A DNA stretch of 64,000 nt. Source: Eubacteriales bacterium. Its GTDB lineage: Bacteria > Bacillota > Clostridia > Oscillospirales > CAG-272. Below are positions 1 to 64,000 of this stretch, piece after piece (position 1 is the stretch's first letter; every line of letters begins with the position of its first letter). The stretch is from the NCBI GenBank assembly GCA_045596925.1, contig JAZODH010000041.1, positions 1,594 through 65,593 of the forward strand, given 5' to 3'. Made by a program: the position numbers and the translations under genes. The notes under the pieces were generated by a model. That model saw only the letters and a program-made list of their open reading frames with translations, had not been told where the DNA came from and searched no databases.

Positions 1-458
1 TCGTAGGGTGCGGGGTTCTCGATACACTCATCAAAAGCCATGGCGATGGTGGACACCAGATTGGACTGGATCTGCATACTCTCCTCGGGACCCATGAAGA
101 TGCGCTTTCCGTCAATATGAGAGGCAAATTTTACGCCTTCTTCCGTGATCTTGCGAAGTTGGGAAAGCGAGAACACCTGGAATCCGCCGCTGTCGGTCAA
201 AACGGGCTTATTCCAGTTGAAAAACTTATGGATACCTCCCATATCACGGATAAGCGTGTCGCCCGGACGCAGGTGCAGGTGGTAGGTGTTGGAAAGCTCC
301 ACCTGGCAGTTAAGATCGATGAGGTCCATAGTGGAAACTCCGCCCTTGATGGCGGCGCAGGTGCCTACGTTCATAAAAACGGGGGTCTGAATGTCACCGT
401 GTACGGTGTGAAGGCAACCGCGTCTTGCTCTGCCTTCGGTCTTGATAAGGTCAAACAT
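1..458 (-). CDS. tgt: queuine tRNA-ribosyltransferase (tRNA-guanine transglycosylase), N-terminal ~152 codons only; remainder lies beyond the window start
   Basis: Hand translation of minus strand from ATG at 456-458: MFDLIKTEGRARRGCLHTVHGDIQTPVFMNVGT...KPVLTDSGGFQVFSL...AMAFDECIENPAPY. This is the conserved Tgt N-terminus including the DSGGFQ motif. Not in the ORF track because it is open at the window edge. Confidence 0.9.
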   Translation of the reverse strand, partial: MFDLIKTEGRARRGCLHTVHGDIQTPVFMNVGTCAAIKGGVSTMDLIDLNCQVELSNTYHLHLRPGDTLIRDMGGIHKFFNWNKPVLTDSGGFQVFSLSQLRKITEEGVKFASHIDGKRIFMGPEESMQIQSNLVSTIAMAFDECIENPAPY

Positions 459-501
459 ATTTACTGTTCCCTGCCATGCAGGGTTTTCCTTTCCGATTGG
501 T

Positions 502-2469
502 TTAAAGTCGCTCAAATTGATGATCGAGCATATTTTTCGTCATTTCAATGGCAACGGGACGTCCGTGAGGACAAAAAGTAATGTCGGGAAGCTCCATGAG
601 CTTTTGGCAAAGCCATTTTATATGCTCCTCGGGGTACTGCCGACCCGCCTTTATGGCCGCCTTACAGGACGCCTGGTACAGAGCCTTTTCAAAGGCAAAC
701 TGACGTGTTATATTGACGCTTGCACGGTCTGCAAGAAGTCCCGTTGCAAACTCGCCGAAGATGTCGGTTATCGCCGACGCCTCGATGCCTACGGGGAAGG
801 ACTGCACGTTTACCGCAGTTTCCTCGGTTTCGAAGGTGAAGCCCGCCGATTCGATCTCGGCGCGGTAATCCTCAAGGGCGGCGATCTCCTCGCGTCTAAG
901 GCTTATCTTCACGGGCAGCATGAGCATCTGCGATGCCTGCTCGCCCTTGTCCATGATCTTTTTGAAATGCTCAAATATTATGCGCTCGTGGGCGGCGTGC
1001 TTGTCGACCACCAGCATTTTTTCGCCCAAGTCAATGAAAACGTAAGAGTTGAACGCCTCGCCAACGATCCTGTACGGGGGAATTTCACGCACAGGCTCCT
1101 CTTCCTTTGGAGGAGTGGTCGGCGTGGTCGTTTCCACCTTTACGTGTCCAATTTTCTCCTCGACGGGAGGAATTTCGACCGACTTCGGAGTGAAATTGAT
1201 TTTTGGAGAGCCGAAAGAGAACTTTTCCGCCTTGTTTTCCGTCACCGTCTCGGTGGGCTTTGGGGTCGGAGCAGAATTATGCCACGAGGGCACGGCCGAA
1301 ATGCTCGGTCTTGACACTGCGGGGGTCGATATCTTTATCTGTTCGGGCTTTGTTCCCTTGTCGGGAATAGGCGCAAAAGCATTGAGTGCGTTTGGCTTGT
1401 TTTGCGGCTGTGCACCCGCCATATTCCGATAGTCCTGCGCCGAGATCCTGCCGTTTTCAAGGCGTACCTCGGGGCGGGTCGTGTTCTTTTCAAGTGCGTT
1501 TCTCACCGAATAGTAGACCGCCTCGAAAACCGCCTTTTCGTTTGAGAATTTTATTTCAAGCTTCGAGGGGTGAACGTTCACGTCCACACATCTGGGGTCG
1601 ATCTTCACAAAAAGCACGCAACAGGGGAATTTTTCGGGGGGTATGTAAGAGGAAAATGCCTGTTCTATTGCCGCCATGGCGGTTTTGCTCTTTACGTATC
1701 TGCCGTTGATGAAGAAATTCTGGAAATTTCGGTTGGCCTTCACGTTATCGGACCGTCCGATATAGCCCGTGATCTCGATACCCTCGCTGCTTCCCTGCAC
1801 GGGAATAAGCCGAGTGGCAAAATCACGGCCGAAAACAGAATAGATAGCCGAGTGGAGCTTACCGTCGCCCATGGTTTCAAGCTTGACGTTACCGTCCGAG
1901 ATCAGTCGGAAGGCAATTTCGGGGTGGGACAGGGACACGCGCTCAACACAGCTGACCACAGCCATTCCCTCGGTTATATTCTTTTTGAGGAATTTTCTCC
2001 GTGCGGGCACGTTATAGAAAAGGTCCTCCACAATAATGCTCGTACCCTCCGAGCAAGCCCGTTCGGTAACACCGACCACCACTCCTCCGTGAGCCTCTAG
2101 AGCCGCGCCAAGCTCGCTATCCTTTGTTTTTGACACGATGCGGACGTTTGCAACAGAGGAAATAGCCGCCAAAGCCTCTCCGCGGAAGCCGAGAGAAATA
2201 ATGGCTTCCAAGTCTTCTGCGTCCTTTATTTTACTTGTGGCGTGGCGACGCAATGCCACGGGCAGGTCTTCTTTTGAAATTCCGCTGCCGTTGTCGGTGA
2301 CGCGCATATAGGATATTCCGCCGTTCTGTATCTCGACGGTTATTCTGTCCGCGCCCGCATCTATTGAGTTTTCCACAAGCTCCTTGATGACGGAGGCAGG
2401 TCTGTCGACCACCTCGCCTGCGGCTATAAGGTTAGCCACAGCGAAGCTGAGAACGTTTATTTTTCCCAT
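502..2469 (-). CDS. mutL: DNA mismatch repair protein MutL
   Basis: 655-aa ORF. GHKL ATPase N-terminus IAAGEVVDRPASVIKELVENSIDAG and GFRGEAL motif. Pro/Thr-rich linker and C-terminal dimerisation domain. Directly downstream of mutS. Confidence 0.95.
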   Translation of the reverse strand: MGKINVLSFAVANLIAAGEVVDRPASVIKELVENSIDAGADRITVEIQNGGISYMRVTDNGSGISKEDLPVALRRHATSKIKDAEDLEAIISLGFRGEALAAISSVANVRIVSKTKDSELGAALEAHGGVVVGVTERACSEGTSIIVEDLFYNVPARRKFLKKNITEGMAVVSCVERVSLSHPEIAFRLISDGNVKLETMGDGKLHSAIYSVFGRDFATRLIPVQGSSEGIEITGYIGRSDNVKANRNFQNFFINGRYVKSKTAMAAIEQAFSSYIPPEKFPCCVLFVKIDPRCVDVNVHPSKLEIKFSNEKAVFEAVYYSVRNALEKNTTRPEVRLENGRISAQDYRNMAGAQPQNKPNALNAFAPIPDKGTKPEQIKISTPAVSRPSISAVPSWHNSAPTPKPTETVTENKAEKFSFGSPKINFTPKSVEIPPVEEKIGHVKVETTTPTTPPKEEEPVREIPPYRIVGEAFNSYVFIDLGEKMLVVDKHAAHERIIFEHFKKIMDKGEQASQMLMLPVKISLRREEIAALEDYRAEIESAGFTFETEETAVNVQSFPVGIEASAITDIFGEFATGLLADRASVNITRQFAFEKALYQASCKAAIKAGRQYPEEHIKWLCQKLMELPDITFCPHGRPVAIEMTKNMLDHQFERL

Positions 2470-2502
2470 AATATTTGCCCGTCGGGCCTTCCTTTCTTTG
2501 TT

Positions 2503-5094
2503 TTACTTCAGTTTCTTCTGAATCTCGTAGAGAAGCTGCATAGCCTCGTAAGGTGAGATCATATTAAGATCAATATTCTTCAATTCCTCCATCGCCTGTG
2601 CACGCAAAGTGTCGTCGATGCTGATGAGACTGTCGTCCTCCGCCTCAACGGGACGCTCGGAGCGGGAAGTCACGATACCCGAACCGCTTTCAATAGTTGC
2701 AAGTATCTGCTTTGCACGCTTTACCACCTCGCCCGGCACGCCTGCAAGCTTTGCAACCTCGATACCGTAGCTGTCGTCGGTAGAGCCGCGGACGATCTTA
2801 CGAAGGAATGTAATGTTGTCTCCGCGCTTCTTTGCGGCGATGTTATAGTTTACGATGCCGTCAAACTCGTCTTCAAGGCTTGTCAGCTCGTGATAGTGGG
2901 TGGCAAAAAGTGTCTTTGCACCGATCTTCGAGCTGTTGGTAAACTCCGCGATAGCGCGGGCAATGCTCATGCCGTCAAAGGTGCTTGTGCCGCGTCCGAT
3001 CTCGTCGTAGACAATGAGGGACTTTCTCGTGGCGTTCTTTAAAATATACGCCACCTCGTTCATCTCAAGCATAAAGGTGGACTGTCCCGATGCCAGATCG
3101 TCCGACGCGCCGACACGGGTGAACACCTTGTCAACAATGCCGATCTCCGCATCGGATGCGGGAACAAAGGAGCCTATCTGCGCCATGACGGTGATAAGCG
3201 CCACCTGTCTCATATAGGTGGACTTACCTGCCATATTGGGGCCTGTTATAAGCATAAGTCGGTCATTGGCCGAGTCGATATCCACGTCGTTCGGAACAAA
3301 ATACGTATCGCGGGTAAACTGCTCCACCACAGGGTGACGTCCGTCCTTGATGTAAATACGGCTTCCGCCCGTCACCTCGGGACAAACGTATTTGTTTCGC
3401 GCCGCCACGGTGGCAAGAGAGCGGTAGACGTCAAGCTCAGCAAGCAGCGCCGCCGTTTCCTGTATACGTGTACTGCACGCCGCAACCGCCGTTCTCACCT
3501 GCTGGAAAAGCTCGTATTCGAGAGAACAGAGCTTGTCTGCCGCGCCCAGAATGGTGGCTTCCTTGTCCTTTAAGTCCTGGGTGATATATCGCTCGCAGTT
3601 GACCAAGGTCTGCTTTCTTATGTAATGGTCGGGGACCATCGAAAGGAAGGACTGGGACACCTCGATATAATATCCGAAAACCTTGTTGTAACGGACTTTC
3701 AGAGTCTTTATGCCCGTAGCTTCCTTTTCCTCCGCCTCGATCTTTTCGATCCAGCTCTTGCCGTTATCGCGGATAGAGCGGAGCTGATCAACGTCGGCGT
3801 TGTAGCCGTCGGCTATCATACCACCGTCGCGGACGGTAAAGGGCGGATCCTCAACGATAGACGCGTTGATAAGTGAGCAGATATCTTCAAGCTCGTCAAG
3901 CTCTGTATAGATGCGGTGAAGCTCGCGGCTCTCACAGGAGCTGAGCTGTCCCTTAATCTCCGGTATGACCCTTGCTGTATTGGCAACCGCGCGCAGATCC
4001 TTTGCGGTGGCAGAGCCGTAAACGATACGGGAAATGAGTCTTTCAAGGTCAAGAACGCCCGAAAGAAGCTCCCCAAGCTCCTCGCGCAAAATAAAATTAT
4101 CATAAAGCTCCCGAACGGCACTCTGACGCTCGGTTATGCTGCTGACGCGCAGCAAAGGATGCTCCACCCAATAGCGAAGCATTCTTGCACCCGCCGCCGT
4201 GCGGGTCTTGTCAAGTACCCAGAGCAGAGAGCCTTTCTTTTCCTTTGAGCGCATGGTCTCGGTGATCTCAAGGTTTCGGCGGGTGTTGGTATCCATTTCA
4301 AGATACTGTCCCTCGCTGTAAATTCTCAGCTCCTTGATATAGGAGATATCACCCTTTTGGGTGTTGTTTACGTATGTCAGAAGACCGCCCACCGAGCACA
4401 CGACAGCATTTTGCTCTGTCACGTTCTCGCGGATAGAGTCGGTAAATTGGCTCTCTATCAGCGCACGGCTGTTTGCATACTCAAACCAGTCGGGGTGGTT
4501 GTCGCTGACCGAGGTCTCCATACGCGCCGAGATGAACTGAGCAAGCTCAGGCTCGGCTGACAGAGGGATATTCACAATAATTTCACTCGGAGAATAGGTT
4601 CCCAGCTCGTTTGTGAGCTTCTTTATCATGTCCGCGCCGTCCAAGGTGGTGGCGGAAATTGCGCCCGTAGACACGTCCGCAAAGCTGACGCCGCATTCAA
4701 ATTCGCCCACGTAGATCGCGCAAAGGTAGTTGTTATCACCTTCGGAAAGCATACTCGATTCAAGAAGCGTTCCCGGTGTGACCACGCGAATGACCTCGCG
4801 GCGCACAAGTCCCTTTGCGGTCGCAGGGTCCTCCACCTGCTCGCAGATGGCGACCTTAAAGCCCTTTGCAATGAGCTTTGCTATATAGGTGTCCGCCGCA
4901 TGGAATGGTACTCCGCACATGGGCGCACGCTCGGGCTCACCCCAGTCCTTGCCCGTAAGTGTCAGGTCGATTGCCGCCGACGCCGCCTTTGCGTCGTCGA
5001 AAAACATCTCGTAAAAATCCCCCACGCGGTAAAAGAGCAGGAAATCCTTATACTGATTTTTTATCTCAAAATATTGCTCCATCATCGGAGTCAT
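2503..5094 (-). CDS. mutS: DNA mismatch repair protein MutS
   Basis: 863-aa ORF. N-terminal MTPMMEQYFEIK...GDFYEMFFDDA mismatch-binding motif. Walker A GPNMAGKST. DEIGRGTSTFDG motif. Confidence 0.95.
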   Translation of the reverse strand: MTPMMEQYFEIKNQYKDFLLFYRVGDFYEMFFDDAKAASAAIDLTLTGKDWGEPERAPMCGVPFHAADTYIAKLIAKGFKVAICEQVEDPATAKGLVRREVIRVVTPGTLLESSMLSEGDNNYLCAIYVGEFECGVSFADVSTGAISATTLDGADMIKKLTNELGTYSPSEIIVNIPLSAEPELAQFISARMETSVSDNHPDWFEYANSRALIESQFTDSIRENVTEQNAVVCSVGGLLTYVNNTQKGDISYIKELRIYSEGQYLEMDTNTRRNLEITETMRSKEKKGSLLWVLDKTRTAAGARMLRYWVEHPLLRVSSITERQSAVRELYDNFILREELGELLSGVLDLERLISRIVYGSATAKDLRAVANTARVIPEIKGQLSSCESRELHRIYTELDELEDICSLINASIVEDPPFTVRDGGMIADGYNADVDQLRSIRDNGKSWIEKIEAEEKEATGIKTLKVRYNKVFGYYIEVSQSFLSMVPDHYIRKQTLVNCERYITQDLKDKEATILGAADKLCSLEYELFQQVRTAVAACSTRIQETAALLAELDVYRSLATVAARNKYVCPEVTGGSRIYIKDGRHPVVEQFTRDTYFVPNDVDIDSANDRLMLITGPNMAGKSTYMRQVALITVMAQIGSFVPASDAEIGIVDKVFTRVGASDDLASGQSTFMLEMNEVAYILKNATRKSLIVYDEIGRGTSTFDGMSIARAIAEFTNSSKIGAKTLFATHYHELTSLEDEFDGIVNYNIAAKKRGDNITFLRKIVRGSTDDSYGIEVAKLAGVPGEVVKRAKQILATIESGSGIVTSRSERPVEAEDDSLISIDDTLRAQAMEELKNIDLNMISPYEAMQLLYEIQKKLK

Positions 5095-5125
5095 GGCGTT
5101 TTACCTCTCTTTTATAAATGAGAAA

Positions 5126-5527
5126 TTACTTTTTGGAAGCGCAGTCGGCGTGGCAGGAGCTGCAATCGTGCGTGCAAGGCTGTTCACCCGTAATGTTGAG
5201 AGTGATGATGCCGTTGACCTCGTTCATGAAGTTATTTACTGCCTCCTGAGCGGCATTCATGGCAACAAAAGCCTCATTGCTGACGATAAGATCGTAAAGC
5301 TCGTCGATACGATTCTGGATCTGCTTCAGTATCACCTCGTCGCGGTCCTCGCCCTTTTCAAATTCGTTTGCCATTGCCTTCTGCTGGACGTTGTATTCCA
5401 CAACGTAGCGCAAAAGATCCTTGTCCTCGTCGTAAGCCTTCTTGGCTGCGTCCAGGGCCTTTACGCGCTCGTCTTCCTTTATAGCCTTGCCAAGCTCTGC
5501 GGCAAGCTCCACAATTCTGTTATCCAT
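5126..5527 (-). CDS. YlbF/YmcA-family (UPF0342-like) helical protein with Cys-rich C-terminal tail
   Basis: Track ORF 5126-5572 overlaps the miaB end. The internal ATG at 5527 is preceded by AAGGAG. Helical, Glu/Lys-rich sequence in the miaB-ylbF-mutS-mutL arrangement typical of Firmicutes. The family call rests on resemblance and context only. Confidence 0.6.
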   Translation of the reverse strand: MDNRIVELAAELGKAIKEDERVKALDAAKKAYDEDKDLLRYVVEYNVQQKAMANEFEKGEDRDEVILKQIQNRIDELYDLIVSNEAFVAMNAAQEAVNNFMNEVNGIITLNITGEQPCTHDCSSCHADCASKK

Positions 5528-5543
5528 TGTTTTTTTCTCCTTT

Positions 5544-6959
5544 TCAGTTCGCTTTTTGGCCGTAGAGCGCAAACGCCTCGGCTCTGTCTATTTTAATATT
5601 GAGATATTTTCCCGTATCGGACGGCTCGCCGTCAAAGAAAACGATCTTATTTCCCTCGGTGCGTCCGCTGTAGACCTTTTCATTATTTTTGCTTATGCCG
5701 TCGCACAGAACTCTGAGAGTTTTTCCCACCTCTTTTTGGTTAAGATCAAGTGCGATCTCGTTTTGGGTTGCAAGCAGGCGATTAAAACGCTCACTTTTAA
5801 TTTCATCGGGTATTTGACATTCCATTTCAGCCGCAGGCGTTCCCTTTCGCGGTGAGTAAATGAAGGAGTATATCATGTCAAATTTCACCCGGCGGAGCAT
5901 ATTGAGCGTGCCCTCAAAATCCTCCTCGGTCTCTCCGGGAAAGCCCACGATGATGTCGGTAGTGATCGTTATCCCGGGAATCTTTTCCCGCAAATAATCC
6001 ACCGTTTCAAGATACCTTGCTGTGTCGTAGCGGCGGTTCATTTTAGAGAGGATCTCATCACTTCCCGACTGCATGGGCAGGTGGAAATGACGCGCGATCT
6101 TGGGATTTTGCGCCATGGTGTCGATAAGCTTTTTCGATGCGTCCTTTGGGTGGCTTGTCATAAAGCGCAGGAGAAAATCTCCCTCGATCTTCGCAAGCTC
6201 CGCCATCAGATCGGCAAAATCGTAGTCAAAATCGCTGTCCTTTGCGTAAGAATTTACGTTCTGACCCAGAAGCGTTATGTCCTTATATCCACGCTGTACA
6301 AGGTCCCGCACCTCGGCGACGATCTCGCTCATTTCCCGACTGCGCTCGCGCCCTCTCACGTAAGGGACGATGCAGTAGGAACAGAAATTGTTGCAACCGT
6401 ACATGATGCTGACCCACGCGCGATAATTGCTCTCGCGTTCAATTCTTAACCCCTCCGCGACGCAAAATTCGGTCTCCTGGGGGCAGTAAAGCCGCTTGCC
6501 CTTGGTGGTCTTATCGTAGAGCAGCTTGGGGAAACGGTGAAGGCTTGACGTGCCGAAGATAAAATCTACGTAAGGGTATCTGAATTTTATCTCCTCCGCC
6601 CTGTGGTCCTGGACCACCATACAGCCGCAGACGGCTATCATGGTCTCGGGCTTCTTTGCCTTTATGTGCTTGTACTGTCCGATAATGGACAGCGCCTTTT
6701 TTTCGGCGTGCTCGCGAATGGCGCAGGTGTTGACAAGTATCAGATCGGCTTCCTGCGGGTCTTTCGTCACCGTGTAACCCATGTCGATCGACATTCCCGC
6801 CAGCTTTTCGCTGTCCGCCTCGTTTTGCTGACAGCCAAAAGTCAGAACAAAGACCTTTTTGCCCTTGCCCGCGTTCAGTTGCCTCATTTTCTCGGTATAT
6901 TCTCTGCACTCTCCCATCTCGCTGTGGGAAAGTATCCTGTTTTTTCTCTCTTGTGTCAT
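5544..6959 (-). CDS. miaB: tRNA-2-methylthio-N6-dimethylallyladenosine synthase MiaB (radical SAM methylthiotransferase)
   Basis: N-domain VFVLTFGCQQNEADSE. Radical-SAM CxxxCxxC in GCNNFCSYCIVPYVRG. TRAM-like C-terminus. The track start at 6992 is a TTG overlapping the upstream gene, so I prefer ATG 6959; the start remains uncertain. Confidence 0.9.
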   Translation of the reverse strand: MTQERKNRILSHSEMGECREYTEKMRQLNAGKGKKVFVLTFGCQQNEADSEKLAGMSIDMGYTVTKDPQEADLILVNTCAIREHAEKKALSIIGQYKHIKAKKPETMIAVCGCMVVQDHRAEEIKFRYPYVDFIFGTSSLHRFPKLLYDKTTKGKRLYCPQETEFCVAEGLRIERESNYRAWVSIMYGCNNFCSYCIVPYVRGRERSREMSEIVAEVRDLVQRGYKDITLLGQNVNSYAKDSDFDYDFADLMAELAKIEGDFLLRFMTSHPKDASKKLIDTMAQNPKIARHFHLPMQSGSDEILSKMNRRYDTARYLETVDYLREKIPGITITTDIIVGFPGETEEDFEGTLNMLRRVKFDMIYSFIYSPRKGTPAAEMECQIPDEIKSERFNRLLATQNEIALDLNQKEVGKTLRVLCDGISKNNEKVYSGRTEGNKIVFFDGEPSDTGKYLNIKIDRAEAFALYGQKAN

Positions 6960-6981
6960 ATTATCTCTTTTTCTTTTTATT

Positions 6982-7536
6982 TCAGCCCTCAAGCCCGTCG
7001 GGGTGCAGAGTCAGCCACGCGCGGAGCACGCATGCCTGTGTCTTTGAATCGGGCACCTGGCCTCGCATTACCATTTGCACAAGCGTTTTCAGGGGAATCC
7101 GCTCGATTTCAAGAAATTCGTCGTCATCGGGGTGAGTCTCACCGAATTTAAGTCCTCTTGCCATGAAAAGATGTATCTTTTCCGAGCAAATGGCAGGTGT
7201 GGGATAAAGAACGCCCATTTCGGTAAGCGTCTCGCACTGTGCTCCGATCTCCTCTTCAAGCTCGCGCAAGGCCGCCTGTCGCACGTCGGTGTCAAACTCC
7301 TCCAGCTTGCCTGCGGGTATCTCAAGCAGGACCTGACCGTGAACGTATCTGAACTGCTTTACGCACACAACATCTTCCTCATCGGTGACGGGAATGACCG
7401 CAACAGCTCCTCGGTGTAGTACGATCTCGCGCACGCCTTCTTCTCCGTTTGGAAGCAGAACGCGGTCAACGGAAACGTGGAGCACCTTTCCGTCAAAGAT
7501 CTTCTCGGAGCTTATTTTCTTTTCTGTCAGATCCAT
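6982..7536 (-). CDS. NUDIX hydrolase (ADP-ribose pyrophosphatase-like)
   Basis: Nudix box GKLEEFDTDVRQAALRELEEEIG. ATG at 7536 has a GGAGGTG Shine-Dalgarno (SD) sequence 9 nt upstream, better than the track start at 7554. Confidence 0.85.
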   Translation of the reverse strand: MDLTEKKISSEKIFDGKVLHVSVDRVLLPNGEEGVREIVLHRGAVAVIPVTDEEDVVCVKQFRYVHGQVLLEIPAGKLEEFDTDVRQAALRELEEEIGAQCETLTEMGVLYPTPAICSEKIHLFMARGLKFGETHPDDDEFLEIERIPLKTLVQMVMRGQVPDSKTQACVLRAWLTLHPDGLEG

Positions 7537-7713
7537 CAGGGCACACCTCCGCATAGTGATACATCTTATATTATACTTTATTTATAGTTATTTGTAAAGT
7601 ATTTTTCGTAAAATTTCGCTCAAAAATGCGCTTGCCTATTGATTTCGGAGATTTTATCGTGTAAAATGTTCTTTGTGGATCTCACGCTCAAAAACCACGG
7701 AAAGGAGAGGAAT

Positions 7714-8430
7714 ATGACAGGCACAAGGCACATCTTTTCCCTGTCGGGAAACGCTTTGAAGGTACTGGCGGCGATCTCCATGGTTATCGACCACGTGGGA
7801 ATGCTTATTTTCCCCGACGAGGAGATTTTCCGCATCATCGGCAGACTTGCCTTTCCCATCTTCTCCTACATGATATGCGAGGGCTGTCGGCATACGAGAC
7901 ACCGTCTGCGATATCTGCTTCAGGTACTGATCCTCGGCATCGCCACGACGGCAGTCTACGCCATAGCCATGGACGAGCTCTATTTTAACGCTCTTATCAC
8001 CTTCTCCTGTTCAATCACGCTGATCCTTCTGCTCACCACGGCAAAGGAGAACGAAAAAACAGCGGGCAGACTCTTATATCTTTCCCTGTTTGCCGTTTCG
8101 GCGGCAATATTTTATCTGTTCACGCTGAAATTCACCGTTGACTATGGCTTCTGGGGAATAATGCTGCCCGTATTCCCATTTATCAGCGGTATACTGTTCC
8201 CTGAAGAAAGAAACGAGATCCTTGCTCTTACTCCGCAACTCCCGGCATTCGGCATAGGACTGGCTGTCCTGTCCTTTGATATCGGCTGGGTGCAGCCATA
8301 CAGCCTGCTCGCGCTCATTCCCCTGGCATTTTACAACGGTCGACAGGGCTTTAAGCTACCGAAATATTCTTTTTACGTGTTTTATCCGCTACATATCGGC
8401 ATAATTTACCTGATAAGCTTGATGATATAA
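7714..8430 (+). CDS. TraX-family integral membrane protein
   Basis: LKVLAAISMVIDHVGMLIFP...GRLAFPIF is typical of the TraX family. Multi-TM throughout. ATG 7714 is preceded by GGAGAGG. Confidence 0.6.
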   Translation: MTGTRHIFSLSGNALKVLAAISMVIDHVGMLIFPDEEIFRIIGRLAFPIFSYMICEGCRHTRHRLRYLLQVLILGIATTAVYAIAMDELYFNALITFSCSITLILLLTTAKENEKTAGRLLYLSLFAVSAAIFYLFTLKFTVDYGFWGIMLPVFPFISGILFPEERNEILALTPQLPAFGIGLAVLSFDIGWVQPYSLLALIPLAFYNGRQGFKLPKYSFYVFYPLHIGIIYLISLMI

Positions 8431-8459
8431 AAAATTGCGAGGCACAGCCTCGCAATTTT

Positions 8460-9206
8460 TTACTGTTCAAATTCAAGTATGGCGCGGAACAGCATTTCGG
8501 ATTTTTTATACTGCTCCTTGTTCTTCTTGCCGCCAAGGAACGTGCCGACGCTCACATCCGAACGAAGGCAAAGGATAGTATCCTTTGGCAGGTCCTTGAC
8601 ACCGGGGTAATATTGCCCGAATGCAGTCTCGCTCAGCCGCACGCCGCATTCGTCAACAGCACTCTCGGGGGTGTATCCCAGCACGTCGGAGAGCAATCTG
8701 AAGCCCCCCGATTCCCGCACCATGCCGTAGAGATACGGGGACAACAGGCAGACCGAATATTCTCCTGCCAAGATAAGGTTTTGGAACGCTTGGAAGTTTT
8801 GGGAGTTGAACCCCACGTCGATATATGCCTCCTCACCGTTTTTCTCCGCCTCGGCCTTTATTGCGTTTATCTCCTCTTCGGAGAAGATCTGGTGGTACAC
8901 AAGTGCCACTCTTTTTGTCTCGTCCTTGCCCGCAGCGTCGTCGGGAAGCACGTATTCAAGAGCACCTTCGATATTCTGCACACCCTCGCCGTTGAACATG
9001 AAATATTCAGGTCCTGCATAGAGAACGCTCACGTCGTTTTTGTCTTTGTTACACGTTTGCAGGGTACAGATAAGAATTACGATCAAAGCAAAAATTACAC
9101 AAATAGTAGTCCACTTATAATGATACCAAAAATTATCCAACCATTTTGCCATCTTGCTTTCGTAAACTATCTCGCCACCCTGCTCCTTTTCGTTTTTATC
9201 GGACAT
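8460..9206 (-). CDS. hypothetical membrane-anchored protein (single N-terminal TM, extracytoplasmic domain)
   Basis: 248-aa ORF with one hydrophobic helix (WTTICVIFALIVILICTL). I recognise no family. Confidence 0.55.
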   Translation of the reverse strand: MSDKNEKEQGGEIVYESKMAKWLDNFWYHYKWTTICVIFALIVILICTLQTCNKDKNDVSVLYAGPEYFMFNGEGVQNIEGALEYVLPDDAAGKDETKRVALVYHQIFSEEEINAIKAEAEKNGEEAYIDVGFNSQNFQAFQNLILAGEYSVCLLSPYLYGMVRESGGFRLLSDVLGYTPESAVDECGVRLSETAFGQYYPGVKDLPKDTILCLRSDVSVGTFLGGKKNKEQYKKSEMLFRAILEFEQ

Positions 9207-9215
9207 GAAAACACC

Positions 9216-10334
9216 TCATTTCTTGTCTCTGTTATCGTACTTTTCCGACGCCTTTTTGAGAAGCTCAATGATGGGCAGATGCTGAGGACAAGCGCTCTCG
9301 CACTGACCGCATCCTATACAATCACAGGCACGTCCGCCCTTTTGGGCAAGCTTATCGTATTCTCCTTCAGTACCCCAGTTCTTGTAGCACACTTTGGAAT
9401 TATAGAGTCCAAAAATGTCGGGAATGGCTATGTTCATAGGGCAGCCGTCGGTGCAGTAACGGCACGCGGTGCACTCAATGCGGTTCATGCCAATGAGCAG
9501 ATCGCGGGTCTTTTCGATGACAGCCTGCTCCCTTTCGTCAAGAGGCTTAAAATCCTTCATTGAGGCCACGTTATCCTCCATTTGGGCAATGCTGCTCATG
9601 CCCGACAGGACCATCTTCACACCCTCAAAGCCTGCGGCGTATCTCACCGCATAGGACGCAGGGCTTCCCTCTCCAGCCTCGGCAAGAACGGCTTTTGCTT
9701 CGTCGGGAAGATTAGCCAAATAACCTCCCTTGACAGGCTCCATGATAATGATATCCTTTCCGAACTCACGGCAGACCTCGTATACTCCCTTACCGTCAAC
9801 GTCGGGGTTGAGATAGTCCACGTAATTGAACTGGATCTGCACCGCCTCAACAGCAGGCTGCTCGGAGAGGATCTTACGCAAAGTCGCGGCATCGTCGTGG
9901 AAGGAAAGACCCACGTGTCTGATCTTTCCCTGCGCCTTCAGCTCGGATGCGATCTCGTATGCACGGCATTTCTTGTATTTTTCGTAGCAGTTGCGGTCCT
10001 GAGCGTGCATCAGGTAGTAATCAAAATACTCAACGCCCGTATCGCGCAGCTGTTCCTCGAAAAGGGGGATTATATCCTCCTCCTTTTCAAAATTCCAGGT
10101 AGAAAGCTTGGTCGTAAGCATGAATTTTTCTCTCGGATAGCGCTCCGTCAGGCATTCTCTCACGACAGATTCGCTCTTACCGCTGTGATAAACGTGTGCC
10201 GTGTCAAAATAAGCAAAGCCCGCGTCCATGAAGATATCCACCATACGCTTGACCTGCTCAATATCTACCTCTTCACCGATCTTGGGAAAGCGCATACAGC
10301 CAAAGCCCAGCTTTTTGCAATCTTTAAGTTCCAT
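9216..10334 (-). CDS. aldo/keto reductase fused to a C-terminal 4Fe-4S ferredoxin-type domain
   Basis: AKR N-terminus LGFGCMRFP...FDTAHVYHSGKSE. Two Cys clusters: CTACRYCTDGCP and CIGCGQCESACP. Confidence 0.85.
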   Translation of the reverse strand: MELKDCKKLGFGCMRFPKIGEEVDIEQVKRMVDIFMDAGFAYFDTAHVYHSGKSESVVRECLTERYPREKFMLTTKLSTWNFEKEEDIIPLFEEQLRDTGVEYFDYYLMHAQDRNCYEKYKKCRAYEIASELKAQGKIRHVGLSFHDDAATLRKILSEQPAVEAVQIQFNYVDYLNPDVDGKGVYEVCREFGKDIIIMEPVKGGYLANLPDEAKAVLAEAGEGSPASYAVRYAAGFEGVKMVLSGMSSIAQMEDNVASMKDFKPLDEREQAVIEKTRDLLIGMNRIECTACRYCTDGCPMNIAIPDIFGLYNSKVCYKNWGTEGEYDKLAQKGGRACDCIGCGQCESACPQHLPIIELLKKASEKYDNRDKK

Positions 10335-10336
10335 TT

Positions 10337-10981
10337 TTAACTCCTTATACCTATATATTTCAGCACATCCGAAAGGGTATCGACCACGGGATAACCCGTT
10401 TCCTCCAAGGCCGCCTTTGACTGGTGTCCTCTTGCAACCAAAATACAGTCAAACCCACATTCACGCGCCACCTGAGCATCGTGGACTGTATCGCCGATAA
10501 GCAGAGACACCGCCTGCGGGTTGTTCTTCTTCCAATTCATGGCGATTCCGATCTTACTCTCTGCCTTTATGTTGTCAAGTCCGAAAACCTCGTCAAAAAA
10601 CTCCGAAATGCCGAGAAATTCAAGCTGTCCCTTCAGCATATCAAGATCGGACGCAGACATGACCGTCTGGCGCAGGCCTGCGGTTCTGAATGCCTCGGAC
10701 ACGGGAGCAACGTCGTCAAAAACCGTGGCTTTAGGCATTCTCTTCATGTATTCCGCCACCCAAAGGGGTGCCACCACGTCATAAGGCTCCTCGGAAAAGT
10801 CAAAGCCTATTCGCTCGTAATATTCGTGAATAGGAAAGCCGAAGACCTCCCTGTATTCGTCAAGTCCGGACAAAGGACGCTTCCCTCTCTGCAAAAGCAG
10901 CAGATTAACGCTCTCGATACCTATTTCCATGTCCGACAGGATCGTGCCGTTAAAGTCCCACAAAATATCAGTATATTTCAT
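10337..10981 (-). CDS. HAD-superfamily hydrolase (phosphoglycolate phosphatase-like)
   Basis: Motif I region ILWDFNGTILSD. Distal LLIGDTVHD motif. Size and layout fit HAD subfamily IA. Confidence 0.75.
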   Translation of the reverse strand: MKYTDILWDFNGTILSDMEIGIESVNLLLLQRGKRPLSGLDEYREVFGFPIHEYYERIGFDFSEEPYDVVAPLWVAEYMKRMPKATVFDDVAPVSEAFRTAGLRQTVMSASDLDMLKGQLEFLGISEFFDEVFGLDNIKAESKIGIAMNWKKNNPQAVSLLIGDTVHDAQVARECGFDCILVARGHQSKAALEETGYPVVDTLSDVLKYIGIRS

Positions 10982-11039
10982 AAATTATTTCCTTTTTTAA
11001 AAACGGGTTGGAACCTATCCAACCCGTTTTCACTTTTTA

Positions 11040-12665
11040 TCAGCTAAGGCTCGCCGTATACAGAGCACAGGGGGTATTTTCGCCTGTAATAAAGCTGTTT
11101 ATTACCTCGCCGTAGGTATCTGCAACAGAGTTTACGATCGCCTCGAATTCCTCATAGGTCTTGCAAGCGTCAAGCTGTGCCTTGACGGAGGCAGAAGCCT
11201 TTGCAAGCTCCTTTGCACTGTCAAAGTCAACGGGAGTCTCCCTTTCCGTGTCAGCGGGGATAACGAAACCGCCGAAGCTATCCTGAACAAAAGGAACCGT
11301 TACAAGATTCTGCTTCTTCGCCATTTCCCATATATTCGCAGGCATTCCGGCATCGGGATATGCAATGAACATATTGCCTGTCTTCGACAGGTCCATATTG
11401 TAGTCGTTTGTAAGCTTGACCATCTCGTCCGTGTACTCATCAAGAATGTAGTTTGTACCCTCAATGCCGTACTGGAAAAGGTTTCTGAATTCCTCGTTGG
11501 TGTTCAGGTATGTTATGACCTCCATAACGCGGTCGAAGATTTTTGTATCAGTAAACGCGGAAACGCCGATAACCGTGCCACAGACCTCCTCCTTGGGGAG
11601 AGCTTTCGAATAAAGCGCAACAATATCTTTATCTGCACCGTCAGCGCACATAGCAGCAAGGTCACCCGTCTTTATCTCAATGGCGTAATTTTCGTCCGCG
11701 CCGGTTCCGCAGTAGCCTGCAAAATCAAACTTTGCGAGAGCGAGAAGCTCGTTCTTGTACGCCTGATTTGCAAAGAGGCTCTCGGGAGCACTCAGAGTAG
11801 AATTCTTGCCATACTGTCCAACAAGGGAGAAGTCGGAAGTGAGCGTGCGTGTTGCCGCATCTGCGCCCATGTAAAGAACATCGTTCATTTCCACTTCCGT
11901 GTTACGAATCGGCGTTACGCCTTCCTTTTCCGACACAAACGCAAGGAAATCGGCAAGGTCGGAAACAGACTTTACAACATCACAGTCAAGACCGAATTCC
12001 TTTGCCAGCTCACGGTTTATCGTAATATATGTAGTCTCAGAGGCAATGGGGTGGTTATTGGGGATAGCGTAAAGTGTGCCGTTCACCCTTGCAGCCTCGA
12101 GAGTTGCGGGATAAATATAGTCGGTGAGCTTCTTGGACGTTCCCTTAACGGAAGAATCAAGAGATGCAAGCCAACCCTTTTCTACATACTCCGTATACTT
12201 TGCATAATCGTCTATAACAACGATATCGATCTGACCGGGTGTGAGAGTAGGATATCTGAGCTCGGCAACGCCGTTCTCTCCGATGACCAGCTCTTCCTCA
12301 ACGGGAGCCGCAGTCTCATCTCCGCTCTCGACCGCCTCTGTATCCTTTGATGCAGTAGTACCGTTCTTCTTCATAAGCTCAAACTGCGCCTCAACTGCCG
12401 CGTAATACTCCTCGGCTATCAGATACGTGATCTCAAGCTTTGTTGTGTACTTGGATTTTATCATGGAGTTGATTTCCTTCTCAACTGCCTCTGCCGCCTC
12501 GTCTGTGGTACCGTCCTCGGTAATCACGTACATGCTGAGGGTAACTGCCGCTCTGGTGGACGTTTCGGATATAACGCCGTCGTCCTCTTCCTTTTTGCTA
12601 CAGGATGAGAAAGCGCAAACAAGCATCGCAAGGCAAAGCATTACACTTAAAATTCTTAATTTCAT
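11040..12665 (-). CDS. lipoprotein resembling family-1 extracellular solute-binding proteins (orphan, no adjacent permeases)
   Basis: ATG 12665 preceded by AAGGAG. Signal peptide with lipobox LVCAFSSC. Length and composition resemble LplA-type sugar-binding lipoproteins. The functional call is weak. Confidence 0.55.
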   Translation of the reverse strand: MKLRILSVMLCLAMLVCAFSSCSKKEEDDGVISETSTRAAVTLSMYVITEDGTTDEAAEAVEKEINSMIKSKYTTKLEITYLIAEEYYAAVEAQFELMKKNGTTASKDTEAVESGDETAAPVEEELVIGENGVAELRYPTLTPGQIDIVVIDDYAKYTEYVEKGWLASLDSSVKGTSKKLTDYIYPATLEAARVNGTLYAIPNNHPIASETTYITINRELAKEFGLDCDVVKSVSDLADFLAFVSEKEGVTPIRNTEVEMNDVLYMGADAATRTLTSDFSLVGQYGKNSTLSAPESLFANQAYKNELLALAKFDFAGYCGTGADENYAIEIKTGDLAAMCADGADKDIVALYSKALPKEEVCGTVIGVSAFTDTKIFDRVMEVITYLNTNEEFRNLFQYGIEGTNYILDEYTDEMVKLTNDYNMDLSKTGNMFIAYPDAGMPANIWEMAKKQNLVTVPFVQDSFGGFVIPADTERETPVDFDSAKELAKASASVKAQLDACKTYEEFEAIVNSVADTYGEVINSFITGENTPCALYTASLS

Positions 12666-12759
12666 TTCTTGACTCCTTATTATAGCTAAGTTCATACGTT
12701 ATTTATTCTACACCAAACGCGCCCAAATGTCAAGGCGCTATTGTAAACAAAATGCAAAA

Positions 12760-13902
12760 TCAATCAAGGAATCCCTTGAGATGTCTTGCTCTGCTGGGGT
12801 GGCGCAGTTTGCGGAGCGCCTTTGCCTCGATCTGGCGGATTCTCTCTCTTGTGATATCAAACTCCTTGCCGACCTCCTCCAGCGTTCTACATCTGCCGTC
12901 ATAGAGACCGAAGCGCAGTCTGATAACGTGCGCCTCACGGGGTGTAAGCGTTCCCAGTTCCTTCTCGATGACCTCGCGCAGAATTGCCGTGGAAGCGGAA
13001 TCGGGAGGTGCAGGTGTATCCTCGTCGGGAATGAAGTCGCCCAAGTGGCTGTCCTCCTCCTCGCCGATAGGAGTTTCCAGGGAAACGGGGTCCTGTGAGA
13101 ATCGCATGATCTCGCGGACCTTATCCGCCTGCATACCCATCTTCTCGCCGATCTCCTCGGCGGTGGCCTCGCGTCCCAGCTCCTGCATCATCTGTCTGGA
13201 ATATCTTGACACCTTGTGGATAGTCTCCACCATGTGAACGGGGATTCGGATAGTTCTTGCCTGGTCGGCGATAGCGCGGGTAATGGACTGGCGGATCCAC
13301 CAGGTAGCGTAGGTGGAGAACTTGTAGCCTTTTGTGTGGTCGAACTTCTTGACTGCCTTCATCAGACCCAGGTTACCCTCCTGGATAAGGTCCAGGAAGA
13401 ACATTCCCTTGCCCACATAGCGCTTTGCGATACTGACGACAAGTCGCAGATTGGCCTCGACCAGCTTGCTCTTTGCCTCTTCGGCTCGCTCGCCGCCCTC
13501 GCCCATCTGCTGTGCCAGCTCAAGTTCCTCTTCGAGTGTGAGAAGCGGAACGCGGCCGATCTCTTTGAGGTACATACGGACGGGGTCGTCGATGGCAAGA
13601 CCCTCGGACTCAAGAAGCTCCGCCATTTTTTCGGGCTTATTGTACTGAGCCACCTCGTTCTCGATCTCGCGGATATCCTCGCCCTCAATCTGCTCGGGAA
13701 TGATGTCTATGCCATTTTCCTCAAGGTCGGCGTAAAGCTTATCCAGCTTATCCATGTCGAAATCCATGGCTTCCATGGCTTCCTCAATGTCGGCACTTGA
13801 CAGCTTTCCCTTCTTGCCTTTCTCTATAAGGGAGACAGTGTCCACCTTTTTCGCGTTTTCTTTAATTTCCGTGTTTTCAGTATTTTCCAAAATTTCTTTC
13901 AT
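12760..13902 (-). CDS. rpoD: RNA polymerase sigma-70 factor RpoD/SigA (full-length copy)
   Basis: 380 aa. [17 protein letters not shown] (region 1.2). [35 protein letters not shown] and [29 protein letters not shown] (regions 2-3.0). [21 protein letters not shown] (region 4.2). Confidence 0.92.
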
Positions 13903-13960
13903 TTTCGTTTTCCTTCAATATAAAGCGTTTCGCCTGATTTTCTTTATATTTTTGCGTCTC

Positions 13961-14989
13961 TTAGTCGATAAATCCTCTGAGGTTCTTTGCATGGCTGTGA
14001 TTTCTCAGCTTGCGGAGCGCTTTCGCCTCGATCTGGCGGATTCGCTCGCGGGTGATCTCAAATTCCTGTCCCACTTCTTCAAGAGTTCTTGCGCGTCCGT
14101 CGATAAGACCGTATCTGAGCTTTATTACCTGCTCCTCGCGGGGAGTCAAAGTGTGAAGCTCGCGCTCGATAGCCTCGCGCATCATCAAAGCTGACGCAGC
14201 CTCGGCAGGAGACGGCGTGTCGTCATCGGGAATAAAATCTCCCAGACGGCTGTCTTCTTCCTCACCGATAGGGGTGTCAAGAGACAACGGCTCCTGCGAA
14301 TAACGGCGGATATCCCGGATCTTTTCGGGGGTCAACCCGATCTTCTCGGAGATCTCCTCGACCGTAGGCTCGCGTCCAAGCTCCTGCTGCATCTGACGTG
14401 AGCATTTTGCGATCTTATGCACCGTTTCAACCATATGTACCGGGATTATCTCCTGTTCTGCAAGAGCACGGGATATGGCTTGGCGTATCCACCAGGTAGC
14501 ATATGTAGAAAACTTGTATCCCTTTGAATAATCGTACTTATCAACCGCCTTCATCAGACCTAGAGTTCCCTCTTGGATCAAGTCAAGGAAAGGCATTCCT
14601 CGTCCCACGTATTTCTTTGCGATGCTGACCACAAGTCGCAGATTGGCGTTGATGAACACCTGCTTTGCGTCCTCATCACCTTCGGAGATGCGGATAGCCA
14701 GCTCCCTTTCCTCCTCGGATTTAAGCAGTGGCACGCGTCCGATCTCCCGCAGGTACATACGAACAGGGTCGTCAATGGTAAGACCGTCCTGCTCTAACAT
14801 GCTCTCCATTCTCTCCGAGGTGTCGTACTTTTCAACCTCCTCATCGGACTCAACGTCCTCCGTTCCTCCGGGGATCATCACACCTTCGCTGCGCAGATCC
14901 TCCAGCATGGCATCAAAAGCATCTTCCTCCGCCTCGGATTTTGGTGTTTCCTCGGGTATTTCAATTTCTTTTATTTCTTCTTTTTTCAA
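13961..14989 (-). CDS. second RpoD-type (group 1/2) sigma-70 factor, shorter paralogue
   Basis: 342 aa. TTG start with GAGGTG SD. Regions 1.2-4.2 are all present and closely match the downstream copy. It lacks most of the N-terminal region and reads [10 protein letters not shown] where the other copy has [13 protein letters not shown]. Confidence 0.85.
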
Positions 14990-15008
14990 AATTCACCTCT
15001 CGACCGCG

Positions 15009-16787
15009 TCAGATCTCGTCTTTTTTCTTTTTAAGCGCTTCCCTCTTGCGCCGCAGAGCGGCAAAGGGGTCGTCAGCGCTTTTATCGGCCTGACTCAGTC
15101 TTTCCTTTTTCAGTGTATTTACAGATTCCCGCAAAACCTCCAGTGTGTTTTGCAAAAGCTCTTTTCTGTCTCTGATGTATCTCATCATTCTTCCCATCTC
15201 ATCGGGGTTAAAGTCCTGTCCAAGCAGTGAGAAGGAAAATCCGCCGTCGGATCTTTCAAGCTCCATTATCGACTCAAAAACTCTCCGACCGAAATCGGTA
15301 AAGAAGTCGTCGGTGTCAAGCTCTATTTTACCACTCACAACGGCGGCGCGGTGGTCGTCGTATTGGAGAAGCATGCCGATGATCGCCTCCTCGGCGCTTG
15401 ACATTTTCACGTTCTTTGCCGCGTCGGGATTTACGGTATCTCCGTAGCGGTGAACGCTTTTCAGCGCCTCGCTGCTCTCGTTTTTCCTCATTTCCCGAAC
15501 CATCTTGCGACGATGCCGTTCAACGTCGTTTTTCAGCGTTTCGGGAGACACGTCGATGCGCTTTGCCGCTTCCCTTATATATACTTCCCGTTCAACCGCC
15601 GACGTAACAGAAGCAATTATTTCACAAATTGCCGCCGATGCGCGAATTTTTTGAGCCGTATCGGAAATATTATACCTTGAAAGCACGCCGTTCAGCTTGA
15701 ATTCAAAGCCGGTCTTGCCGCCCTCAAGCAATTTTTTGAAGCGGTCCGCGCCATGCGCCTTTATGTAATCGTCGGGATCCATGTTGTCGGGTATCGTCAG
15801 CACTCTGACCTCAAGTCCCACCTCGGAAAGAAGCCTCATGGCTTTATTGGTGGCATTTTGTCCCGCCGCGTCGCCGTCGTAGGAAATTATGACCTTTTTG
15901 GTATACTTTGCCATAAGACGCGCCTGCTCGGGTGTAATTGCAGTACCCAGCGTCGCCACGGCGTTTTCAAATCCCGCCGCATGGAGCGCAATAACGTCCA
16001 TATAGCCCTCGCAAAGGATCATTTCCTCCGAGCAACAGCTTTTTGCAAAATTCAGGGCAAAAAGGTTACGGCTCTTTTTAAATCCGGGGGTATCCGAGGA
16101 GTTTATATATTTCGGCTTTGAGTTATCAAGGACTCGTCCGCCAAAGGCTATGATATTTCCCGCAACGTCGATTACGGGAAACATGACCTTCCCTCGGAAA
16201 TAGTCGTAGCACCTGCCCGTTTTCTGACTTTTTCCGCAGAGAAACGCGGTGGTCAGCTCGCGATCGGTAAATCCCTTTGATTTCAGGTGATCCGTGAGCA
16301 TATTAAAGCTGTCAGGCGCAAATCCAAGCCCGAAATGCTTTATGGTCGCGCCGCTTAATTTTCTTTTTGCCAGATATTCTCTGCCCGGCGCGCCGATCTT
16401 TTCGTCAAAAAGGCATTGACGGAAGAATTTCGCCGCTTCCAGGTTCATATCGAACACGCGGCGGCGGGAAACCTCGTCGCTCTTTGCGTATTTTTTGTCC
16501 TCGGGGATAGTAATACCCGCCCGCGCCGCAAGAAATTCAACGGCGGAGGGATAGTCAAGGTTTTCCGCTTTTTTTATAAAGGTTATAACGTCGCCGCCCG
16601 CGCCGCAACCAAAGCAGTAAAAGCTCTTTGTGGCGGGAAACACCGTAAAGGACGGAGATTTCTCCGAGTGAAAGGGGCAAAGTCCGCTCATATTGGAGCC
16701 TGCCCGCTTCAGTGAGACGTAAGATCCGATAACGTCGGTAATATCACTTCGGTAAAGGATCTCGTCGATTATTTCTCTGGGGATCAT
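15009..16787 (-). CDS. dnaG: DNA primase DnaG
   Basis: CHC2 zinc finger GLCPFHSEKSPSFTV. TOPRIM motif ILCEGYMDVIAL...YDGDAAG. 592 aa. Confidence 0.95.
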   Translation of the reverse strand: MIPREIIDEILYRSDITDVIGSYVSLKRAGSNMSGLCPFHSEKSPSFTVFPATKSFYCFGCGAGGDVITFIKKAENLDYPSAVEFLAARAGITIPEDKKYAKSDEVSRRRVFDMNLEAAKFFRQCLFDEKIGAPGREYLAKRKLSGATIKHFGLGFAPDSFNMLTDHLKSKGFTDRELTTAFLCGKSQKTGRCYDYFRGKVMFPVIDVAGNIIAFGGRVLDNSKPKYINSSDTPGFKKSRNLFALNFAKSCCSEEMILCEGYMDVIALHAAGFENAVATLGTAITPEQARLMAKYTKKVIISYDGDAAGQNATNKAMRLLSEVGLEVRVLTIPDNMDPDDYIKAHGADRFKKLLEGGKTGFEFKLNGVLSRYNISDTAQKIRASAAICEIIASVTSAVEREVYIREAAKRIDVSPETLKNDVERHRRKMVREMRKNESSEALKSVHRYGDTVNPDAAKNVKMSSAEEAIIGMLLQYDDHRAAVVSGKIELDTDDFFTDFGRRVFESIMELERSDGGFSFSLLGQDFNPDEMGRMMRYIRDRKELLQNTLEVLRESVNTLKKERLSQADKSADDPFAALRRKREALKKKKDEI

Positions 16788-17800
16788 CTCTTGCCTCCCC
16801 AGACCTGAGGAACGTAAAGCTCGTTATAAAGCTCGATGGCATATCTGTCGGTCATGCCCGAGACGTAGTCGCAAACGCAACGCTCAACGCCCTCGTTTTC
16901 AACGTTCACGAAATACTCACGGGGCATTTTTTCGGGATTTTTGCAGAAATATTCATAAAGACTGATGAGAAGCGCCTTTGATTTTGCGTCCTCGTGCTTT
17001 GCCACCTTGTCCTCGTATACGTTCTCAAACATGAATTTACGAAGCGCGTCGGTGGCCTGCTGGATCTCGTCGGTCATTTTGATCTCGGGCTTGTCCGTGC
17101 TGGCGGTTATGATCGAGAGCACCATTCGGTTTATTCTTTCGCTGTGGCGCTCGCCAAGCACCGCGCGAAGCTCGGCGGGAATATCTTCGTGGCGAAGTAT
17201 TCCTGCGCGTACCGCGTCATCTATATCGTGGTTTATGTAAGCGATACGGTCGGCAAATTTGACTATGACGCCCTCAAGAGTCGACGCCATATGCTTACCC
17301 GTGTGGTTTACGATGCCGTCGCGGACCTCCCAGGTAAGATTAAGACCCTTTCCGCCTCTCTCCAACTTTTCAACCACGCGCAGACTCTGCTTGTAGTGAG
17401 CGAACTCGGGATCGTAGCAGGAGCGCATGGCGTCCTCACCCGCGTGGCCAAAGGGGGTATGTCCCAGGTCGTGTCCCAGAGCTATGGCCTCGGTCAGATC
17501 CTCGTTTAGGCGCAGTCCGCGTGCAATGATGCGCGCGATCTGAGTGACCTCCAGGGTGTGGGTCAGACGCGTTCTGTAATGGTCGTCCACGGGCATAAGG
17601 AACACCTGAGTTTTGTGCATCAGGCGGCGGAAGGACGTTGAGTGAATTACCCTGTCACGGTCGCGCTGGAACTCCGTGCGCACGGGGCACGGTGTGTAGG
17701 GGTACTCACGTCCTCGTGTGTTCGAGGTCAGAAAAGCGTAAGGCGACAGCGTGCTTTTCTCTCTTTCAAGGAACAGTTCTCTGATATAGTTTTCCGACAT
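16784..17800 (-). CDS. dgt: dGTP triphosphohydrolase-like HD-domain protein
   Basis: RDRDRVIHSTSFRRLMHKTQVF, RLTHTLEVTQIAR and GHDLGHTPFGHAGE motifs. Overlaps the dnaG start by 4 nt (ATGA). Confidence 0.9.
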   Translation of the reverse strand: MSENYIRELFLEREKSTLSPYAFLTSNTRGREYPYTPCPVRTEFQRDRDRVIHSTSFRRLMHKTQVFLMPVDDHYRTRLTHTLEVTQIARIIARGLRLNEDLTEAIALGHDLGHTPFGHAGEDAMRSCYDPEFAHYKQSLRVVEKLERGGKGLNLTWEVRDGIVNHTGKHMASTLEGVIVKFADRIAYINHDIDDAVRAGILRHEDIPAELRAVLGERHSERINRMVLSIITASTDKPEIKMTDEIQQATDALRKFMFENVYEDKVAKHEDAKSKALLISLYEYFCKNPEKMPREYFVNVENEGVERCVCDYVSGMTDRYAIELYNELYVPQVWGGKR

Positions 17801-17886
17801 TTCCGACCTCCGTTTTTAGTTTTTCTCGTTTTTACATATATAAGATACGCAAAAAAACTTTAATTACTCTTTTTCAATGTGATTTT

Positions 17887-18513
17887 TTATCTGAAATCAA
17901 ATCTTTCCCCGTTTGGCAGCATTTTCAGCTTTCCCCCGCTCATTTCATTGAGCTTGGCTTCAAGCGTGGGCAACGCCTTTTTCTTTACGGCAAATTCGAT
18001 AATTACGTTCTCCTCAAAAACAGTGTTGTCGATTATGACCGAGTTTTTTTCAAGCTCGGACAGGTATTTACTGTAATCCGAGTAGGATATCATGAGGCGC
18101 ATCTGCGCGTATTTTTCGTAGGTCACGATATGTGCCGCCTCGAGTGCCAGAACAGCCGCGTGTGAATATGCGCGGACAAGTCCGCCGGCCCCCAACTGGA
18201 TACCGCCGAAATAGCGGGTAACAACCACGACAGCATCACAGCACCCCGACTTGCGTATAGCGTCAAGGGTTGGCATTCCCGCCGTTCCCTGAGGCTCCCC
18301 GTCGTCGCTGTAACGCTGAGTCATGCCGCCGTCAAGCAGGTATGCGTAGACGTTGTGGGTGGCGTCCCTGTATTGGCTTTTTATCTTTTTTATAAATTCC
18401 AGAGCCTCTGTCTCGGTCTTGACGGGCTTTGCCTGAGAAATGAACACCGAGCGTTTTTCTTCAAATTTGGCCACTCCCTCGTGTTCAAGCGTCGTATATA
18501 ATTCCTCGCTCAC
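17887..18513 (-). CDS. yigZ: YigZ/IMPACT-family (UPF0029) protein
   Basis: KRSVFISQAKPV, DATHNVYAYLL, DDGEPQGTAGMP and VVVTRYFGGIQLG motifs. GTG start with GGGAGG SD. Confidence 0.85.
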   Translation of the reverse strand: MSEELYTTLEHEGVAKFEEKRSVFISQAKPVKTETEALEFIKKIKSQYRDATHNVYAYLLDGGMTQRYSDDGEPQGTAGMPTLDAIRKSGCCDAVVVVTRYFGGIQLGAGGLVRAYSHAAVLALEAAHIVTYEKYAQMRLMISYSDYSKYLSELEKNSVIIDNTVFEENVIIEFAVKKKALPTLEAKLNEMSGGKLKMLPNGERFDFR

Positions 18514-18525
18514 GTTGACCTCCCG

Positions 18526-19317
18526 TTACTTCCCAAATGCTTTGGCAATACCGTTTGCCACCGCATCGCACAGGTCCGACTGCCAGGCAGGATCGAGTAT
18601 CTTCTCCGCGTCGGAGGGCGTGGTGGCAAAGCCCAGCTCAAGGAGCGCCGAGGGAAGATTTGTGTACTTGGTCACGATAAAAGCATTGTCCCAGCTATCC
18701 GCAAATTCTTTTCTCGGCGTGTCGGGAAAGCTTTCTTCAAGGGAGTCGCAGATCGAACGGAAAACCAGCTCGGAATACCTCGACGAGCCGTTTTCGGCAC
18801 AGTAATCTATCTCAAAGCCCTCGGCCGTAGTCGAGGTTGCGCTGGCGTTCACGTGGATCGAAAGGAAATAGTCAGCCTCCCTTTCATTGAGGAGCACGTT
18901 CACATAAACGGCACGCTCGTAGGCATCGAAAACTCCGTTGTCCTTGATGTTTTCCTTTTTGTATTCGATACCGTAGCGGTCTGCCTTTTCGGTCAGCTCC
19001 GTTTCGCTGATATATGTCTCGCCGTCGTGGGTCAAAAGCACCTCGAAGCCCTTTGCTTCAAGCCTGTCCTTGAGCTTGTAAACATAGCTGAGCGTAATAT
19101 CTCTTTCATTTAGACCGTTCAGGTAATCGGAGGTACAGCCGGGGTCTCCAAATCCGTGACCAGCGTCAAGAAGGATAGTCATTTTCCCGTCCTTGCCGGG
19201 CAGTGCTGCTCTGATATCCTCATCGCTGAGGATTTTGCCGTCCTCGGGATCACAGGCAAAAAGGCAGCAAAGCGCCGACAGGCAAAGCAATATGCAAAAC
19301 AACTTTTTCATGTTCAT
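18526..19317 (-). CDS. N-acetylmuramoyl-L-alanine amidase (Amidase_3) lipoprotein
   Basis: Signal/lipobox LSALCCLFAC. Zinc-amidase motifs ILLDAGHGFGDPG and LSIHVNA. C-terminal PSALLELGF. Confidence 0.85.
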   Translation of the reverse strand: MNMKKLFCILLCLSALCCLFACDPEDGKILSDEDIRAALPGKDGKMTILLDAGHGFGDPGCTSDYLNGLNERDITLSYVYKLKDRLEAKGFEVLLTHDGETYISETELTEKADRYGIEYKKENIKDNGVFDAYERAVYVNVLLNEREADYFLSIHVNASATSTTAEGFEIDYCAENGSSRYSELVFRSICDSLEESFPDTPRKEFADSWDNAFIVTKYTNLPSALLELGFATTPSDAEKILDPAWQSDLCDAVANGIAKAFGK

Positions 19318-19397
19318 CTATACGTTTCTCCGTTTTTCGTGCAAGCGCGGTCTATCTTCCTTCAATTATTCTATTATACACGAAATTGCAATCTTTT

Positions 19398-19910
19398 TCA
19401 AGATTTTTTCGCATTAAAAAGCATTTTCTGCTCTTTAATTTTTTCCATTCCCGCGCCGATAGCCTCGTCGCTTCCGCGGCACAAGGCGGCAAGGACTCTA
19501 TTGCCGTAAATTTTCACCGAAAAATCCGCTTCGCCAAGTCCCAGCTTTTTGGCGGTTTTCATGGCAAGGTCAAACCGCACGGCACAAAGTCCGCCCACGG
19601 CCTCTGCCGTGTCGGGGTCGGGACAGTCAAAAACAGAAAGCTCGAAAAGAGACACTCCGCCCGCAAGGTACACCGCACCTCTCACTCCCGAAAAATCAAA
19701 GTCACCGTAAAGCTCCGACAAAAGCTCGTGTGAAAGGTGATCGGGCGCACCCTGCGAGCTTTCGGTGGTGTACACACTTCCCGACACCCTGCTCTCGCAC
19801 GCCTCAGACATGGCAAGCACCGCACCGCGGACGTCCGCCCGCACTCTCTGACATGAGCAAAAGGTCACCGCCAATACAAGAACCGCAAAAACGCTTATTT
19901 TTATTCTCAC
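19398..19910 (-). CDS. hypothetical small lipoprotein
   Basis: GTG start with GAGGAG SD. Signal peptide ending VTFCSC. No family recognised with confidence. Confidence 0.5.
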   Translation of the reverse strand: MRIKISVFAVLVLAVTFCSCQRVRADVRGAVLAMSEACESRVSGSVYTTESSQGAPDHLSHELLSELYGDFDFSGVRGAVYLAGGVSLFELSVFDCPDPDTAEAVGGLCAVRFDLAMKTAKKLGLGEADFSVKIYGNRVLAALCRGSDEAIGAGMEKIKEQKMLFNAKKS

Positions 19911-20028
19911 TCTGCCATCTCCTCTTATAAATATTCTCTCAGCACTATTAAATTCACCAAACCAAACCGTTATTTAGCCGTTTTTTTGTCCAAAAATCAC
20001 AATGATATCGCATTATTTCAAAAAAGGG

Positions 20029-20058
20029 TTGACAAAAAGGTGAATTTGTGTGTATAAT
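20029..20058 (+). promoter_or_regulatory. candidate sigma-70 promoter of the aro operon leader
   Basis: TTGACA (20029-34), 18-nt spacer, TATAAT (20053-58). Consensus hexamers with a slightly long spacer. Confidence 0.5.
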
Positions 20059-20090
20059 TAAACATCGAAATTTTGCAGGAGGAACATACC

Positions 20091-20165
20091 ATGATGAACA
20101 CAGCTTATCGATTTTATTATTTTTCATGGGGTTATCTGTTCAATTCTGCGAGATCGGCGCGTTAA
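20091..20165 (+). CDS. candidate 24-codon leader peptide MMNTAYRFYYFSWGYLFNSARSAR (aromatic-codon cluster)
   Basis: AGGAGGA (20077-83) lies 7 nt upstream of the ATG. 8 of the 12 codons at 20106-20141 are Tyr/Phe/Trp. TAA stop at 20163-65. Too short for the ORF track. Sits between the promoter and an intrinsic terminator, in front of pheA. Confidence 0.6.
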   Translation: MMNTAYRFYYFSWGYLFNSARSAR

Positions 20166-20211
20166 CGGAAGATAACTTTCGTGTGCCGTGGTCAAATAAT
20201 ATACAGATAGC

Positions 20212-20260
20212 CCGTTGTCATATGCAGAATTTGCATGGTGATAACGGATTTTTTATTTTT
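20212..20260 (+). terminator. intrinsic terminator (attenuator) in the aro operon leader
   Basis: CCGTTGTCATATGCA / TGCATG(G)TGATAACGG hairpin of ~16 bp with one bulge and two G-U pairs (20212-20247). Followed by A-TTTTTT-A-TTTTT. Ends 23 nt before the pheA ATG. Confidence 0.75.
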
Positions 20261-20283
20261 CGGAAAGTGGGGTATATCCTGAA

Positions 20284-21378
20284 ATGTCAGAGCTTGACCG
20301 TGCAAGAGAGATAATAAACGAGATCGACCGCGAGATGGCAGAGCTTTTCTGCCGCCGCATGGAAGCGGTCAAAATGGTCGCAAAGTACAAGCAGGAAAAA
20401 GGTCTTCCCGTTCTTGACTCCGCCCGCGAGGCGGCTGTCATCGAGCGCAACAGCCGGCTTGTAGCGGACGACGAGCTGCGCCCTTATTACGTGAACTTTA
20501 TCACAGGCAACATGGAGATCTCCCGCGCCTTCCAGCACAGATTGCTTGAGGGCATGAGAGTGGCTTACAGCGGAGTACCCGGTGCGTTTGCCAACATCGC
20601 CGCCATGAGGATCTTCCCCGACGCTGTGGCGGTATCCTGCTCCGATTTCCGCTCGGCTTACGAGTCGGTGGAGCGCGGAGAGTGCGACTGTGCGGTTTTG
20701 CCTATCGAAAACAGCCACGCAGGCGACGTTGCCCAGGTTATGGATCTCGCCTTCTTCGGCTCGCTTCACGTGACGGGCGTTTACGATCTGCAGGTGATTC
20801 AGAATCTTCTGGGTGTGCCGGGAAGCAGTATAAATCAAATAAGACGTGTCATCAGCCATCAGCAGGCACTTGACCAGTGCGCCGAGTACATCAGAGAGCA
20901 CGGATTTGTGCCCGAGGGTGCGACCAACACCGCAGTTGCCGCCCAGCAGGTGGCGGCAAGCGGAGACCCCACGGTGGCGGCAATAGCGTCTGTTGAGACC
21001 GCGAAGCTCTACGGACTTCAGATCCTTGAGCGCAACATAAACGAAAGCTCCGTGAACACCACTCGCTTCGCGGTCTTCTCAAAGGCGGCGAAGTCGGAAA
21101 ACAGTGCAGACAAGCACTTCTTCCTTTTCTTCACGGTAAAGAACGAGGCGGGCGGTCTTGCAAAGGCGATAAACGCCATCGGCGACGCGGGCTTTAACAT
21201 GAAAGCACTGAAAAGCCGTCCCACAAAGGAACTCATCTGGGAATATTACTTCACCGCCGAGATCGAGGGCAACGCACACACAGAAAAGGGGTGCGAGCTG
21301 CTCAAGAATCTTGAAGAAATATGCAGCAGCGTAAAGGTGCTGGGAAGCTACGACCGCGAGCTTTTGCTGAAAGGATAA
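20284..21378 (+). CDS. pheA: bifunctional chorismate mutase / prephenate dehydratase (with C-terminal ACT domain)
   Basis: N-terminal CM domain REIINEIDREMAELFCRRMEAVKMVAKYK. PDT domain MRVAYSGVPGAFANIAA...LPIENSHAG. ACT-like FFLFFTVKNEAGGLAKAI. Confidence 0.92.
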   Translation: MSELDRAREIINEIDREMAELFCRRMEAVKMVAKYKQEKGLPVLDSAREAAVIERNSRLVADDELRPYYVNFITGNMEISRAFQHRLLEGMRVAYSGVPGAFANIAAMRIFPDAVAVSCSDFRSAYESVERGECDCAVLPIENSHAGDVAQVMDLAFFGSLHVTGVYDLQVIQNLLGVPGSSINQIRRVISHQQALDQCAEYIREHGFVPEGATNTAVAAQQVAASGDPTVAAIASVETAKLYGLQILERNINESSVNTTRFAVFSKAAKSENSADKHFFLFFTVKNEAGGLAKAINAIGDAGFNMKALKSRPTKELIWEYYFTAEIEGNAHTEKGCELLKNLEEICSSVKVLGSYDRELLLKG

Positions 21379-21381
21379 AAT

Positions 21382-22389
21382 ATGATAATTCCCATAAATT
21401 TAGGAGAAAACAGCTACGATATAACCCTTGAGCGGGGCGCTCTTGCCCGTGCGGGCGAGATCTTCGATCTTGACCGTCACGCACTTATCGTCACCGACAG
21501 CGGAGTACCGAAAAAATACGCAGAAACAGTGGCACGGTGCGCAAAAAGGGCGGATATAGTCACCTTCGAACAAGGTGAGGCGAGCAAAAGCTTTGATACT
21601 CTGCGCACTCTCCTCCGCGCACTGACAGAAAACAGCTACACCCGAACCGACTGCGTGGTGGCAGTTGGCGGCGGTGTGGTCGGCGACATTGTGGGCCTTG
21701 CCGCGTCCCTGTTCATGCGCGGGATAGACTTTTACAACATTCCCACTACCCTGCTTTCGCAAGTGGACTCCTCTATCGGAGGAAAGACCGCCGTTGATTT
21801 CGAGGGCTACAAGAACATAATCGGCGCATTCAAGCAGCCAAAGGGTGTCATCATCGACCCCGACGTGCTCGAAACGCTTCCGAAGCGACAGCTTGCAAAC
21901 GGTCTTGCGGAGTCGATAAAAATGGCGCTCACCTGCGATCGCGAGCTTTATGAAATGATCCGAGACAATGATGCTTTTGAGGATATCGACAACGTAATTC
22001 ACCGTTCGCTTCTCATCAAAAAGAACGTAGTGGAGCAGGATGAACGGGAAACGGGTCTGCGCCGAGTGCTCAATTTCGGTCACACGGTAGGACACGCCGT
22101 TGAGACCGAATGCGGACTGACCGAGTTCTATCACGGCGAATGCGTGGCTATCGGCATGATCCCTATGCTTACACCCGAAATGAGAGAACAGGTGGCGACA
22201 GTCCTTGCAAAATACGGTCTGCCATCAAGGTCTCCGATCCCCGCCGAGAGGCTGATAAAAACCATGAGTCACGACAAAAAGGTTGACGGCAGTTTTATAC
22301 ACGCGGTATTTGTGCCCCGTGCGGGAGAATTTGAAATAAAAAAGCTGAAATTTGAGGATTTCGCAAATCTTATAAAGGAAACTTTGTAA
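21382..22389 (+). CDS. aroB: 3-dehydroquinate synthase
   Basis: VAVGGGVVGDIVG, GGKTAVD and LNFGHTVGHAVE motifs. Confidence 0.92.
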   Translation: MIIPINLGENSYDITLERGALARAGEIFDLDRHALIVTDSGVPKKYAETVARCAKRADIVTFEQGEASKSFDTLRTLLRALTENSYTRTDCVVAVGGGVVGDIVGLAASLFMRGIDFYNIPTTLLSQVDSSIGGKTAVDFEGYKNIIGAFKQPKGVIIDPDVLETLPKRQLANGLAESIKMALTCDRELYEMIRDNDAFEDIDNVIHRSLLIKKNVVEQDERETGLRRVLNFGHTVGHAVETECGLTEFYHGECVAIGMIPMLTPEMREQVATVLAKYGLPSRSPIPAERLIKTMSHDKKVDGSFIHAVFVPRAGEFEIKKLKFEDFANLIKETL

Positions 22390-22390
22390 A

Positions 22391-23494
22391 ATGAAGAACA
22401 CGTTTGGAAACAACATTTCTTTAACTATATTCGGAGAAAGCCACGGAAATGCTATCGGCGCGGTCATTGACGGTCTTGCGCCGGGTATTCCCGTAGACGA
22501 GAGCAAGATCGCTTCTCTGCTCTCTCTGCGCCGTCCCGCGGGAAAGATCTCCACCTCTCGTCGCGAGGAGGACAAGTTTGTGATCAAAAGCGGAGTTTTC
22601 GAGGGGTACACAACGGGAACGCCCATTTGTATTCTGATACCCAACGAAAATACCAACAGCCGTGATTATTCCGCCACCCGCGCCCTGGCGCGGCCCTCTC
22701 ACGCAGACTACAGTGCATACGAAAAGTACCACGGATTCGAGGACTATCGCGGCGGCGGTCATTTCAGCGGACGCATCACTGCCGCTCTTGTTGCGGCGGC
22801 AGGAATACTTATTCCCGCACTCAAGGCAAAGGGCATTTTTATCGGAACCCGCATAAAGAGTATCGCGGGAGTTTGTGACCGCGATTTTGCGGATTTTACC
22901 GAAGATATCAAAACTGTTTCCGAGAAAAATTTCCCCGTTTTCTCCTCCGAAATTGAGGAAGAAATGCAGAAAAAGATACTTGAGGCGGCGCAGGAGGGGG
23001 ACAGCGTAGGCGGTGTGCTTGAGACCGCCGTGATCGGTCTTCCCCGCGGTCTGGGCGAGCCTTGGTTCGATACCCTGGAGGGCATGATCTCCCACGCGGT
23101 GTTCTCCGTACCCGCAGTCAAGGGAATCGAGTTCGGCGCGGGATTTGGCGTAGCCGAGATGCGCGGAAGTCAGGCAAACGACGCAATGCGAATGGAGAAC
23201 GGCTCCGTCATCACACAAAGCAACACCAACGGCGGCATCGTGGGCGGAATTTCAAACGGCGCTCCCTTGCTTTTCCGTTGTGCTGTCAAGCCCACGCCTT
23301 CTATTTTCAAACCGCAGGAAACGGTTGATTTCCTCAAAGGCGAAAATGCGACTCTGTCTCTTGTCGGTCGCCATGACCCCTGCATCGTTCACCGCGCGGC
23401 GGTGGTGGTGCGCTCTGTCACGGCTCTTGCTCTTGCCGACCAGCTTGCAACACGCTACGGCACAGATTGGCTGACCGGAGGCGCAAAAAAATGA
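22391..23494 (+). CDS. aroC: chorismate synthase
   Basis: FGESHGNAIGAVIDG, RPSHADY, GGGHFSGR and VGRHDPC motifs. Confidence 0.95.
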   Translation: MKNTFGNNISLTIFGESHGNAIGAVIDGLAPGIPVDESKIASLLSLRRPAGKISTSRREEDKFVIKSGVFEGYTTGTPICILIPNENTNSRDYSATRALARPSHADYSAYEKYHGFEDYRGGGHFSGRITAALVAAAGILIPALKAKGIFIGTRIKSIAGVCDRDFADFTEDIKTVSEKNFPVFSSEIEEEMQKKILEAAQEGDSVGGVLETAVIGLPRGLGEPWFDTLEGMISHAVFSVPAVKGIEFGAGFGVAEMRGSQANDAMRMENGSVITQSNTNGGIVGGISNGAPLLFRCAVKPTPSIFKPQETVDFLKGENATLSLVGRHDPCIVHRAAVVVRSVTALALADQLATRYGTDWLTGGAKK

Positions 23495-24735
23495 TGTACG
23501 GCTGCATCGGCGAGCATCTTTCTCACAGCTTTTCCCGTGAGATCCATACTCGTCTCACAGATAAATATGATTATATTTTAAAGGAAATTCCCCGTGACGG
23601 TCTCGACGCTTTCATGAAAAGCGGAAGCTTTCAGGCAATAAACGTTACGATTCCCTACAAGCAGGACGTCATTCCGTATCTTGACGTCGTCAGTCCCGAG
23701 GCGCAGAGGATCGGTGCGGTGAACACCATCGTCCGCCGTGACGGTAAGCTCTACGGCTACAACACCGACTTCCTCGGAATGTGCGGTCTCATTCACCGCA
23801 CAGGAATTGATATAAAGGACAAAAAAGTGCTTATCCTCGGCTCGGGCGGCACGTCAAAGACGGCTCTTGCCGTGGCAACTCACCTGGGCGCGTCCGAGAT
23901 TTTTGTTGTCTCAAGGCACCCCGAGGGCGCACAGATAGACTATGAAACGGCAACAACCGCTCACACCGATGCGGAAATAATCATCAACACCACACCCGTT
24001 GGAATGTACCCCAAAAACGGGGGTTGCCCCATTGATATCGGGCTTTTCCCAAGGCTTTGCGGTGTTCTTGACGCAATCTATAACCCCCACAGAACAAACC
24101 TTATAACCGAGGCTCAAAAGCGCTCTATCCCCGCCGAGGGCGGTCTTTATATGCTGGTGGCACAGGCGGCTTATGCGGTCGAAAAATTCCTTGATATCAC
24201 CGTTCCCGAATCGGAATTCGAGCGGGTCTACAGTGCCGTAAGACGGCAAAAGGCAAGCATCGTGCTTGTGGGTATGCCCGGCTGCGGAAAGTCAACCGTG
24301 GGACGTGCTCTTGCGGAAAAAGAGGGACGTCAATTCATCGACACCGACGAGGAAATAACAAGAAAAACGGGCAAAACGCCCGACATGATAATCAGACAGG
24401 ACGGCGTTGACGCATTCCGCGATATTGAAAGCCGGGTGATCGAAGAGGTCTCGTCTCTCAGTTCTGCGGTCATCGCCATCGGCGGTGGTGGAATTTTAAG
24501 AGAGCGAAACGCAGAGCTTCTCCGCATGAACGGAGTTCTCATTTTCCTTAACTGTCCCGTTGACCTTCTGACAGTCTCGGACGACCGTCCTCTGTCAAGC
24601 ACGCGCAAAGCTTTGGAGCAAAGATACCGCGAGCGGCTTCCCATTTACCGCCGTCACGCGGATTTTATCATCGAATCCGACAAAGATCTGGAAAACAACT
24701 TAAAGAAAATCGAAAGCGAACTTGAAAAAATATGA
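23491..24735 (+). CDS. aroE/aroK: fused shikimate dehydrogenase (N-terminal) / shikimate kinase (C-terminal)
   Basis: N-terminal half: NVTIPYKQDV...GAVNTIV...GYNTDFLG and GSGGTSK. C-terminal part: Walker A VLVGMPGCGKSTVGRALA followed by DTDEEI. ATG 23491 overlaps the aroC stop (ATGA); the track start at 23467 is a TTG. Confidence 0.88.
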   Translation: MMYGCIGEHLSHSFSREIHTRLTDKYDYILKEIPRDGLDAFMKSGSFQAINVTIPYKQDVIPYLDVVSPEAQRIGAVNTIVRRDGKLYGYNTDFLGMCGLIHRTGIDIKDKKVLILGSGGTSKTALAVATHLGASEIFVVSRHPEGAQIDYETATTAHTDAEIIINTTPVGMYPKNGGCPIDIGLFPRLCGVLDAIYNPHRTNLITEAQKRSIPAEGGLYMLVAQAAYAVEKFLDITVPESEFERVYSAVRRQKASIVLVGMPGCGKSTVGRALAEKEGRQFIDTDEEITRKTGKTPDMIIRQDGVDAFRDIESRVIEEVSSLSSAVIAIGGGGILRERNAELLRMNGVLIFLNCPVDLLTVSDDRPLSSTRKALEQRYRERLPIYRRHADFIIESDKDLENNLKKIESELEKI

Positions 24736-25163
24736 AACTTCTTATTCTGAACGGTCCCAACATCAATATGCTAGGTATCCGCGAGCCGGGCATCTACGGC
24801 TCGGAAAGCTACGGCGAGCTTTGCCGACAGGCTCGGGAAAAGGCAAAGGAGCTTGGGGTCGAGCTTGAGATCTATCAGACCAACCACGAAGGCGGTCTGG
24901 TAGATAAAATCCAGGAGGCTTACGGAAAAATTGACGGCATCGTGTTCAATCCCGGGGCTTACACTCACACAAGCATTGCAATACTTGACGCGCTGAAAGC
25001 CGTTTCGATCCCTACCGTTGAAGTCCACATTTCGGATGTATCAAAACGAGAGGATTTCAGACAGGTAAGCTACATTCGACCCGTTTGCAAAAAGACCATA
25101 ACGGGTCACGGCATAAAGGGCTATCTTGAAGCCATGGAATTTCTTGCAGGTGCCGAAAAATGA
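24732..25163 (+). CDS. aroQ: type II 3-dehydroquinate dehydratase
   Basis: LNGPNINMLGIREPGIYG, QTNHEGGLVDKIQ, NPGAYTHTSIA and VEVHISD motifs. Confidence 0.95.
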   Translation: MKLLILNGPNINMLGIREPGIYGSESYGELCRQAREKAKELGVELEIYQTNHEGGLVDKIQEAYGKIDGIVFNPGAYTHTSIAILDALKAVSIPTVEVHISDVSKREDFRQVSYIRPVCKKTITGHGIKGYLEAMEFLAGAEK

Positions 25164-26359
25164 AGGTCAGAATTATTCCCGGCCGTGCCTGCGGAGCCAT
25201 CTGTGCGCCACCGTCAAAAAGTGCCGCTCACAGACTGCTGATCTGCGGTGCGCTGGCAGGAAACAGCATCATTCACGGCCTTGAAATGAGCGAGGATATT
25301 CTCGCCACCCTTGACTGTCTGTCCGCTTTGGGTTATCAATTCGCCCTTGACGGAAACACCGTCTCGTTCAAAGGGAAAACGGAGGGTCAAGGCGATCTTC
25401 TCTGCCGCGAAAGCGGAAGCACACTTCGTTTTATGATCCCAATTGCACTTCTGGAGGACGGCAAAAAAACACTCCGAGGGTCGCAACGACTTTTTGAAAG
25501 ACCCCTGACCGTATACGAGGACGTTTTTGAAAAGAACGGTATAAAACACACGCGAGGCGATGGAGCTGTCACGGTAGACGGCGAGCTGAAAAGCGGACAC
25601 TATACCCTGCCCGGCAACGTGAGCAGTCAGTTTATAACGGGGCTTCTGTTCGTTCTCCCTCTCCTTGAGGGTGACAGCAAAATAACTCTTACCGGTGAGC
25701 TTCAGAGCCTGTCATATATTGACCTGACAATTGAAGTGCTCGGTATGTTCGGCATAAATATCGGGCGCGAAGGTGACAACGTTCTGAAAATTGCGGGCGG
25801 GTTCAAATATGAACCGAGAGAGTTGACGGTCGAGGGCGATTGGTCAAACGCCGCGTTTTTTGAGGCGCTGAATCATTTAGGATCTTCCGTCACGATTACG
25901 GGTCTGCGCCAAGACAGCTTACAGGGTGACAAGGTCTGCCGCCGACTGTTTTCGGAGCTTGACAGCGGCACCCCGACGATTTCTGTTGCCGACTGTCCCG
26001 ACCTGGCTCCCATTCTTATGACCGTGGCGGCAACAAAAAACGGAGCGGTATTCACTGACACTGCAAGACTGAAAATAAAAGAAAGTGACCGTGGAGCGGT
26101 CATGGCCGCCGAGCTGGCAAAATTCGGTGCGGACGTTGTGGTTGAGGAAAACCGAATCACAGTCAAAAAAGCACCGCTTCACGCGCCAACCGACACGATC
26201 GACGCCCACAACGACCACAGGATCGCCATGTCAACGGCAATTCTCGGTACTCTGTACGGGTGTGAAATTGCAGGCGCGGAGTGCGTTCGCAAGAGCCTGC
26301 CTTCCTTCTATGAATTACTATCTTCCCTGAACATCGAGGTGCAAAAAGATGAAACTTGA
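25160..26359 (+). CDS. aroA: 3-phosphoshikimate 1-carboxyvinyltransferase (EPSP synthase)
   Basis: PPSKSAAHRLLICGAL, GSTLRFMIP and DHRIAMS motifs. 399 aa. Confidence 0.9.
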   Translation: MKVRIIPGRACGAICAPPSKSAAHRLLICGALAGNSIIHGLEMSEDILATLDCLSALGYQFALDGNTVSFKGKTEGQGDLLCRESGSTLRFMIPIALLEDGKKTLRGSQRLFERPLTVYEDVFEKNGIKHTRGDGAVTVDGELKSGHYTLPGNVSSQFITGLLFVLPLLEGDSKITLTGELQSLSYIDLTIEVLGMFGINIGREGDNVLKIAGGFKYEPRELTVEGDWSNAAFFEALNHLGSSVTITGLRQDSLQGDKVCRRLFSELDSGTPTISVADCPDLAPILMTVAATKNGAVFTDTARLKIKESDRGAVMAAELAKFGADVVVEENRITVKKAPLHAPTDTIDAHNDHRIAMSTAILGTLYGCEIAGAECVRKSLPSFYELLSSLNIEVQKDET

Positions 26360-27203
26360 CAAAAATATGAATATACTTATCGTGGGTCTCGGTCTCATCG
26401 GCGGCTCATACGCACAGGCGCTTACAGAAAAAGGCTACAAAATAACCGCCATCACAAAGGATCAATCGTCTATTGACTATGCGCTCGAACACGGTTATAT
26501 CGAAAAGGGTTACACCGAGGTCACCGAGGAGGCGGTTTCCTCCGCCGATCTTCTGATCTTTGCCCTTTACCCCCGTGTTTTCACGGCTTGGCTTGAGCAG
26601 TACGGCAAGCTGATAAGAAAAGGCGCCGTGGTCACAGACGTGACGGGCGTAAAGGAAGCGATCATCGACCGCGTGCTCTATCTTTTGCCCGACGGCGTTG
26701 AGTTTATCGCCGCTCACCCCATGGCAGGTCGCGAGCTTTCGGGTATCGAATACAGCGATTCAAGCCTGTTCCGAGTCGCAAACTACATCGTAGTGCCCAC
26801 CGAGCAAAACGAGGAAGAAACCATACAGATGTGCGAGGAGCTTGGACGCGAGCTGGGCTTCGCCCGCATCACCCGTCTTTCCCCTGCCGAGCACGACAAA
26901 ATGATCGCATTCCTCTCCCAGCTCACCCACTGCATAGCGGTGTCGCTGATGTGCACCTCGGACGAGCCGGGACTTGAAAAATACACGGGTGACTCCTTCC
27001 GTGACCTTACCAGGATCGCAAAGATAAACGACGAGATGTGGAGCGAGCTTTTCACGTTAAATCGTCCTGCGCTTCTGGCTCAAATGGACGCTTTTGCCGA
27101 GACGTTCGGTGCTCTCCGAGAGGCTCTGGCAAAAGGCGACACCGACAAAATGCGTTCCATGATGAAAAAGTCTACCGAAAGGCGCAAGCTTTTTGATAAA
27201 TAA
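26349..27203 (+). CDS. tyrA: prephenate dehydrogenase
   Basis: NAD fold ILIVGLGLIGGS. AAHPMAGRE motif. ATG 26349 has a GAGGTG SD; ATG 26367 is an alternative start. Confidence 0.88.
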   Translation: MKLDKNMNILIVGLGLIGGSYAQALTEKGYKITAITKDQSSIDYALEHGYIEKGYTEVTEEAVSSADLLIFALYPRVFTAWLEQYGKLIRKGAVVTDVTGVKEAIIDRVLYLLPDGVEFIAAHPMAGRELSGIEYSDSSLFRVANYIVVPTEQNEEETIQMCEELGRELGFARITRLSPAEHDKMIAFLSQLTHCIAVSLMCTSDEPGLEKYTGDSFRDLTRIAKINDEMWSELFTLNRPALLAQMDAFAETFGALREALAKGDTDKMRSMMKKSTERRKLFDK

Positions 27204-27233
27204 AAATTCTGCTTGAAATAGAGGTATCAGAAA

Positions 27234-28262
27234 ATGAACATGAATTTCAAAAGAAAACTCCCCATTCCGATGGACATCAAGGAGGAGTTCCCCGTATCCA
27301 TCAAGATGCAGCAGGACAAGGTCGCCCGCGACGTTGAGATCAAGAAGATCTTCCGCGGCGAGAGCGACAAATTTCTGCTTGTTATAGGCCCCTGCTCTGC
27401 CGACCACGAGGAATCGGTTCTCGACTATATCGGACGCCTTCGCACCGTTCAGGATCAGGTCAAGGACAAAATTCTTATCATTCCCAGAATCTACACAAAC
27501 AAGCCCAGAACGACGGGCGACGGCTACAAGGGCATGCTTCACCAGCCCGATCCCGACGCCGCTTCCGATATGCTTGGCGGCATTATCGCCATTCGCCGTC
27601 TTCACATGAGAGCTCTGTCCGAGTTTGGATTCAGCTGTGCGGACGAGATGCTCTACCCCGAAAATCACCGTTACCTGTCCGACCTGCTCTCCTACGTTGC
27701 CATCGGTGCACGCTCGGTTGAAAACCAGCAGCACAGACTGACAGCCAGCGGTCTTGACATTCCCGTCGGCATGAAGAATCCCACGGGCGGCGACCTGTCG
27801 GTCATGATGAATGCCATTACCGCCGCACACCACAAGCACACCTTCATTTACCGAGGCTGGGAGGTTGAGAGCACGGGCAACCCCTACTCTCACGCCATCC
27901 TGCGCGGATATGTCGACGCATACGGCAAGTCGATCTCCAATTACCATTACGAGGATCTGGCAAAGCTCAACGATATCTATGCCAAGAGCGGTCTTGAAAA
28001 CCCCGCGGTTATCGTTGACACCAACCACGCAAACTCGGGTAAGCAGTGGCTTGAGCAGGTAAGGATCGCAAAGGACATCATGTACAGCCGTTCTCAGAAC
28101 GAGGACGTGAAAAAGCTGGTCAAGGGTCTGATGATCGAGAGCTACATCGAGGACGGCGCACAGAAGATCGGCGAAGGTATTTACGGAAAGTCCATCACCG
28201 ACCCCTGTCTCGGCTGGGAAAAGACCGAAAAGCTTATACTTGAGTTGGCTGAAAAGGTCTAA
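27234..28262 (+). CDS. 3-deoxy-7-phosphoheptulonate (DAHP) synthase, class I-alpha (AroF/G/H type)
   Basis: KFLLVIGPCSADHEE, IPRIYTNKPRTT and GMKNPTGG motifs. 342 aa. Last gene of the aro operon. Confidence 0.9.
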   Translation: MNMNFKRKLPIPMDIKEEFPVSIKMQQDKVARDVEIKKIFRGESDKFLLVIGPCSADHEESVLDYIGRLRTVQDQVKDKILIIPRIYTNKPRTTGDGYKGMLHQPDPDAASDMLGGIIAIRRLHMRALSEFGFSCADEMLYPENHRYLSDLLSYVAIGARSVENQQHRLTASGLDIPVGMKNPTGGDLSVMMNAITAAHHKHTFIYRGWEVESTGNPYSHAILRGYVDAYGKSISNYHYEDLAKLNDIYAKSGLENPAVIVDTNHANSGKQWLEQVRIAKDIMYSRSQNEDVKKLVKGLMIESYIEDGAQKIGEGIYGKSITDPCLGWEKTEKLILELAEKV

Positions 28263-28328
28263 ATCAATCGCTGTTTGGGTCTGTTTTTTGACAGAACAAC
28301 AAAAAAACAAAAAAATTTCAAAAAACTA

Positions 28329-28357
28329 TTGCATTTTGGAAAATCATATGGTATAAT
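28329..28357 (+). promoter_or_regulatory. sigma-70 promoter for rpmB
   Basis: TTGCAT (28329-34), 17-nt spacer, TGg-TATAAT (28349-57). Extended -10. Confidence 0.6.
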
Positions 28358-28419
28358 TTCAAATGCTGTAATAAAAAAGTGAAATTTTTGTGCATTAGTA
28401 CACTAAGGAGGTGTCAGTT

Positions 28420-28605
28420 ATGGCAAAATGCTGTGTTTGCGGAAAGGGCGTTGTTTTCGGACAGAATGTTTCCCATTCCCATCGTAAGACAAACAGAACA
28501 TGGAAGCCTAATATCCGTAGGGTTAAAGCTGTTGTAGGCGGCACTCCCAAGACTGTTAGCGTATGTTCAAACTGCCTGCGTTCAGGCAAGATTACAAGAG
28601 CTTGA
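28420..28605 (+). CDS. rpmB: 50S ribosomal protein L28
   Basis: [32 protein letters not shown]... is the canonical L28 sequence. GGAGGTG SD before ATG 28420. Confidence 0.92.
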
Positions 28606-28625
28606 TTTTAAGCTCAATAGAATGA

Positions 28626-28655
28626 GGCAGATGAAAATCTGCCTTCTTTCTTTAT
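28626..28655 (+). terminator. rpmB intrinsic terminator
   Basis: GAGGCAGAT-GAAA-ATCTGCCTT hairpin followed by CTTTCTTT. Confidence 0.6.
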
Positions 28656-28721
28656 GCGTGAAACAAAGCAATAACAAAACTTCAAATTCCGTTATTTCCC
28701 GACATTGGTTGGAGCAGATTT

Positions 28722-29435
28722 ATGAAAATTGCCATCGTAGACAGCAGAATACCAAGGGACGCCGAGTGCGCCCTTTCTGTCTATGCGGACAAGATCGTAA
28801 AATTGCCGCCCTGCTCCCGACTGCAGGCTCCCGTTTCCGCCCACCCGGATATGCTGGTCTTCATAACGGACAGGCAAATAATAACCGGAAAACGGTATTT
28901 CGAAGAAAATCGGGCGATATTCCACGAGCTGTCCCTGCTCTGCGGACGGGAGACCGTTGTGGCAGGCACCGAGCTTGCCCTAAATTACCCAAGCGACGTT
29001 AAATTCAACGGCTTTACCGCAGGCGGGCGAATTTTCGGACTTGCATCGGCACTTTCGGAGACCGTTTTGGCGTGGGCAAAAAAAGCCTCGATCCCCGTCG
29101 TCAACATCCGCCAGGGCTATGCAAAATGCTCGACCTGCGTGGTGACGGAAAACGCCGTCATCACCGAGGATGCGAGCATTGAGAGAGCGATGCTTGAAAA
29201 CGGCATTGACGTTTTGAGAGTGACCTCGGGACAGGTCGCACTTGACGGCTACGACTGCGGTTTTATAGGCGGCGCGAGCGGTGCAGACAGCGAAAACGTC
29301 TACTTTTGCGGGGACGTATCACAGCACCCCGACTTTGATGAGATAGAGAGTTTTTGCCGATGTCACGGCAAAAACTGCGTTTCTCTTGGCATGGGCAGAC
29401 TTTACGATATTGGAACGATTTATTTTTTGGAGTGA
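28722..29435 (+). CDS. conserved-looking hypothetical protein (237 aa)
   Basis: Clean ORF in the same orientation as its neighbours. No motif I can assign with confidence. Confidence 0.55.
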   Translation: MKIAIVDSRIPRDAECALSVYADKIVKLPPCSRLQAPVSAHPDMLVFITDRQIITGKRYFEENRAIFHELSLLCGRETVVAGTELALNYPSDVKFNGFTAGGRIFGLASALSETVLAWAKKASIPVVNIRQGYAKCSTCVVTENAVITEDASIERAMLENGIDVLRVTSGQVALDGYDCGFIGGASGADSENVYFCGDVSQHPDFDEIESFCRCHGKNCVSLGMGRLYDIGTIYFLE

Positions 29436-29481
29436 TCTTAAAGCAATTTTTTAATAAATTCAACTTTTTTTGCAAAAAGCA

Positions 29482-29510
29482 TTGACAAAATCAGATTCGG
29501 GTGATATAAT
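29482..29510 (+). promoter_or_regulatory. sigma-70 promoter of the tRNA-Val/Asp/Gly cluster
   Basis: TTGACA (29482-87), 17-nt spacer, TGa-TATAAT (29502-10). Confidence 0.65.
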
Positions 29511-29528
29511 ATCAAGGCTGTGAAAAAT

Positions 29529-29604
29529 GGGAGCATAGCTCAGTTGGGAGAGCATCTGCCTTACAAGCAGAGGGTCATAGGTTCGAGCCCTATTGTTCCC
29601 ACCA
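29529..29604 (+). tRNA. tRNA-Val (anticodon TAC)
   Basis: Hand-folded cloverleaf. Acceptor GGGAGCA/TGTTCCC, D stem GCTC/GAGC, anticodon stem TCTGC/GCAGA with loop CTTACAA, T arm ATAGG-TTCGAGC-CCTAT. CCA is encoded. Confidence 0.92.
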
Positions 29605-29649
29605 TCCGAGAAAGCACTCTCAGTGCGAGCTTTGAGTGCTTTTTTATGT

Positions 29650-29726
29650 GGCCCGGTAGTTCAGTTGGTTAGAACGCTAGCCTGTCACGCTAGAGGTCAG
29701 GGGTTCGAGTCCCCTTCGGGTCGCCA
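29650..29726 (+). tRNA. tRNA-Asp (anticodon GTC)
   Basis: GGCCCGGTAGTTCAGTTGG... Anticodon stem CTAGC/GCTAG with loop CTGTCAC. T arm CAGGG-GTTCGAGT-CCCCT. CCA is encoded. Confidence 0.9.
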
Positions 29727-29775
29727 ACACCTTTTCCGCAGGAAAAGGTGTTAGAAGATCTTTCATATGAAATAC

Positions 29776-29850
29776 GCGGATTTAGCTCATTTGGTAGAGC
29801 GCGACCTTGCCAAGGTCGAGGTGGCGGGTTCGAACCCCGTAATCCGCTCC
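29776..29850 (+). tRNA. tRNA-Gly (anticodon GCC)
   Basis: Acceptor GCGGATT/AATCCGC. Anticodon stem CGACC/GGTCG with loop TTGCCAA. T arm GCGGG-TTCGAAC-CCCGT. CCA is encoded. Confidence 0.92.
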
Positions 29851-29860
29851 AAAAATAAAA

Positions 29861-29891
29861 GGGAGAAGCAAAGCTTCTCCCTTTTATTTTT
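29861..29891 (+). terminator. intrinsic terminator after the tRNA cluster
   Basis: GGGAGAAGC-AAA-GCTTCTCCC hairpin followed by TTTTATTTTT. Confidence 0.8.
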
Positions 29892-29900
29892 CGAACGTAT

Positions 29901-30128
29901 CGGCTCGAACCCCTCCAATCTGCTCCGCAGATTGGAACAGTTTGCGGTATGAGGGCAAACGATTTGAACTGAACGTTTCCGCAAACGTGGGTTCAGAGCC
30001 CCGTAATCCGCTTCACGGCTCGAACCCCTCAGATTCGCCCCGCGAATCTGAACGATTTGCGCTGTGAGGGCTTTAAGTTTGGGTGAACATTGGCGCAAAT
30101 TTGGGTTCAGAGCCCCGTTTCCGCTCCA
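29901..30128 (+). repeat. two tandem ~115-nt units, each containing two degenerate copies of the T-arm/acceptor 3' end of tRNA-Gly plus two hairpins
   Basis: Units at 29901-30015 and 30016-30128, both starting CGGCTCGAACCCCTC. They end GGGTTCAGAGCCCCGTAATCCGCTTCA and GGGTTCAGAGCCCCGTTTCCGCTCCA. Compare the tRNA-Gly 3' end GGGTTCGAACCCCGTAATCCGCTCCA. Confidence 0.8.
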
Positions 30129-30163
30129 CTTTCGCTTGCGAAGGTGAGTTCGTTCTGCTGCGA

Positions 30164-30193
30164 GCGCGAAAAAAGCACGCCTTTCAGCGTGCT
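30164..30193 (-). terminator. intrinsic terminator downstream of tRNA-Arg(CCT)
   Basis: Minus strand reads AAGCACGC-TGAAAG-GCGTGCTT followed by TTTTCGCGC. Confidence 0.7.
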
Positions 30194-30268
30194 TGGCACC
30201 CGCAGCGAGAATCGAACTCACAACTAACCCTTAGGAGGGGTTTATTATATCCATTTAACTATGCAGGC
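30194..30268 (-). tRNA. tRNA-Arg (anticodon CCT)
   Basis: Minus strand GCCTGCATAGTTAAATGGATATAATAAACCCCTCCTAAGGGTTAGTTGTGAGTTCGATTCTCGCTGCGGGTGCCA. Anticodon stem AACCC/GGGTT with loop CTCCTAA. T loop TTCGATT. CCA is encoded. Confidence 0.85.
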
Positions 30269-30279
30269 TGACGTTGCCT

Positions 30280-30308
30280 ATTATACCATCCTTTTTCGAA
30301 AAAATCAA
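30280..30308 (-). promoter_or_regulatory. sigma-70 promoter for tRNA-Arg(CCT)
   Basis: Minus strand TTGATT, 17-nt spacer, TGg-TATAAT, about 12 nt upstream of the tRNA 5' end. Confidence 0.6.
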
Positions 30309-30377
30309 GGGGTACGTAACTTTTGCAACAGTTTTTTTAAAAAAACGTTATCTTTTCGTCTTTTCCAAAAAAATCTA

Positions 30378-30406
30378 TTGACTTTTTTCTCTCGGTATGG
30401 TATGAT
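30378..30406 (+). promoter_or_regulatory. sigma-70 promoter for the dockerin gene
   Basis: TTGACT (30378-83), 17-nt spacer, TGg-TATGAT (30398-406). Confidence 0.55.
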
Positions 30407-30440
30407 ATGTTTATAAATTATGTTTACATGAGGTGCTTTT

Positions 30441-30806
30441 ATGAAAAAAATCGTTTCAGTTTGTCTGGCAGTCGTTATGCTGCTCTCAGCACTGGTCGTT
30501 TCCGCATTCGCACTCTATGGTGATATCTACAAGGATAATGAGATCAACGGCAAGGACGCTGTAAAGCTGGCCCAGAAGCTGGCCGGCTGGGACATTGATT
30601 TTTCGGCAGAGGATGAAAAGAACGCTGACGTTTATTACGACGGCGTGATCAACGCAATAGATGCGGTTAAGCTTGCTCAGTATCTTGCACAGTGGTCTGT
30701 CACTCTCGGTCCTTCGGGTAACGTTGGCGGAGGTGACGAAGGCGGCGATACGGGCAATATTTCCGGCGGAGACATTGAGGTAGGTGCCGGAGACATTTTC
30801 GGCTAA
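30441..30806 (+). CDS. small secreted dockerin-domain protein (signal peptide, dockerin, Gly/Asp-rich tail)
   Basis: Signal peptide MKKIVSVCLAVVMLLSALVVSAFA. Two dockerin-type Ca-binding repeats: GDIYKDNEINGKDAVKLAQKLAG and ADVYYDGVINAIDAVKLAQYLA. No catalytic module. Confidence 0.75.
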   Translation: MKKIVSVCLAVVMLLSALVVSAFALYGDIYKDNEINGKDAVKLAQKLAGWDIDFSAEDEKNADVYYDGVINAIDAVKLAQYLAQWSVTLGPSGNVGGGDEGGDTGNISGGDIEVGAGDIFG

Positions 30807-30818
30807 TACGAACAAGTT

Positions 30819-30853
30819 AAGCGCGTTCGCTTCGGCGAACGCGCTTTTATTTT
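30819..30853 (+). terminator. intrinsic terminator after the dockerin gene
   Basis: AAGCGCGTTCGC-TTCG-GCGAACGCGCTT hairpin followed by TTATTTTAATT. Confidence 0.8.
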
Positions 30854-30873
30854 AATTAGAGAGGAGGATCGAA

Positions 30874-33126
30874 ATGGGGCTTTTTCACAGACGTCCGTTA
30901 GCACTTGGCGCGCTGTTGTTTATGCTGTCTGGCGCGTTGGCTTTTTTCTGCAACGTCAATTTAATTTTTCTCGGTGCGGCAGTGCTGGTCTTTTCTATCG
31001 TCATTGTCATAATGCTCCTGTGCCGCCGCAAGCAAATCATTCCGATCCTTCTTTTGATCTTTGCCATGATCTGCTGCGGGTTTCTGAGATTCCACTTTTA
31101 CAGATCGGATTTCAGCGATATTCTGCGCGAGTACGCAGGAAAGACCTCCGAGGTCGAGATGACGATAAATTCCGTGAAATATTCTCTTCCCTTCAGAAGC
31201 TCATACGAGGCAACGGTGACAAAGATCGACGGACAAGACACGGATGTTGACGTGATCTTTGAGGTAGGCTATGACGGCGGGCTGAGATCGGGAAACGCAA
31301 TCCGTACGCGCGCAGATATTTCGGATTTTGCAAAAAATGAGGACGGATTTGAGGAAAAGGCATATTACAATTCAAAGGGAATATTTCTGAAGGTAACCGA
31401 GGTAGAGGGACAGGAGCTTGAGATCACGGACGAAAACTCGCACGTCAACCGTCTTGAGATCAAAGCAGACCGACTCAGAGAAAAGCTGTCGGCCATGCTG
31501 GACCCGCGTCTCCCCGAAAAGAACGGTCTTCCCGCCGCCGTGTTTTTGGGCGATCGCTCGGCAGTTGAGGAAGCGGACAAAATGAGCTTCCGCAGAACGG
31601 GAACATACCACCTGCTGGCATTAAGCGGTATGCACCTTTCGGTGCTTGCGGGAATACTCGAATTCATTTTGAAAAGCCTGGCACTCAAAAAGGGCAAACG
31701 GCTTCTCATTGCCACGCTCGTCATACTCTTTTACGTGATGCTGACGGGGTTCGCTCTGTCGGTGGTCCGCGCGGCAATAATGCTCTTCGTGTCCTATTTT
31801 GCATACTTTGTCCGCCGAGAAAAGGATTCCCTCACCTCCCTGATGCTGGCAGGTGCGGGAATATGCGCCGTGTCTCCCTGCGCCATATCCGACGTAGGCT
31901 TTATCCTTTCATTTGCCACTACATTTGGGATCATCACATTTTATCCTGCCATTGAAGCGAATATAATTCGTGCCCGCTCGGTCAAACTCGCCGGACAGGC
32001 ACTTTACTATGTGCTGTCCTCTCTTTGCATCTCCGCCGTGGCACTCCTCTTTGCCTTGCCCGTTTCATGGCTGTATTTCGGCAAAGTGGCAGTGCTTTCT
32101 CCGGTGGGAACGCTTCTGCTTTCCCCTCTCATTTCCGCGCTGATGCTTTTGACACCTCTGACTCTCATCTTCGGCTCTGTTCCTGTGGTGGGAAGCTGTC
32201 TTGGGCAACTGACGCTGTGGACGTCAAAGGGGGCATCATATATGGCCGCACTCCTTGCAAGGCCCGACAATATAGAGCTGTCCCTTGACTACTCTTTTAC
32301 ACCATTCTTTTTCGTCCCGTTCTTCACGCTTATACTGACCGTCATATTCTTCAAATTAAATCATCTGAGATTTTACTATGCTTCCGCTCTTGCCATTATG
32401 CTCTGCTTCTTCGCGTTTCACACGGTCTACGTTCAGAACAGTCCTATTTCCGCTCAATTCCTCAGACGAGGTGAAAACGAATATTTTATAATCTCAAAGA
32501 GCGGGCAGAACACTCTCGTCGACTTGTCGGACGGCTCTTACGGCAATCTTTCTTACGTTGCGGGAGAAGCCGCCGCTATGGGATACTGTCAGATAGACGC
32601 CCTTGTGTTGACACATTATCACACCCGCCACGTCGCGACGATTTCCCGACTCATAAAAAATCAAACGGTCAGACGCATAATCCTGCCTGAACCCGTGAAC
32701 GAAAATGAGACCGATATTCTTCTCTCCATTGTGGAAATAGCCAAGGAAAATGAGATCGAAACGCAAATTTTCCCTCTCGACGAAAGCTTTACCCTGTTCG
32801 ACAAGACCGAAGTTACCCTTTCCAGAGACTATATCAAGGCTTCAACTCACCCAATATTAGCTCTTGATTTTGAGGGTGAGATCGACGTCTCCTTCCTTGG
32901 CTCTTCCTATGCTTCCTATCAGGAGATGACCGAGCTTCAGGAAAACGTGATAGTCGGCACTCACGGTCCCGTGCAGAAAAAAGAGTTTCATCTGCCTTTG
33001 CCCGAAAATATCCGTTTGCTGTCCTTGGCGGACAGGAATACGGCATCTCTCATGTCAAAGAACTGCCCAAAGCCGCCCGACGACTGCGTTATTCTGCTGA
33101 ATCCAACCATGATAAAGATAAAATGA
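30874..33126 (+). CDS. comEC: ComEC/Rec2-family DNA internalisation competence protein
   Basis: Polytopic membrane protein. Competence-domain motif TGTYHLLALSGMHLSVLAG. C-terminal metallo-beta-lactamase-like LVLTHYHTRH. Confidence 0.85.
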   Translation: MGLFHRRPLALGALLFMLSGALAFFCNVNLIFLGAAVLVFSIVIVIMLLCRRKQIIPILLLIFAMICCGFLRFHFYRSDFSDILREYAGKTSEVEMTINSVKYSLPFRSSYEATVTKIDGQDTDVDVIFEVGYDGGLRSGNAIRTRADISDFAKNEDGFEEKAYYNSKGIFLKVTEVEGQELEITDENSHVNRLEIKADRLREKLSAMLDPRLPEKNGLPAAVFLGDRSAVEEADKMSFRRTGTYHLLALSGMHLSVLAGILEFILKSLALKKGKRLLIATLVILFYVMLTGFALSVVRAAIMLFVSYFAYFVRREKDSLTSLMLAGAGICAVSPCAISDVGFILSFATTFGIITFYPAIEANIIRARSVKLAGQALYYVLSSLCISAVALLFALPVSWLYFGKVAVLSPVGTLLLSPLISALMLLTPLTLIFGSVPVVGSCLGQLTLWTSKGASYMAALLARPDNIELSLDYSFTPFFFVPFFTLILTVIFFKLNHLRFYYASALAIMLCFFAFHTVYVQNSPISAQFLRRGENEYFIISKSGQNTLVDLSDGSYGNLSYVAGEAAAMGYCQIDALVLTHYHTRHVATISRLIKNQTVRRIILPEPVNENETDILLSIVEIAKENEIETQIFPLDESFTLFDKTEVTLSRDYIKASTHPILALDFEGEIDVSFLGSSYASYQEMTELQENVIVGTHGPVQKKEFHLPLPENIRLLSLADRNTASLMSKNCPKPPDDCVILLNPTMIKIK

Positions 33127-33158
33127 CCCGAGCGGACATATCCGCTCGGGTCATTTTA
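33125..33158. terminator. bidirectional terminator between comEC and the helicase gene
   Basis: GACCCGAGCGG-ACATAT-CCGCTCGGGTC hairpin flanked by A-rich and T-rich runs. Confidence 0.7.
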
Positions 33159-35393
33159 TTGAAATTCCCGTGCAACTTCCTGCAACCTGCGCTCCGCCTC
33201 GTCGGCACGCAGGCGGTCGGCGCTGTAGGAACGGCGTAAAAGCTCACCGGGAATATACTCATCGTACTTCTCGAAAACGGGCATCTCCGTACCGCCAACA
33301 AGCGCGTCGCAGTCAATGCCGAAGTCTCTTGCGCGCTCGGCAAGCCGTGTGACAAACTCCCGCTCGTCGCACTCCATTTTCATAGAGATAAAGTAACAGC
33401 CCTCGAACTCAATGTTCGATATCTTGAACTCCTTTGCGTTCAGGGCAATATACTTGCGCAGAGTCCTGAAGGAGCGCGTTCCAAGCCACGGGAAGATGCA
33501 GTAGCTGTAACCGCCAAGGTGTACCACGCTTCGGCGAAGCATACCCGTATTTCTCGCCAGATGCCTTGCCACCTCAAGTCGGTGTCGGGCGTTTTCCTTC
33601 AGATACGGGTAGACAGTGTCCTCTTCCAGCACCCGCTTCATGCGCTCAAGAATTTTTGTATGTATCTCGCCGTAGTCGCCGGGCCAGGAAACCTCCATCT
33701 TGCCCGCGACCGCCTTTACGTATATGAGCTTTCGGGGAATATCAAGCTCCTCCACCTCCCAAACACGTCCCGCAAGAGCAAAGCGGTCCCCCACGGGCGG
33801 CGGGGTCGTGATAGTACCTATCTCGTCCGACTCACAACGGACCGTGTAGTCCTCGCTGTCCTTGAAAACGGCGTAGAACTTGAAGCTGTTGAGCAGTCTC
33901 TCACCCGCAAGACCTACGATAAGTCCCTTTTCCTCGGTCATTTCAAGGTAATCGTTTTTAAGCATTGAAACGATGAGGGTCTTGTAGTCCTCTTTGGTTA
34001 TTTCCTCAAAGGGCGGCATGGACAGTATTTTTTCAGCCAACCGTTTTGGGGTAAGCTCGCCCGATGACGCGCAAACGCTCAGCGTCTGCTGGAAAAGCAG
34101 ACTCATGGGCATTTTTTTGCGGTTCGGAGGCTCGATAAAACGCTCCTCGATGTAGAGCTGAATTATGGCAATAGCACGAAGTAAGCCCCAAGGAATTAGC
34201 TGTGGCAGAGGCGTATTTGGCAGAGGATTTTCCTCGCGGAAGACCATCATCATCTCAGGCGGCTCGCCGCGCCGTCCGCTTCGTCCGAGCCTTTGGAGGA
34301 AGGACGAAACCGAATTTGGCGCTTCGTTCTGAAGGATTCGTTCAAGCCGTCCGATGTCGATGCCAAGCTCCATTGTGACCGTGGCGCAAGTGACCGCCAT
34401 TTTCTCCTCGTCCTTCATCTTTTCTTCCGCTTCCTCGCGGATAGACGCAGAAAGGTTTCCGTGGTGGATAAGAAAAATGTCAGGGTCGCCGCGCTTCTCG
34501 GCAATTTGACGCAGAGTTGCGGTTACGTACTCGGTCTCCTCCCGCGAGTTGGAGAAAACAAGGGATTTTTTATTTTTTACGCAGTCGTACATATACTCGT
34601 ATCCCGGGTCGAGCTGTGCTATTTGAGGCTTTTCGTCTCCGCGCTCGGCGCCGTTTTCCTCTGACTGCGCGGCGTTTCTGTCCTGAATATAAAAATGCTC
34701 AAGACCGAGCCGCCAAGTTATTTTCGACTGCGGGAAAATCGAAATATCCGTTTCCCTGCCCGTGCCGCCCGACAGCCACTGAGCCGCCACTTCGGGGTCG
34801 CCAACGGTGGCGGAAAGCCCCACACGGCGCGGAATATGGCCTATCAGGTGCGCAAGCCTGCAAAGCTGGCAGATTATCTGGTTACCTCTGTCCGTGCCTG
34901 TGAGGGTGTGTATTTCGTCCAGGATAACGTACCGCAGGTCGTGGAAGAGGCGCACCATATCGTTTGAGCGGTTTATAAGCATGCTTTCAAGGCTCTCGGG
35001 GGTGATCTGCAGTATTCCCGAGGGCTTTTCAAGGAGTTTTTTCTTGTGGGATGCGGCCACGTCGCCGTGCCAATGGGTCACCGCTATCCCCGTACTGTCA
35101 AGCAGCTCTTCAATGCGCCCGAACTGGTCGTTTATAAGGCTTTTCAGAGGTGCAATATAGAGAACGCCGATACTTGCCGAGGGCTTTTCATACAGATCGG
35201 TCAGAATCGGGAAAAAGGCCGCCTCGGTCTTTCCGCTGGCAGTGGCTGAGGTGAGAAGCAGGTTGCGGTCGGTCTCAAAGATCGTCTTTGCGGCACTCAT
35301 CTGCACGTCTCGCAGACTGTCCCATCCGCGGGAATATATATATTCTTGTATGAAATCGGGAAATCTCGAGAAAATTCTGTCTGCCTCGGTCAT
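33156..35393 (-). CDS. DEAD/DEAH-box superfamily-2 helicase, Lhr-like
   Basis: Walker A SATASGKTEAAFFP. DEIH box ILDEIHTLTGTDRG. SAT-like LSATVG. Motif VI QRLGRSGRRG. Roughly 300-aa C-terminal extension. Confidence 0.85.
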   Translation of the reverse strand: MTEADRIFSRFPDFIQEYIYSRGWDSLRDVQMSAAKTIFETDRNLLLTSATASGKTEAAFFPILTDLYEKPSASIGVLYIAPLKSLINDQFGRIEELLDSTGIAVTHWHGDVAASHKKKLLEKPSGILQITPESLESMLINRSNDMVRLFHDLRYVILDEIHTLTGTDRGNQIICQLCRLAHLIGHIPRRVGLSATVGDPEVAAQWLSGGTGRETDISIFPQSKITWRLGLEHFYIQDRNAAQSEENGAERGDEKPQIAQLDPGYEYMYDCVKNKKSLVFSNSREETEYVTATLRQIAEKRGDPDIFLIHHGNLSASIREEAEEKMKDEEKMAVTCATVTMELGIDIGRLERILQNEAPNSVSSFLQRLGRSGRRGEPPEMMMVFREENPLPNTPLPQLIPWGLLRAIAIIQLYIEERFIEPPNRKKMPMSLLFQQTLSVCASSGELTPKRLAEKILSMPPFEEITKEDYKTLIVSMLKNDYLEMTEEKGLIVGLAGERLLNSFKFYAVFKDSEDYTVRCESDEIGTITTPPPVGDRFALAGRVWEVEELDIPRKLIYVKAVAGKMEVSWPGDYGEIHTKILERMKRVLEEDTVYPYLKENARHRLEVARHLARNTGMLRRSVVHLGGYSYCIFPWLGTRSFRTLRKYIALNAKEFKISNIEFEGCYFISMKMECDEREFVTRLAERARDFGIDCDALVGGTEMPVFEKYDEYIPGELLRRSYSADRLRADEAERRLQEVAREFQ

Positions 35394-35414
35394 CTTAATC
35401 TCCTCTCTGTATGG

Positions 35415-36698
35415 TCAGTTCTTTTTGCTCTCCGCTTTCTGCCTTGACTTCATTTTGTAAAGCTCCTCGGCGGCAAGGCGAGTTTTTGCAACCACGTCAC
35501 AGCCCTGTGGGAAGCAGTAATAGAGCCGTTTGCGATCCCCTATGCAAATGACGTCTCCTATCTCATACCAGAAATAGTCGGCGTAAAGCGAGTAGGAGAA
35601 AACGGGAGTCTGGCGGTACTCAAGCCGTCCGTTACAGCCCGTCAACAAAAAGCCGTTTTCGTCGTGAACAAGTCTTCCCTGTCCGACGCGATAAATTGCC
35701 TTGTAGTCCGCCATTACGCGGATCTCAACGGGAATATCAAGCTTGTATTCACCGCGCTCAAGCTCGGCGCGCACCTGTTCGCGCTCCCATCTGTACCAGT
35801 CGGGCACGTGGGTGAATTTTGCTTCCCCGTTGTCGCAGGAGAGCGAGCCGTCCTCCTCCAGCGTATAGGACACGCCGCACTCACGGCACTTAACGGTGAT
35901 GCCCTTACCTTCCATTTTGCCCTCGGTCATACAATGAGGACACTTGTAGAGCACGCGGTTCAGACCGTCTGCGCGGAAGGGTTCTCTGATCTTTATGCCG
36001 TTTTCCTTCTGCCATGCGAAATTGTCAAAGCTGAATTCCGCTTGGATACGCTGATTTATCTCGTCCTCGGTCAGAGCTTTTGCCTCCTCCGGGGAAATGA
36101 GATATTTGACGCGCGCACCGACCTTGACCTTCCTTATCTGAAGCTCGTTGTAAAGGGGATTTTTCAGAAAATTGCCGTATGTTATCATGGTCACCACGGG
36201 AACTTTGAGAAGCCTCACAAGTCCACCCAGGCTGGACGGCAGAGGCGTTGCGGTGCCGTCAAAGGAATAGCTTGCCTCAGGGTACATAAGTATCGAGGTT
36301 TTAAGCGTTTTCAGCGCGTAAGACATATCGCGTATAAGATTCATATCGGGAACGAATTTCTGTGTGGGAATACAGCCGATGGAACGCATGAGAAATTCCT
36401 TTCCCACAAAGCCGTCAGAGGTGCAGACGATAGACAGCGAGCGGGGGTAAAAATAGTGCTCCGCCATTTCCAGATCCAAAAAACAGGAATGGTTCATCAA
36501 AATAAGCGCAGGCTCTTTTTTGCCCAGCTTTTCCATGCCCGATTCGGTGAATTTTGCTCCGAGTCTGAAAAGGTCAATAGCAGAAAATGCCTTTATTATC
36601 CATTTCAAAATAAAAAGCGGTTTTCTCGGCTTTTTGCGGGCAGGCACGGGAATCGCCAGCACCTCCTCAAGTCTTTTGTTTTTCTGTTTGATCTTCAT
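35415..36698 (-). CDS. lysophospholipid (PlsC-type) acyltransferase-family protein with C-terminal zinc-ribbon-containing extension
   Basis: H(X)4D motif in LILMNHSCFLDLE and downstream YPEASYS. CPHC...CREC zinc-ribbon-like motif. ATG 36698 preceded by GGAGA. Confidence 0.7.
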   Translation of the reverse strand: MKIKQKNKRLEEVLAIPVPARKKPRKPLFILKWIIKAFSAIDLFRLGAKFTESGMEKLGKKEPALILMNHSCFLDLEMAEHYFYPRSLSIVCTSDGFVGKEFLMRSIGCIPTQKFVPDMNLIRDMSYALKTLKTSILMYPEASYSFDGTATPLPSSLGGLVRLLKVPVVTMITYGNFLKNPLYNELQIRKVKVGARVKYLISPEEAKALTEDEINQRIQAEFSFDNFAWQKENGIKIREPFRADGLNRVLYKCPHCMTEGKMEGKGITVKCRECGVSYTLEEDGSLSCDNGEAKFTHVPDWYRWEREQVRAELERGEYKLDIPVEIRVMADYKAIYRVGQGRLVHDENGFLLTGCNGRLEYRQTPVFSYSLYADYFWYEIGDVICIGDRKRLYYCFPQGCDVVAKTRLAAEELYKMKSRQKAESKKN

Positions 36699-36811
36699 AT
36701 TTATCTCCATTCTGTCACGCAGAGGATTTTCACATTTACATTATAATATACAATCAGGTATTTTTCAAGAAAAAAATCATGGAATATTGAACTTTGGCCG
36801 GCTAAACAGAG

Positions 36812-36840
36812 AAAGTGAGAGGCACGAGGCCTCTCACTTT
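36812..36840 (-). terminator. hairpin downstream of the sigma/anti-sigma operon
   Basis: AAAGTGAGAGGC / GCCTCTCACTTT 12-bp stem. The U-tract on the minus strand is imperfect. Confidence 0.45.
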
Positions 36841-36845
36841 GGTTT

Positions 36846-38180
36846 TTATTGAATTTTCACGTATATCTTGCCCGATTCGCTATGCAAAACAAGGTCTTTT
36901 TCCGCCAGATCTCCGTCGATCAGATAGGCAATTTTCCATTGGCCGTCGCCCATATCCTCGCGGTAGACTATCTCATGATTGAATACTGATTCGCCTTCCC
37001 TTTGATCGACCACGGCGCTCATGGAAAAAATATCTATCTCGCCGTCTCGTTCTGTGTAGCTGTTGAGATTAAACCCGTTCACAAAGGCCTTTTTCATGAT
37101 GTCTCTGTCCTGCTCGGAGTACTGCTCAATATTGGTATATGACATGGTCAACGTCACAACGTACAGCTTCTTCTCTGTCAGAACGCCCTCGCGGTATGCC
37201 TTTGTCGGCTCTTTTCCCGGCGTTTCGATCCAAACGATCTGAGTTCGGTTGTACGTGAGCATCTCGCCGTTTTCATCTGTGAATCTGTCCACCACGTCAC
37301 GGTGGAGGATACAGTCGGGGTCAAGGCTCTTCACGTCCTCATAAACATGAACGTCGTCAACGCACACGATGAAATTTCCGTTCTTGTCGCTCACCTCTTC
37401 TCCTATTTCGGCAAGATCCTTTTCATATACGGGGTCACCCTTGCCAACGATAACGGACGGAAGATCAACAGTCGGGGCGTCATCAAGCTCGTTTAAGATC
37501 GGGATGGACCGAGAGGCATCGGTAGTGTATTCGATCGAAAGCGTTGTCGCAAGCGATACAAGCTCGTCGTCGGTAATTCCGCGACTCACCCACAGCTTGA
37601 GCACCAATTCGTCCTTCTCAAACACAATATATGCAATGCGGTCATAGCGCTCCGTATCCCCTTTTCTTACCACATAAACAGGTTTGTTCCCTGCCTCAAA
37701 GTGCCACGTGTCGGTTGCTCCCACAATAACGTGCTCCAGATCACTGCGACGAAGGTCAACTCCGTTTATCGTTATTGCGCGGGAATCGTCATCGTTTCCG
37801 TACTTGCCCGCCGCGGTTCTATCGGCCTCAAGATCCGAGGGCAAGTCGGGAATGTTCAATTTGATTCCAACTCCGCCATCCTCTATATTCCAGCTCCGCA
37901 AGGGCTTGTCGTCCGTCACAGTTCCCTCGCCCGTGCCGTTAAGTCCCGCATGGATATAAACGTTATCACCATTGCGCTCCATGCTGAAATCTATCAGCCT
38001 TGCGGCGGCAAACACACCCACAGTCAAAGCAGACAAAATGGCAACGGTCGCCAAAATCCTGACGGGAATCGACCTGCGCGGAGTATTCGAGTATTTCTTC
38101 TGCGATTCGCGCTCCAAGGCATTAAGCATCGCCGTTTTACGTTTTCTGTATTCTTCGGAAAAAGTATGGTCTTCTCTCAT
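36846..38180 (-). CDS. putative anti-sigma factor / single-pass membrane protein with large extracytoplasmic domain
   Basis: Immediately downstream of the ECF sigma gene (14-nt gap). Short cytoplasmic N-terminus, one TM (ILATVAILSALTVGVFAAA), ~370-aa external domain. Function is inferred from context. Confidence 0.45.
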   Translation of the reverse strand: MREDHTFSEEYRKRKTAMLNALERESQKKYSNTPRRSIPVRILATVAILSALTVGVFAAARLIDFSMERNGDNVYIHAGLNGTGEGTVTDDKPLRSWNIEDGGVGIKLNIPDLPSDLEADRTAAGKYGNDDDSRAITINGVDLRRSDLEHVIVGATDTWHFEAGNKPVYVVRKGDTERYDRIAYIVFEKDELVLKLWVSRGITDDELVSLATTLSIEYTTDASRSIPILNELDDAPTVDLPSVIVGKGDPVYEKDLAEIGEEVSDKNGNFIVCVDDVHVYEDVKSLDPDCILHRDVVDRFTDENGEMLTYNRTQIVWIETPGKEPTKAYREGVLTEKKLYVVTLTMSYTNIEQYSEQDRDIMKKAFVNGFNLNSYTERDGEIDIFSMSAVVDQREGESVFNHEIVYREDMGDGQWKIAYLIDGDLAEKDLVLHSESGKIYVKIQ

Positions 38181-38194
38181 AATATCTTTCCTCC

Positions 38195-38686
38195 TTATTG
38201 TTTTTTTGTGTCCTTCAAAAGCTTACGGGCACGTTCACAGCGTTTTCTCACGCATCCCTCGCTTATCATCAGAACTGCCGCGGTTTCCCGAATGGTCAGC
38301 CCGTCAAAGAAAAGGCAGCGCATGACCGAAGCGTATTTATTGGGCAGCTCCGAAACCAGCAGAAGCGGTGTATCGATCTCGGAAGACACGTCGGCATATG
38401 TATTTTCCACCGTCTCGTTAAGCTCACAGCAATTATCCCGTTGCTTCTTTTGGGTTCGGTAAATATCAAGCGCGGCGCTTTTAAGCGTTTTGTAAACGTA
38501 CCGTCGTGTTGTGGGTGCCACGGGATCTGCAATCTTTTTTCGGTGTCGGATCAATCGAAGAAAGGCCTCTTGAACCGCGTCCTCCGAAAGGTATTCATCG
38601 CGCAGTATTTTATATGCTTCCCTATACATCGATTGCTCGTACAGCTTATACAGCGCTTCGATGATATCGTTATCTGCAACCTCCAT
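38195..38686 (-). CDS. ECF-type RNA polymerase sigma-70 family factor
   Basis: 163 aa. Region 2 DAVQEAFLRLIRH. Region 4 helix-turn-helix LTIRETAAVLMISEGCVRKRCERARKLL. Confidence 0.8.
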   Translation of the reverse strand: MEVADNDIIEALYKLYEQSMYREAYKILRDEYLSEDAVQEAFLRLIRHRKKIADPVAPTTRRYVYKTLKSAALDIYRTQKKQRDNCCELNETVENTYADVSSEIDTPLLLVSELPNKYASVMRCLFFDGLTIRETAAVLMISEGCVRKRCERARKLLKDTKKQ

Positions 38687-38794
38687 AACACCGCTCCTTT
38701 CTTTGTTTTTGTCCGGACATAGATAATAACGAAATCAAACAGTGGTTTGTGACAAAAACAGAATTAAAAAATTTGTTCGACACAGAGCCGCACC

Positions 38795-38823
38795 CCTGTA
38801 GGGGCGACCATCGGTCGTCCGCC
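38795..38823 (+). repeat. GTAGGG-hairpin (REP-like) element, single copy
   Basis: CCTGTAGGGGCGACC-ATC-GGTCGTCCGCC. Same prefix-plus-GC-hairpin design as the clusters at 61672-61791 and 63728-64000. Confidence 0.6.
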
Positions 38824-38871
38824 ATGAGGGACGGCTTTGCTAGATCCTTGATGAGGGTCTGAACCCACGAT

Positions 38872-38908
38872 AAATGAAAAAGGACGGCTTTGCCGTCCTT
38901 TTTCATTT
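38872..38908. terminator. long A/T-flanked hairpin downstream of the tRNA-His/Arg/Gly cluster
   Basis: AAATGAAAAAGGACGG-CTTTG-CCGTCCTTTTTCATTT. The symmetric design could terminate in either direction. Confidence 0.55.
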
Positions 38909-38909
38909 A

Positions 38910-38987
38910 TGGGGTGAGCGATGGGGGTCGAACCCACGACCTCCAGGGCCACAACCTGGCGCTCTGACCAACTGAGCTACGCCCACC
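38910..38987 (-). tRNA. tRNA-His (anticodon GTG), with encoded G-1
   Basis: Minus strand GGTGGGCGTAGCTCAGTTGGTCAGAGCGCCAGGTTGTGGCCCTGGAGGTCGTGGGTTCGACCCCCATCGCTCACCCCA. Anticodon stem CCAGG/CCTGG with loop TTGTGGC. The extra 5' G is typical of tRNA-His. Confidence 0.9.
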
Positions 38988-39007
38988 ATATAAAAAATTG
39001 CGCTGCA

Positions 39008-39084
39008 TGGCGCACTTTGAGGGACTCGAACCCCCGACCTACTGCTTAGAAGGCAGTTGCTCTATCCAGCTGAGCTAAAAGTGC
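39008..39084 (-). tRNA. tRNA-Arg (anticodon TCT)
   Basis: Minus strand GCACTTTTAGCTCAGCTGGATAGAGCAACTGCCTTCTAAGCAGTAGGTCGGGGGTTCGAGTCCCTCAAAGTGCGCCA. Anticodon loop CTTCTAA. Confidence 0.9.
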
Positions 39085-39110
39085 AAGCACGCAACATTCG
39101 CCTTTCGGCG

Positions 39111-39184
<74 letters not shown>

Positions 39185-39213
39185 ATATATTGGCTTTTCA
39201 AAACCGCCCTGCT

Positions 39214-39242
39214 ATTTTATCACAATTATTCCCTTTTGTCAA
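39214..39242 (-). promoter_or_regulatory. sigma-70 promoter of the tRNA-Gly/Arg/His cluster
   Basis: Minus strand TTGACA, 17-nt spacer, TAAAAT, about 30 nt upstream of tRNA-Gly. Confidence 0.6.
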
Positions 39243-39305
39243 GTCCTTTTTTCAAAAAAGATACGTTATTCTTCTTTTTTATTTTGTGAATTTTCTCCCA
39301 AACTG

Positions 39306-39334
39306 TTGCAAATAACTTTCATTTGTGGTAAAAT
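39306..39334 (+). promoter_or_regulatory. sigma-70 promoter for yajC
   Basis: TTGCAA (39306-11), 17-nt spacer, TGg-TAAAAT (39326-34). Confidence 0.55.
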
Positions 39335-39363
39335 ATATTTACTTAACAATCGGAGGTATAAAA

Positions 39364-39687
39364 ATGAACACAATTCTTCTTGAAGGACAGGGCACCGGCG
39401 GAGGCGGAAGCGGTCTCATTTCCATTCTTATGATCGTCGGCATGCTCGCTATCCTTTATTTCTTTATGATCCGTCCCCAAAGAAAGCAGGAGAAAGAAAC
39501 AGCTGCTATGAGAAACGCTCTGCAGGTTGGTGACGAGATCACGACCATCGGCGGCATCATCGGCAAGATCGTCAGCATCAAGGAAGAAACTATCATGATC
39601 GAAACCGGTCACGACAGAACAAAGATCCGTCTGCTCAAGAGTGCTGTCAGAAACGTTGACGTTAAGGCAGAGGACGCGCAGGACTGA
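39364..39687 (+). CDS. yajC: preprotein translocase subunit YajC
   Basis: Single TM followed by FFMIRPQRKQEKE and LQVGDEITTIGGIIGKIVSI, the canonical YajC sequence. GGAGGT SD before ATG 39364. Confidence 0.9.
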   Translation: MNTILLEGQGTGGGGSGLISILMIVGMLAILYFFMIRPQRKQEKETAAMRNALQVGDEITTIGGIIGKIVSIKEETIMIETGHDRTKIRLLKSAVRNVDVKAEDAQD

Positions 39688-39709
39688 TTTTTACCATTCG
39701 GAATAAATT

Positions 39710-39755
39710 TCGCCCCCTCGGCATTTACTTTATTGTAACTGTGTTTAGGGGGCGA
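39710..39755 (+). promoter_or_regulatory. 9-bp GC hairpin between yajC and the next gene, overlapping that gene's SD-like AGGGGG
   Basis: TCGCCCCCT (39710-18) pairs perfectly with AGGGGGCGA (39747-55). Followed by TTTT and ATG 39760. Confidence 0.4.
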
Positions 39756-39759
39756 TTTT

Positions 39760-40197
39760 ATGGCAAATAACAAGACAAAGAAAAAGAACTCGGGATCTAC
39801 GGGAATATGGGCACTGCTCCTGCCCGGAGCACTTGGCGTAGCCGCAACTGCGGCAGCCGCCGTTGCGGCAGCCCTGATCTTCGGAAAATTGGCGTACAAC
39901 ACGGACGACCCCTTGCAATATGCTCCCGTGATCGGAACAGTCGCACTTTATCTTTCCGTTTTTTTAGGCGGACTTTGCTCAAATCTATGGAGCGGAAGGC
40001 ATTTTGGCGCAACGGTTCTCCATTCGGTGGCCGTTAGTCTGATAATGATAACCGTCGGCTTGGTCGCAGGTGTCCCGTTCGAGCAAAATATTCTTCTCAA
40101 ACTGCTCGTTCTTCCCTGCTCTCTTTTGGGAGGTGCTCTGTGCTATCTGAAGATCCCCAAGAAAAAGAAACCAAAATTCAAGGGCAGAAGCAAGTAA
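39760..40197 (+). CDS. small polytopic membrane protein (hypothetical)
   Basis: 145 aa with four hydrophobic segments and Lys-rich termini. Co-oriented with yajC. Confidence 0.6.
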   Translation: MANNKTKKKNSGSTGIWALLLPGALGVAATAAAAVAAALIFGKLAYNTDDPLQYAPVIGTVALYLSVFLGGLCSNLWSGRHFGATVLHSVAVSLIMITVGLVAGVPFEQNILLKLLVLPCSLLGGALCYLKIPKKKKPKFKGRSK

Positions 40198-40232
40198 AAT
40201 CAAATTCTCTTTGGAACAAAAAGGAATAAAAA

Positions 40233-40643
40233 ATGATTTATTTATACAAGCACAACGGCAGAAAATGCTGTTACGATTCGGCAAGCGGTTCGGTGATCGA
40301 GCTGACTGCTCTGCAATACAAGATGATTGGTGCAATAGAGGCTCCTCTGACGCCCGCCTGTCCCACCTCCCTGCGCTACGAGCTGGCAAAGTTTGACAGC
40401 GAGGACGTGACCGAGGCTTACGACGAACTTTACGGACTTTTCTGTGACGGTCTTCTACTGTGCGAAGGCAAGAGTGACACCGCGCTTCTCCGCACCTCGG
40501 GAGAGCATTCGGTCACAGGTGCAGACGAGGCGGACCTGATCTTTGCATTCACAAAAACCGCGGGCATGACAAGATACCGCATCGTCGGAGACTCCGACGA
40601 CACAGTTGTCAAAGCAGCCGAGAAGAACGGTTTGACGGCATAA
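40233..40643 (+). CDS. hypothetical 136-aa protein whose N-terminus resembles the N-terminal (peptide-recognition) domain of SPASM/radical-SAM peptide maturases, without a radical-SAM core
   Basis: MIYLYKHNGRKCCYDSASGSVIELTALQYKMIG...DVTEAYDELYGLFCDGLL follows the N-terminal pattern I recall for ScfB/anSME-type maturases. No CxxxCxxC motif follows. The call is by resemblance from memory only. Confidence 0.4.
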   Translation: MIYLYKHNGRKCCYDSASGSVIELTALQYKMIGAIEAPLTPACPTSLRYELAKFDSEDVTEAYDELYGLFCDGLLLCEGKSDTALLRTSGEHSVTGADEADLIFAFTKTAGMTRYRIVGDSDDTVVKAAEKNGLTA

Positions 40644-40654
40644 CAAAACAACAA

Positions 40655-40694
40655 ACAAAAGAAGGCACCGCCGAAAGGCGGTGCCTTAAATTTT
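40655..40694. terminator. bidirectional intrinsic terminator (end of the 12-kb minus-strand operon and of the yajC-side genes)
   Basis: AAGGCACCGCC-GAAA-GGCGGTGCCTT hairpin with T-runs on both strands. Confidence 0.8.
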
Positions 40695-40700
40695 GACTTA

Positions 40701-41741
40701 TCAGCCAACGATACCCGAACGCTCGATACCCTGAACCAGGAATTTCTGGCAGAAGAGGTACATTACGATCAGGGGCGCGATGATCATCATACCGCAGGTA
40801 TTGTAGATCGCCGTGTTGAGCAGATTTGCACCCGCATAGTCCGTCTTGAGGGACGGGGGGATCTGGAACGTAAGGTGAGGCCACAGGCGGACTTCACGGC
40901 CGGGGAAGAACAGAACTGTATAGAAGTTGTCCGTCCACTGCCAGGAGAACGCAAACAGGAACACCGTGATCATCATGGGGATAGAAAGAGGAATGATGAT
41001 CTGAAGGAACGTGCGGTAAACGCCCGAACCGTCAACGTATGCAGATTCCTCAAGCTCGTCGGGAACTCCGCGGAAGAACTGTCTGAGCATGAATATGTAA
41101 AGACCGTTCTTGAACGCGATACCGCCCATAGAGAGGATTACCAGAGGCCAGAAGGTATTTGTGAGCTTAATACCGTCCGCAAAGGATGCAGGCAGGATAC
41201 CGAGCTTTGAAAGTCCTCCCATAATGCCGAAGATATCGAAATTCTTGAAGTGGAGGAGCATGGAGAGCTTCAGGGTCTGGTGAGGAACTATCATGGTCAG
41301 CATAACCAGTATGAACAGTATGCCATTACCCTTGAACTTAAACTTGGCAAATCCGTAAGCGATGAGCAGACACGAGAATGTCTGGATCAGCGCACTGATG
41401 ATGGAAAGCAGGAAGGTATTAACGAACGCCTCCATATAGTTCAGCTCAACGAAGATAGCCTTATAGATATCAAGGGTGAAGTTTTTGGGGATCAGTCTTA
41501 CAGTCGAGTCAACGAAGTCGCTCATACTCATAAAGGAGGAAGCGATCTTCGAGATAAAGGGGTAAAGAACGACGTAGGAAATACCGATAAGGAGTACAAG
41601 TCTGAAAGCATACCAGAGTATGTTCATGTAGAAATAGGACGTTCCGAACTTTGCCTTAAGTCTTTCCTTGAGAGGGGTTCTTTCAAATTCAACTCTGATC
41701 TTATTCTTTGTTTCTTTTGTTACTTTGATAGAATTATCCAT
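40701..41741 (-). CDS. carbohydrate-type ABC transporter permease (MalG/TM2-like), pair 2
   Basis: Six hydrophobic segments. EAA-loop region ESAYVDGSGVYRTFLQIIIPLSIP. Confidence 0.85.
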   Translation of the reverse strand: MDNSIKVTKETKNKIRVEFERTPLKERLKAKFGTSYFYMNILWYAFRLVLLIGISYVVLYPFISKIASSFMSMSDFVDSTVRLIPKNFTLDIYKAIFVELNYMEAFVNTFLLSIISALIQTFSCLLIAYGFAKFKFKGNGILFILVMLTMIVPHQTLKLSMLLHFKNFDIFGIMGGLSKLGILPASFADGIKLTNTFWPLVILSMGGIAFKNGLYIFMLRQFFRGVPDELEESAYVDGSGVYRTFLQIIIPLSIPMMITVFLFAFSWQWTDNFYTVLFFPGREVRLWPHLTFQIPPSLKTDYAGANLLNTAIYNTCGMMIIAPLIVMYLFCQKFLVQGIERSGIVG

Positions 41742-41752
41742 TTTTCCCCTCC

Positions 41753-42715
41753 TTAATCACGTCTTTGATAGAAGACGAAGCGGCCCAGGATCAGTGCCAC
41801 GACGGCTACTATGATGATGACCAGCATGAAGTACATCCATGCCATAGCGGTACTTATAACACCCTGCTTTGTGGAATACTCCTGCTCGATAAATCTCATT
41901 ACAGTATTGGAGCCCGCTGTGAACGAGTCGATTACCGTATATATAGCATTTACCAGGATCATGGGGGAGATCATGGGAAGAGTGATCTTCCAGAAGGTCT
42001 CCCAAGCGGATGCGCCTTCGATCTGGCAGGATTCGTAGATCGCGGGGGAGATGGACTGCAGACCTGCAAGGAATATCAGCATCTGCACGCCCGAGCGGTT
42101 TACGATATCGTAGATACTGTTAACGATTCCGATAACGTAGCCTACGATCTCGCGACCAATCTTCATCTGGTCAAACAGAGCCTCAACGTCAAGCATCGAT
42201 ACGATCTGTGACGATGCACTATGGCTCTGACCGCCCGAAACACCCTCTTCACCGTAGGAGGCAAGAATGTTACCCTGGTCGATAGATGCCATGATACCGG
42301 TGGAGAGAATAACGGGGATAAAGAAGATCGCGCGGAATGCGGCACGGCCCACCATTTTTTGGTTAAGGAGCACCGCCATGAACAGGGAGAAGATTACGAT
42401 AGCCGGAATATCAAAGGCAAGTTTACCGAGACCGGCGATAAGAGTGGATACGAAGTCGGGATTGACAAAGAGTGCCTCATTGTAGTTTGCAAATCCAACG
42501 AAGGTCTCCGCCAACGCGCCTCCGGGCATCGACTCAAGCTCGAAAAAGCTGAGTCGGATGGAGTTAAAGATGATCGGCAGATAGATGATCGCAAAGCCGA
42601 GAACGAACGGAAGAACGAATACCCAACCCGCACGCGCCTTACGACGGTCAAGAGATGCCGCACGACGCTTTTTCTTTTTTGGCGCCGCTACTTTTACGTT
42701 TGCCGTATTTGTCAT
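41753..42715 (-). CDS. carbohydrate-type ABC transporter permease (MalF/TM1-like), pair 2
   Basis: Polytopic. EAA-loop region ESCQIEGASAWETFWKITLPMISP. Confidence 0.85.
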   Translation of the reverse strand: MTNTANVKVAAPKKKKRRAASLDRRKARAGWVFVLPFVLGFAIIYLPIIFNSIRLSFFELESMPGGALAETFVGFANYNEALFVNPDFVSTLIAGLGKLAFDIPAIVIFSLFMAVLLNQKMVGRAAFRAIFFIPVILSTGIMASIDQGNILASYGEEGVSGGQSHSASSQIVSMLDVEALFDQMKIGREIVGYVIGIVNSIYDIVNRSGVQMLIFLAGLQSISPAIYESCQIEGASAWETFWKITLPMISPMILVNAIYTVIDSFTAGSNTVMRFIEQEYSTKQGVISTAMAWMYFMLVIIIVAVVALILGRFVFYQRRD

Positions 42716-42734
42716 TTTTTAGCACCTCCCTTTC

Positions 42735-45548
42735 TTAAGATACCTTAACGTAGCCGTAGGACTCTACCGTAACGCCCTCAACGGTTACATCGAAATAGTT
42801 ATAGTTGAGAATGAACGTCGTGCCGTCCTCGTAAGTTACCTTTACGATTCTGCCGTCGTCCGCGGTCACAAGCTTGCCCTTATCAGCCTCACTTATAACC
42901 TCGCCTTCCTCAAGCACACGCTCACCGATAAGGAACTCGTGACCTACCAGCTCTTTATCCTGAAGGTTGCCGAGAATGACGTTCAGCTCGCGGTAAAGCT
43001 CAACTATATCCTCATACCAGATGTCATATCTGATAGAATAGTACTTACTGAGCATCTCGTCTTCCTTCAGGATCTCCGTGTTATCGCAGGAGAGGATGAA
43101 ATAAATGGAAGCTCCGTTTTCGATGCACTTGAGCACCTCGTATCTGATATCACCTGCCATGTTGATAGGTGAGCCGGTAAATTCCTTATATCCGTGGAGA
43201 ACGTATCCAACGAAAGGAACGGAATAGCTTGCGGTATTGTAGTTACTGGAATCGAGAGGCATATCAAGGATATGGTCTGCATACTTCCATGTATAAGCAT
43301 TACCGCCGCTTGTCATTACGTTTCCGTATGCCTCCTCCAGAGACTTGAATGCATCAACGGTAAAGTCCTTGGAGTCCTCGCGGTTGTAGGGTTCCTTCTT
43401 ATCGAAGTCGGAGTTCAGCGAATAACCGAGAGTTGCAACGGAAATTCCGATAGGATCGTAATCCTCGTATTTGCTTTCCAGCTTATTTACGAATCTGTAG
43501 TAATAAGCGGGGGACATCGCCATTTGATAGAAGGTGGTGTAGCTCTGTCTTGCGGCAGAGTAAACACGAAGGCTGGTATAGCGGTTATCGATAGATTTTA
43601 CGATATGCTTTCTCATGGAAACTCCGGGGTTGGAGTTCTTCTCGTGCATATACGCGAAATCGAAGTCGGGATATACACCGTAGCCCTTTTCCTTTGCGTC
43701 ATCGAGAAGTGCGTTAAAGCCCTTCTTGCCGCCTACTGCCTTTTCCCACTTCAGCTTATAGGGAACATTTGCGTACATACCGCCGTTTGCGTATCCCGTA
43801 AGCTTAAAGTTAATGTTGGAAATTCCGTCAGCAGAAAGCTCGGAATAGATCTTCTGAACGTCCTCAAAGGTGGTCAGTGCCGTCATCACGTTTACAGGTA
43901 CGGAAAGGATCTTCTTAATAGATTCCGTAGCACCGAATGTCTCGATATAAAGGGGCAGATCCTCCTTTGTGTCGGTAAGCTTAGTAATAATGCCGTTTTC
44001 CTTAAGGTAGTCACGGTAAGCCTTTGCCATACCGGTCCAGGTAGTATCGTACTTAGAGGTAGCGTCTGTCTCGGTGTCGGACAGAAGAACGTATCTGATA
44101 GTGTAGCTTCCCGCGTAACGTCTCTCGCTTACAACGGTCCAGGTAGAGTTTGAACCTACGGAGATAGCCGTTGCAAGGTTATAAGAGTCTTTAGGACGGG
44201 GAGTTACGGTTACGATAGTCGTGTTATAGGGGTGAGTTGCACCGCCGTGGTAGGTAGCAAAGGAAGCCATAGCCTCGCCCTCTTCCATGATAGCAAGGAA
44301 GCCGCGGTCAACGATTCCCTGATATTCAACGGAAGTCTTTTCGGGGATCTCGGGTGTATCACCCTCAGCAGGAACTGCAGGAGTGACCACAGTCTGATAC
44401 TTCGCCTCGTTCTCAACGATACCGAAAACGGGAGCAACAGCTGTCTGCTCGTAGTTACCCGTAATAGTCTGGTACGCGTAGTCAGTACCGTACATCTTAG
44501 TATTAACGGTAGTCGCGTTAAGACCTGCGCGCGCCTCAAACTTAAAGAGTGCACCCGAGCCGTCGGGAATGAAGGTAAAGCCAGTGTTGGGGTTGATACC
44601 TGCGCCCATGTAAGGCAGGATCTGAATGTTCTCAAGGGTGTACACTTCCTCGTTATAGAGGATACCGTTGGAGGGAAGCGTTACAACAAGATCGCCTTCA
44701 TCGATAGTGTACTCAAGAGCCATTCTGAAGTTTACAGGGGGCTTAGGATCCGACTCATATTCGCACTGCTCGTAGTCAAGGTCCATCTGCTCGAAGGTAT
44801 AATCGGGGCAATATGCTCTGATATAGCTTTCGATCTTTCTCTTATCCACCTCGGTCGCATTGGGGTCGATGGTGTATACAGGGAATTTCTTTGTGATCGG
44901 AACCTGTGCGTAGAGGGACTTCTGCATTGCCTCTCTTACGGCAGGAGACTGCTTATCCCAAGCAGAGGCATCTCTGAGAGCATAGAAAGCAGAAAGCTTC
45001 TGCTTATCCTTTGGGTCTGTGATCTTGGAAAGAATCTCAGACTCAAAGCGAGTCTTTGAAATGATATCGGGAGCAAGAGGTCTTGTCTGCTCGTTACCGA
45101 TAGAGTACTCAACGCGGATACCGTTCTTGATTCTCTCAACCTTGATCTGTCCGCGCATTGCCGCCTCTGTATAGCTGTCGATGGTCTTACGTGTACCGTT
45201 ATCGGTGTAAGTTACGATAAGCTGAGAGAGGAGCTGAGCCTTAATGCTGGCAGCCGCCTTCGCGCTGCCTACGCCATAGGGGTTTGTAAGAAGTATCTGG
45301 CCGTTCTCGGTGTTCTTAAATCCAACCTCACCGGAAACGGGATCACACCAGATCTCGTAGTTGCCTACCTTAGAATAAAGAGTCATGGAGGCAAGCTTTT
45401 CCTCGGAGGAGTTGAACACGAGGGTGGGATAGGATTCGATAGCAGCTGCAGTTGCTGTGTCGTCTTCTGCGGCAAAAGCGAAGATCGAGAATGTTCCCAT
45501 CGCCATTAACACAGCCAAGACAAACGATATTATTCTTTTCATTTTCAT
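42735..45548 (-). CDS. 937-aa secreted protein of unknown function (possibly a DUF5696-like or glycoside-hydrolase-like fold)
   Basis: Signal peptide MKMKRIISFVLAVLMAMGTFSIFAFA. No TM elsewhere. The domain assignment rests only on recollection of similar large proteins that neighbour Yip1 and sugar-permease genes. Confidence 0.5.
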   Translation of the reverse strand: MKMKRIISFVLAVLMAMGTFSIFAFAAEDDTATAAAIESYPTLVFNSSEEKLASMTLYSKVGNYEIWCDPVSGEVGFKNTENGQILLTNPYGVGSAKAAASIKAQLLSQLIVTYTDNGTRKTIDSYTEAAMRGQIKVERIKNGIRVEYSIGNEQTRPLAPDIISKTRFESEILSKITDPKDKQKLSAFYALRDASAWDKQSPAVREAMQKSLYAQVPITKKFPVYTIDPNATEVDKRKIESYIRAYCPDYTFEQMDLDYEQCEYESDPKPPVNFRMALEYTIDEGDLVVTLPSNGILYNEEVYTLENIQILPYMGAGINPNTGFTFIPDGSGALFKFEARAGLNATTVNTKMYGTDYAYQTITGNYEQTAVAPVFGIVENEAKYQTVVTPAVPAEGDTPEIPEKTSVEYQGIVDRGFLAIMEEGEAMASFATYHGGATHPYNTTIVTVTPRPKDSYNLATAISVGSNSTWTVVSERRYAGSYTIRYVLLSDTETDATSKYDTTWTGMAKAYRDYLKENGIITKLTDTKEDLPLYIETFGATESIKKILSVPVNVMTALTTFEDVQKIYSELSADGISNINFKLTGYANGGMYANVPYKLKWEKAVGGKKGFNALLDDAKEKGYGVYPDFDFAYMHEKNSNPGVSMRKHIVKSIDNRYTSLRVYSAARQSYTTFYQMAMSPAYYYRFVNKLESKYEDYDPIGISVATLGYSLNSDFDKKEPYNREDSKDFTVDAFKSLEEAYGNVMTSGGNAYTWKYADHILDMPLDSSNYNTASYSVPFVGYVLHGYKEFTGSPINMAGDIRYEVLKCIENGASIYFILSCDNTEILKEDEMLSKYYSIRYDIWYEDIVELYRELNVILGNLQDKELVGHEFLIGERVLEEGEVISEADKGKLVTADDGRIVKVTYEDGTTFILNYNYFDVTVEGVTVESYGYVKVS

Positions 45549-45568
45549 ATTATCCTTCTCCTTCTGTG

Positions 45569-47701
45569 TTAAATTCGGAACATGATCTCGTCCACAATGT
45601 TCGTAAAGAAGCTTATGACCTTTGCAAGCAGAGTTGTGAACAGGATTGCAAGGAACATGATGAACGCCATACCTACGATAGTTCCCAGGCAGGTCAAAAT
45701 GTTCTTACCGATAGAATAATCGTGAATTACCATCATCGCAACAAAGATCAGAAGTCCGAGCCATATATAGGCAAGGGAGATCAGCAGATTGATGATCGCC
45801 ATCTCGGAGCTGGTTACTACGTTGGACGCAATAGTTGCGGGAATGATAAGCAGGGGTATGGGAGTCAGGCAGTATGACAAGGAGATAAAGATATCCTTGA
45901 AGCTACCCTCACCGTCAAACAGAGTTGTCAGACACCAGTTTCCTGCCGCCCAGAGGAAGAAGGGGGTAAGAACCGCGGCGATCTGAACGAAAATAGAGGA
46001 ATATTCACCCTCGGGGTTAAATACATAACCCTGACCGATTGCCTGGTAATAGAATGAGAGGATCGTTATGATTATGATAATGATACCGGCTCTTACCGAT
46101 CCTCGCTTCTCGTGCTTCAGATCCCAGAAGCCGTCGAAGGGGTGAAGGATTACGTGGAATGCGTAGAGAAGCTCCTGCTTGAGGGTCCTCTTCTCTGTGG
46201 AGATACTCGTTTCGTAGTTCACTCGGCTTACATACTTCATGAACTTGGACCAAAGAATGATCAGAACAATCAGAATACCGATCATAACGAACAGGTACTT
46301 GGAGATCCACTCCTTACGCATTTCTTTATAAGCGTTTGAGTAATTTTTTGTGTCGTATGCGGATTTATAGTACTCTATAGCCTCCTCATACTCACCTTGG
46401 CGGAACAGAGACTGACCGATTCCGACATAAGCGGTATCGAAGTTACTGTTTCTCTTGAGGATCTCGATCCAAGCATCAATAGCCTCGTCATACTGACGTT
46501 CATTCTGGTATTTCAAAGCCTGGATCAGCGCATCGCCGTACTCTGTTCTCTTAAAGGTTGTGATAGTGTTTGTAAGAGAGCTGAGTATCATCAGAACGTC
46601 GCCCTGGTAGCAGATAGACTGGATGTTCGACACGTTACCCAGCATCGTACCCTCGTTACCGAAGGCGAAGAGCAGGTTTCCGTCAAAGTCATAAGTAAAG
46701 GTCTTGGAACGCTTGTTATCTACGATAGTCCAGGTCTGCTCAGGACCGACTGCAACGTCGGTTACCTTTGAAGGACCCGTAATGGTATCGGTCGAGAGAT
46801 GGGAAATATCGACCTCACCGGAGGGCGGCCAGAAGCCGTTACGTCTCATGATCTCCTTACCGGACGCATTCAGCATCTTAACGGGAGCGTTATCACCGGA
46901 GGTGGACTTTGCATTGATAGCAGCCTGCTGCTTTTGCTCGGAAAGAGAAGCGGTGGTTACGTAGATAAAACCGTCATCGTTAATTGCGATGTTGTTAAAC
47001 TCGGTGGAGATGAAGGAGGCGGTCTGCGCTCTCTGATCGTCGGTCTGGAAACGTCTCCAAACGATCTGCCACATGTTCGCAACTACCTTCTGAGCTCCGA
47101 TAAAGGATGTGAACACACCCTTATCCGTCATAACGATAATACCCTGGTAAGTCGTGGAGGATACAACGTAGAGACGGTCATACTGGTCGACTGCAACTGC
47201 AACCGGCTTGTATGTAGAGCCCTCTGTAAAGAGGCTGGATTCGGGCTGAGGAATGATCGAGTCGAACTTACCCGTTGCCTTATCAAAGGTAACGATTCTG
47301 TTCGCATCGGTATCGCAGACGAAGATTCTGTCGTCCGTTACGAAAATTCCCTGAGGAGCGGTAAAGTTATCCGGAACGCCGTGGTTGTTCACGAAGTCCT
47401 TGATGATGAACTTTACCTTATAGAACTTATCAAGTACCACTACCTCGTTTGCCACCGAGTCAACAAGGTAAAGGTTATCTTCCTTGTCTGTCAGGATGTC
47501 CTTAATCGACGTGAGAGGGTGGTCAAGGCCCATGTACTTGTAGTCGATAGTCTGGATCGGCACGTAAGCGTCGGGGGAATAAAGTGCAAATCCGCTGATC
47601 GAATAAGTGTAGGTCTGATAAGGAACTGCCGCGCTTGCGCACACAGCGAAAATGGTAAGGAGCGCAAGCATAATGCAAAGTATTCTTGTTACAATTTTCA
47701 T
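45569..47701 (-). CDS. 710-aa fusion protein: signal peptide, NHL-like beta-propeller repeats, TPR segment, C-terminal Yip1-type polytopic membrane domain
   Basis: Repeats DNLYLVDSVANEVVVLD, DRIFVCDTDANRIVTFD, DRLYVVSSTTYQGIIVM. TPR-like YDEAIDAWIEILKRNSNFDTAYVGIGQSLFRQGEYEEAIEYYKSAY. About five C-terminal TM helices. Confidence 0.6.
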   Translation of the reverse strand: MKIVTRILCIMLALLTIFAVCASAAVPYQTYTYSISGFALYSPDAYVPIQTIDYKYMGLDHPLTSIKDILTDKEDNLYLVDSVANEVVVLDKFYKVKFIIKDFVNNHGVPDNFTAPQGIFVTDDRIFVCDTDANRIVTFDKATGKFDSIIPQPESSLFTEGSTYKPVAVAVDQYDRLYVVSSTTYQGIIVMTDKGVFTSFIGAQKVVANMWQIVWRRFQTDDQRAQTASFISTEFNNIAINDDGFIYVTTASLSEQKQQAAINAKSTSGDNAPVKMLNASGKEIMRRNGFWPPSGEVDISHLSTDTITGPSKVTDVAVGPEQTWTIVDNKRSKTFTYDFDGNLLFAFGNEGTMLGNVSNIQSICYQGDVLMILSSLTNTITTFKRTEYGDALIQALKYQNERQYDEAIDAWIEILKRNSNFDTAYVGIGQSLFRQGEYEEAIEYYKSAYDTKNYSNAYKEMRKEWISKYLFVMIGILIVLIILWSKFMKYVSRVNYETSISTEKRTLKQELLYAFHVILHPFDGFWDLKHEKRGSVRAGIIIIIITILSFYYQAIGQGYVFNPEGEYSSIFVQIAAVLTPFFLWAAGNWCLTTLFDGEGSFKDIFISLSYCLTPIPLLIIPATIASNVVTSSEMAIINLLISLAYIWLGLLIFVAMMVIHDYSIGKNILTCLGTIVGMAFIMFLAILFTTLLAKVISFFTNIVDEIMFRI

Positions 47702-47714
47702 TTGCTTTACCTCC

Positions 47715-48590
47715 TTAATCCTTCATACCACTGGAGCCCATGGTTTCAATGATATTAGACTGTGTAAGAACGAATACCATGATAGGAACGAGCATCATGA
47801 TAACCGTGGATGCAGCACTTGCACCGCTTCGACGGATACCGCCGGCAACGATCTGCTGAATAGCATAGTTGAAGGACTTGAGCTGCTCGGACTGAATATA
47901 AATAGAGGAACCTGCGTTCCACAGTCCCTGGAAGCAGTACACGATAAGGGTAAGCCAAGCGGGCTTAACCATAGGCATCGCGATGGTCCAGAAGGTCTTG
48001 AACTCGGTGGAGCCGTCAAGTCTTGCACTTTCAAGAACAGCATCTGTTACGTTTGTCTCCATAAACTGCTTCATAAGGTACAGACCCAGAGAAGTACAGC
48101 AAGCGGGGACTATAAGCGCCCAGTAGGTATCTACCCAGCCGAGAGCACTCATTACGATAAAGCTACAGATCGCTGTTACTGTTGCATGGAACATAAGGGA
48201 CGTTCTTACAGTCTCGAACATAAACTTAGCGCCGGGGAATTTGATCTTCGCCATAGCGTAAGCTGCAAGAGAGGAGAACAAAAGGTTTCCTGCAGTACCT
48301 GCAACGGATACGAATACTGTGTTAAATATGTATCTTGAGAAAGGAACCCAAGATGTGTTCATCAATGAGAACAGGTCCTTAAAGTTACGGAAGGTGGGGT
48401 TCATTACGTAGAATCTCGGGGGGAAGATAAACAGCTCGTCAAGAGGTTTGAGAGACTGCATTACAACGTACACCATGGGGAGGAACATGATCGCTCCCAG
48501 GAAGGTGAGAAGGAACGTAATACCTGCGTCACCGCCGGCGCTTCGGTTAAGGACAACTTTATGTTTTCTGGTTCTAAGCTTCTTTGCCAT
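47715..48590 (-). CDS. carbohydrate-type ABC transporter permease (MalG/TM2-like), pair 1
   Basis: EAA-loop region ESARLDGSTEFKTFWTIAMPMVKP. Polytopic. Confidence 0.85.
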   Translation of the reverse strand: MAKKLRTRKHKVVLNRSAGGDAGITFLLTFLGAIMFLPMVYVVMQSLKPLDELFIFPPRFYVMNPTFRNFKDLFSLMNTSWVPFSRYIFNTVFVSVAGTAGNLLFSSLAAYAMAKIKFPGAKFMFETVRTSLMFHATVTAICSFIVMSALGWVDTYWALIVPACCTSLGLYLMKQFMETNVTDAVLESARLDGSTEFKTFWTIAMPMVKPAWLTLIVYCFQGLWNAGSSIYIQSEQLKSFNYAIQQIVAGGIRRSGASAASTVIMMLVPIMVFVLTQSNIIETMGSSGMKD

Positions 48591-48591
48591 T

Positions 48592-49536
48592 TTATTGTCC
48601 CACCTTTGAAATAAGATTTTTTACAAGTACGTTTGCGCCGATCATGATAGCAAACAGCACAACGGCGATAGCCGAGGAATAACCCGTCTCAAATCGCTGG
48701 CCGCCGTAGTCGTCCAGATGGTGCATGATGGTGTGCGCCGCGTAGTCGACCGAGGGGAATCCGCACAGAGCCGTAACGACGGCACCGAAGCCAAAGGAGC
48801 TGGTGATGGACATGATAGCACCGAACATCAGCTGAGGCTTCATGGTAGGAAGGGTCACGTACCAAAGCTCCTGCCAACGGTTCTTGATACCATCAACCGC
48901 CGCCGCCTCGTAGAGGGAACGGTCGATACCCTGGAGACCCGCGATAAAGGACAGGAAGGAGGTACCAAGGGAGGTCCAGAGCGCGACCACGATACACAGG
49001 GGCATTACATAATCCGCGTCTTTAAAGAACTGGATCTCGGTATTGATAATTCCCAAGTTAAGAAGTGCACCGTTTACCCAACCGTATGCGTCACCGGAGA
49101 AGAGTGTACCCCAAATAAGGTAAACCTGACCGGAGATAGAGGGGGCATAGAAGATAAGTGTTACGATAGCACGGATTCTGGGGTCCAACTCGTTGATGAA
49201 CCATGCTACCATAAGAGACATAAGGTAAGACGCAGGTCCTACGATAGCCGCGAACACGAAGGTGTTCTGAGCTGCCAGCAGGAAGATGTCGTCGTCAAAG
49301 AAAAGTGTGATGTAGTTCTGCATGAAAACGAAGTTAGGCATTTCCAGCAGGTTAAAGTCTGTAAAGCTGATTACGATAGACAAAAGAACGGGGAGGACAG
49401 TAAACATGGTAAACAGGATCATGAAGGGGGCTACCATAACGTAGGCTACCCAGTTGCGCTTCATTTCCTTCCACGTCCACTGAAGCTTTGTCATTTCGCT
49501 TCTCGACACAGCTTTTTTAGTTGCTGTTTTTGACAT
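48592..49536 (-). CDS. carbohydrate-type ABC transporter permease (MalF/TM1-like), pair 1
   Basis: EAA-loop region EAAAVDGIKNRWQELWYVTLPTMKP. Polytopic. AAGGAGAG SD. Confidence 0.85.
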   Translation of the reverse strand: MSKTATKKAVSRSEMTKLQWTWKEMKRNWVAYVMVAPFMILFTMFTVLPVLLSIVISFTDFNLLEMPNFVFMQNYITLFFDDDIFLLAAQNTFVFAAIVGPASYLMSLMVAWFINELDPRIRAIVTLIFYAPSISGQVYLIWGTLFSGDAYGWVNGALLNLGIINTEIQFFKDADYVMPLCIVVALWTSLGTSFLSFIAGLQGIDRSLYEAAAVDGIKNRWQELWYVTLPTMKPQLMFGAIMSITSSFGFGAVVTALCGFPSVDYAAHTIMHHLDDYGGQRFETGYSSAIAVVLFAIMIGANVLVKNLISKVGQ

Positions 49537-49582
49537 GTTGCTCTCTCCTTTTAGTTATATCAACAAAAATCATTCCGTGAAA

Positions 49583-52500
49583 TTATTCGTAGGTGGCAAG
49601 TGCGGTAGCAGCGTCCTTTAAGTATTCTGCTATTGTACCGAAGGTCTTTGCGTCCGCCGCTTCAAGAGCAAGTGCAGCTGCGCTGATAGCCTCGATATTG
49701 TCACCCGACTCGATAGCGTCCATCGCCTGCTGTACCTGAGCCTCGTAGCCCTTTATTGCAGAGAGAGCGTCCTTTGCCTGGTCGAGTCTCTTTTCAGCCA
49801 AGGTCTGACCGATCTCAAGAGTTTCAAGTCCGAACTCCTCACGCTTACGTGTGATTTCTTTATTTATAGTATTAATGTAACTCAAAAGCTCGGTTACGGG
49901 GTTTGCTTTATTGTTATACGCATCAAGGAATGCAAAGTTGGTATAACGGTCGATGTAATAATAGCCGGGATAGTTAGGAATGGAGGCCAGGTTGTTAAAC
50001 TGGAGTTCAAGGTTTGCAAGCTCGTCGGTAGTCCAAGGCAAGCTGGAAAGCGCATCTCTGTTTGCGGTGGGATGCTTTGCGGAGTCACCCAGGAGCGCAA
50101 CCATTTCGTTGGAGTAGTCGATCTGGCACTGCTCACCTGCCTGCCATCTCATAAATTCCCAAGCCTTTTTGGGCTGTTCGCAGCCGGAGATCATAACGAT
50201 AGCGGTTACGGTGGAAATGGAGACGTTGTTGATCTCGCCGTTTTCATCCATCATGCCGGGCAGAGGTGAGAAGCCCCACAGACCCTTGATCTCGGTCGCA
50301 AATACTATCAGCTGGTTATAGGTTCCGCTGTACTCCGCGATACCGATAGGCATCTCACCCGTTCTGAAACGGTTGGAGAAGTCGTAGGAATAGGGGAAGG
50401 AGTACATGGTGAACATATTACACATCATCTCAAATGCCTCAAGTGCGGTGTTGGAATCAAGGTTGATTCTCATACCGTTATCGGCATACTGGGTACCACC
50501 CATCTGGTAGAGGAACATATTATAGCTGGGGGTAAGACCGATCTCCATCTTATTAGCCTGGAGAACGGGAACGGCCTCAAGGATATCGTCCCAGGTCTTG
50601 GGAATATCGATACCAAGGTCGACCAGGATGTCCTTACGGTAGAACATCATGGGGAAAGTCTGAGTTTCGGGCAGACCGTAGCAATGGTAAACTTCGTCAG
50701 CACCCGCGATTCCGAGAGGTGCCATTGCCGCATCGTTGTATGCCTGAATGGTCTCCTCGTAGCCCTCAAATCCCTCGATGGGAAGCAGAGCGCTTCGAAT
50801 AGCGTAGTTGATTACCTCGGCCTGTCCCAGACCGATATATACGTCGGGGCCCTTACCTGCAAGGATAGAAGGAAGAAGCGTTCCCGCCGCAACCAGCTTC
50901 AGATCTACCATGATGCCGGTCTCGGGAGTGAAGTTGTTGTTGACCAGGTTTCTGATAACCTGAGACTGGTCACGTCCGTAAGCCAGCCAGACCTCAATAG
51001 CCTCGTCATCCTCAGTGATCTCGTGCTGAGAGCCCATACGGTCGTAGTTACGAACGAAGGACATGAAGAACTTACGCATCTCGTAGCCGAACTCGGAGAA
51101 GAATCCTGCGTTAGCGCGGGGGAGCTTATCCTCCGAGGACTGAATCATGAAGTAGTCAACCATCAGAGGCTGGCACTTAGCGGTGGAGATCCAGGTAGCA
51201 AGGTTACCGATATAGCTCTTAAGCTCGCTCAGGTTCTTTGCGATAACGTCCTCGTCGCTTGACATCTCGTCAAGCAGCCAAGCTACACGGTCAAGAGTCG
51301 CGATATTGGAGCCCTTGATCCCTGCCTCCTCCTGGAGGTACTCAGCGATAGCGTAAAGCTCGTTTGACATAAGCTTCATATCTGTTATCGCATCGGGAAG
51401 AACTCGTGTGAATCCGTAGTCACGGTAGTTATCGGGGCTCGTACCCGTGAGCTTAATGATATTAAGGTATGCTGCGTTGATGGTGTTGAGAGCCTCCTGA
51501 ACGCGGCGAACCATGTCACCCATGGAGCCGAGAGACACCTCGAACATGACTGTGTACTCTACGCCCGCCTCAAAGTAGAACTCGAAGCTCTGCTCACCGT
51601 CGCCTATAGGCTCAACTACCCAGTCGTCGGAGTAATTGAAACGTGCTCTCGTAGCCTCCGCAAAGGGAATACCGTTGTACTGACCGCCATAGATGTAGAT
51701 CTGGCGGGAGCTGAACAGACCGTCGTTTACGTTCTGCTTATATCTGGCAACGATATTGTAAAGACCGGAGACCTCGGGAGTGAACTTGTAGCGCACCCAC
51801 TGACCGGAGGTCTGCCACTTATCTCCGCCGATAACGTTCAGAAGAGTTCTGGAGGAGTCGGAGGGAGAGTTGAGTGAGGAAGATACGTCCTCAAGAGGAT
51901 AGACCGTCTGAGAAGAGGACGCCTCGGGAATCTCGGCCTCGATCTTAATGGAATGGCCCTTCTCTGCCGCGGTATAACCGTTCTTATCGTAGCCTTCCTT
52001 TACGGAATCGTAAGAAACAAGATCCACGTGGGGGAACAGCTCGATGGACGCGATAGCGAGAGGCTCACTGACCGATTCAAGGGAGATCAGATTTTCTCCC
52101 GCTTCGAGAACGATCTCAAAGCTCTCGGGATAGAAGCCGTCCATATCACGGAGCTCGTATTCTCTCCATTCGGGAGCCTGGATCATAGAGGGACGAAGCT
52201 CGTTGTTATCGATATCGGTCTTGAAAGGTCTGCCTGCATCGTTGAGATCCTCATAAGCATTGTTCCACACCTTAGTAATGGAGAGGTATCTCGCCTCAGC
52301 GAAGGGAACCTTACCGTTTATACGGAATATTCTCTGAATGGATACCGACTTCGCCTCAACGGAGTAGCAGTTCAGTTTGATACTGTACTTGGCCGTCTCG
52401 GGAACGGTGACCTTCCAGGCAATAGTTCCTATGTTGGGGACGTAAACGGATGTCACGCCCTCATATTCGCGCTCTTCAACCTCAGCCGTAGTATTCTCGG

Positions 52501-52735
52501 GATCGTAATCGAGACCGTCAATGAGAATACTTTCGGTTGCTCTGGCAACGTCCTTGTAGCGCTTGACGTACTCGCCGTACGAGATGGCATTCAGCAGCTC
52601 TTTGACGTCACTGATGGTGGTGTCTGAGACCGAGCCGTCATCTGCGGCAAATGCAACGCCGGTACAAAGCGTACCCATAAGCATTACAAGCGCCAGGAAC
52701 AGGGCAAGAGTTCTCAGAGATCTTGTTCTTTTCAT
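49583..52735 (-). CDS. ~1050-aa secreted protein: two CBM-like beta-sandwich modules, a helical region, and a C-terminal family-1 solute-binding domain
   Basis: I prefer ATG 52735 (AGGAGGAAAAGCAC upstream), giving signal peptide MKRTRSLRTLALFLALVMLMGTLCTGVAFA. CBM6/35-like strings GTIAWKVTVPETAKYSIKLNCYS and GQWVRYKFTPEVSGLYNIVARYKQN. SBP-like IEVWLAYGRDQSQVIRNLVNNNFTPETGIMVDL...GKGPDVYIG. Confidence 0.65.
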   Translation of the reverse strand: MKRTRSLRTLALFLALVMLMGTLCTGVAFAADDGSVSDTTISDVKELLNAISYGEYVKRYKDVARATESILIDGLDYDPENTTAEVEEREYEGVTSVYVPNIGTIAWKVTVPETAKYSIKLNCYSVEAKSVSIQRIFRINGKVPFAEARYLSITKVWNNAYEDLNDAGRPFKTDIDNNELRPSMIQAPEWREYELRDMDGFYPESFEIVLEAGENLISLESVSEPLAIASIELFPHVDLVSYDSVKEGYDKNGYTAAEKGHSIKIEAEIPEASSSQTVYPLEDVSSSLNSPSDSSRTLLNVIGGDKWQTSGQWVRYKFTPEVSGLYNIVARYKQNVNDGLFSSRQIYIYGGQYNGIPFAEATRARFNYSDDWVVEPIGDGEQSFEFYFEAGVEYTVMFEVSLGSMGDMVRRVQEALNTINAAYLNIIKLTGTSPDNYRDYGFTRVLPDAITDMKLMSNELYAIAEYLQEEAGIKGSNIATLDRVAWLLDEMSSDEDVIAKNLSELKSYIGNLATWISTAKCQPLMVDYFMIQSSEDKLPRANAGFFSEFGYEMRKFFMSFVRNYDRMGSQHEITEDDEAIEVWLAYGRDQSQVIRNLVNNNFTPETGIMVDLKLVAAGTLLPSILAGKGPDVYIGLGQAEVINYAIRSALLPIEGFEGYEETIQAYNDAAMAPLGIAGADEVYHCYGLPETQTFPMMFYRKDILVDLGIDIPKTWDDILEAVPVLQANKMEIGLTPSYNMFLYQMGGTQYADNGMRINLDSNTALEAFEMMCNMFTMYSFPYSYDFSNRFRTGEMPIGIAEYSGTYNQLIVFATEIKGLWGFSPLPGMMDENGEINNVSISTVTAIVMISGCEQPKKAWEFMRWQAGEQCQIDYSNEMVALLGDSAKHPTANRDALSSLPWTTDELANLELQFNNLASIPNYPGYYYIDRYTNFAFLDAYNNKANPVTELLSYINTINKEITRKREEFGLETLEIGQTLAEKRLDQAKDALSAIKGYEAQVQQAMDAIESGDNIEAISAAALALEAADAKTFGTIAEYLKDAATALATYE

Positions 52736-52920
52736 GTGCTTTTCCTCCTGAAAATGTTTCAGAAACAAATTATCCGTGTCCATTCGCACCGGAGACCCGA
52801 TTGCGTCCGGCAGCGAAAGCGCACTGCACGGTTTTGTCCCTGCAAGATAAAAGGGGGATCCTGTCGGCACGGCCGATGCAAACGACGCGTCCGCTGAATC
52901 ACCCAAATATTTACACCACA

Positions 52921-52949
52921 ATGATACCACAGAAACCCTTTTTTGTCAA
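52921..52949 (-). promoter_or_regulatory. sigma-70 promoter of the 12-kb operon
   Basis: Minus strand TTGACA, 17-nt spacer, TGg-TATCAT. It would give a 5' leader of ~180 nt. Confidence 0.55.
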
Positions 52950-53446
52950 GGAATATATTTATATAATAATAGGCGAAATCCCTTACAGAATAAGGCTTTT
53001 CGGGGATGTTTTCTTGCATGTTTTCCCGCATTTTTTGTCAAGTGTAAACATCATTTTTTAAATAAATGTTTACAGGTAAATATAATTCACTAATATCGTG
53101 CTTTTGCACATACAATCCGCCTTTTTTTGTGCACTTTCTCCAAGCTCTTCCACTTCATCATAAAAGGCGTTTTGTTAAACAGTAATTGCCATTCACCCGC
53201 CACAAAAAAGCAAAATCGAGTCAAAAATTCGTCCGTCACCATATATTTGTGAAATTTACACAAATTTCTATTCAAATTTTCTACACATATTTTTCATCGA
53301 CAAGCTTTGTTTTTTTCTGTAAAAGATCCTGTATTTTTACAATTCTTGGTTTTTTTGACATATTATGTAATTTTTCTTGTTTTTCGACCCTTTATATCCA
53401 TTTTGACAAAAATTCCGAAAAAACATGGCTTTTTTATTTTTTATCG

Positions 53447-53475
53447 TTGACATTGCGCCCGTGTTATATTATAAT
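53447..53475 (+). promoter_or_regulatory. sigma-70 promoter for glcK
   Basis: TTGACA (53447-52), 17-nt spacer, TATAAT (53470-75). Confidence 0.6.
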
Positions 53476-53513
53476 GTAATCATCACAAATATAAGAAACG
53501 AGGTTTACGCACT

Positions 53514-54473
53514 ATGTATCGTATAGGTATCGACCTGGGCGGAACGAACATCGCCGCAGGTATCGTTGACAGCAATTTCAAGATCATTGCCAAGGCGTCC
53601 ACTCCCACTGTTGTAAACGAGGGCGCAGAACGCGTCGCTTGTGATATCGCCGAGCTTTGTAAAAATATCGCGGCGGAAAACAACATTTCCATGAGTGAGA
53701 TCGAGTCAATCGGTATCGCTTCTCCCGGAATCGCAAACAACGTAGACGGCGTGGTTGAATACGCAAACAACCTTCCCTTCCACAAGTTCCCTATCTGTAA
53801 ACTGGTTTCGGAAGCTACGGGCGTTGCTTCCGTTCACGTTGAGAACGATGCAAATGCGGCCGCTTGGGGTGAAGCCCTCGCAGGCGCGGCAAAGGGCACA
53901 ACAAGCTCCATCATGATCACCCTGGGAACAGGCGTCGGCGGCGGTATCATCATCAACGGCAAGGTATATTCCGGCTTCAACTTTGCGGGTGCCGAGCTTG
54001 GTCACATCGTAATCGAGCATGACGGACTTCCCTGCTCTTGCGGCAGAAAGGGCTGCTGGGAGGCATACAGCTCCGCAACGGGTCTTATTAACATGACAAA
54101 GAAAAAGATCGAGGAGTGCAATGCAGCAGGCGTTCCTACTCTTATGAACGACATTGCAGCCGAAAAGGGCAAGGTCAGCGGCGTTACGGCGTTCAAGGCA
54201 ATGCGCGCAGGAGACAAGGCGGGTGCTGAAGTGGTTGACTGTTACATCAAGTACTTAGCTTGCGGTCTTATCAACATCATCAACATCTTCCAGCCTCAGG
54301 TGGTTTCCCTTGGCGGCGGTGTTTCGGGCGAGGGTCAGGCTCTTATCGATATGCTCCTTCCCTTGATTCGTGCCGAGGTCTACGGTCAGGGCGTAGTTCC
54401 CGCCACAGAGATCAGAATCGCACAGCTTGGCAACGATGCGGGCATCGTCGGCGCGGCGACACTTGGAATGTAA
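53514..54473 (+). CDS. glcK: ROK-family glucokinase
   Basis: MYRIGIDLGGTNIAAGIVD, TLGTGVGGGIIING, and zinc motif GHIVIEHDGLPCSCGRKGCWE. Confidence 0.9.
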   Translation: MYRIGIDLGGTNIAAGIVDSNFKIIAKASTPTVVNEGAERVACDIAELCKNIAAENNISMSEIESIGIASPGIANNVDGVVEYANNLPFHKFPICKLVSEATGVASVHVENDANAAAWGEALAGAAKGTTSSIMITLGTGVGGGIIINGKVYSGFNFAGAELGHIVIEHDGLPCSCGRKGCWEAYSSATGLINMTKKKIEECNAAGVPTLMNDIAAEKGKVSGVTAFKAMRAGDKAGAEVVDCYIKYLACGLINIINIFQPQVVSLGGGVSGEGQALIDMLLPLIRAEVYGQGVVPATEIRIAQLGNDAGIVGAATLGM

Positions 54474-54507
54474 ATAAACGCTTTATTATCGAAAAAAGCA
54501 TAAACAA

Positions 54508-54540
54508 ACGCACCGCAGATAATCTGCGGTGCGTTTTCTC
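54508..54540 (+). terminator. glcK intrinsic terminator
   Basis: ACGCACCGCAG-ATAAT-CTGCGGTGCGT hairpin followed by TTTCTC. Confidence 0.7.
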
Positions 54541-54596
54541 GTAAAAAGCGCGTAGGTCGGGGGCTTACTCCCGCCGAAAGCCTCCTTGGAACCAAT

Positions 54597-54636
54597 CAAA
54601 AACCCCGACAGACGCGCTGTCGGGGTCGTTTTTTAT
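54597..54636 (-). terminator. terminator downstream of the DAK2-domain gene
   Basis: CCCCGACA-GACGCGC-TGTCGGGG hairpin flanked by A and T runs on both sides. Confidence 0.7.
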
Positions 54637-56342
54637 TCTGCTACGAAAATATAAGGATAGATCTCCTGTCCGCCGTCGATAAAATATATCTCTGCATCGG
54701 AATACTTTTCGGACAAGTATGCCGTCAGCTCCTCTTGCTCCGCAGGAGCGGAATCAGCACCCGCAAATACGGTCAGCATGAACTTATCGGGAAGCTCCAG
54801 AAGCTTTGATGCCAGGGCTTTTACCGCCGCCATTCTGTCCTGCTCGGAAACAACGATCTCCTTGTCGATAATTCCCATAGTATCTCCGCTCTTTATCTGG
54901 ACACCGCTGATCTCGGCATCGCGGATCGAGGGAGAAACGTAGCCCGCACTTACGCGCTTCATAGCCTCCTCCATTTCGGAAATGACCGCGTCAACGTCGG
55001 GATTATCAAGATTTGCCGCAGAAATGGCAACGTAGCCCGTTCCAATATTCTTGCTGGGAATAACATGGACCTGAGCATCCTTGTGAAGCTCGCCCGCCTG
55101 CTGCGCCGCCATAAAAATGTTGGAATTGTTGGGAAAAACGAAGATATGCTCGGCACTGATCTGCTCAAACGCCTCAATAAAATCACGGGTCGAGGGGTTT
55201 TGGGTCTGTCCGCCGGGGACTACCACGTCGGTGCCAAGCTGTGTGAACAGCTCGGTGACACCGGGACCGTTACTCACCGCAACGATACCGTATCTCTTGG
55301 CGGAAGCCGATTCCTTCGCTTCGGATTTATCGGGTTTGCCAGACTCAAGCTCGGTGTGCTGAACCGACATATTTTCGATCTTTACAGTCAGAAATTCGCC
55401 GAATTTTCTGCCGTACTCAAGGACCTTTTCGGGTGTAAAGGTGTGAACGTGCAATTTTACGATGCTTTCGGTCTTGAAAGCAACCACAGAGTCGCCCACA
55501 CTCGCCAGAAAGGTACGAAGTGCATCAATATCAAAGCTCTCAACGTCGGTCTTTGACCGCTGGAGCTGGAGAAGAAGCTCGGTGCAATATCCGTAGGTCA
55601 TCTCACTGTTCTCGTTGAAAGCAAAGCTTACGGGTGCCGCCGTCTTGGGTGCAGGTGTCGCCGCACTTTCAGGCTCGTCGGTAGCCTCCTCGCCGTTGAG
55701 AACGCGGTTGAAGCCCTCCATGATATAGAGAAGTCCCGCTCCGCCGCTGTCTACGACGCCTGCTTCCTTGAGAACCGCCAGGATCTCGGGAGTGCGGTCG
55801 AGAGAAGCGTGCATCTCCTTTACCAGATCCGCAAACAGAGAACGGATCGTGCTCTTGGGAGTCAGGTTAGCCACCGCATATTCCACCGCCTCGCGGGCAA
55901 CCGTGAGGATAGTTCCCTCCGCAGGGTTCATAACCGAGGAATAAGCCTGCTCAACGCCCATTTCAAGGGCATGGGCAAAGGTCGCGGGATCGGCAGTCTT
56001 GGATTTTGAAAGTCCCTTTGACATTCCCGCAAAAAATTGGGACAAAATAACGCCCGAGTTGCCTCTTGCGCCCAGCAGCATACCGTGGGAAAGGGTCTTC
56101 ATCACCTCTGCCAGGTCGTCGGAATCGATATTCTCGATAGCCGCGATGCCGCTCTCGATGGTCATTCGCATATTGTCGCCCGTATCGCCGTCAGGCACCG
56201 GGAAGACGTTAAGCTTATTTACCTCGTCGGAATTGGAGCGAAGTCTGCTTGCGCCGCCCTTCGCCATCTTCGAAAAAAGGATACCGCCCAGGTCCTTTAT
56301 ATTAAAATTTCCCTTGGGAGCCTTCTTTTCCTTATTTGCCAT
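54633..56342 (-). CDS. yloV: DAK2 (DhaL) domain fusion protein, YloV family
   Basis: N-terminal DhaL motif NVFPVPDGDTGDNM. 569 aa. Downstream of degV, as is usual. Confidence 0.85.
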   Translation of the reverse strand: MANKEKKAPKGNFNIKDLGGILFSKMAKGGASRLRSNSDEVNKLNVFPVPDGDTGDNMRMTIESGIAAIENIDSDDLAEVMKTLSHGMLLGARGNSGVILSQFFAGMSKGLSKSKTADPATFAHALEMGVEQAYSSVMNPAEGTILTVAREAVEYAVANLTPKSTIRSLFADLVKEMHASLDRTPEILAVLKEAGVVDSGGAGLLYIMEGFNRVLNGEEATDEPESAATPAPKTAAPVSFAFNENSEMTYGYCTELLLQLQRSKTDVESFDIDALRTFLASVGDSVVAFKTESIVKLHVHTFTPEKVLEYGRKFGEFLTVKIENMSVQHTELESGKPDKSEAKESASAKRYGIVAVSNGPGVTELFTQLGTDVVVPGGQTQNPSTRDFIEAFEQISAEHIFVFPNNSNIFMAAQQAGELHKDAQVHVIPSKNIGTGYVAISAANLDNPDVDAVISEMEEAMKRVSAGYVSPSIRDAEISGVQIKSGDTMGIIDKEIVVSEQDRMAAVKALASKLLELPDKFMLTVFAGADSAPAEQEELTAYLSEKYSDAEIYFIDGGQEIYPYIFVAE

Positions 56343-56375
56343 AAACTTTTATCTCCGTATGAATTTTTATCTGCG

Positions 56376-57242
56376 TCAATTAAGTCGGCTCTTGCCCGGG
56401 AAAAACAGAGCAACGGTGCCGGGGCCGGAATGGGAACCGATGATGGGTCCAACATCCGTGATAAGCTCGACCTTAGCGCCGTATTTCGTTTTGAGAAGGT
56501 CCGCTAAGTACTGCGCATCTGCCATACAGTCACCGTGGGAGATAAAGGCGATGCCGCCGAGATCGGTGGCAAGCTCGCCGTACTTGTCTGCCATGGCGTT
56601 CAGAGACATCTTTCTGCCTCTGACCTTGGAATAGGGCACCAGATGACCCTCGTCGTCCATGCGGAGCACGGGCTTGATACCGAGCATATTTCCAAAGAAA
56701 GCCGCCGCTGCGCTGATTCTGCCGCCGCGCTTCAGGTATACCAGATCGTCAACGGTAAACCAGATAGATATCTTCAGCTTGATATCCTCAGCATAATCCG
56801 CTGCCTCGTCGACGGTGGCACCCGCATTCTTTTTGTCGTTTACAAGCTTTACGATAAGACCGTAGCCCGCAGACGCGGAAAGGGTATCTACAACTCTGAT
56901 AGTACGGTCGGGATATTTTTCCGCAAGTCCTACGGAAGCAAGTCTTGCAGAATTATACGTGGTACTCAGTGCCGAGGAAAATCCAATATAAAGAACGTCC
57001 CTGCCCTGCAACAGTACTTCCTCAAAGGCCTTCTCAAACTCCGCCACGTTAACGGCAGAGGTCTTAGGGGTGGCGCCCTCTCTCATCTTCTGATAAAAGT
57101 CTCCGATGTCAACGTCGTCAAGTGAGGCCGTTTCATCGCCGTCATAGTGCAGATGCAGGCTTTTACAGGGTATTTTCCATTCCTCGAGAAGAGATTTGGG
57201 CAGATCACAGCCCGAATCGGTAAAAATAACGTAATCGTTCAT
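56376..57242 (-). CDS. degV: DegV-family fatty-acid-binding protein
   Basis: MNDYVIFTDSGCDLP..., YIGFSSALSTTYNSA, and the GPGTVALFF C-terminus. Confidence 0.85.
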   Translation of the reverse strand: MNDYVIFTDSGCDLPKSLLEEWKIPCKSLHLHYDGDETASLDDVDIGDFYQKMREGATPKTSAVNVAEFEKAFEEVLLQGRDVLYIGFSSALSTTYNSARLASVGLAEKYPDRTIRVVDTLSASAGYGLIVKLVNDKKNAGATVDEAADYAEDIKLKISIWFTVDDLVYLKRGGRISAAAAFFGNMLGIKPVLRMDDEGHLVPYSKVRGRKMSLNAMADKYGELATDLGGIAFISHGDCMADAQYLADLLKTKYGAKVELITDVGPIIGSHSGPGTVALFFPGKSRLN

Positions 57243-57261
57243 TTGCTTTCTCCTTAATATT

Positions 57262-57696
57262 TCAGGTTGCCAGGCCGTCAAGGCGATCAGAGATTATCGA
57301 AAGGCATTTGTAGAAATTCTCGCGCTCGTTCTCGGTCAGCTCGTCGTCAATTTCAGCGAGCACTCCTTTTACCTTGTCGGAAATCTGCTTTCCTGCCGCC
57401 TCACCCTTTTCGGTAAGCACCAGGGGGGCCTTATATCTCTTTGCCTTCCTCGACTGGCAGACGATATATCCGTTTTTTTCAAGATGGTCGATGGAGCGTG
57501 ATATGGTGGCCTTGTCCTCCTCGCATCTTTCGCAGAGGTCGGTCGCGGTGAGAGATTCGGAGGTATAAAGGTAATACAAGCAGGAAACGTGCGGGCTTTT
57601 CAGATCGTAGTCTGCCATTTCCCTGTTCTTGATTTTCCTTATATTACGGCTTATCTTCGTTATCAAGACCGTAAATTTTTCAAATCTCTCTTTCAT
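57262..57696 (-). CDS. MarR-family transcriptional regulator
   Basis: Winged-helix region LTATDLCERCEEDKATISRSIDHLEKNGYI. About 145 aa from ATG 57696. Confidence 0.75.
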   Translation of the reverse strand: MKERFEKFTVLITKISRNIRKIKNREMADYDLKSPHVSCLYYLYTSESLTATDLCERCEEDKATISRSIDHLEKNGYIVCQSRKAKRYKAPLVLTEKGEAAGKQISDKVKGVLAEIDDELTENERENFYKCLSIISDRLDGLAT

Positions 57697-57845
57697 GAGT
57701 ACCTCCGCGCATTTTGTTGATATTTCAACAATCATGGAATATTATACCACGGTTTTCAGGAAAAGTCAACCATTTTATTAAATATTCGGCAGAAAACATC
57801 GAGGCACAGAAAAACGGCGTCCCTTCTCGGGGACGCCGTTTAAAA

Positions 57846-60266
57846 TCATCTGAGTTCCACACCCATTGTGTGCTGGAGTTTTTTGAGGATTCTCTTGACG
57901 TAGCCGTCGATCTCCTCGCCCGTGAACTCATGGTCGTCGGGAGTGAATACGAGCTTGAACGCCATGCTCTTCTTACCCTCGCCGATCTGCGCACCGCGGT
58001 AAACGTCAAAGAGAGTTACCGAGGTAATATACTTGCAGGAAGACGCAATAGCCTCCTCAAGTGCGCCACAGGTGGTCTCCTCACCGCAAACAAGGGCAAG
58101 GTCACGTGTCTCTGCGGCGAACTTGGAGATAGGAGTGAAACGGATAGCCGTATCGAAATGCTCGGAGAGAAGCTGATAGTCAAGCTCGCCCACAAACACG
58201 GGCTTTTCAATGGCAAGCTCCTCGCAGACCTCGTAGGAAAGTCTGCCGAGATAGCCCACCTCAACGTCACCGAGAAGCACCTTTGCACTCATTCCGGGGT
58301 GCAGGAAGGGCTTTGTGTCGTCGCGAACGTAGGTGAATTTAAGATTGAACGTGTCAGCGATCGTCTCGTACGCACCCTTTGCGGTGAAGAAGGTCTCGTT
58401 GTCACCGAAAACGCCCACAGAAAGCATCATATGCTCCTCGGGATAGTCGGTGAGAGGCAGAGACTTGGGGATAAACTTGCGGGCGATCTCAAAGAACCTG
58501 CCTGCCATATTTCCACGGCGGAGATTGCGGACTGCCGCATTCACCATAGAAGGTGCGAGAGTCGTTCTCATGAGCGAAAGATCCTCGCTGATAGGGTTCA
58601 TGATGCGGATAGCGTTTCTCTCGGGCGCGTCCTCGGCGTACCTCAGCATATCAAGGTCACGGGGAGAGAAGAACGAGTAGAACATGGACTCATAGTAGCC
58701 CTGAGCCGCAAGCGCGCGCTTGAGCTTGAGCATTACCTTCTGGTCGTGATTGAGACCACCGCAGGTAACCTTTGCGGTACGCAGGAAAGAGGGCACGATA
58801 TGCTCGTAGCCGTAAGAACGGATAACCTCCTCGGCAATATCCTGAACGTTATTGTCAATATCGTCACGGTAAGGAGGAACCATCACGGAAAGCTCGTCGC
58901 CGTTTATCTTAGGCTCGAAGTTGAGAGCGGCGAGAGTACGGATAATATCCTTTTCGGGAACGGAAATTCCGAGGATCTCCTCCATTTTTGCGATGCTGAC
59001 CGTAAGAGGCGTTGCCTCGGTGGAATTGCCCGAGGAACGCTCGATGTGGAGCTTTGAGACCTTGCCGCAACCAAGCTCGCAAACCAGGTGCAAAGCGCGC
59101 TTCATACCAAGCTGAGTGGTATACTCGTCAAGTCCCTTTTCAAAGCGGGAGCTGGAGTCCGAGCTTTGACCCAGTGCACGTGAAGTTCTGCGGACGTTAT
59201 CACGGGCGAATTTCGCGGACTCGAACATAACCGCCTTCGTGGTATCCTTGATCTCGGAGTTGAGACCGCCCATGATGCCCGCCAGAGCAACGGGTCTGTG
59301 ACCGTCGCAGATGACCAGGTTTGCGGGGTTAAGCTCAAATTCCTTCTCGTCAAGAGTAGTGATCTTCTCGCCCTGCGCCGCACGGCGGACGATGATCTCG
59401 GAGTTTTCAAGGTCTGCCATGTCAAATGCGTGCATGGGCTGACCGAATTCCTTTAAAACGTAGTTTGTGATATCGACCATGTTGGAGATAGAGTTCACCC
59501 CAACCAGCGCCAGACGGCGGCGCATCCATGCGGGAGACTGTCCTATCTCAACGTCGGAAACGTAGTGGGCGATATAGCGAGGGCAAAGGTCGGGAGCCTC
59601 AACCGTTACGTTAAAATCAAGATCTGCGCCGTTCTCCTCGTAGTCGAGGGCAGGCATTTTGAACTCCTTGCCCAGAACTGCCGCAACCTCGCGGGCGATA
59701 CCGATAATGCTCTGGCAGTCGGGACGGTTCGCGGTGATGGCGATATCGAAAATATAGTCGTCAAGACCGACGATGGGCTTTACATCTGCGCCAAGAGGTG
59801 CGTCTGCGGGAAGAATCAGCAGACCGTTATAACCTGCGCCCGGGTACATATCCTCGCTGACACCGATCTCAACGCCCGAGCAAAGCATACCCTCGGAATC
59901 AACTCCGCGGAGCTTGCCCTTTTTGATCGTCATGACCCCTTCAATGGTCGTGTGGTCCTTTGCGGTGGCGTAGACCGTTGCGCCCACAAGAGCAACGGGG
60001 AATCTGCCACCAACGCACACGTTATCCGCGCCACAGCAGATCTGGAACGTGCCCTTATCGCCGCAGTCAACGGTGCAAATATGAATGTGTGTGTCGGGAA
60101 TAAGCTCGCAGGTCAAAACCTCACCTACCACAACTCCCGAAATGTCTTTTCCTATTTCGTTAAGCTCCTCGACCTCAAAGCCCACCGAGAACAAAAGTCT
60201 CTCAAGCTCCTTGGCGGGAACGTCAATGTCTACGTATTCACGAAGCCAACTAAGCGGTGCTAACAT
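57846..60266 (-). CDS. pheT: phenylalanine--tRNA ligase beta subunit
   Basis: MLAPLSWLREYVDIDV N-terminus. tRNA-binding, B3/4, B5 and FDX-ACB layout. 806 aa. Confidence 0.95.
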   Translation of the reverse strand: MLAPLSWLREYVDIDVPAKELERLLFSVGFEVEELNEIGKDISGVVVGEVLTCELIPDTHIHICTVDCGDKGTFQICCGADNVCVGGRFPVALVGATVYATAKDHTTIEGVMTIKKGKLRGVDSEGMLCSGVEIGVSEDMYPGAGYNGLLILPADAPLGADVKPIVGLDDYIFDIAITANRPDCQSIIGIAREVAAVLGKEFKMPALDYEENGADLDFNVTVEAPDLCPRYIAHYVSDVEIGQSPAWMRRRLALVGVNSISNMVDITNYVLKEFGQPMHAFDMADLENSEIIVRRAAQGEKITTLDEKEFELNPANLVICDGHRPVALAGIMGGLNSEIKDTTKAVMFESAKFARDNVRRTSRALGQSSDSSSRFEKGLDEYTTQLGMKRALHLVCELGCGKVSKLHIERSSGNSTEATPLTVSIAKMEEILGISVPEKDIIRTLAALNFEPKINGDELSVMVPPYRDDIDNNVQDIAEEVIRSYGYEHIVPSFLRTAKVTCGGLNHDQKVMLKLKRALAAQGYYESMFYSFFSPRDLDMLRYAEDAPERNAIRIMNPISEDLSLMRTTLAPSMVNAAVRNLRRGNMAGRFFEIARKFIPKSLPLTDYPEEHMMLSVGVFGDNETFFTAKGAYETIADTFNLKFTYVRDDTKPFLHPGMSAKVLLGDVEVGYLGRLSYEVCEELAIEKPVFVGELDYQLLSEHFDTAIRFTPISKFAAETRDLALVCGEETTCGALEEAIASSCKYITSVTLFDVYRGAQIGEGKKSMAFKLVFTPDDHEFTGEEIDGYVKRILKKLQHTMGVELR

Positions 60267-60280
60267 ATCCTTTTACCTCC

Positions 60281-61312
60281 TTAGTCCTTGAACTGTTTTG
60301 CGAATCTAACGTCAGATTCGAACAGGTTCTTGATATTGTTGATGCCATACTTGAGCATGGCGATTCTCTCAACGCCCATACCGAAGGCAAAGCCCGAATA
60401 CTCGGTAGAATCAATGCCGCAGTTCTCAAGCACGCGGTGATTTACGATACCTGCGCCCAGAACCTCGATCCATCCCGTGCCCTTGCAGAGCTTGCAGCCC
60501 TTGCCGCCGCAGGCAAAGCAGGAAACGTCAACCTCAACGGAAGGCTCTGTGAAGGGGAAATAAGAGGGACGGAGACGTGTCTTTACGCCCTCGCCGAAAA
60601 TGCGGGAGGAGAAGGTGTCAAGCATACCCTGAAGGTCGCAAACTGAGATCCCCTTGTCAACCACCAGACCCTCCATCTGAGAGAACATGGGAGAATGGGT
60701 AGCGTCGTCGTCCGAGCGGAAGACCTTACCGGGAGAAAGTATCTTGATAGGAGGGTTTTTGTTCTCCATTACGTGGATCTGACCTGCGGAGGTCTGGGTA
60801 CGGAGCAAAAATCCCTCGGAGAGATAGAAGGTGTCCTGCATATCTCTTGCGGGGTGGTCTGCGGGGGTGTTGAGAGCCGTGAAATTGTAATAATCGCTCT
60901 CGATCTCGCTGCCCTCGTATATCTCAAAGCCCATGCCCGAGAATATCTCGATCAGCTCGTTGCAAACCAAGGTGTCGGGGTGGAGACCGCCGACAGTCTC
61001 GGTGACGGCAGGCATAGTTACGTCGATCGCCTCTGCGGCATTCTTTGCCGCAAGCTCTGCCGCGTGGAGCCTTTTGTCTGCCGCATCAAAGGCAGAGGTT
61101 GCCCACTCCTTTATTTCGTTGATGATCTTACCTACTGCGGGACGGTCCTCTTTGGGAACGTCCTTCATTCCCTTCATTATCTGGGAGATCTTACCCTCTT
61201 TGTTGTCAAGGAAGGTCTTTCTGAACTCGTAAAGCTCCTTTGAGGTAGAATAAGAGCCGATACCGCTCTCGATCTCCTCTCGGATCTCACGAATCTGGTC
61301 TTGCATAGCCAT
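60281..61312 (-). CDS. pheS: phenylalanine--tRNA ligase alpha subunit
   Basis: [29 protein letters not shown] and [17 protein letters not shown] class-II motifs. The real start is ATG 61312; the track ORF extends into the T-box leader. Confidence 0.95.
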
Positions 61313-61344
61313 TTTGCGTAAATCCTTTCGTTTTATATAGTGAT

Positions 61345-61610
61345 TTTTTATTTTTAATAAAAAAAGTCCGTCCCGAAAACGGGACGGACTGAAAAATCCG
61401 CGGTACCACCCGAATTTGAGCCGAAGCTCACAACTCATCAGCCTTTAACGGTGGCATACCGAAGCCGACTACAAGGAAAATTTCAAATTCTTCCCTTCCC
61501 CGACTCTGCTCCAAAGCGAAAGGCATCATTCATCTGCGCAAAGTGCTCTCAGCCAGTGGCACTTCTCTCTTTTTCGCAGATCAGCGAAATCAGCCGACTT
61601 CATCACAACA
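61345..61610 (-). promoter_or_regulatory. T-box leader (tRNA-Phe-responsive riboswitch) of pheST
   Basis: The minus strand contains the T-box sequence AAATTCGGGTGGTACCGCGG. It is followed by the terminator AGTCCGTCCC-GTTTTC-GGGACGGACT plus TTTTTTTATT. Upstream is a Stem-I-like hairpin TCTGCG...AGAGAG...CGCAGA with a candidate Phe specifier UUU(G); I could not fix the specifier by eye. Confidence 0.85.
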
Positions 61611-61618
61611 TTTAGTAT

Positions 61619-61647
61619 AATATATCACATTTTTCTGTCGTTGTCAA
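61619..61647 (-). promoter_or_regulatory. sigma-70 promoter of the pheST T-box leader
   Basis: Minus strand TTGACA, 17-nt spacer, TGa-TATATT. Confidence 0.55.
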
Positions 61648-61671
61648 GAGGTTTTTCAAAGCAAACAATGC

Positions 61672-61791
61672 CCCTTGCCTTGTAGGGGCGGACAGCATCC
61701 GCCCGCAATTCGTGGCGGGAGGATAATATCCTCCCCTACGGGTATGCAGCGGCGATCGCTCTCTCTTGTAGGGACGAGCATTGCTCGTCCG
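61672..61791. repeat. cluster of three GTAGGG-hairpin (REP-like) elements
   Basis: TGTAG-GGGCGGA-CAGCA-TCCGCCC (61681-61704). GGGAGGATAATATCCTCCC-CTACG in inverted orientation (61717-61740). TGTAG-GGACGAGCA-T-TGCTCGTCC (61767-61790). Confidence 0.7.
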
Positions 61792-61822
61792 AAAAAGCCC
61801 TGCCCTTTCGGGCAGAGCTTTT
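61791..61822 (-). terminator. agcS intrinsic terminator
   Basis: Minus strand GCTCTGCCC-GAAA-GGGCAGGGC followed by TTTTTC. Confidence 0.75.
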
Positions 61823-61832
61823 AAGATATTTT

Positions 61833-63389
61833 TTATTCTTCGTCAGACTTTGCGTATTCCGCTTCGATATCGGAATCGTAGGAGCGAATAGGTGCAACGT
61901 CCTGTTTCTTTATCTTTCTGTCAATATAATTCTTTGTGATCTTGACAACAAGCGGGATCATAAAGAGTACACCTATCAAGTTGGGGATCATCATGAGACC
62001 GTTGAAGGTATCGGAAATATCCCAAGCGAGAGAAGACGTAAGAACTGCACCGAAGATAACGGTGATTACGTGGATTATCTTGAAGATGACAGTGGTCTTT
62101 GCGCCAAAGAGGTATTCCCAAGCCTTGGCACCATAGTGAGACCAGCCCAGAACGGTGGTGAAAGCAAAGAGGAACATTGCAATAGCAACGAATCTCTGGC
62201 CGATATTAGCCCAAGGGAAAACAGTATTGAACGCTCCGCCCACGAGAGTTGCGTCTGTCAGACCCTCCGCAATCTCGCCCGTTGTCATGTTGAACACACC
62301 GGAGGTGAGAACGACCAGAGCCGTCATGGTACAGACTACGATCGTGTCCGCAAATACTTCGAAGATACCCCACATACCCTGCTTAACAGGCTCCTTGATG
62401 CTGGAGTTGGAATGTACCATAACAGAAGAACCGAGACCTGCCTCGTTTGAGAACACGCCGCGCTTGAAGCCCTGCTGAGCCGCCAGCATGATGGCCGAGC
62501 CGAGAGTACCGCCCACAAATGCTTCGGGACGGAATGCATTAACGAAAATAGCCTTGAATGCAGGGAGAATACCTGCGTAATTCACACCGATAATAACGAT
62601 ACTTCCCGCAACAAAAAGAACGACCATGAAAGGAACGATCTTCTCTGCTACCGATGCGATTCTCTTAAGACCGCCCAGGGTAATGAGAGCCGTCAGGATC
62701 ATGACGATACCGCCCAGCAGAATGTTGTAGAGAGAGATTCCGCCGAACACCTCGACAGAGGAGATTGCCTTTACGTCAAAGGCAGCGGCAACGTTGGCAA
62801 CGATCTTGTTTACCTGACCCATAGAGCCGATACCAAAGGATGCAAGCATCGTAAAGATACAGAACAGAACCGCAAGGATCTTACCGGGCTTCTTGAGAGA
62901 TGCTTCGCCGTGACGGTCCTTGTAGGAATAGCTTCCAAAACCGTCCTGCAGGTAGTACATTGCACCGCCCGACCATTCGCCCTTTTCGTTTTTGCGGCGG
63001 AAGTAAAGACCGAGAACGTTCTCGGAATAGTTTGTCATCATGCCAAGGAATGCGGCAACCCACATCCAGAAAACAGCACCTGCACCGCCCACGCAAATAG
63101 CCGCGGCAACACCTGCGATGTTACCCGTACCGACTGTTGCGGCAAGAGCCGTACAAAGAGCCTGGAAAGGCGAGATTGCACCCTTCTCTTTTGTATGTCC
63201 GATTACGTCCTTCTTAAAAAGGCTTCCGATGGTGTTTTTCCACCACTCTTTGATGTGGGATACCTGAAAGACCTTTGTGCTGACAGTTGCAACAAGGCCC
63301 GTGCCCAGAAGCAGGATAAGTCCTACCCAACCCCACACGACACCATTGACGGCATTGTTGACCGTCGTGATTTTTTCCAGAAGATTCAT
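61833..63389 (-). CDS. agcS: alanine/glycine:cation (sodium) symporter, AGCS family
   Basis: 518-aa polytopic protein. ISPFQALCTALAATVGTGNIAGVA and SNEAGLGSS motifs typical of AGCS transporters. Confidence 0.85.
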   Translation of the reverse strand: MNLLEKITTVNNAVNGVVWGWVGLILLLGTGLVATVSTKVFQVSHIKEWWKNTIGSLFKKDVIGHTKEKGAISPFQALCTALAATVGTGNIAGVAAAICVGGAGAVFWMWVAAFLGMMTNYSENVLGLYFRRKNEKGEWSGGAMYYLQDGFGSYSYKDRHGEASLKKPGKILAVLFCIFTMLASFGIGSMGQVNKIVANVAAAFDVKAISSVEVFGGISLYNILLGGIVMILTALITLGGLKRIASVAEKIVPFMVVLFVAGSIVIIGVNYAGILPAFKAIFVNAFRPEAFVGGTLGSAIMLAAQQGFKRGVFSNEAGLGSSVMVHSNSSIKEPVKQGMWGIFEVFADTIVVCTMTALVVLTSGVFNMTTGEIAEGLTDATLVGGAFNTVFPWANIGQRFVAIAMFLFAFTTVLGWSHYGAKAWEYLFGAKTTVIFKIIHVITVIFGAVLTSSLAWDISDTFNGLMMIPNLIGVLFMIPLVVKITKNYIDRKIKKQDVAPIRSYDSDIEAEYAKSDEE

Positions 63390-63420
63390 AGCTTTTTCTC
63401 CTTTAATTGATTTTCACCAA

Positions 63421-63565
63421 TAAAAAAGTCCGAAGCTTGAAGCTCGGACGGAAATTTCATAATAAATATAAAACCTTGTCCTTTTGCCTGAGATATCAGC
63501 GACACTTGAATTGTCGCCTTAAACCTTCGGCACCCGCTCGTGACGGGATTCTCCAAAGCTCTGTA
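63421..63565 (-). promoter_or_regulatory. glycine riboswitch (single aptamer seen) plus terminator upstream of agcS
   Basis: Minus strand ...CTTTGGAGAATCCCGTCACGAGCGGGTGCCGAAGG...CTCAGGCAAAAGGACAAG... matches the glycine-aptamer signature GGAGA...CACCGAAGG...CTCAGGCAAAAGGAC. Followed by GTCCGAGCTT-CA-AGCTTCGGAC plus TTTTTTA. Confidence 0.75.
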
Positions 63566-63593
63566 AAAACAGATTTATTGATAATATGCGGCT

Positions 63594-63622
63594 ATTATAC
63601 CATACCTTTCCCCATAATGCAA
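63594..63622 (-). promoter_or_regulatory. sigma-70 promoter of the glycine riboswitch/agcS unit
   Basis: Minus strand TTGCAT, 17-nt spacer, TGg-TATAAT. Confidence 0.55.
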
Positions 63623-63727
63623 TACTTTTTTGCAAATTCATGCAAAAAAATAAAAAAATATGCAAAATTCGTGAGTTTTTGTGCAAAAGAATGAATTTTC
63701 CTGCAAAGAATGCATGATAATCCCCCC

Positions 63728-64000
63728 CATAGAGGCGGACCGCCGCCTTTCCGTAGGGGAGGCTATCAGCCTCCCGATTCTTTTTTACGCCAAATTCGGG
63801 AGGATAATATCCTCCCCTACGAGAACAATGACAACCCCACCCCGCGATGATGTAAGTAAGGCCCCTTTGTGTAAAGGGGGCTCCGCCGGAGGCGGTGGGG
63901 GATTGTTTCGGTGCAAATCTATCTTTACAATCCCTCCGTCATTTTCCTCCAGAAAATGCCACCTCCCTTTACACAAGGGAGGCTAACGCCCGTGGTGATG
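63728..64000. repeat. second cluster of GTAGGG-hairpin (REP-like) elements, truncated by the window end
   Basis: CATAG-AGGCGG-ACCG-CCGCCT (63728-48). CGTAG-GGGAGGCT-ATC-AGCCTCCC (63752-75). GGGAGGATAATATCCTCCC-CTACG (63798-63821). CCCCTTT-GTGT-AAAGGGG (63862-79). CCGCC-GGA-GGCGG (63883-95). CCTCCCTT-TACAC-AAGGGAGG (63962-82). Confidence 0.7.

Follow-up and report, generated by a model that had tools for sequence, protein, structure and literature searches.

Leader-peptide attenuation is a textbook mechanism of the Proteobacteria, and only a few cases have been predicted in the Firmicutes. The leu/phe leader of Lactococcus constitutes an Rfam leader family. In the enterobacterial trpL, pheL/pheA, hisL and leuL leaders, codons for the regulated amino acid are clustered in a short ORF that is translated. 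The 5′ arm of an antiterminator, located in or near this ORF, competes with an intrinsic terminator, and, in the absence of a stalled ribosome, this arm is sequestered by an upstream segment. Thermodynamics favour the terminator, so that control must be kinetic. The pheL leader controls pheA (PMC3082878). In Corynebacterium glutamicum, the aroR leader (Phe-Tyr-Phe) precedes the aroF operon (Neshat et al. 2014, in PMC11802643); as summarised in the latter source, ribosome stalling under Phe limitation raises transcription and Tyr supply is reportedly without effect. His leader peptides have been described in the Bacillus cereus group, Peptostreptococcaceae and Erysipelotrichales (PMC2965389, PMC9413887), and in Acholeplasma uORFC-13-1, upstream of aroF, has a Phe-coding U-run adjoining the terminator (PMC8632094).

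We analysed a leader located upstream of pheA in a 64-kb stretch of DNA, referred to as the window (Table 1). Comparison with relatives makes it very probable that this element is a ribosome-mediated transcription attenuator making expression of the shikimate/Phe/Tyr operon dependent on how much charged tRNA-Phe and tRNA-Tyr is available. It shares with the enterobacterial attenuators the short ORF with its run of regulatory codons, the antiterminator arm competing with an intrinsic terminator, a putative upstream sequestering segment and the thermodynamic advantage of the terminator. It differs from them by its host, a Clostridia lineage, by the lack of any sequence or covariance-model similarity and in that it would sense both Phe and Tyr and control the whole common pathway with its two branches. 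In addition, segment 1 is here the SD/start region itself, the regulatory codons are not part of segment 1 but occupy the loop that separates it from segment 2, and the stop codon is carried by a separate spacer hairpin at the antiterminator tip.

The aroR leader, compared by its description, likewise encodes a mixed Phe/Tyr peptide before shikimate-pathway genes, but it has an actinobacterial host, another operon content and three regulatory codons only; homology is very unlikely because of the distance. The Firmicutes and Mollicutes leaders are the same kind of element, backed by the same kind of comparative evidence and put forward as substitutes for T-boxes or repressors; they concern other amino acids and operons in other lineages, although uORFC-13-1 also precedes a shikimate gene. 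The Phe/Tyr T-boxes of Firmicutes perform the same task, sensing tRNA charging and opposing a terminator to an antiterminator before aromatic genes, whereas the proposed sensor is here the translating ribosome and not direct tRNA binding.

Table 1. Features of the pheA leader and of the downstream operon in the window
Feature	Position	Strand	Description	Basis
Promoter	20029-20058	+	sigma-70 type; TTGACA 20029-34, 18-nt spacer, TATAAT 20053-58	12/12 match
Segment 1	20075-20094	+	SD (AGGAGGA 20077-83) and start codon region	
Leader ORF	20091-20165	+	24 codons, MMNTAYRFYYFSWGYLFNSARSAR, stop TAA	direct read
Regulatory codons 6-11	20106-20123	+	TAT CGA TTT TAT TAT TTT (Y R F Y Y F)	
Segment 2	20129-20139	+	GGGUUAUCUGU, antiterminator 5′ arm, within leader ORF codons 13-17	
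Spacer hairpin	20155-20188	+	at the antiterminator tip; holds stop codon 20163-65, GTTAACGG and AGATAAC	-14.8 kcal/mol
Segment 3	20203-20213	+	ACAGAUAGCCC, antiterminator 3′ arm	
Intrinsic terminator	20212-20260	+	stem 20212-47, formed by segments 3 and 4; downstream tract A-T6-A-T5	
Operon	20284-28262	+	pheA, aroB, aroC, aroE-aroK fusion, aroQ, aroA, tyrA, DAHP synthase	Pfam

The pheA leader in the window

The promoter, SD, 24-codon ORF and terminator described in the initial annotation were all found by direct reading where it had located them. In a promoter scan, the promoter was the top promoter-like site across positions 19300-29500, and the transcript probably starts near 20065. In 53 of 62 related loci, TTGACA and a -10 hexamer separated by 16-18 nt occur at the equivalent place. 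The SD is separated from the ATG by 7 nt. As for the terminator, its position, the A-T6-A-T5 tract and the 23-nt gap between the T-run and the pheA ATG (20284) were as annotated; the hairpin is made up of 15 pairs with a single bulge (-17.8 kcal/mol by itself, -19.3 kcal/mol with flanks). Because of this bulge it was missed by a simple terminator scan. The folding of the leader RNA was better than that of 200/200 shuffles (z -2.84).

Codons 6-17 of the ORF include 4 Tyr, 3 Phe and 1 Trp. The count of 8 aromatic codons out of 12 put forward in the initial annotation is thus exact, but it overstates the sensor because W13, Y15 and F17 fall inside segment 2; the regulatory codons are restricted to codons 6-11, which we propose as the ribosome stall site. 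When 87,967 stop-free 12-codon windows covering all frames of the 64 kb were counted, no more than two places contained at least 8 aromatic codons. The second one (14939-14990, plus strand) was discarded because it lies antisense to a sigma-factor gene, over the Lys/Glu-rich beginning of the latter. The five aromatic codons of the proposed stall site are all NNT forms, a minority in the operon genes of the window, and its Arg codon is the rare CGA. This choice of the less-used TTT and TAT together with a rare CGA is comparable to leuL, which uses the less-used CUA codons.

All eight operon genes have Pfam matches, the pheA product being a chorismate mutase-prephenate dehydratase-ACT protein, and there is no trp gene. 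Phe and Tyr are the products of the operon and its content, the shikimate pathway with the Phe and Tyr branches, fits the leader as initially annotated. An aminotransferase gene has been lost from the operon in the clade of the window.

The leader family in related genomes

An nhmmer profile of the leader matched a single copy in the window (20070-20258) and was found in 62 out of 80 related Oscillospirales-type loci/genomes, as well as in 25 metagenome contigs. A profile built without the clade of the window recovered the same segment as its sole match in the 64 kb (E 3.7e-9). Every copy heads an (aminotransferase)-pheA-aroB-aroC-aroEK-aroQ... operon, and the 25 metagenome matches out of 25 lie before aminotransferase-pheA-aroB... 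or pheA-aroB...; gene order 3′ of the element is the same in relatives as in the window. The resulting family comprises 79 distinct sequences, all relatives being metagenome-assembled genomes, labelled in the records as Acutalibacteraceae, Oscillospiraceae and Ruminococcaceae, from gut and rumen and mostly uncultured. Occurrence in more than 60 related gut Clostridia indicates that the element is real. The joint presence of short ORF, aromatic core and terminator upstream of the orthologues, which the initial annotation had suggested looking for, was observed in 62/80 genomes and 25 metagenome contigs, and the mechanism class it had assigned, a leader-peptide attenuator, is strongly supported by this comparison.

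In most relatives, conserved 'peptides' (for example MNYCWFQVMISD) could also be read just 5′ of pheA. They were rejected as an off-frame reading of the aminotransferase gene, which abuts pheA in these genomes; the true leader sits upstream of the aminotransferase gene.

Signatures of translation are found in the family. The SD is conserved, and an NTG start occurs at one aligned position (ATG 35, TTG 12, GTG 10 in relatives). The most conserved block is the regulatory-codon core TCGATTTTATTAY, in which the R-F-Y-Y codons are kept, with 3-8 aromatic codons per leader, the first of them located 16-34 nt upstream of segment 2. The distance between CGA and segment 2 is 16, 19, 22, 25, 28 or 31 nt, i.e. 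in phase, in 44 out of 49 leaders measured. The five remaining distances (-91, -15 twice, 20 and 35) are attributed to the text patterns used as anchors, which would have matched at another place or with a shift of one base. Tyr codons alternate between TAT and TAC, and the peptide 3′ of the core varies where the RNA helix covaries (TDCLY, TDFLS, ADVLC, WGYLF). When Arg is encoded, the codon is CGA in 55/56 cases. Comparison of the sequences thus establishes the parts of the element, their conservation, a coding signature and, as detailed below, covarying alternative helices.

The leader is wholly absent from six relatives which have kept promoter and operon, indicating that it is dispensable in some lineages; these leaderless relatives may use a TGTGCAAAATTACA-like site instead. 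Two other loci, L080 and L005, carry non-homologous leaders before the same gene, which are likewise aromatic-rich ORFs with terminators.

One could therefore ask whether the leader is a structured RNA switch sensed by a protein, a tRNA or a small molecule, in which the ORF would be incidental. Nucleotide conservation of the core TCGATTTTATTAY, with its palindrome AATCGATT, exceeds coding need, and the use of CGA in 55/56 Arg cases points to a constraint at the nucleotide level. Moreover, Firmicutes usually employ T-boxes, riboswitches and RNA-binding proteins (PMC1262725, PMC2965389). However, neither a T-box motif nor an Rfam match was found (see below). Without translation, it would be difficult to account for the conservation of SD and NTG, the 3-nt length steps, the additional Tyr/Phe codons in frame and the location of the stop codon. 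Leaders with anything between 3 and 8 aromatic codons all keep an aromatic character, and the unrelated leaders of L080 and L005 are aromatic-rich as well. We consider an RNA switch of this type very unlikely compared to a translated attenuator.

Comparison with known elements

The database scans suggested in the initial annotation identified no known riboswitch, T-box or leader model. The Rfam leader families (Phe/Trp/His/Leu/Thr_leader and leu-phe leader) gave no match up to E = 10 in 19850-20400, the best Rfam E-value for the leader, 2.1, being that of an unrelated small RNA. Likewise, no Rfam leader or T-box (RF00230) match was obtained in the leader or, at gathering score, in the whole window and in 32 related loci, and a text-pattern search for a GGGTGGTACCGCG-like T-box motif was negative within 500 nt 5′ of pheA in 81 loci. 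On the basis of the motif search in these 81 upstream regions and of the Rfam scans, a T-box or riboswitch identity was rejected.

In the literature, we found precedents of the kind and no description of the element itself; subscription journals lay outside the coverage, so that an earlier description is possible. In particular, a 2003 study by Panina et al. (cited in PMC1262725) is said to deal with aromatic regulation in low-GC Gram-positives and could possibly contain one. The searchable papers included neither an Oscillospirales leader nor a Phe+Tyr leader preceding a whole aro/phe/tyr operon.

Alternative helices in the leader RNA

Segments 2 and 3 form the longest inverted repeat of the leader, in register with the covarying helix of the family. 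Their duplex in the window has 11 bp (-18.4 kcal/mol), and the complete stem-loop 20129-20213, including the spacer hairpin cap, reaches -33 kcal/mol. The last two bases of segment 3, C20212 and C20213, are also the base of the terminator 5′ arm.

The initial annotation had placed the competitor of the terminator elsewhere. Its segment 2 was GTTAACGG (20161-68) or GATAAC (20171-76), each pairing with the terminator arm CCGTTGTC (20212-19), and GTTATCT (20131-37) with AGATAAC (20170-76) stood for the 1:2 pairing. These complementarities are real, GTTATCT/AGATAAC being a perfect 7-mer inverted repeat, and AGATAA(C/T) is retained in the relatives L001-L003, although this conservation means little in relatives so similar to the window (87-88% identity in PheA). 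The pairings are nevertheless weak (-5.4, -5.8 and -4.1 kcal/mol, compared to -18.4 kcal/mol for 20129-39/20203-13) and not conserved. Both proposed segments lie in the spacer hairpin, whose sequence varies across the family, and L002 is devoid of GTTAACGG. Attenuation through these pairings appears extremely unlikely; the helix that competes with the terminator, and that is conserved and covaries, is the one between 20129-39 and 20203-13.

In the family, the cells of the antiterminator were paired at 76-79%, against 19-45% in slid controls, with changes on both sides in 9/14 pairs; one pair is G-C in 50 sequences, U-A in 19 and A-U in 3. Its covariation score was 0.200 compared to 0.119 ± 0.007 for shuffles, and was exceeded in 0/500 of them. 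The terminator ranges from -15 to -32 kcal/mol in 46/46 leaders of the first set, with 92.7% of basal pairs paired and compensatory (double) changes in 7/8. RNAalifold, run on the 79-sequence alignment, predicted only the terminator basal helix (7 pairs) and none of the alternative helices. Antiterminator and terminator of the family overlap by 5-6 nt (AGCCCG). A spacer hairpin is present in most relatives with variable sequence (mean z -2.2), and the stop codon falls within it in 74/79 sequences.

Segment 1 of the window can pair with 20124-49 (17 pairs in three blocks, -19.5 kcal/mol). This pairing could hide both the ribosome site and segment 2, acting as an anti-antiterminator. In the family, the 1:2 helix was paired at 72-77% compared to 34-57% in slid controls, with changes on both sides in 8/9 pairs; two out of five measures were no better than shuffles. 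The pairing of the SD/start region with segment 2 is thus moderately supported by the sequence comparison. A candidate pseudoknot between AATTCTGC (20142-49) and GCAGAATT (20224-31) was rejected, since it is not kept in L003, and no pseudoknot signal was detected in the 79 sequences of the family (mean z about 0, 4/79 below -2).

Effect of ribosome position on folding

In the window, a simulated ribosome placed at Y6, F8 or Y9 allowed the downstream RNA to fold into the 11-bp helix and left the terminator without its two basal G-C pairs, from -17.8 to -12.1 kcal/mol. The full terminator folded when the ribosome stood at Y10, at F11 or on the stop codon. Loss of the two pairs costs 5.7 kcal/mol and shifts the stem 3 nt from the U-tract, which in intrinsic terminators should lower termination. 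The initial annotation supposed that a ribosome reaching the stop codon masks segment 2. In the window, such a ribosome is 24 nt from segment 2 as defined here and does not cover it; it sits in the apical spacer hairpin, which it melts instead. In about half of the family, too, segment 2 is left uncovered by a ribosome at the stop codon.

In the naked RNA at equilibrium, the 2:3 helix forms in 30/46 sequences of the family. With whole transcripts, the terminator wins in most sequences when the ribosome is stalled (median basal-pair probability 0.87) and also when it has reached the stop codon (median 0.97). The equilibrium test is therefore non-discriminating and a partial-transcript test was used. 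When the transcripts were cut within the terminator loop, the 3′ part of the ORF paired with the basal 5′-arm bases in 45/46 sequences. Since equilibrium favours the terminator, the switch must be kinetic, like that of E. coli trp, beyond what folding can show.

For the mutual exclusion expected in the initial annotation, the window has the competing helix 20129-39/20203-13, with only C20212 and C20213 common to both structures; L002 and L003 likewise share 2 nt. With 2 nt in common, regulation may be weaker in the clade of the window. In addition, the minimum-energy fold of the naked RNA contains antiterminator and terminator side by side, making mutual exclusion marginal in this clade. This raises the question of a decayed relic, in which the leader would still be translated, the terminator would damp transcription constitutively, and real control would be exerted at the promoter or by enzyme feedback. 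The 2-nt overlap in the window, L002 and L003 and the coexistence of both helices are consistent with decay, as are the disappearance of the aminotransferase gene from the operon of the clade and the complete loss of the leader in six relatives. PheA has an ACT domain, and feedback inhibition is common among DAHP synthases. On the other hand, the 12/12 promoter, strong SD, ORF, 11-bp helix and strong terminator are all intact and in the register of the family. The helix of the window is even more regular than that of the family, G20131-C20211 replacing a conserved A.C mismatch and A20134-U20208 a G-C pair, and the 5.7 kcal/mol loss with its shift from the U-tract still accompanies a stalled ribosome. 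Decay of this kind is, in our view, very improbable in the clade, and a functional attenuator is the preferred reading.

Discussion

Taken together, the comparisons suggest that the leader is an undescribed example of the classic ribosome-sensed attenuators, absent from Rfam. From the arrangement of its parts, we infer ribosome stalling, its timing and the response to Phe and Tyr, as follows. Transcription would begin just past the promoter, and a ribosome would load at the SD/ATG (20077-93) and translate the 24 codons. When Phe-tRNA or Tyr-tRNA is scarce, it would stall on codons 6-11 and prevent segment 1 from re-pairing with segment 2, which would stay free. Segment 3, once made, would pair with segment 2 to give the stem-loop capped by the spacer hairpin. 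This antiterminator would hold the basal bases of the terminator 5′ arm, leaving the terminator weakened or short of the U-tract, and RNA polymerase would continue into pheA. When both amino acids are plentiful, the ribosome would pass segment 2 and reach the stop codon inside the spacer hairpin, where it would unwind or occupy the antiterminator; behind it, segment 2 could re-pair with segment 1. The full terminator and its U-tract would then form and transcription would end. Without translation, segments 1 and 2 would pair and the terminator would form, so that the default state would be off.

In Bacillus subtilis, RNA polymerase outruns the ribosome, according to the passage of PMC9226507 citing Johnson et al. 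2020. By analogy, similar outrunning would, if it held here, work against attenuation, and coupling may be weak in the phylum. A possible but rather unlikely reading is that the near-invariant CGA within the aromatic run, located in the palindrome AAUCGAUU, and the stop codon buried in the conserved spacer hairpin constitute a programmed slow-decoding or pausing device keeping ribosome and RNA polymerase in step.

The rarity of leader-peptide attenuation in Firmicutes emphasized in the initial annotation needs toning down in view of the earlier his leaders and the Acholeplasma aroF uORF, even if the predicted cases are few. The present family would add a conserved element governing the entire shikimate/Phe/Tyr pathway in abundant gut and rumen Clostridia, and would explain the joint sensing of Phe and Tyr in the host organisms. 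It offers annotators a new cis-regulatory family to model. The amounts of aromatic amino acids that gut bacteria produce are important for host-relevant metabolites, which makes the switch a candidate control point. The family also bears on whether Clostridia couple transcription and translation. If the pausing device were confirmed, functional transcription-translation coupling would be needed across an entire order of gut Clostridia, in contrast to the phylum model Bacillus subtilis, which transcribes ahead of its ribosomes, and the family would provide a natural handle for measuring coupling in Oscillospirales.

Leader and operon in the window

Reading of positions 19700-20500 confirmed the promoter, SD and 24-codon ORF proposed in the initial annotation ahead of the aro/phe/tyr operon. 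In a promoter scan, this promoter scored 12/12 and was the top site of its type within 10 kb. The hairpin previously described as of ~16 bp was found at its position, with the T-run and the 23-nt spacing to the pheA ATG (20284), although we counted 15 pairs and a bulge. Because of this bulge it was not picked up by a simple terminator scan. The complete leader RNA folded better than 200/200 shuffles (z -2.84). Pfam also agreed with the operon content previously noted, the common shikimate pathway with both the Phe and Tyr branches, and no trp genes were found in 20284-28262. PheA carries chorismate mutase, prephenate dehydratase and ACT domains.

Among 87,967 stop-free 12-codon windows (six frames, 64 kb), only two places contained at least 8 aromatic codons. 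Besides the leader, this was a stretch antisense to the beginning of a sigma-factor gene, which is rich in Lys and Glu. Downstream of the DAHP synthase stop codon (28262) no clear terminator was seen; a promoter-like site and a small Cys-rich ORF follow.

Features of the leader, its operon and other parts of the window
Feature	Position	Strand	Energy (kcal/mol)	Basis or remark
Promoter TTGACA / 18 nt / TATAAT	20029-34, 20053-58	+		Sequence reading
SD AGGAGGA	20077-83	+		7 nt ahead of ATG 20091
Leader ORF, 24 codons, MMNTAYRFYYFSWGYLFNSARSAR	from ATG 20091; TAA 20163-65	+		Sequence reading
Segment 1 with segment 2 region, 17 bp	20075-94 with 20124-49		-19.5	
Segment 2 with segment 3, 11 bp	20129-39 with 20203-13		-18.4	Longest inverted repeat of leader
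Spacer hairpin	20155-88		-14.8	
Complete antiterminator stem-loop	20129-20213		-33.1	
Terminator hairpin, 15 pairs and one bulge, then A-T6-A-T5	20212-47	+	-17.8	Sequence reading; RNAfold
pheA, aroB, aroC, aroE-aroK fusion, aroQ, aroA, tyrA, DAHP synthase	20284-28262	+		Pfam
Two neighbouring RpoD-like genes	12760-13902, 13961-14989	-		By eye; after the primase gene
Second aromatic-rich frame	14939-14990	+		Antisense to Lys/Glu-rich N-terminus of sigma-factor-like gene
DnaG-like primase gene	15009-16787	-		By eye
Small Cys-rich ORF	28421-28606	+		Ribosomal protein L28-like by eye
DUF6873 gene	28722-29435	+		Next after Cys-rich ORF
Seven tRNA genes, three groups	29529-29848; 30197-30268; 38913-39184	+; -; -		
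Glycine riboswitch aptamer	63466-63566	-		50.9 bits

A leader family in related Clostridia

Using PheA, we fetched 80 loci from species-representative genomes, all metagenome-assembled Clostridia (labelled Acutalibacteraceae, Oscillospiraceae, Ruminococcaceae, Eubacteriales and similar). PheA identity to the window was 87-88% in three loci and 55-64% in the remainder. Aromatic-rich short ORFs gave 74 matches on the coding strand versus 15 on the opposite strand. They sit 150-215 nt before pheA in some loci and ~1350 nt in others; in the latter, the short ORF lies just 5′ of a class I/II aminotransferase gene, which adjoins pheA in most relatives. This gene (Pfam Aminotran_1_2) is the first after the leader in most loci of L004-L078, filling the ~1200 nt between leader and pheA, and its product probably carries out the last, transaminating step towards Phe and Tyr. 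It is absent from this place in the window's clade, and tblastn of the 64 kb found none.

The co-occurrence of aromatic short ORF and terminator in relatives was borne out. A DNA profile built from 46 leaders found the element in 62/80 loci, 53 of which keep the leader promoter, with exactly one match in the window. When the window's clade was left out of the profile, 20070-20258 was the sole match in 64 kb (E 3.7e-9). A single strict-pattern scan of metagenomes added 25 loci, all followed by aminotransferase-pheA-aroB-aroC-aroEK-aroQ or pheA-aroB. The element is a member of no Rfam leader family: no match to Rfam families, T-box included, was returned for it from the leader, the window or the 32 related loci scanned.

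Among the 18 profile-negative loci, ~7 are on contigs too short to reach the site. Six (L023, L058, L063, L064, L069, L073) have the promoter directly 5′ of the aminotransferase and keep the operon, leader and terminator being absent; an Rfam scan of these loci found no element in the leader's place. In L060 the operon is permuted, and DAHP synthase immediately precedes pheA. Two others carry different aromatic-rich short ORFs before pheA, each followed by its own terminator hairpin and T-run (L080:2780-2990, ...FYSFYYYYFRNKLHSDKA; L005:2700-2990, ...LRFFYCYYYG...). In L080, the ORF end UCCGAUAA is complementary to UUAUCGGA of the terminator. Both may be attenuators of this kind that are either independent or strongly diverged.

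A 14-nt near-palindrome, TGTGCAAAATTACA, adjoins the -35 in 7/61 loci (L068, L070, L076, L067, L078, L033, L059) and was also seen in leaderless L058 and L023; the window lacks it. A transcription factor that also acts on this operon may use it as an operator.

Terminator and alternative helices

In all 46 leaders of the first set, the stop codon is followed after 50-90 nt by a terminator, with energies from -15 to -32 kcal/mol. Its base is 92.7% paired, with 7/8 pairs compensated, and RNAalifold independently recovered this basal helix (7 pairs). The antiterminator joins segment 2, the 3′ portion of the ORF (mostly CGGACUGUCUGU), to segment 3 (mostly ACAGNCAGCCCG), which continues into the base of the terminator 5′ arm. 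This helix is 76% paired in the 46-sequence alignment, compared to 20-45% for slid controls, with both-side changes in 9/14 pairs, and 79% paired among 79 distinct sequences. Its covariation score of 0.200 was exceeded by 0/500 shuffles (0.119 +/- 0.007); one pair is G-C in 50, U-A in 19 and A-U in 3 sequences. The SD/start region (segment 1) with segment 2 is 72-77% paired versus 34-57% for slid controls, giving moderate support for a segment 1:2 helix in the family. Between segments 2 and 3 the RNA folds into a hairpin whose sequence varies (mean z -2.2) and which contains the leader stop codon in 74/79 sequences.

The pairings initially proposed do not correspond to these helices. Both the 20131-37/20170-76 pair and the terminator competitors at 20161-68 and 20171-76 have duplex energies of just -4 to -6 kcal/mol; they fall within the spacer hairpin, whose sequence varies, and not even L002, a locus close to the window, keeps them. 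The kind of element initially proposed holds up; its anatomy does not.

Translation and codon choice

Several features suggest that the short ORF is translated. SD and start codon occupy one aligned position, with ATG (35), TTG (12) and GTG (10), a typical pattern of start codon variation. Where leaders have gained additional Tyr or Phe codons, the insertions keep the reading frame, and TAT and TAC interchange. The distance from the conserved CGA codon to the segment 2 anchor takes six values (16, 19, 22, 25, 28 and 31 nt) and is in phase in 44/49 sequences measured; we ascribe the five others to text-pattern anchors that matched at another place or were shifted by one base. A function of the peptide itself is unlikely, because past the core it is unconserved and follows the RNA helix (TDCLY, TDFLS, ADVLC, ADLNT; WGYLF in the window).

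The 8 aromatic codons in 12 previously taken as the sensor are present, but W13, Y15 and F17 belong to segment 2 and fall outside it. All five aromatic codons of the sensor are NNT forms, which genes of the window's operon use less often than the alternatives. The Arg codon in the aromatic run (20109-20111; alignment columns TCGATTTT) is CGA in 55/56 leaders having Arg there and CGG in 1/56; genes nearby use CGA for only 6.6-11% of their Arg codons. Together with its flanking bases, the codon forms the palindrome AATCGATT. CGA could act as a slow-decoding codon, through a nascent-peptide effect or as a nucleic-acid site. Such codon usage is consistent with a sensitive sensor.

The window's own copy

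The window's antiterminator helix is in register with that of the family, with A-U replacing others' G-C and G-C replacing others' conserved A.C mismatch. In folding with a ribosome at Y6, F8 or Y9, RNA 3′ of the footprint makes the 11-bp helix and the terminator loses its two basal G-C pairs (from -17.8 to -12.1 kcal/mol), GGA remaining between stem and U-tract. When the ribosome was moved to Y10, F11 or the stop codon, folding gave the complete terminator. The weak point of this copy is the small overlap between antiterminator and terminator, only 2 nt in the window's clade versus 5-6 nt elsewhere, together with a minimum-energy fold of the naked RNA that contains both helices.

A perfect 8-nt complement also links AATTCTGC (20142-20149, in the ORF just past segment 2) to GCAGAATT (20224-20231, top of the terminator 5′ arm and loop), in pseudoknot order relative to the antiterminator. 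One position is A-U in the window, U-A in L002 and G-C in L001; two pairs are broken in L003, and no signal was found in the wider family.

Mechanism and relation to known systems

Taken together, the element is very probably a ribosome-mediated Phe/Tyr attenuator, its parts as read from sequence being consistent with the classic leader-peptide model. A ribosome stalled on the Phe/Tyr codons would hold segment 1 off segment 2, leaving segment 2 free to capture segment 3 ahead of synthesis of the terminator 3′ arm. In folded transcripts ending in the terminator loop, segments 2 and 3 pair in 45/46 sequences. A ribosome running to the stop codon would cross segment 2 and enter the spacer hairpin, so that the antiterminator could not stand. 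Since the terminator wins at equilibrium in most sequences, we infer that control would be kinetic, as in E. coli trp.

The element would work like the trpL, pheL and hisL leaders; closest in task is the Corynebacterium glutamicum aroR leader, with Phe-Tyr-Phe ahead of aroF (PMC11802643). For Firmicutes and Mollicutes, the precedents are leaders of His type from Peptostreptococcaceae, Erysipelotrichales and the Bacillus cereus group (PMC2965389, PMC9413887), an upstream ORF of aroF in Acholeplasma (PMC8632094) and the antibiotic-sensing leader peptides of Bacillus subtilis. We found no description of this family in the literature outside subscription journals, and an earlier report may exist. 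The family is broad and clean and would sense two amino acids. The question of transcription-translation coupling is touched as well, in a phylum one of whose members, Bacillus subtilis, has the two processes uncoupled (PMC9226507).
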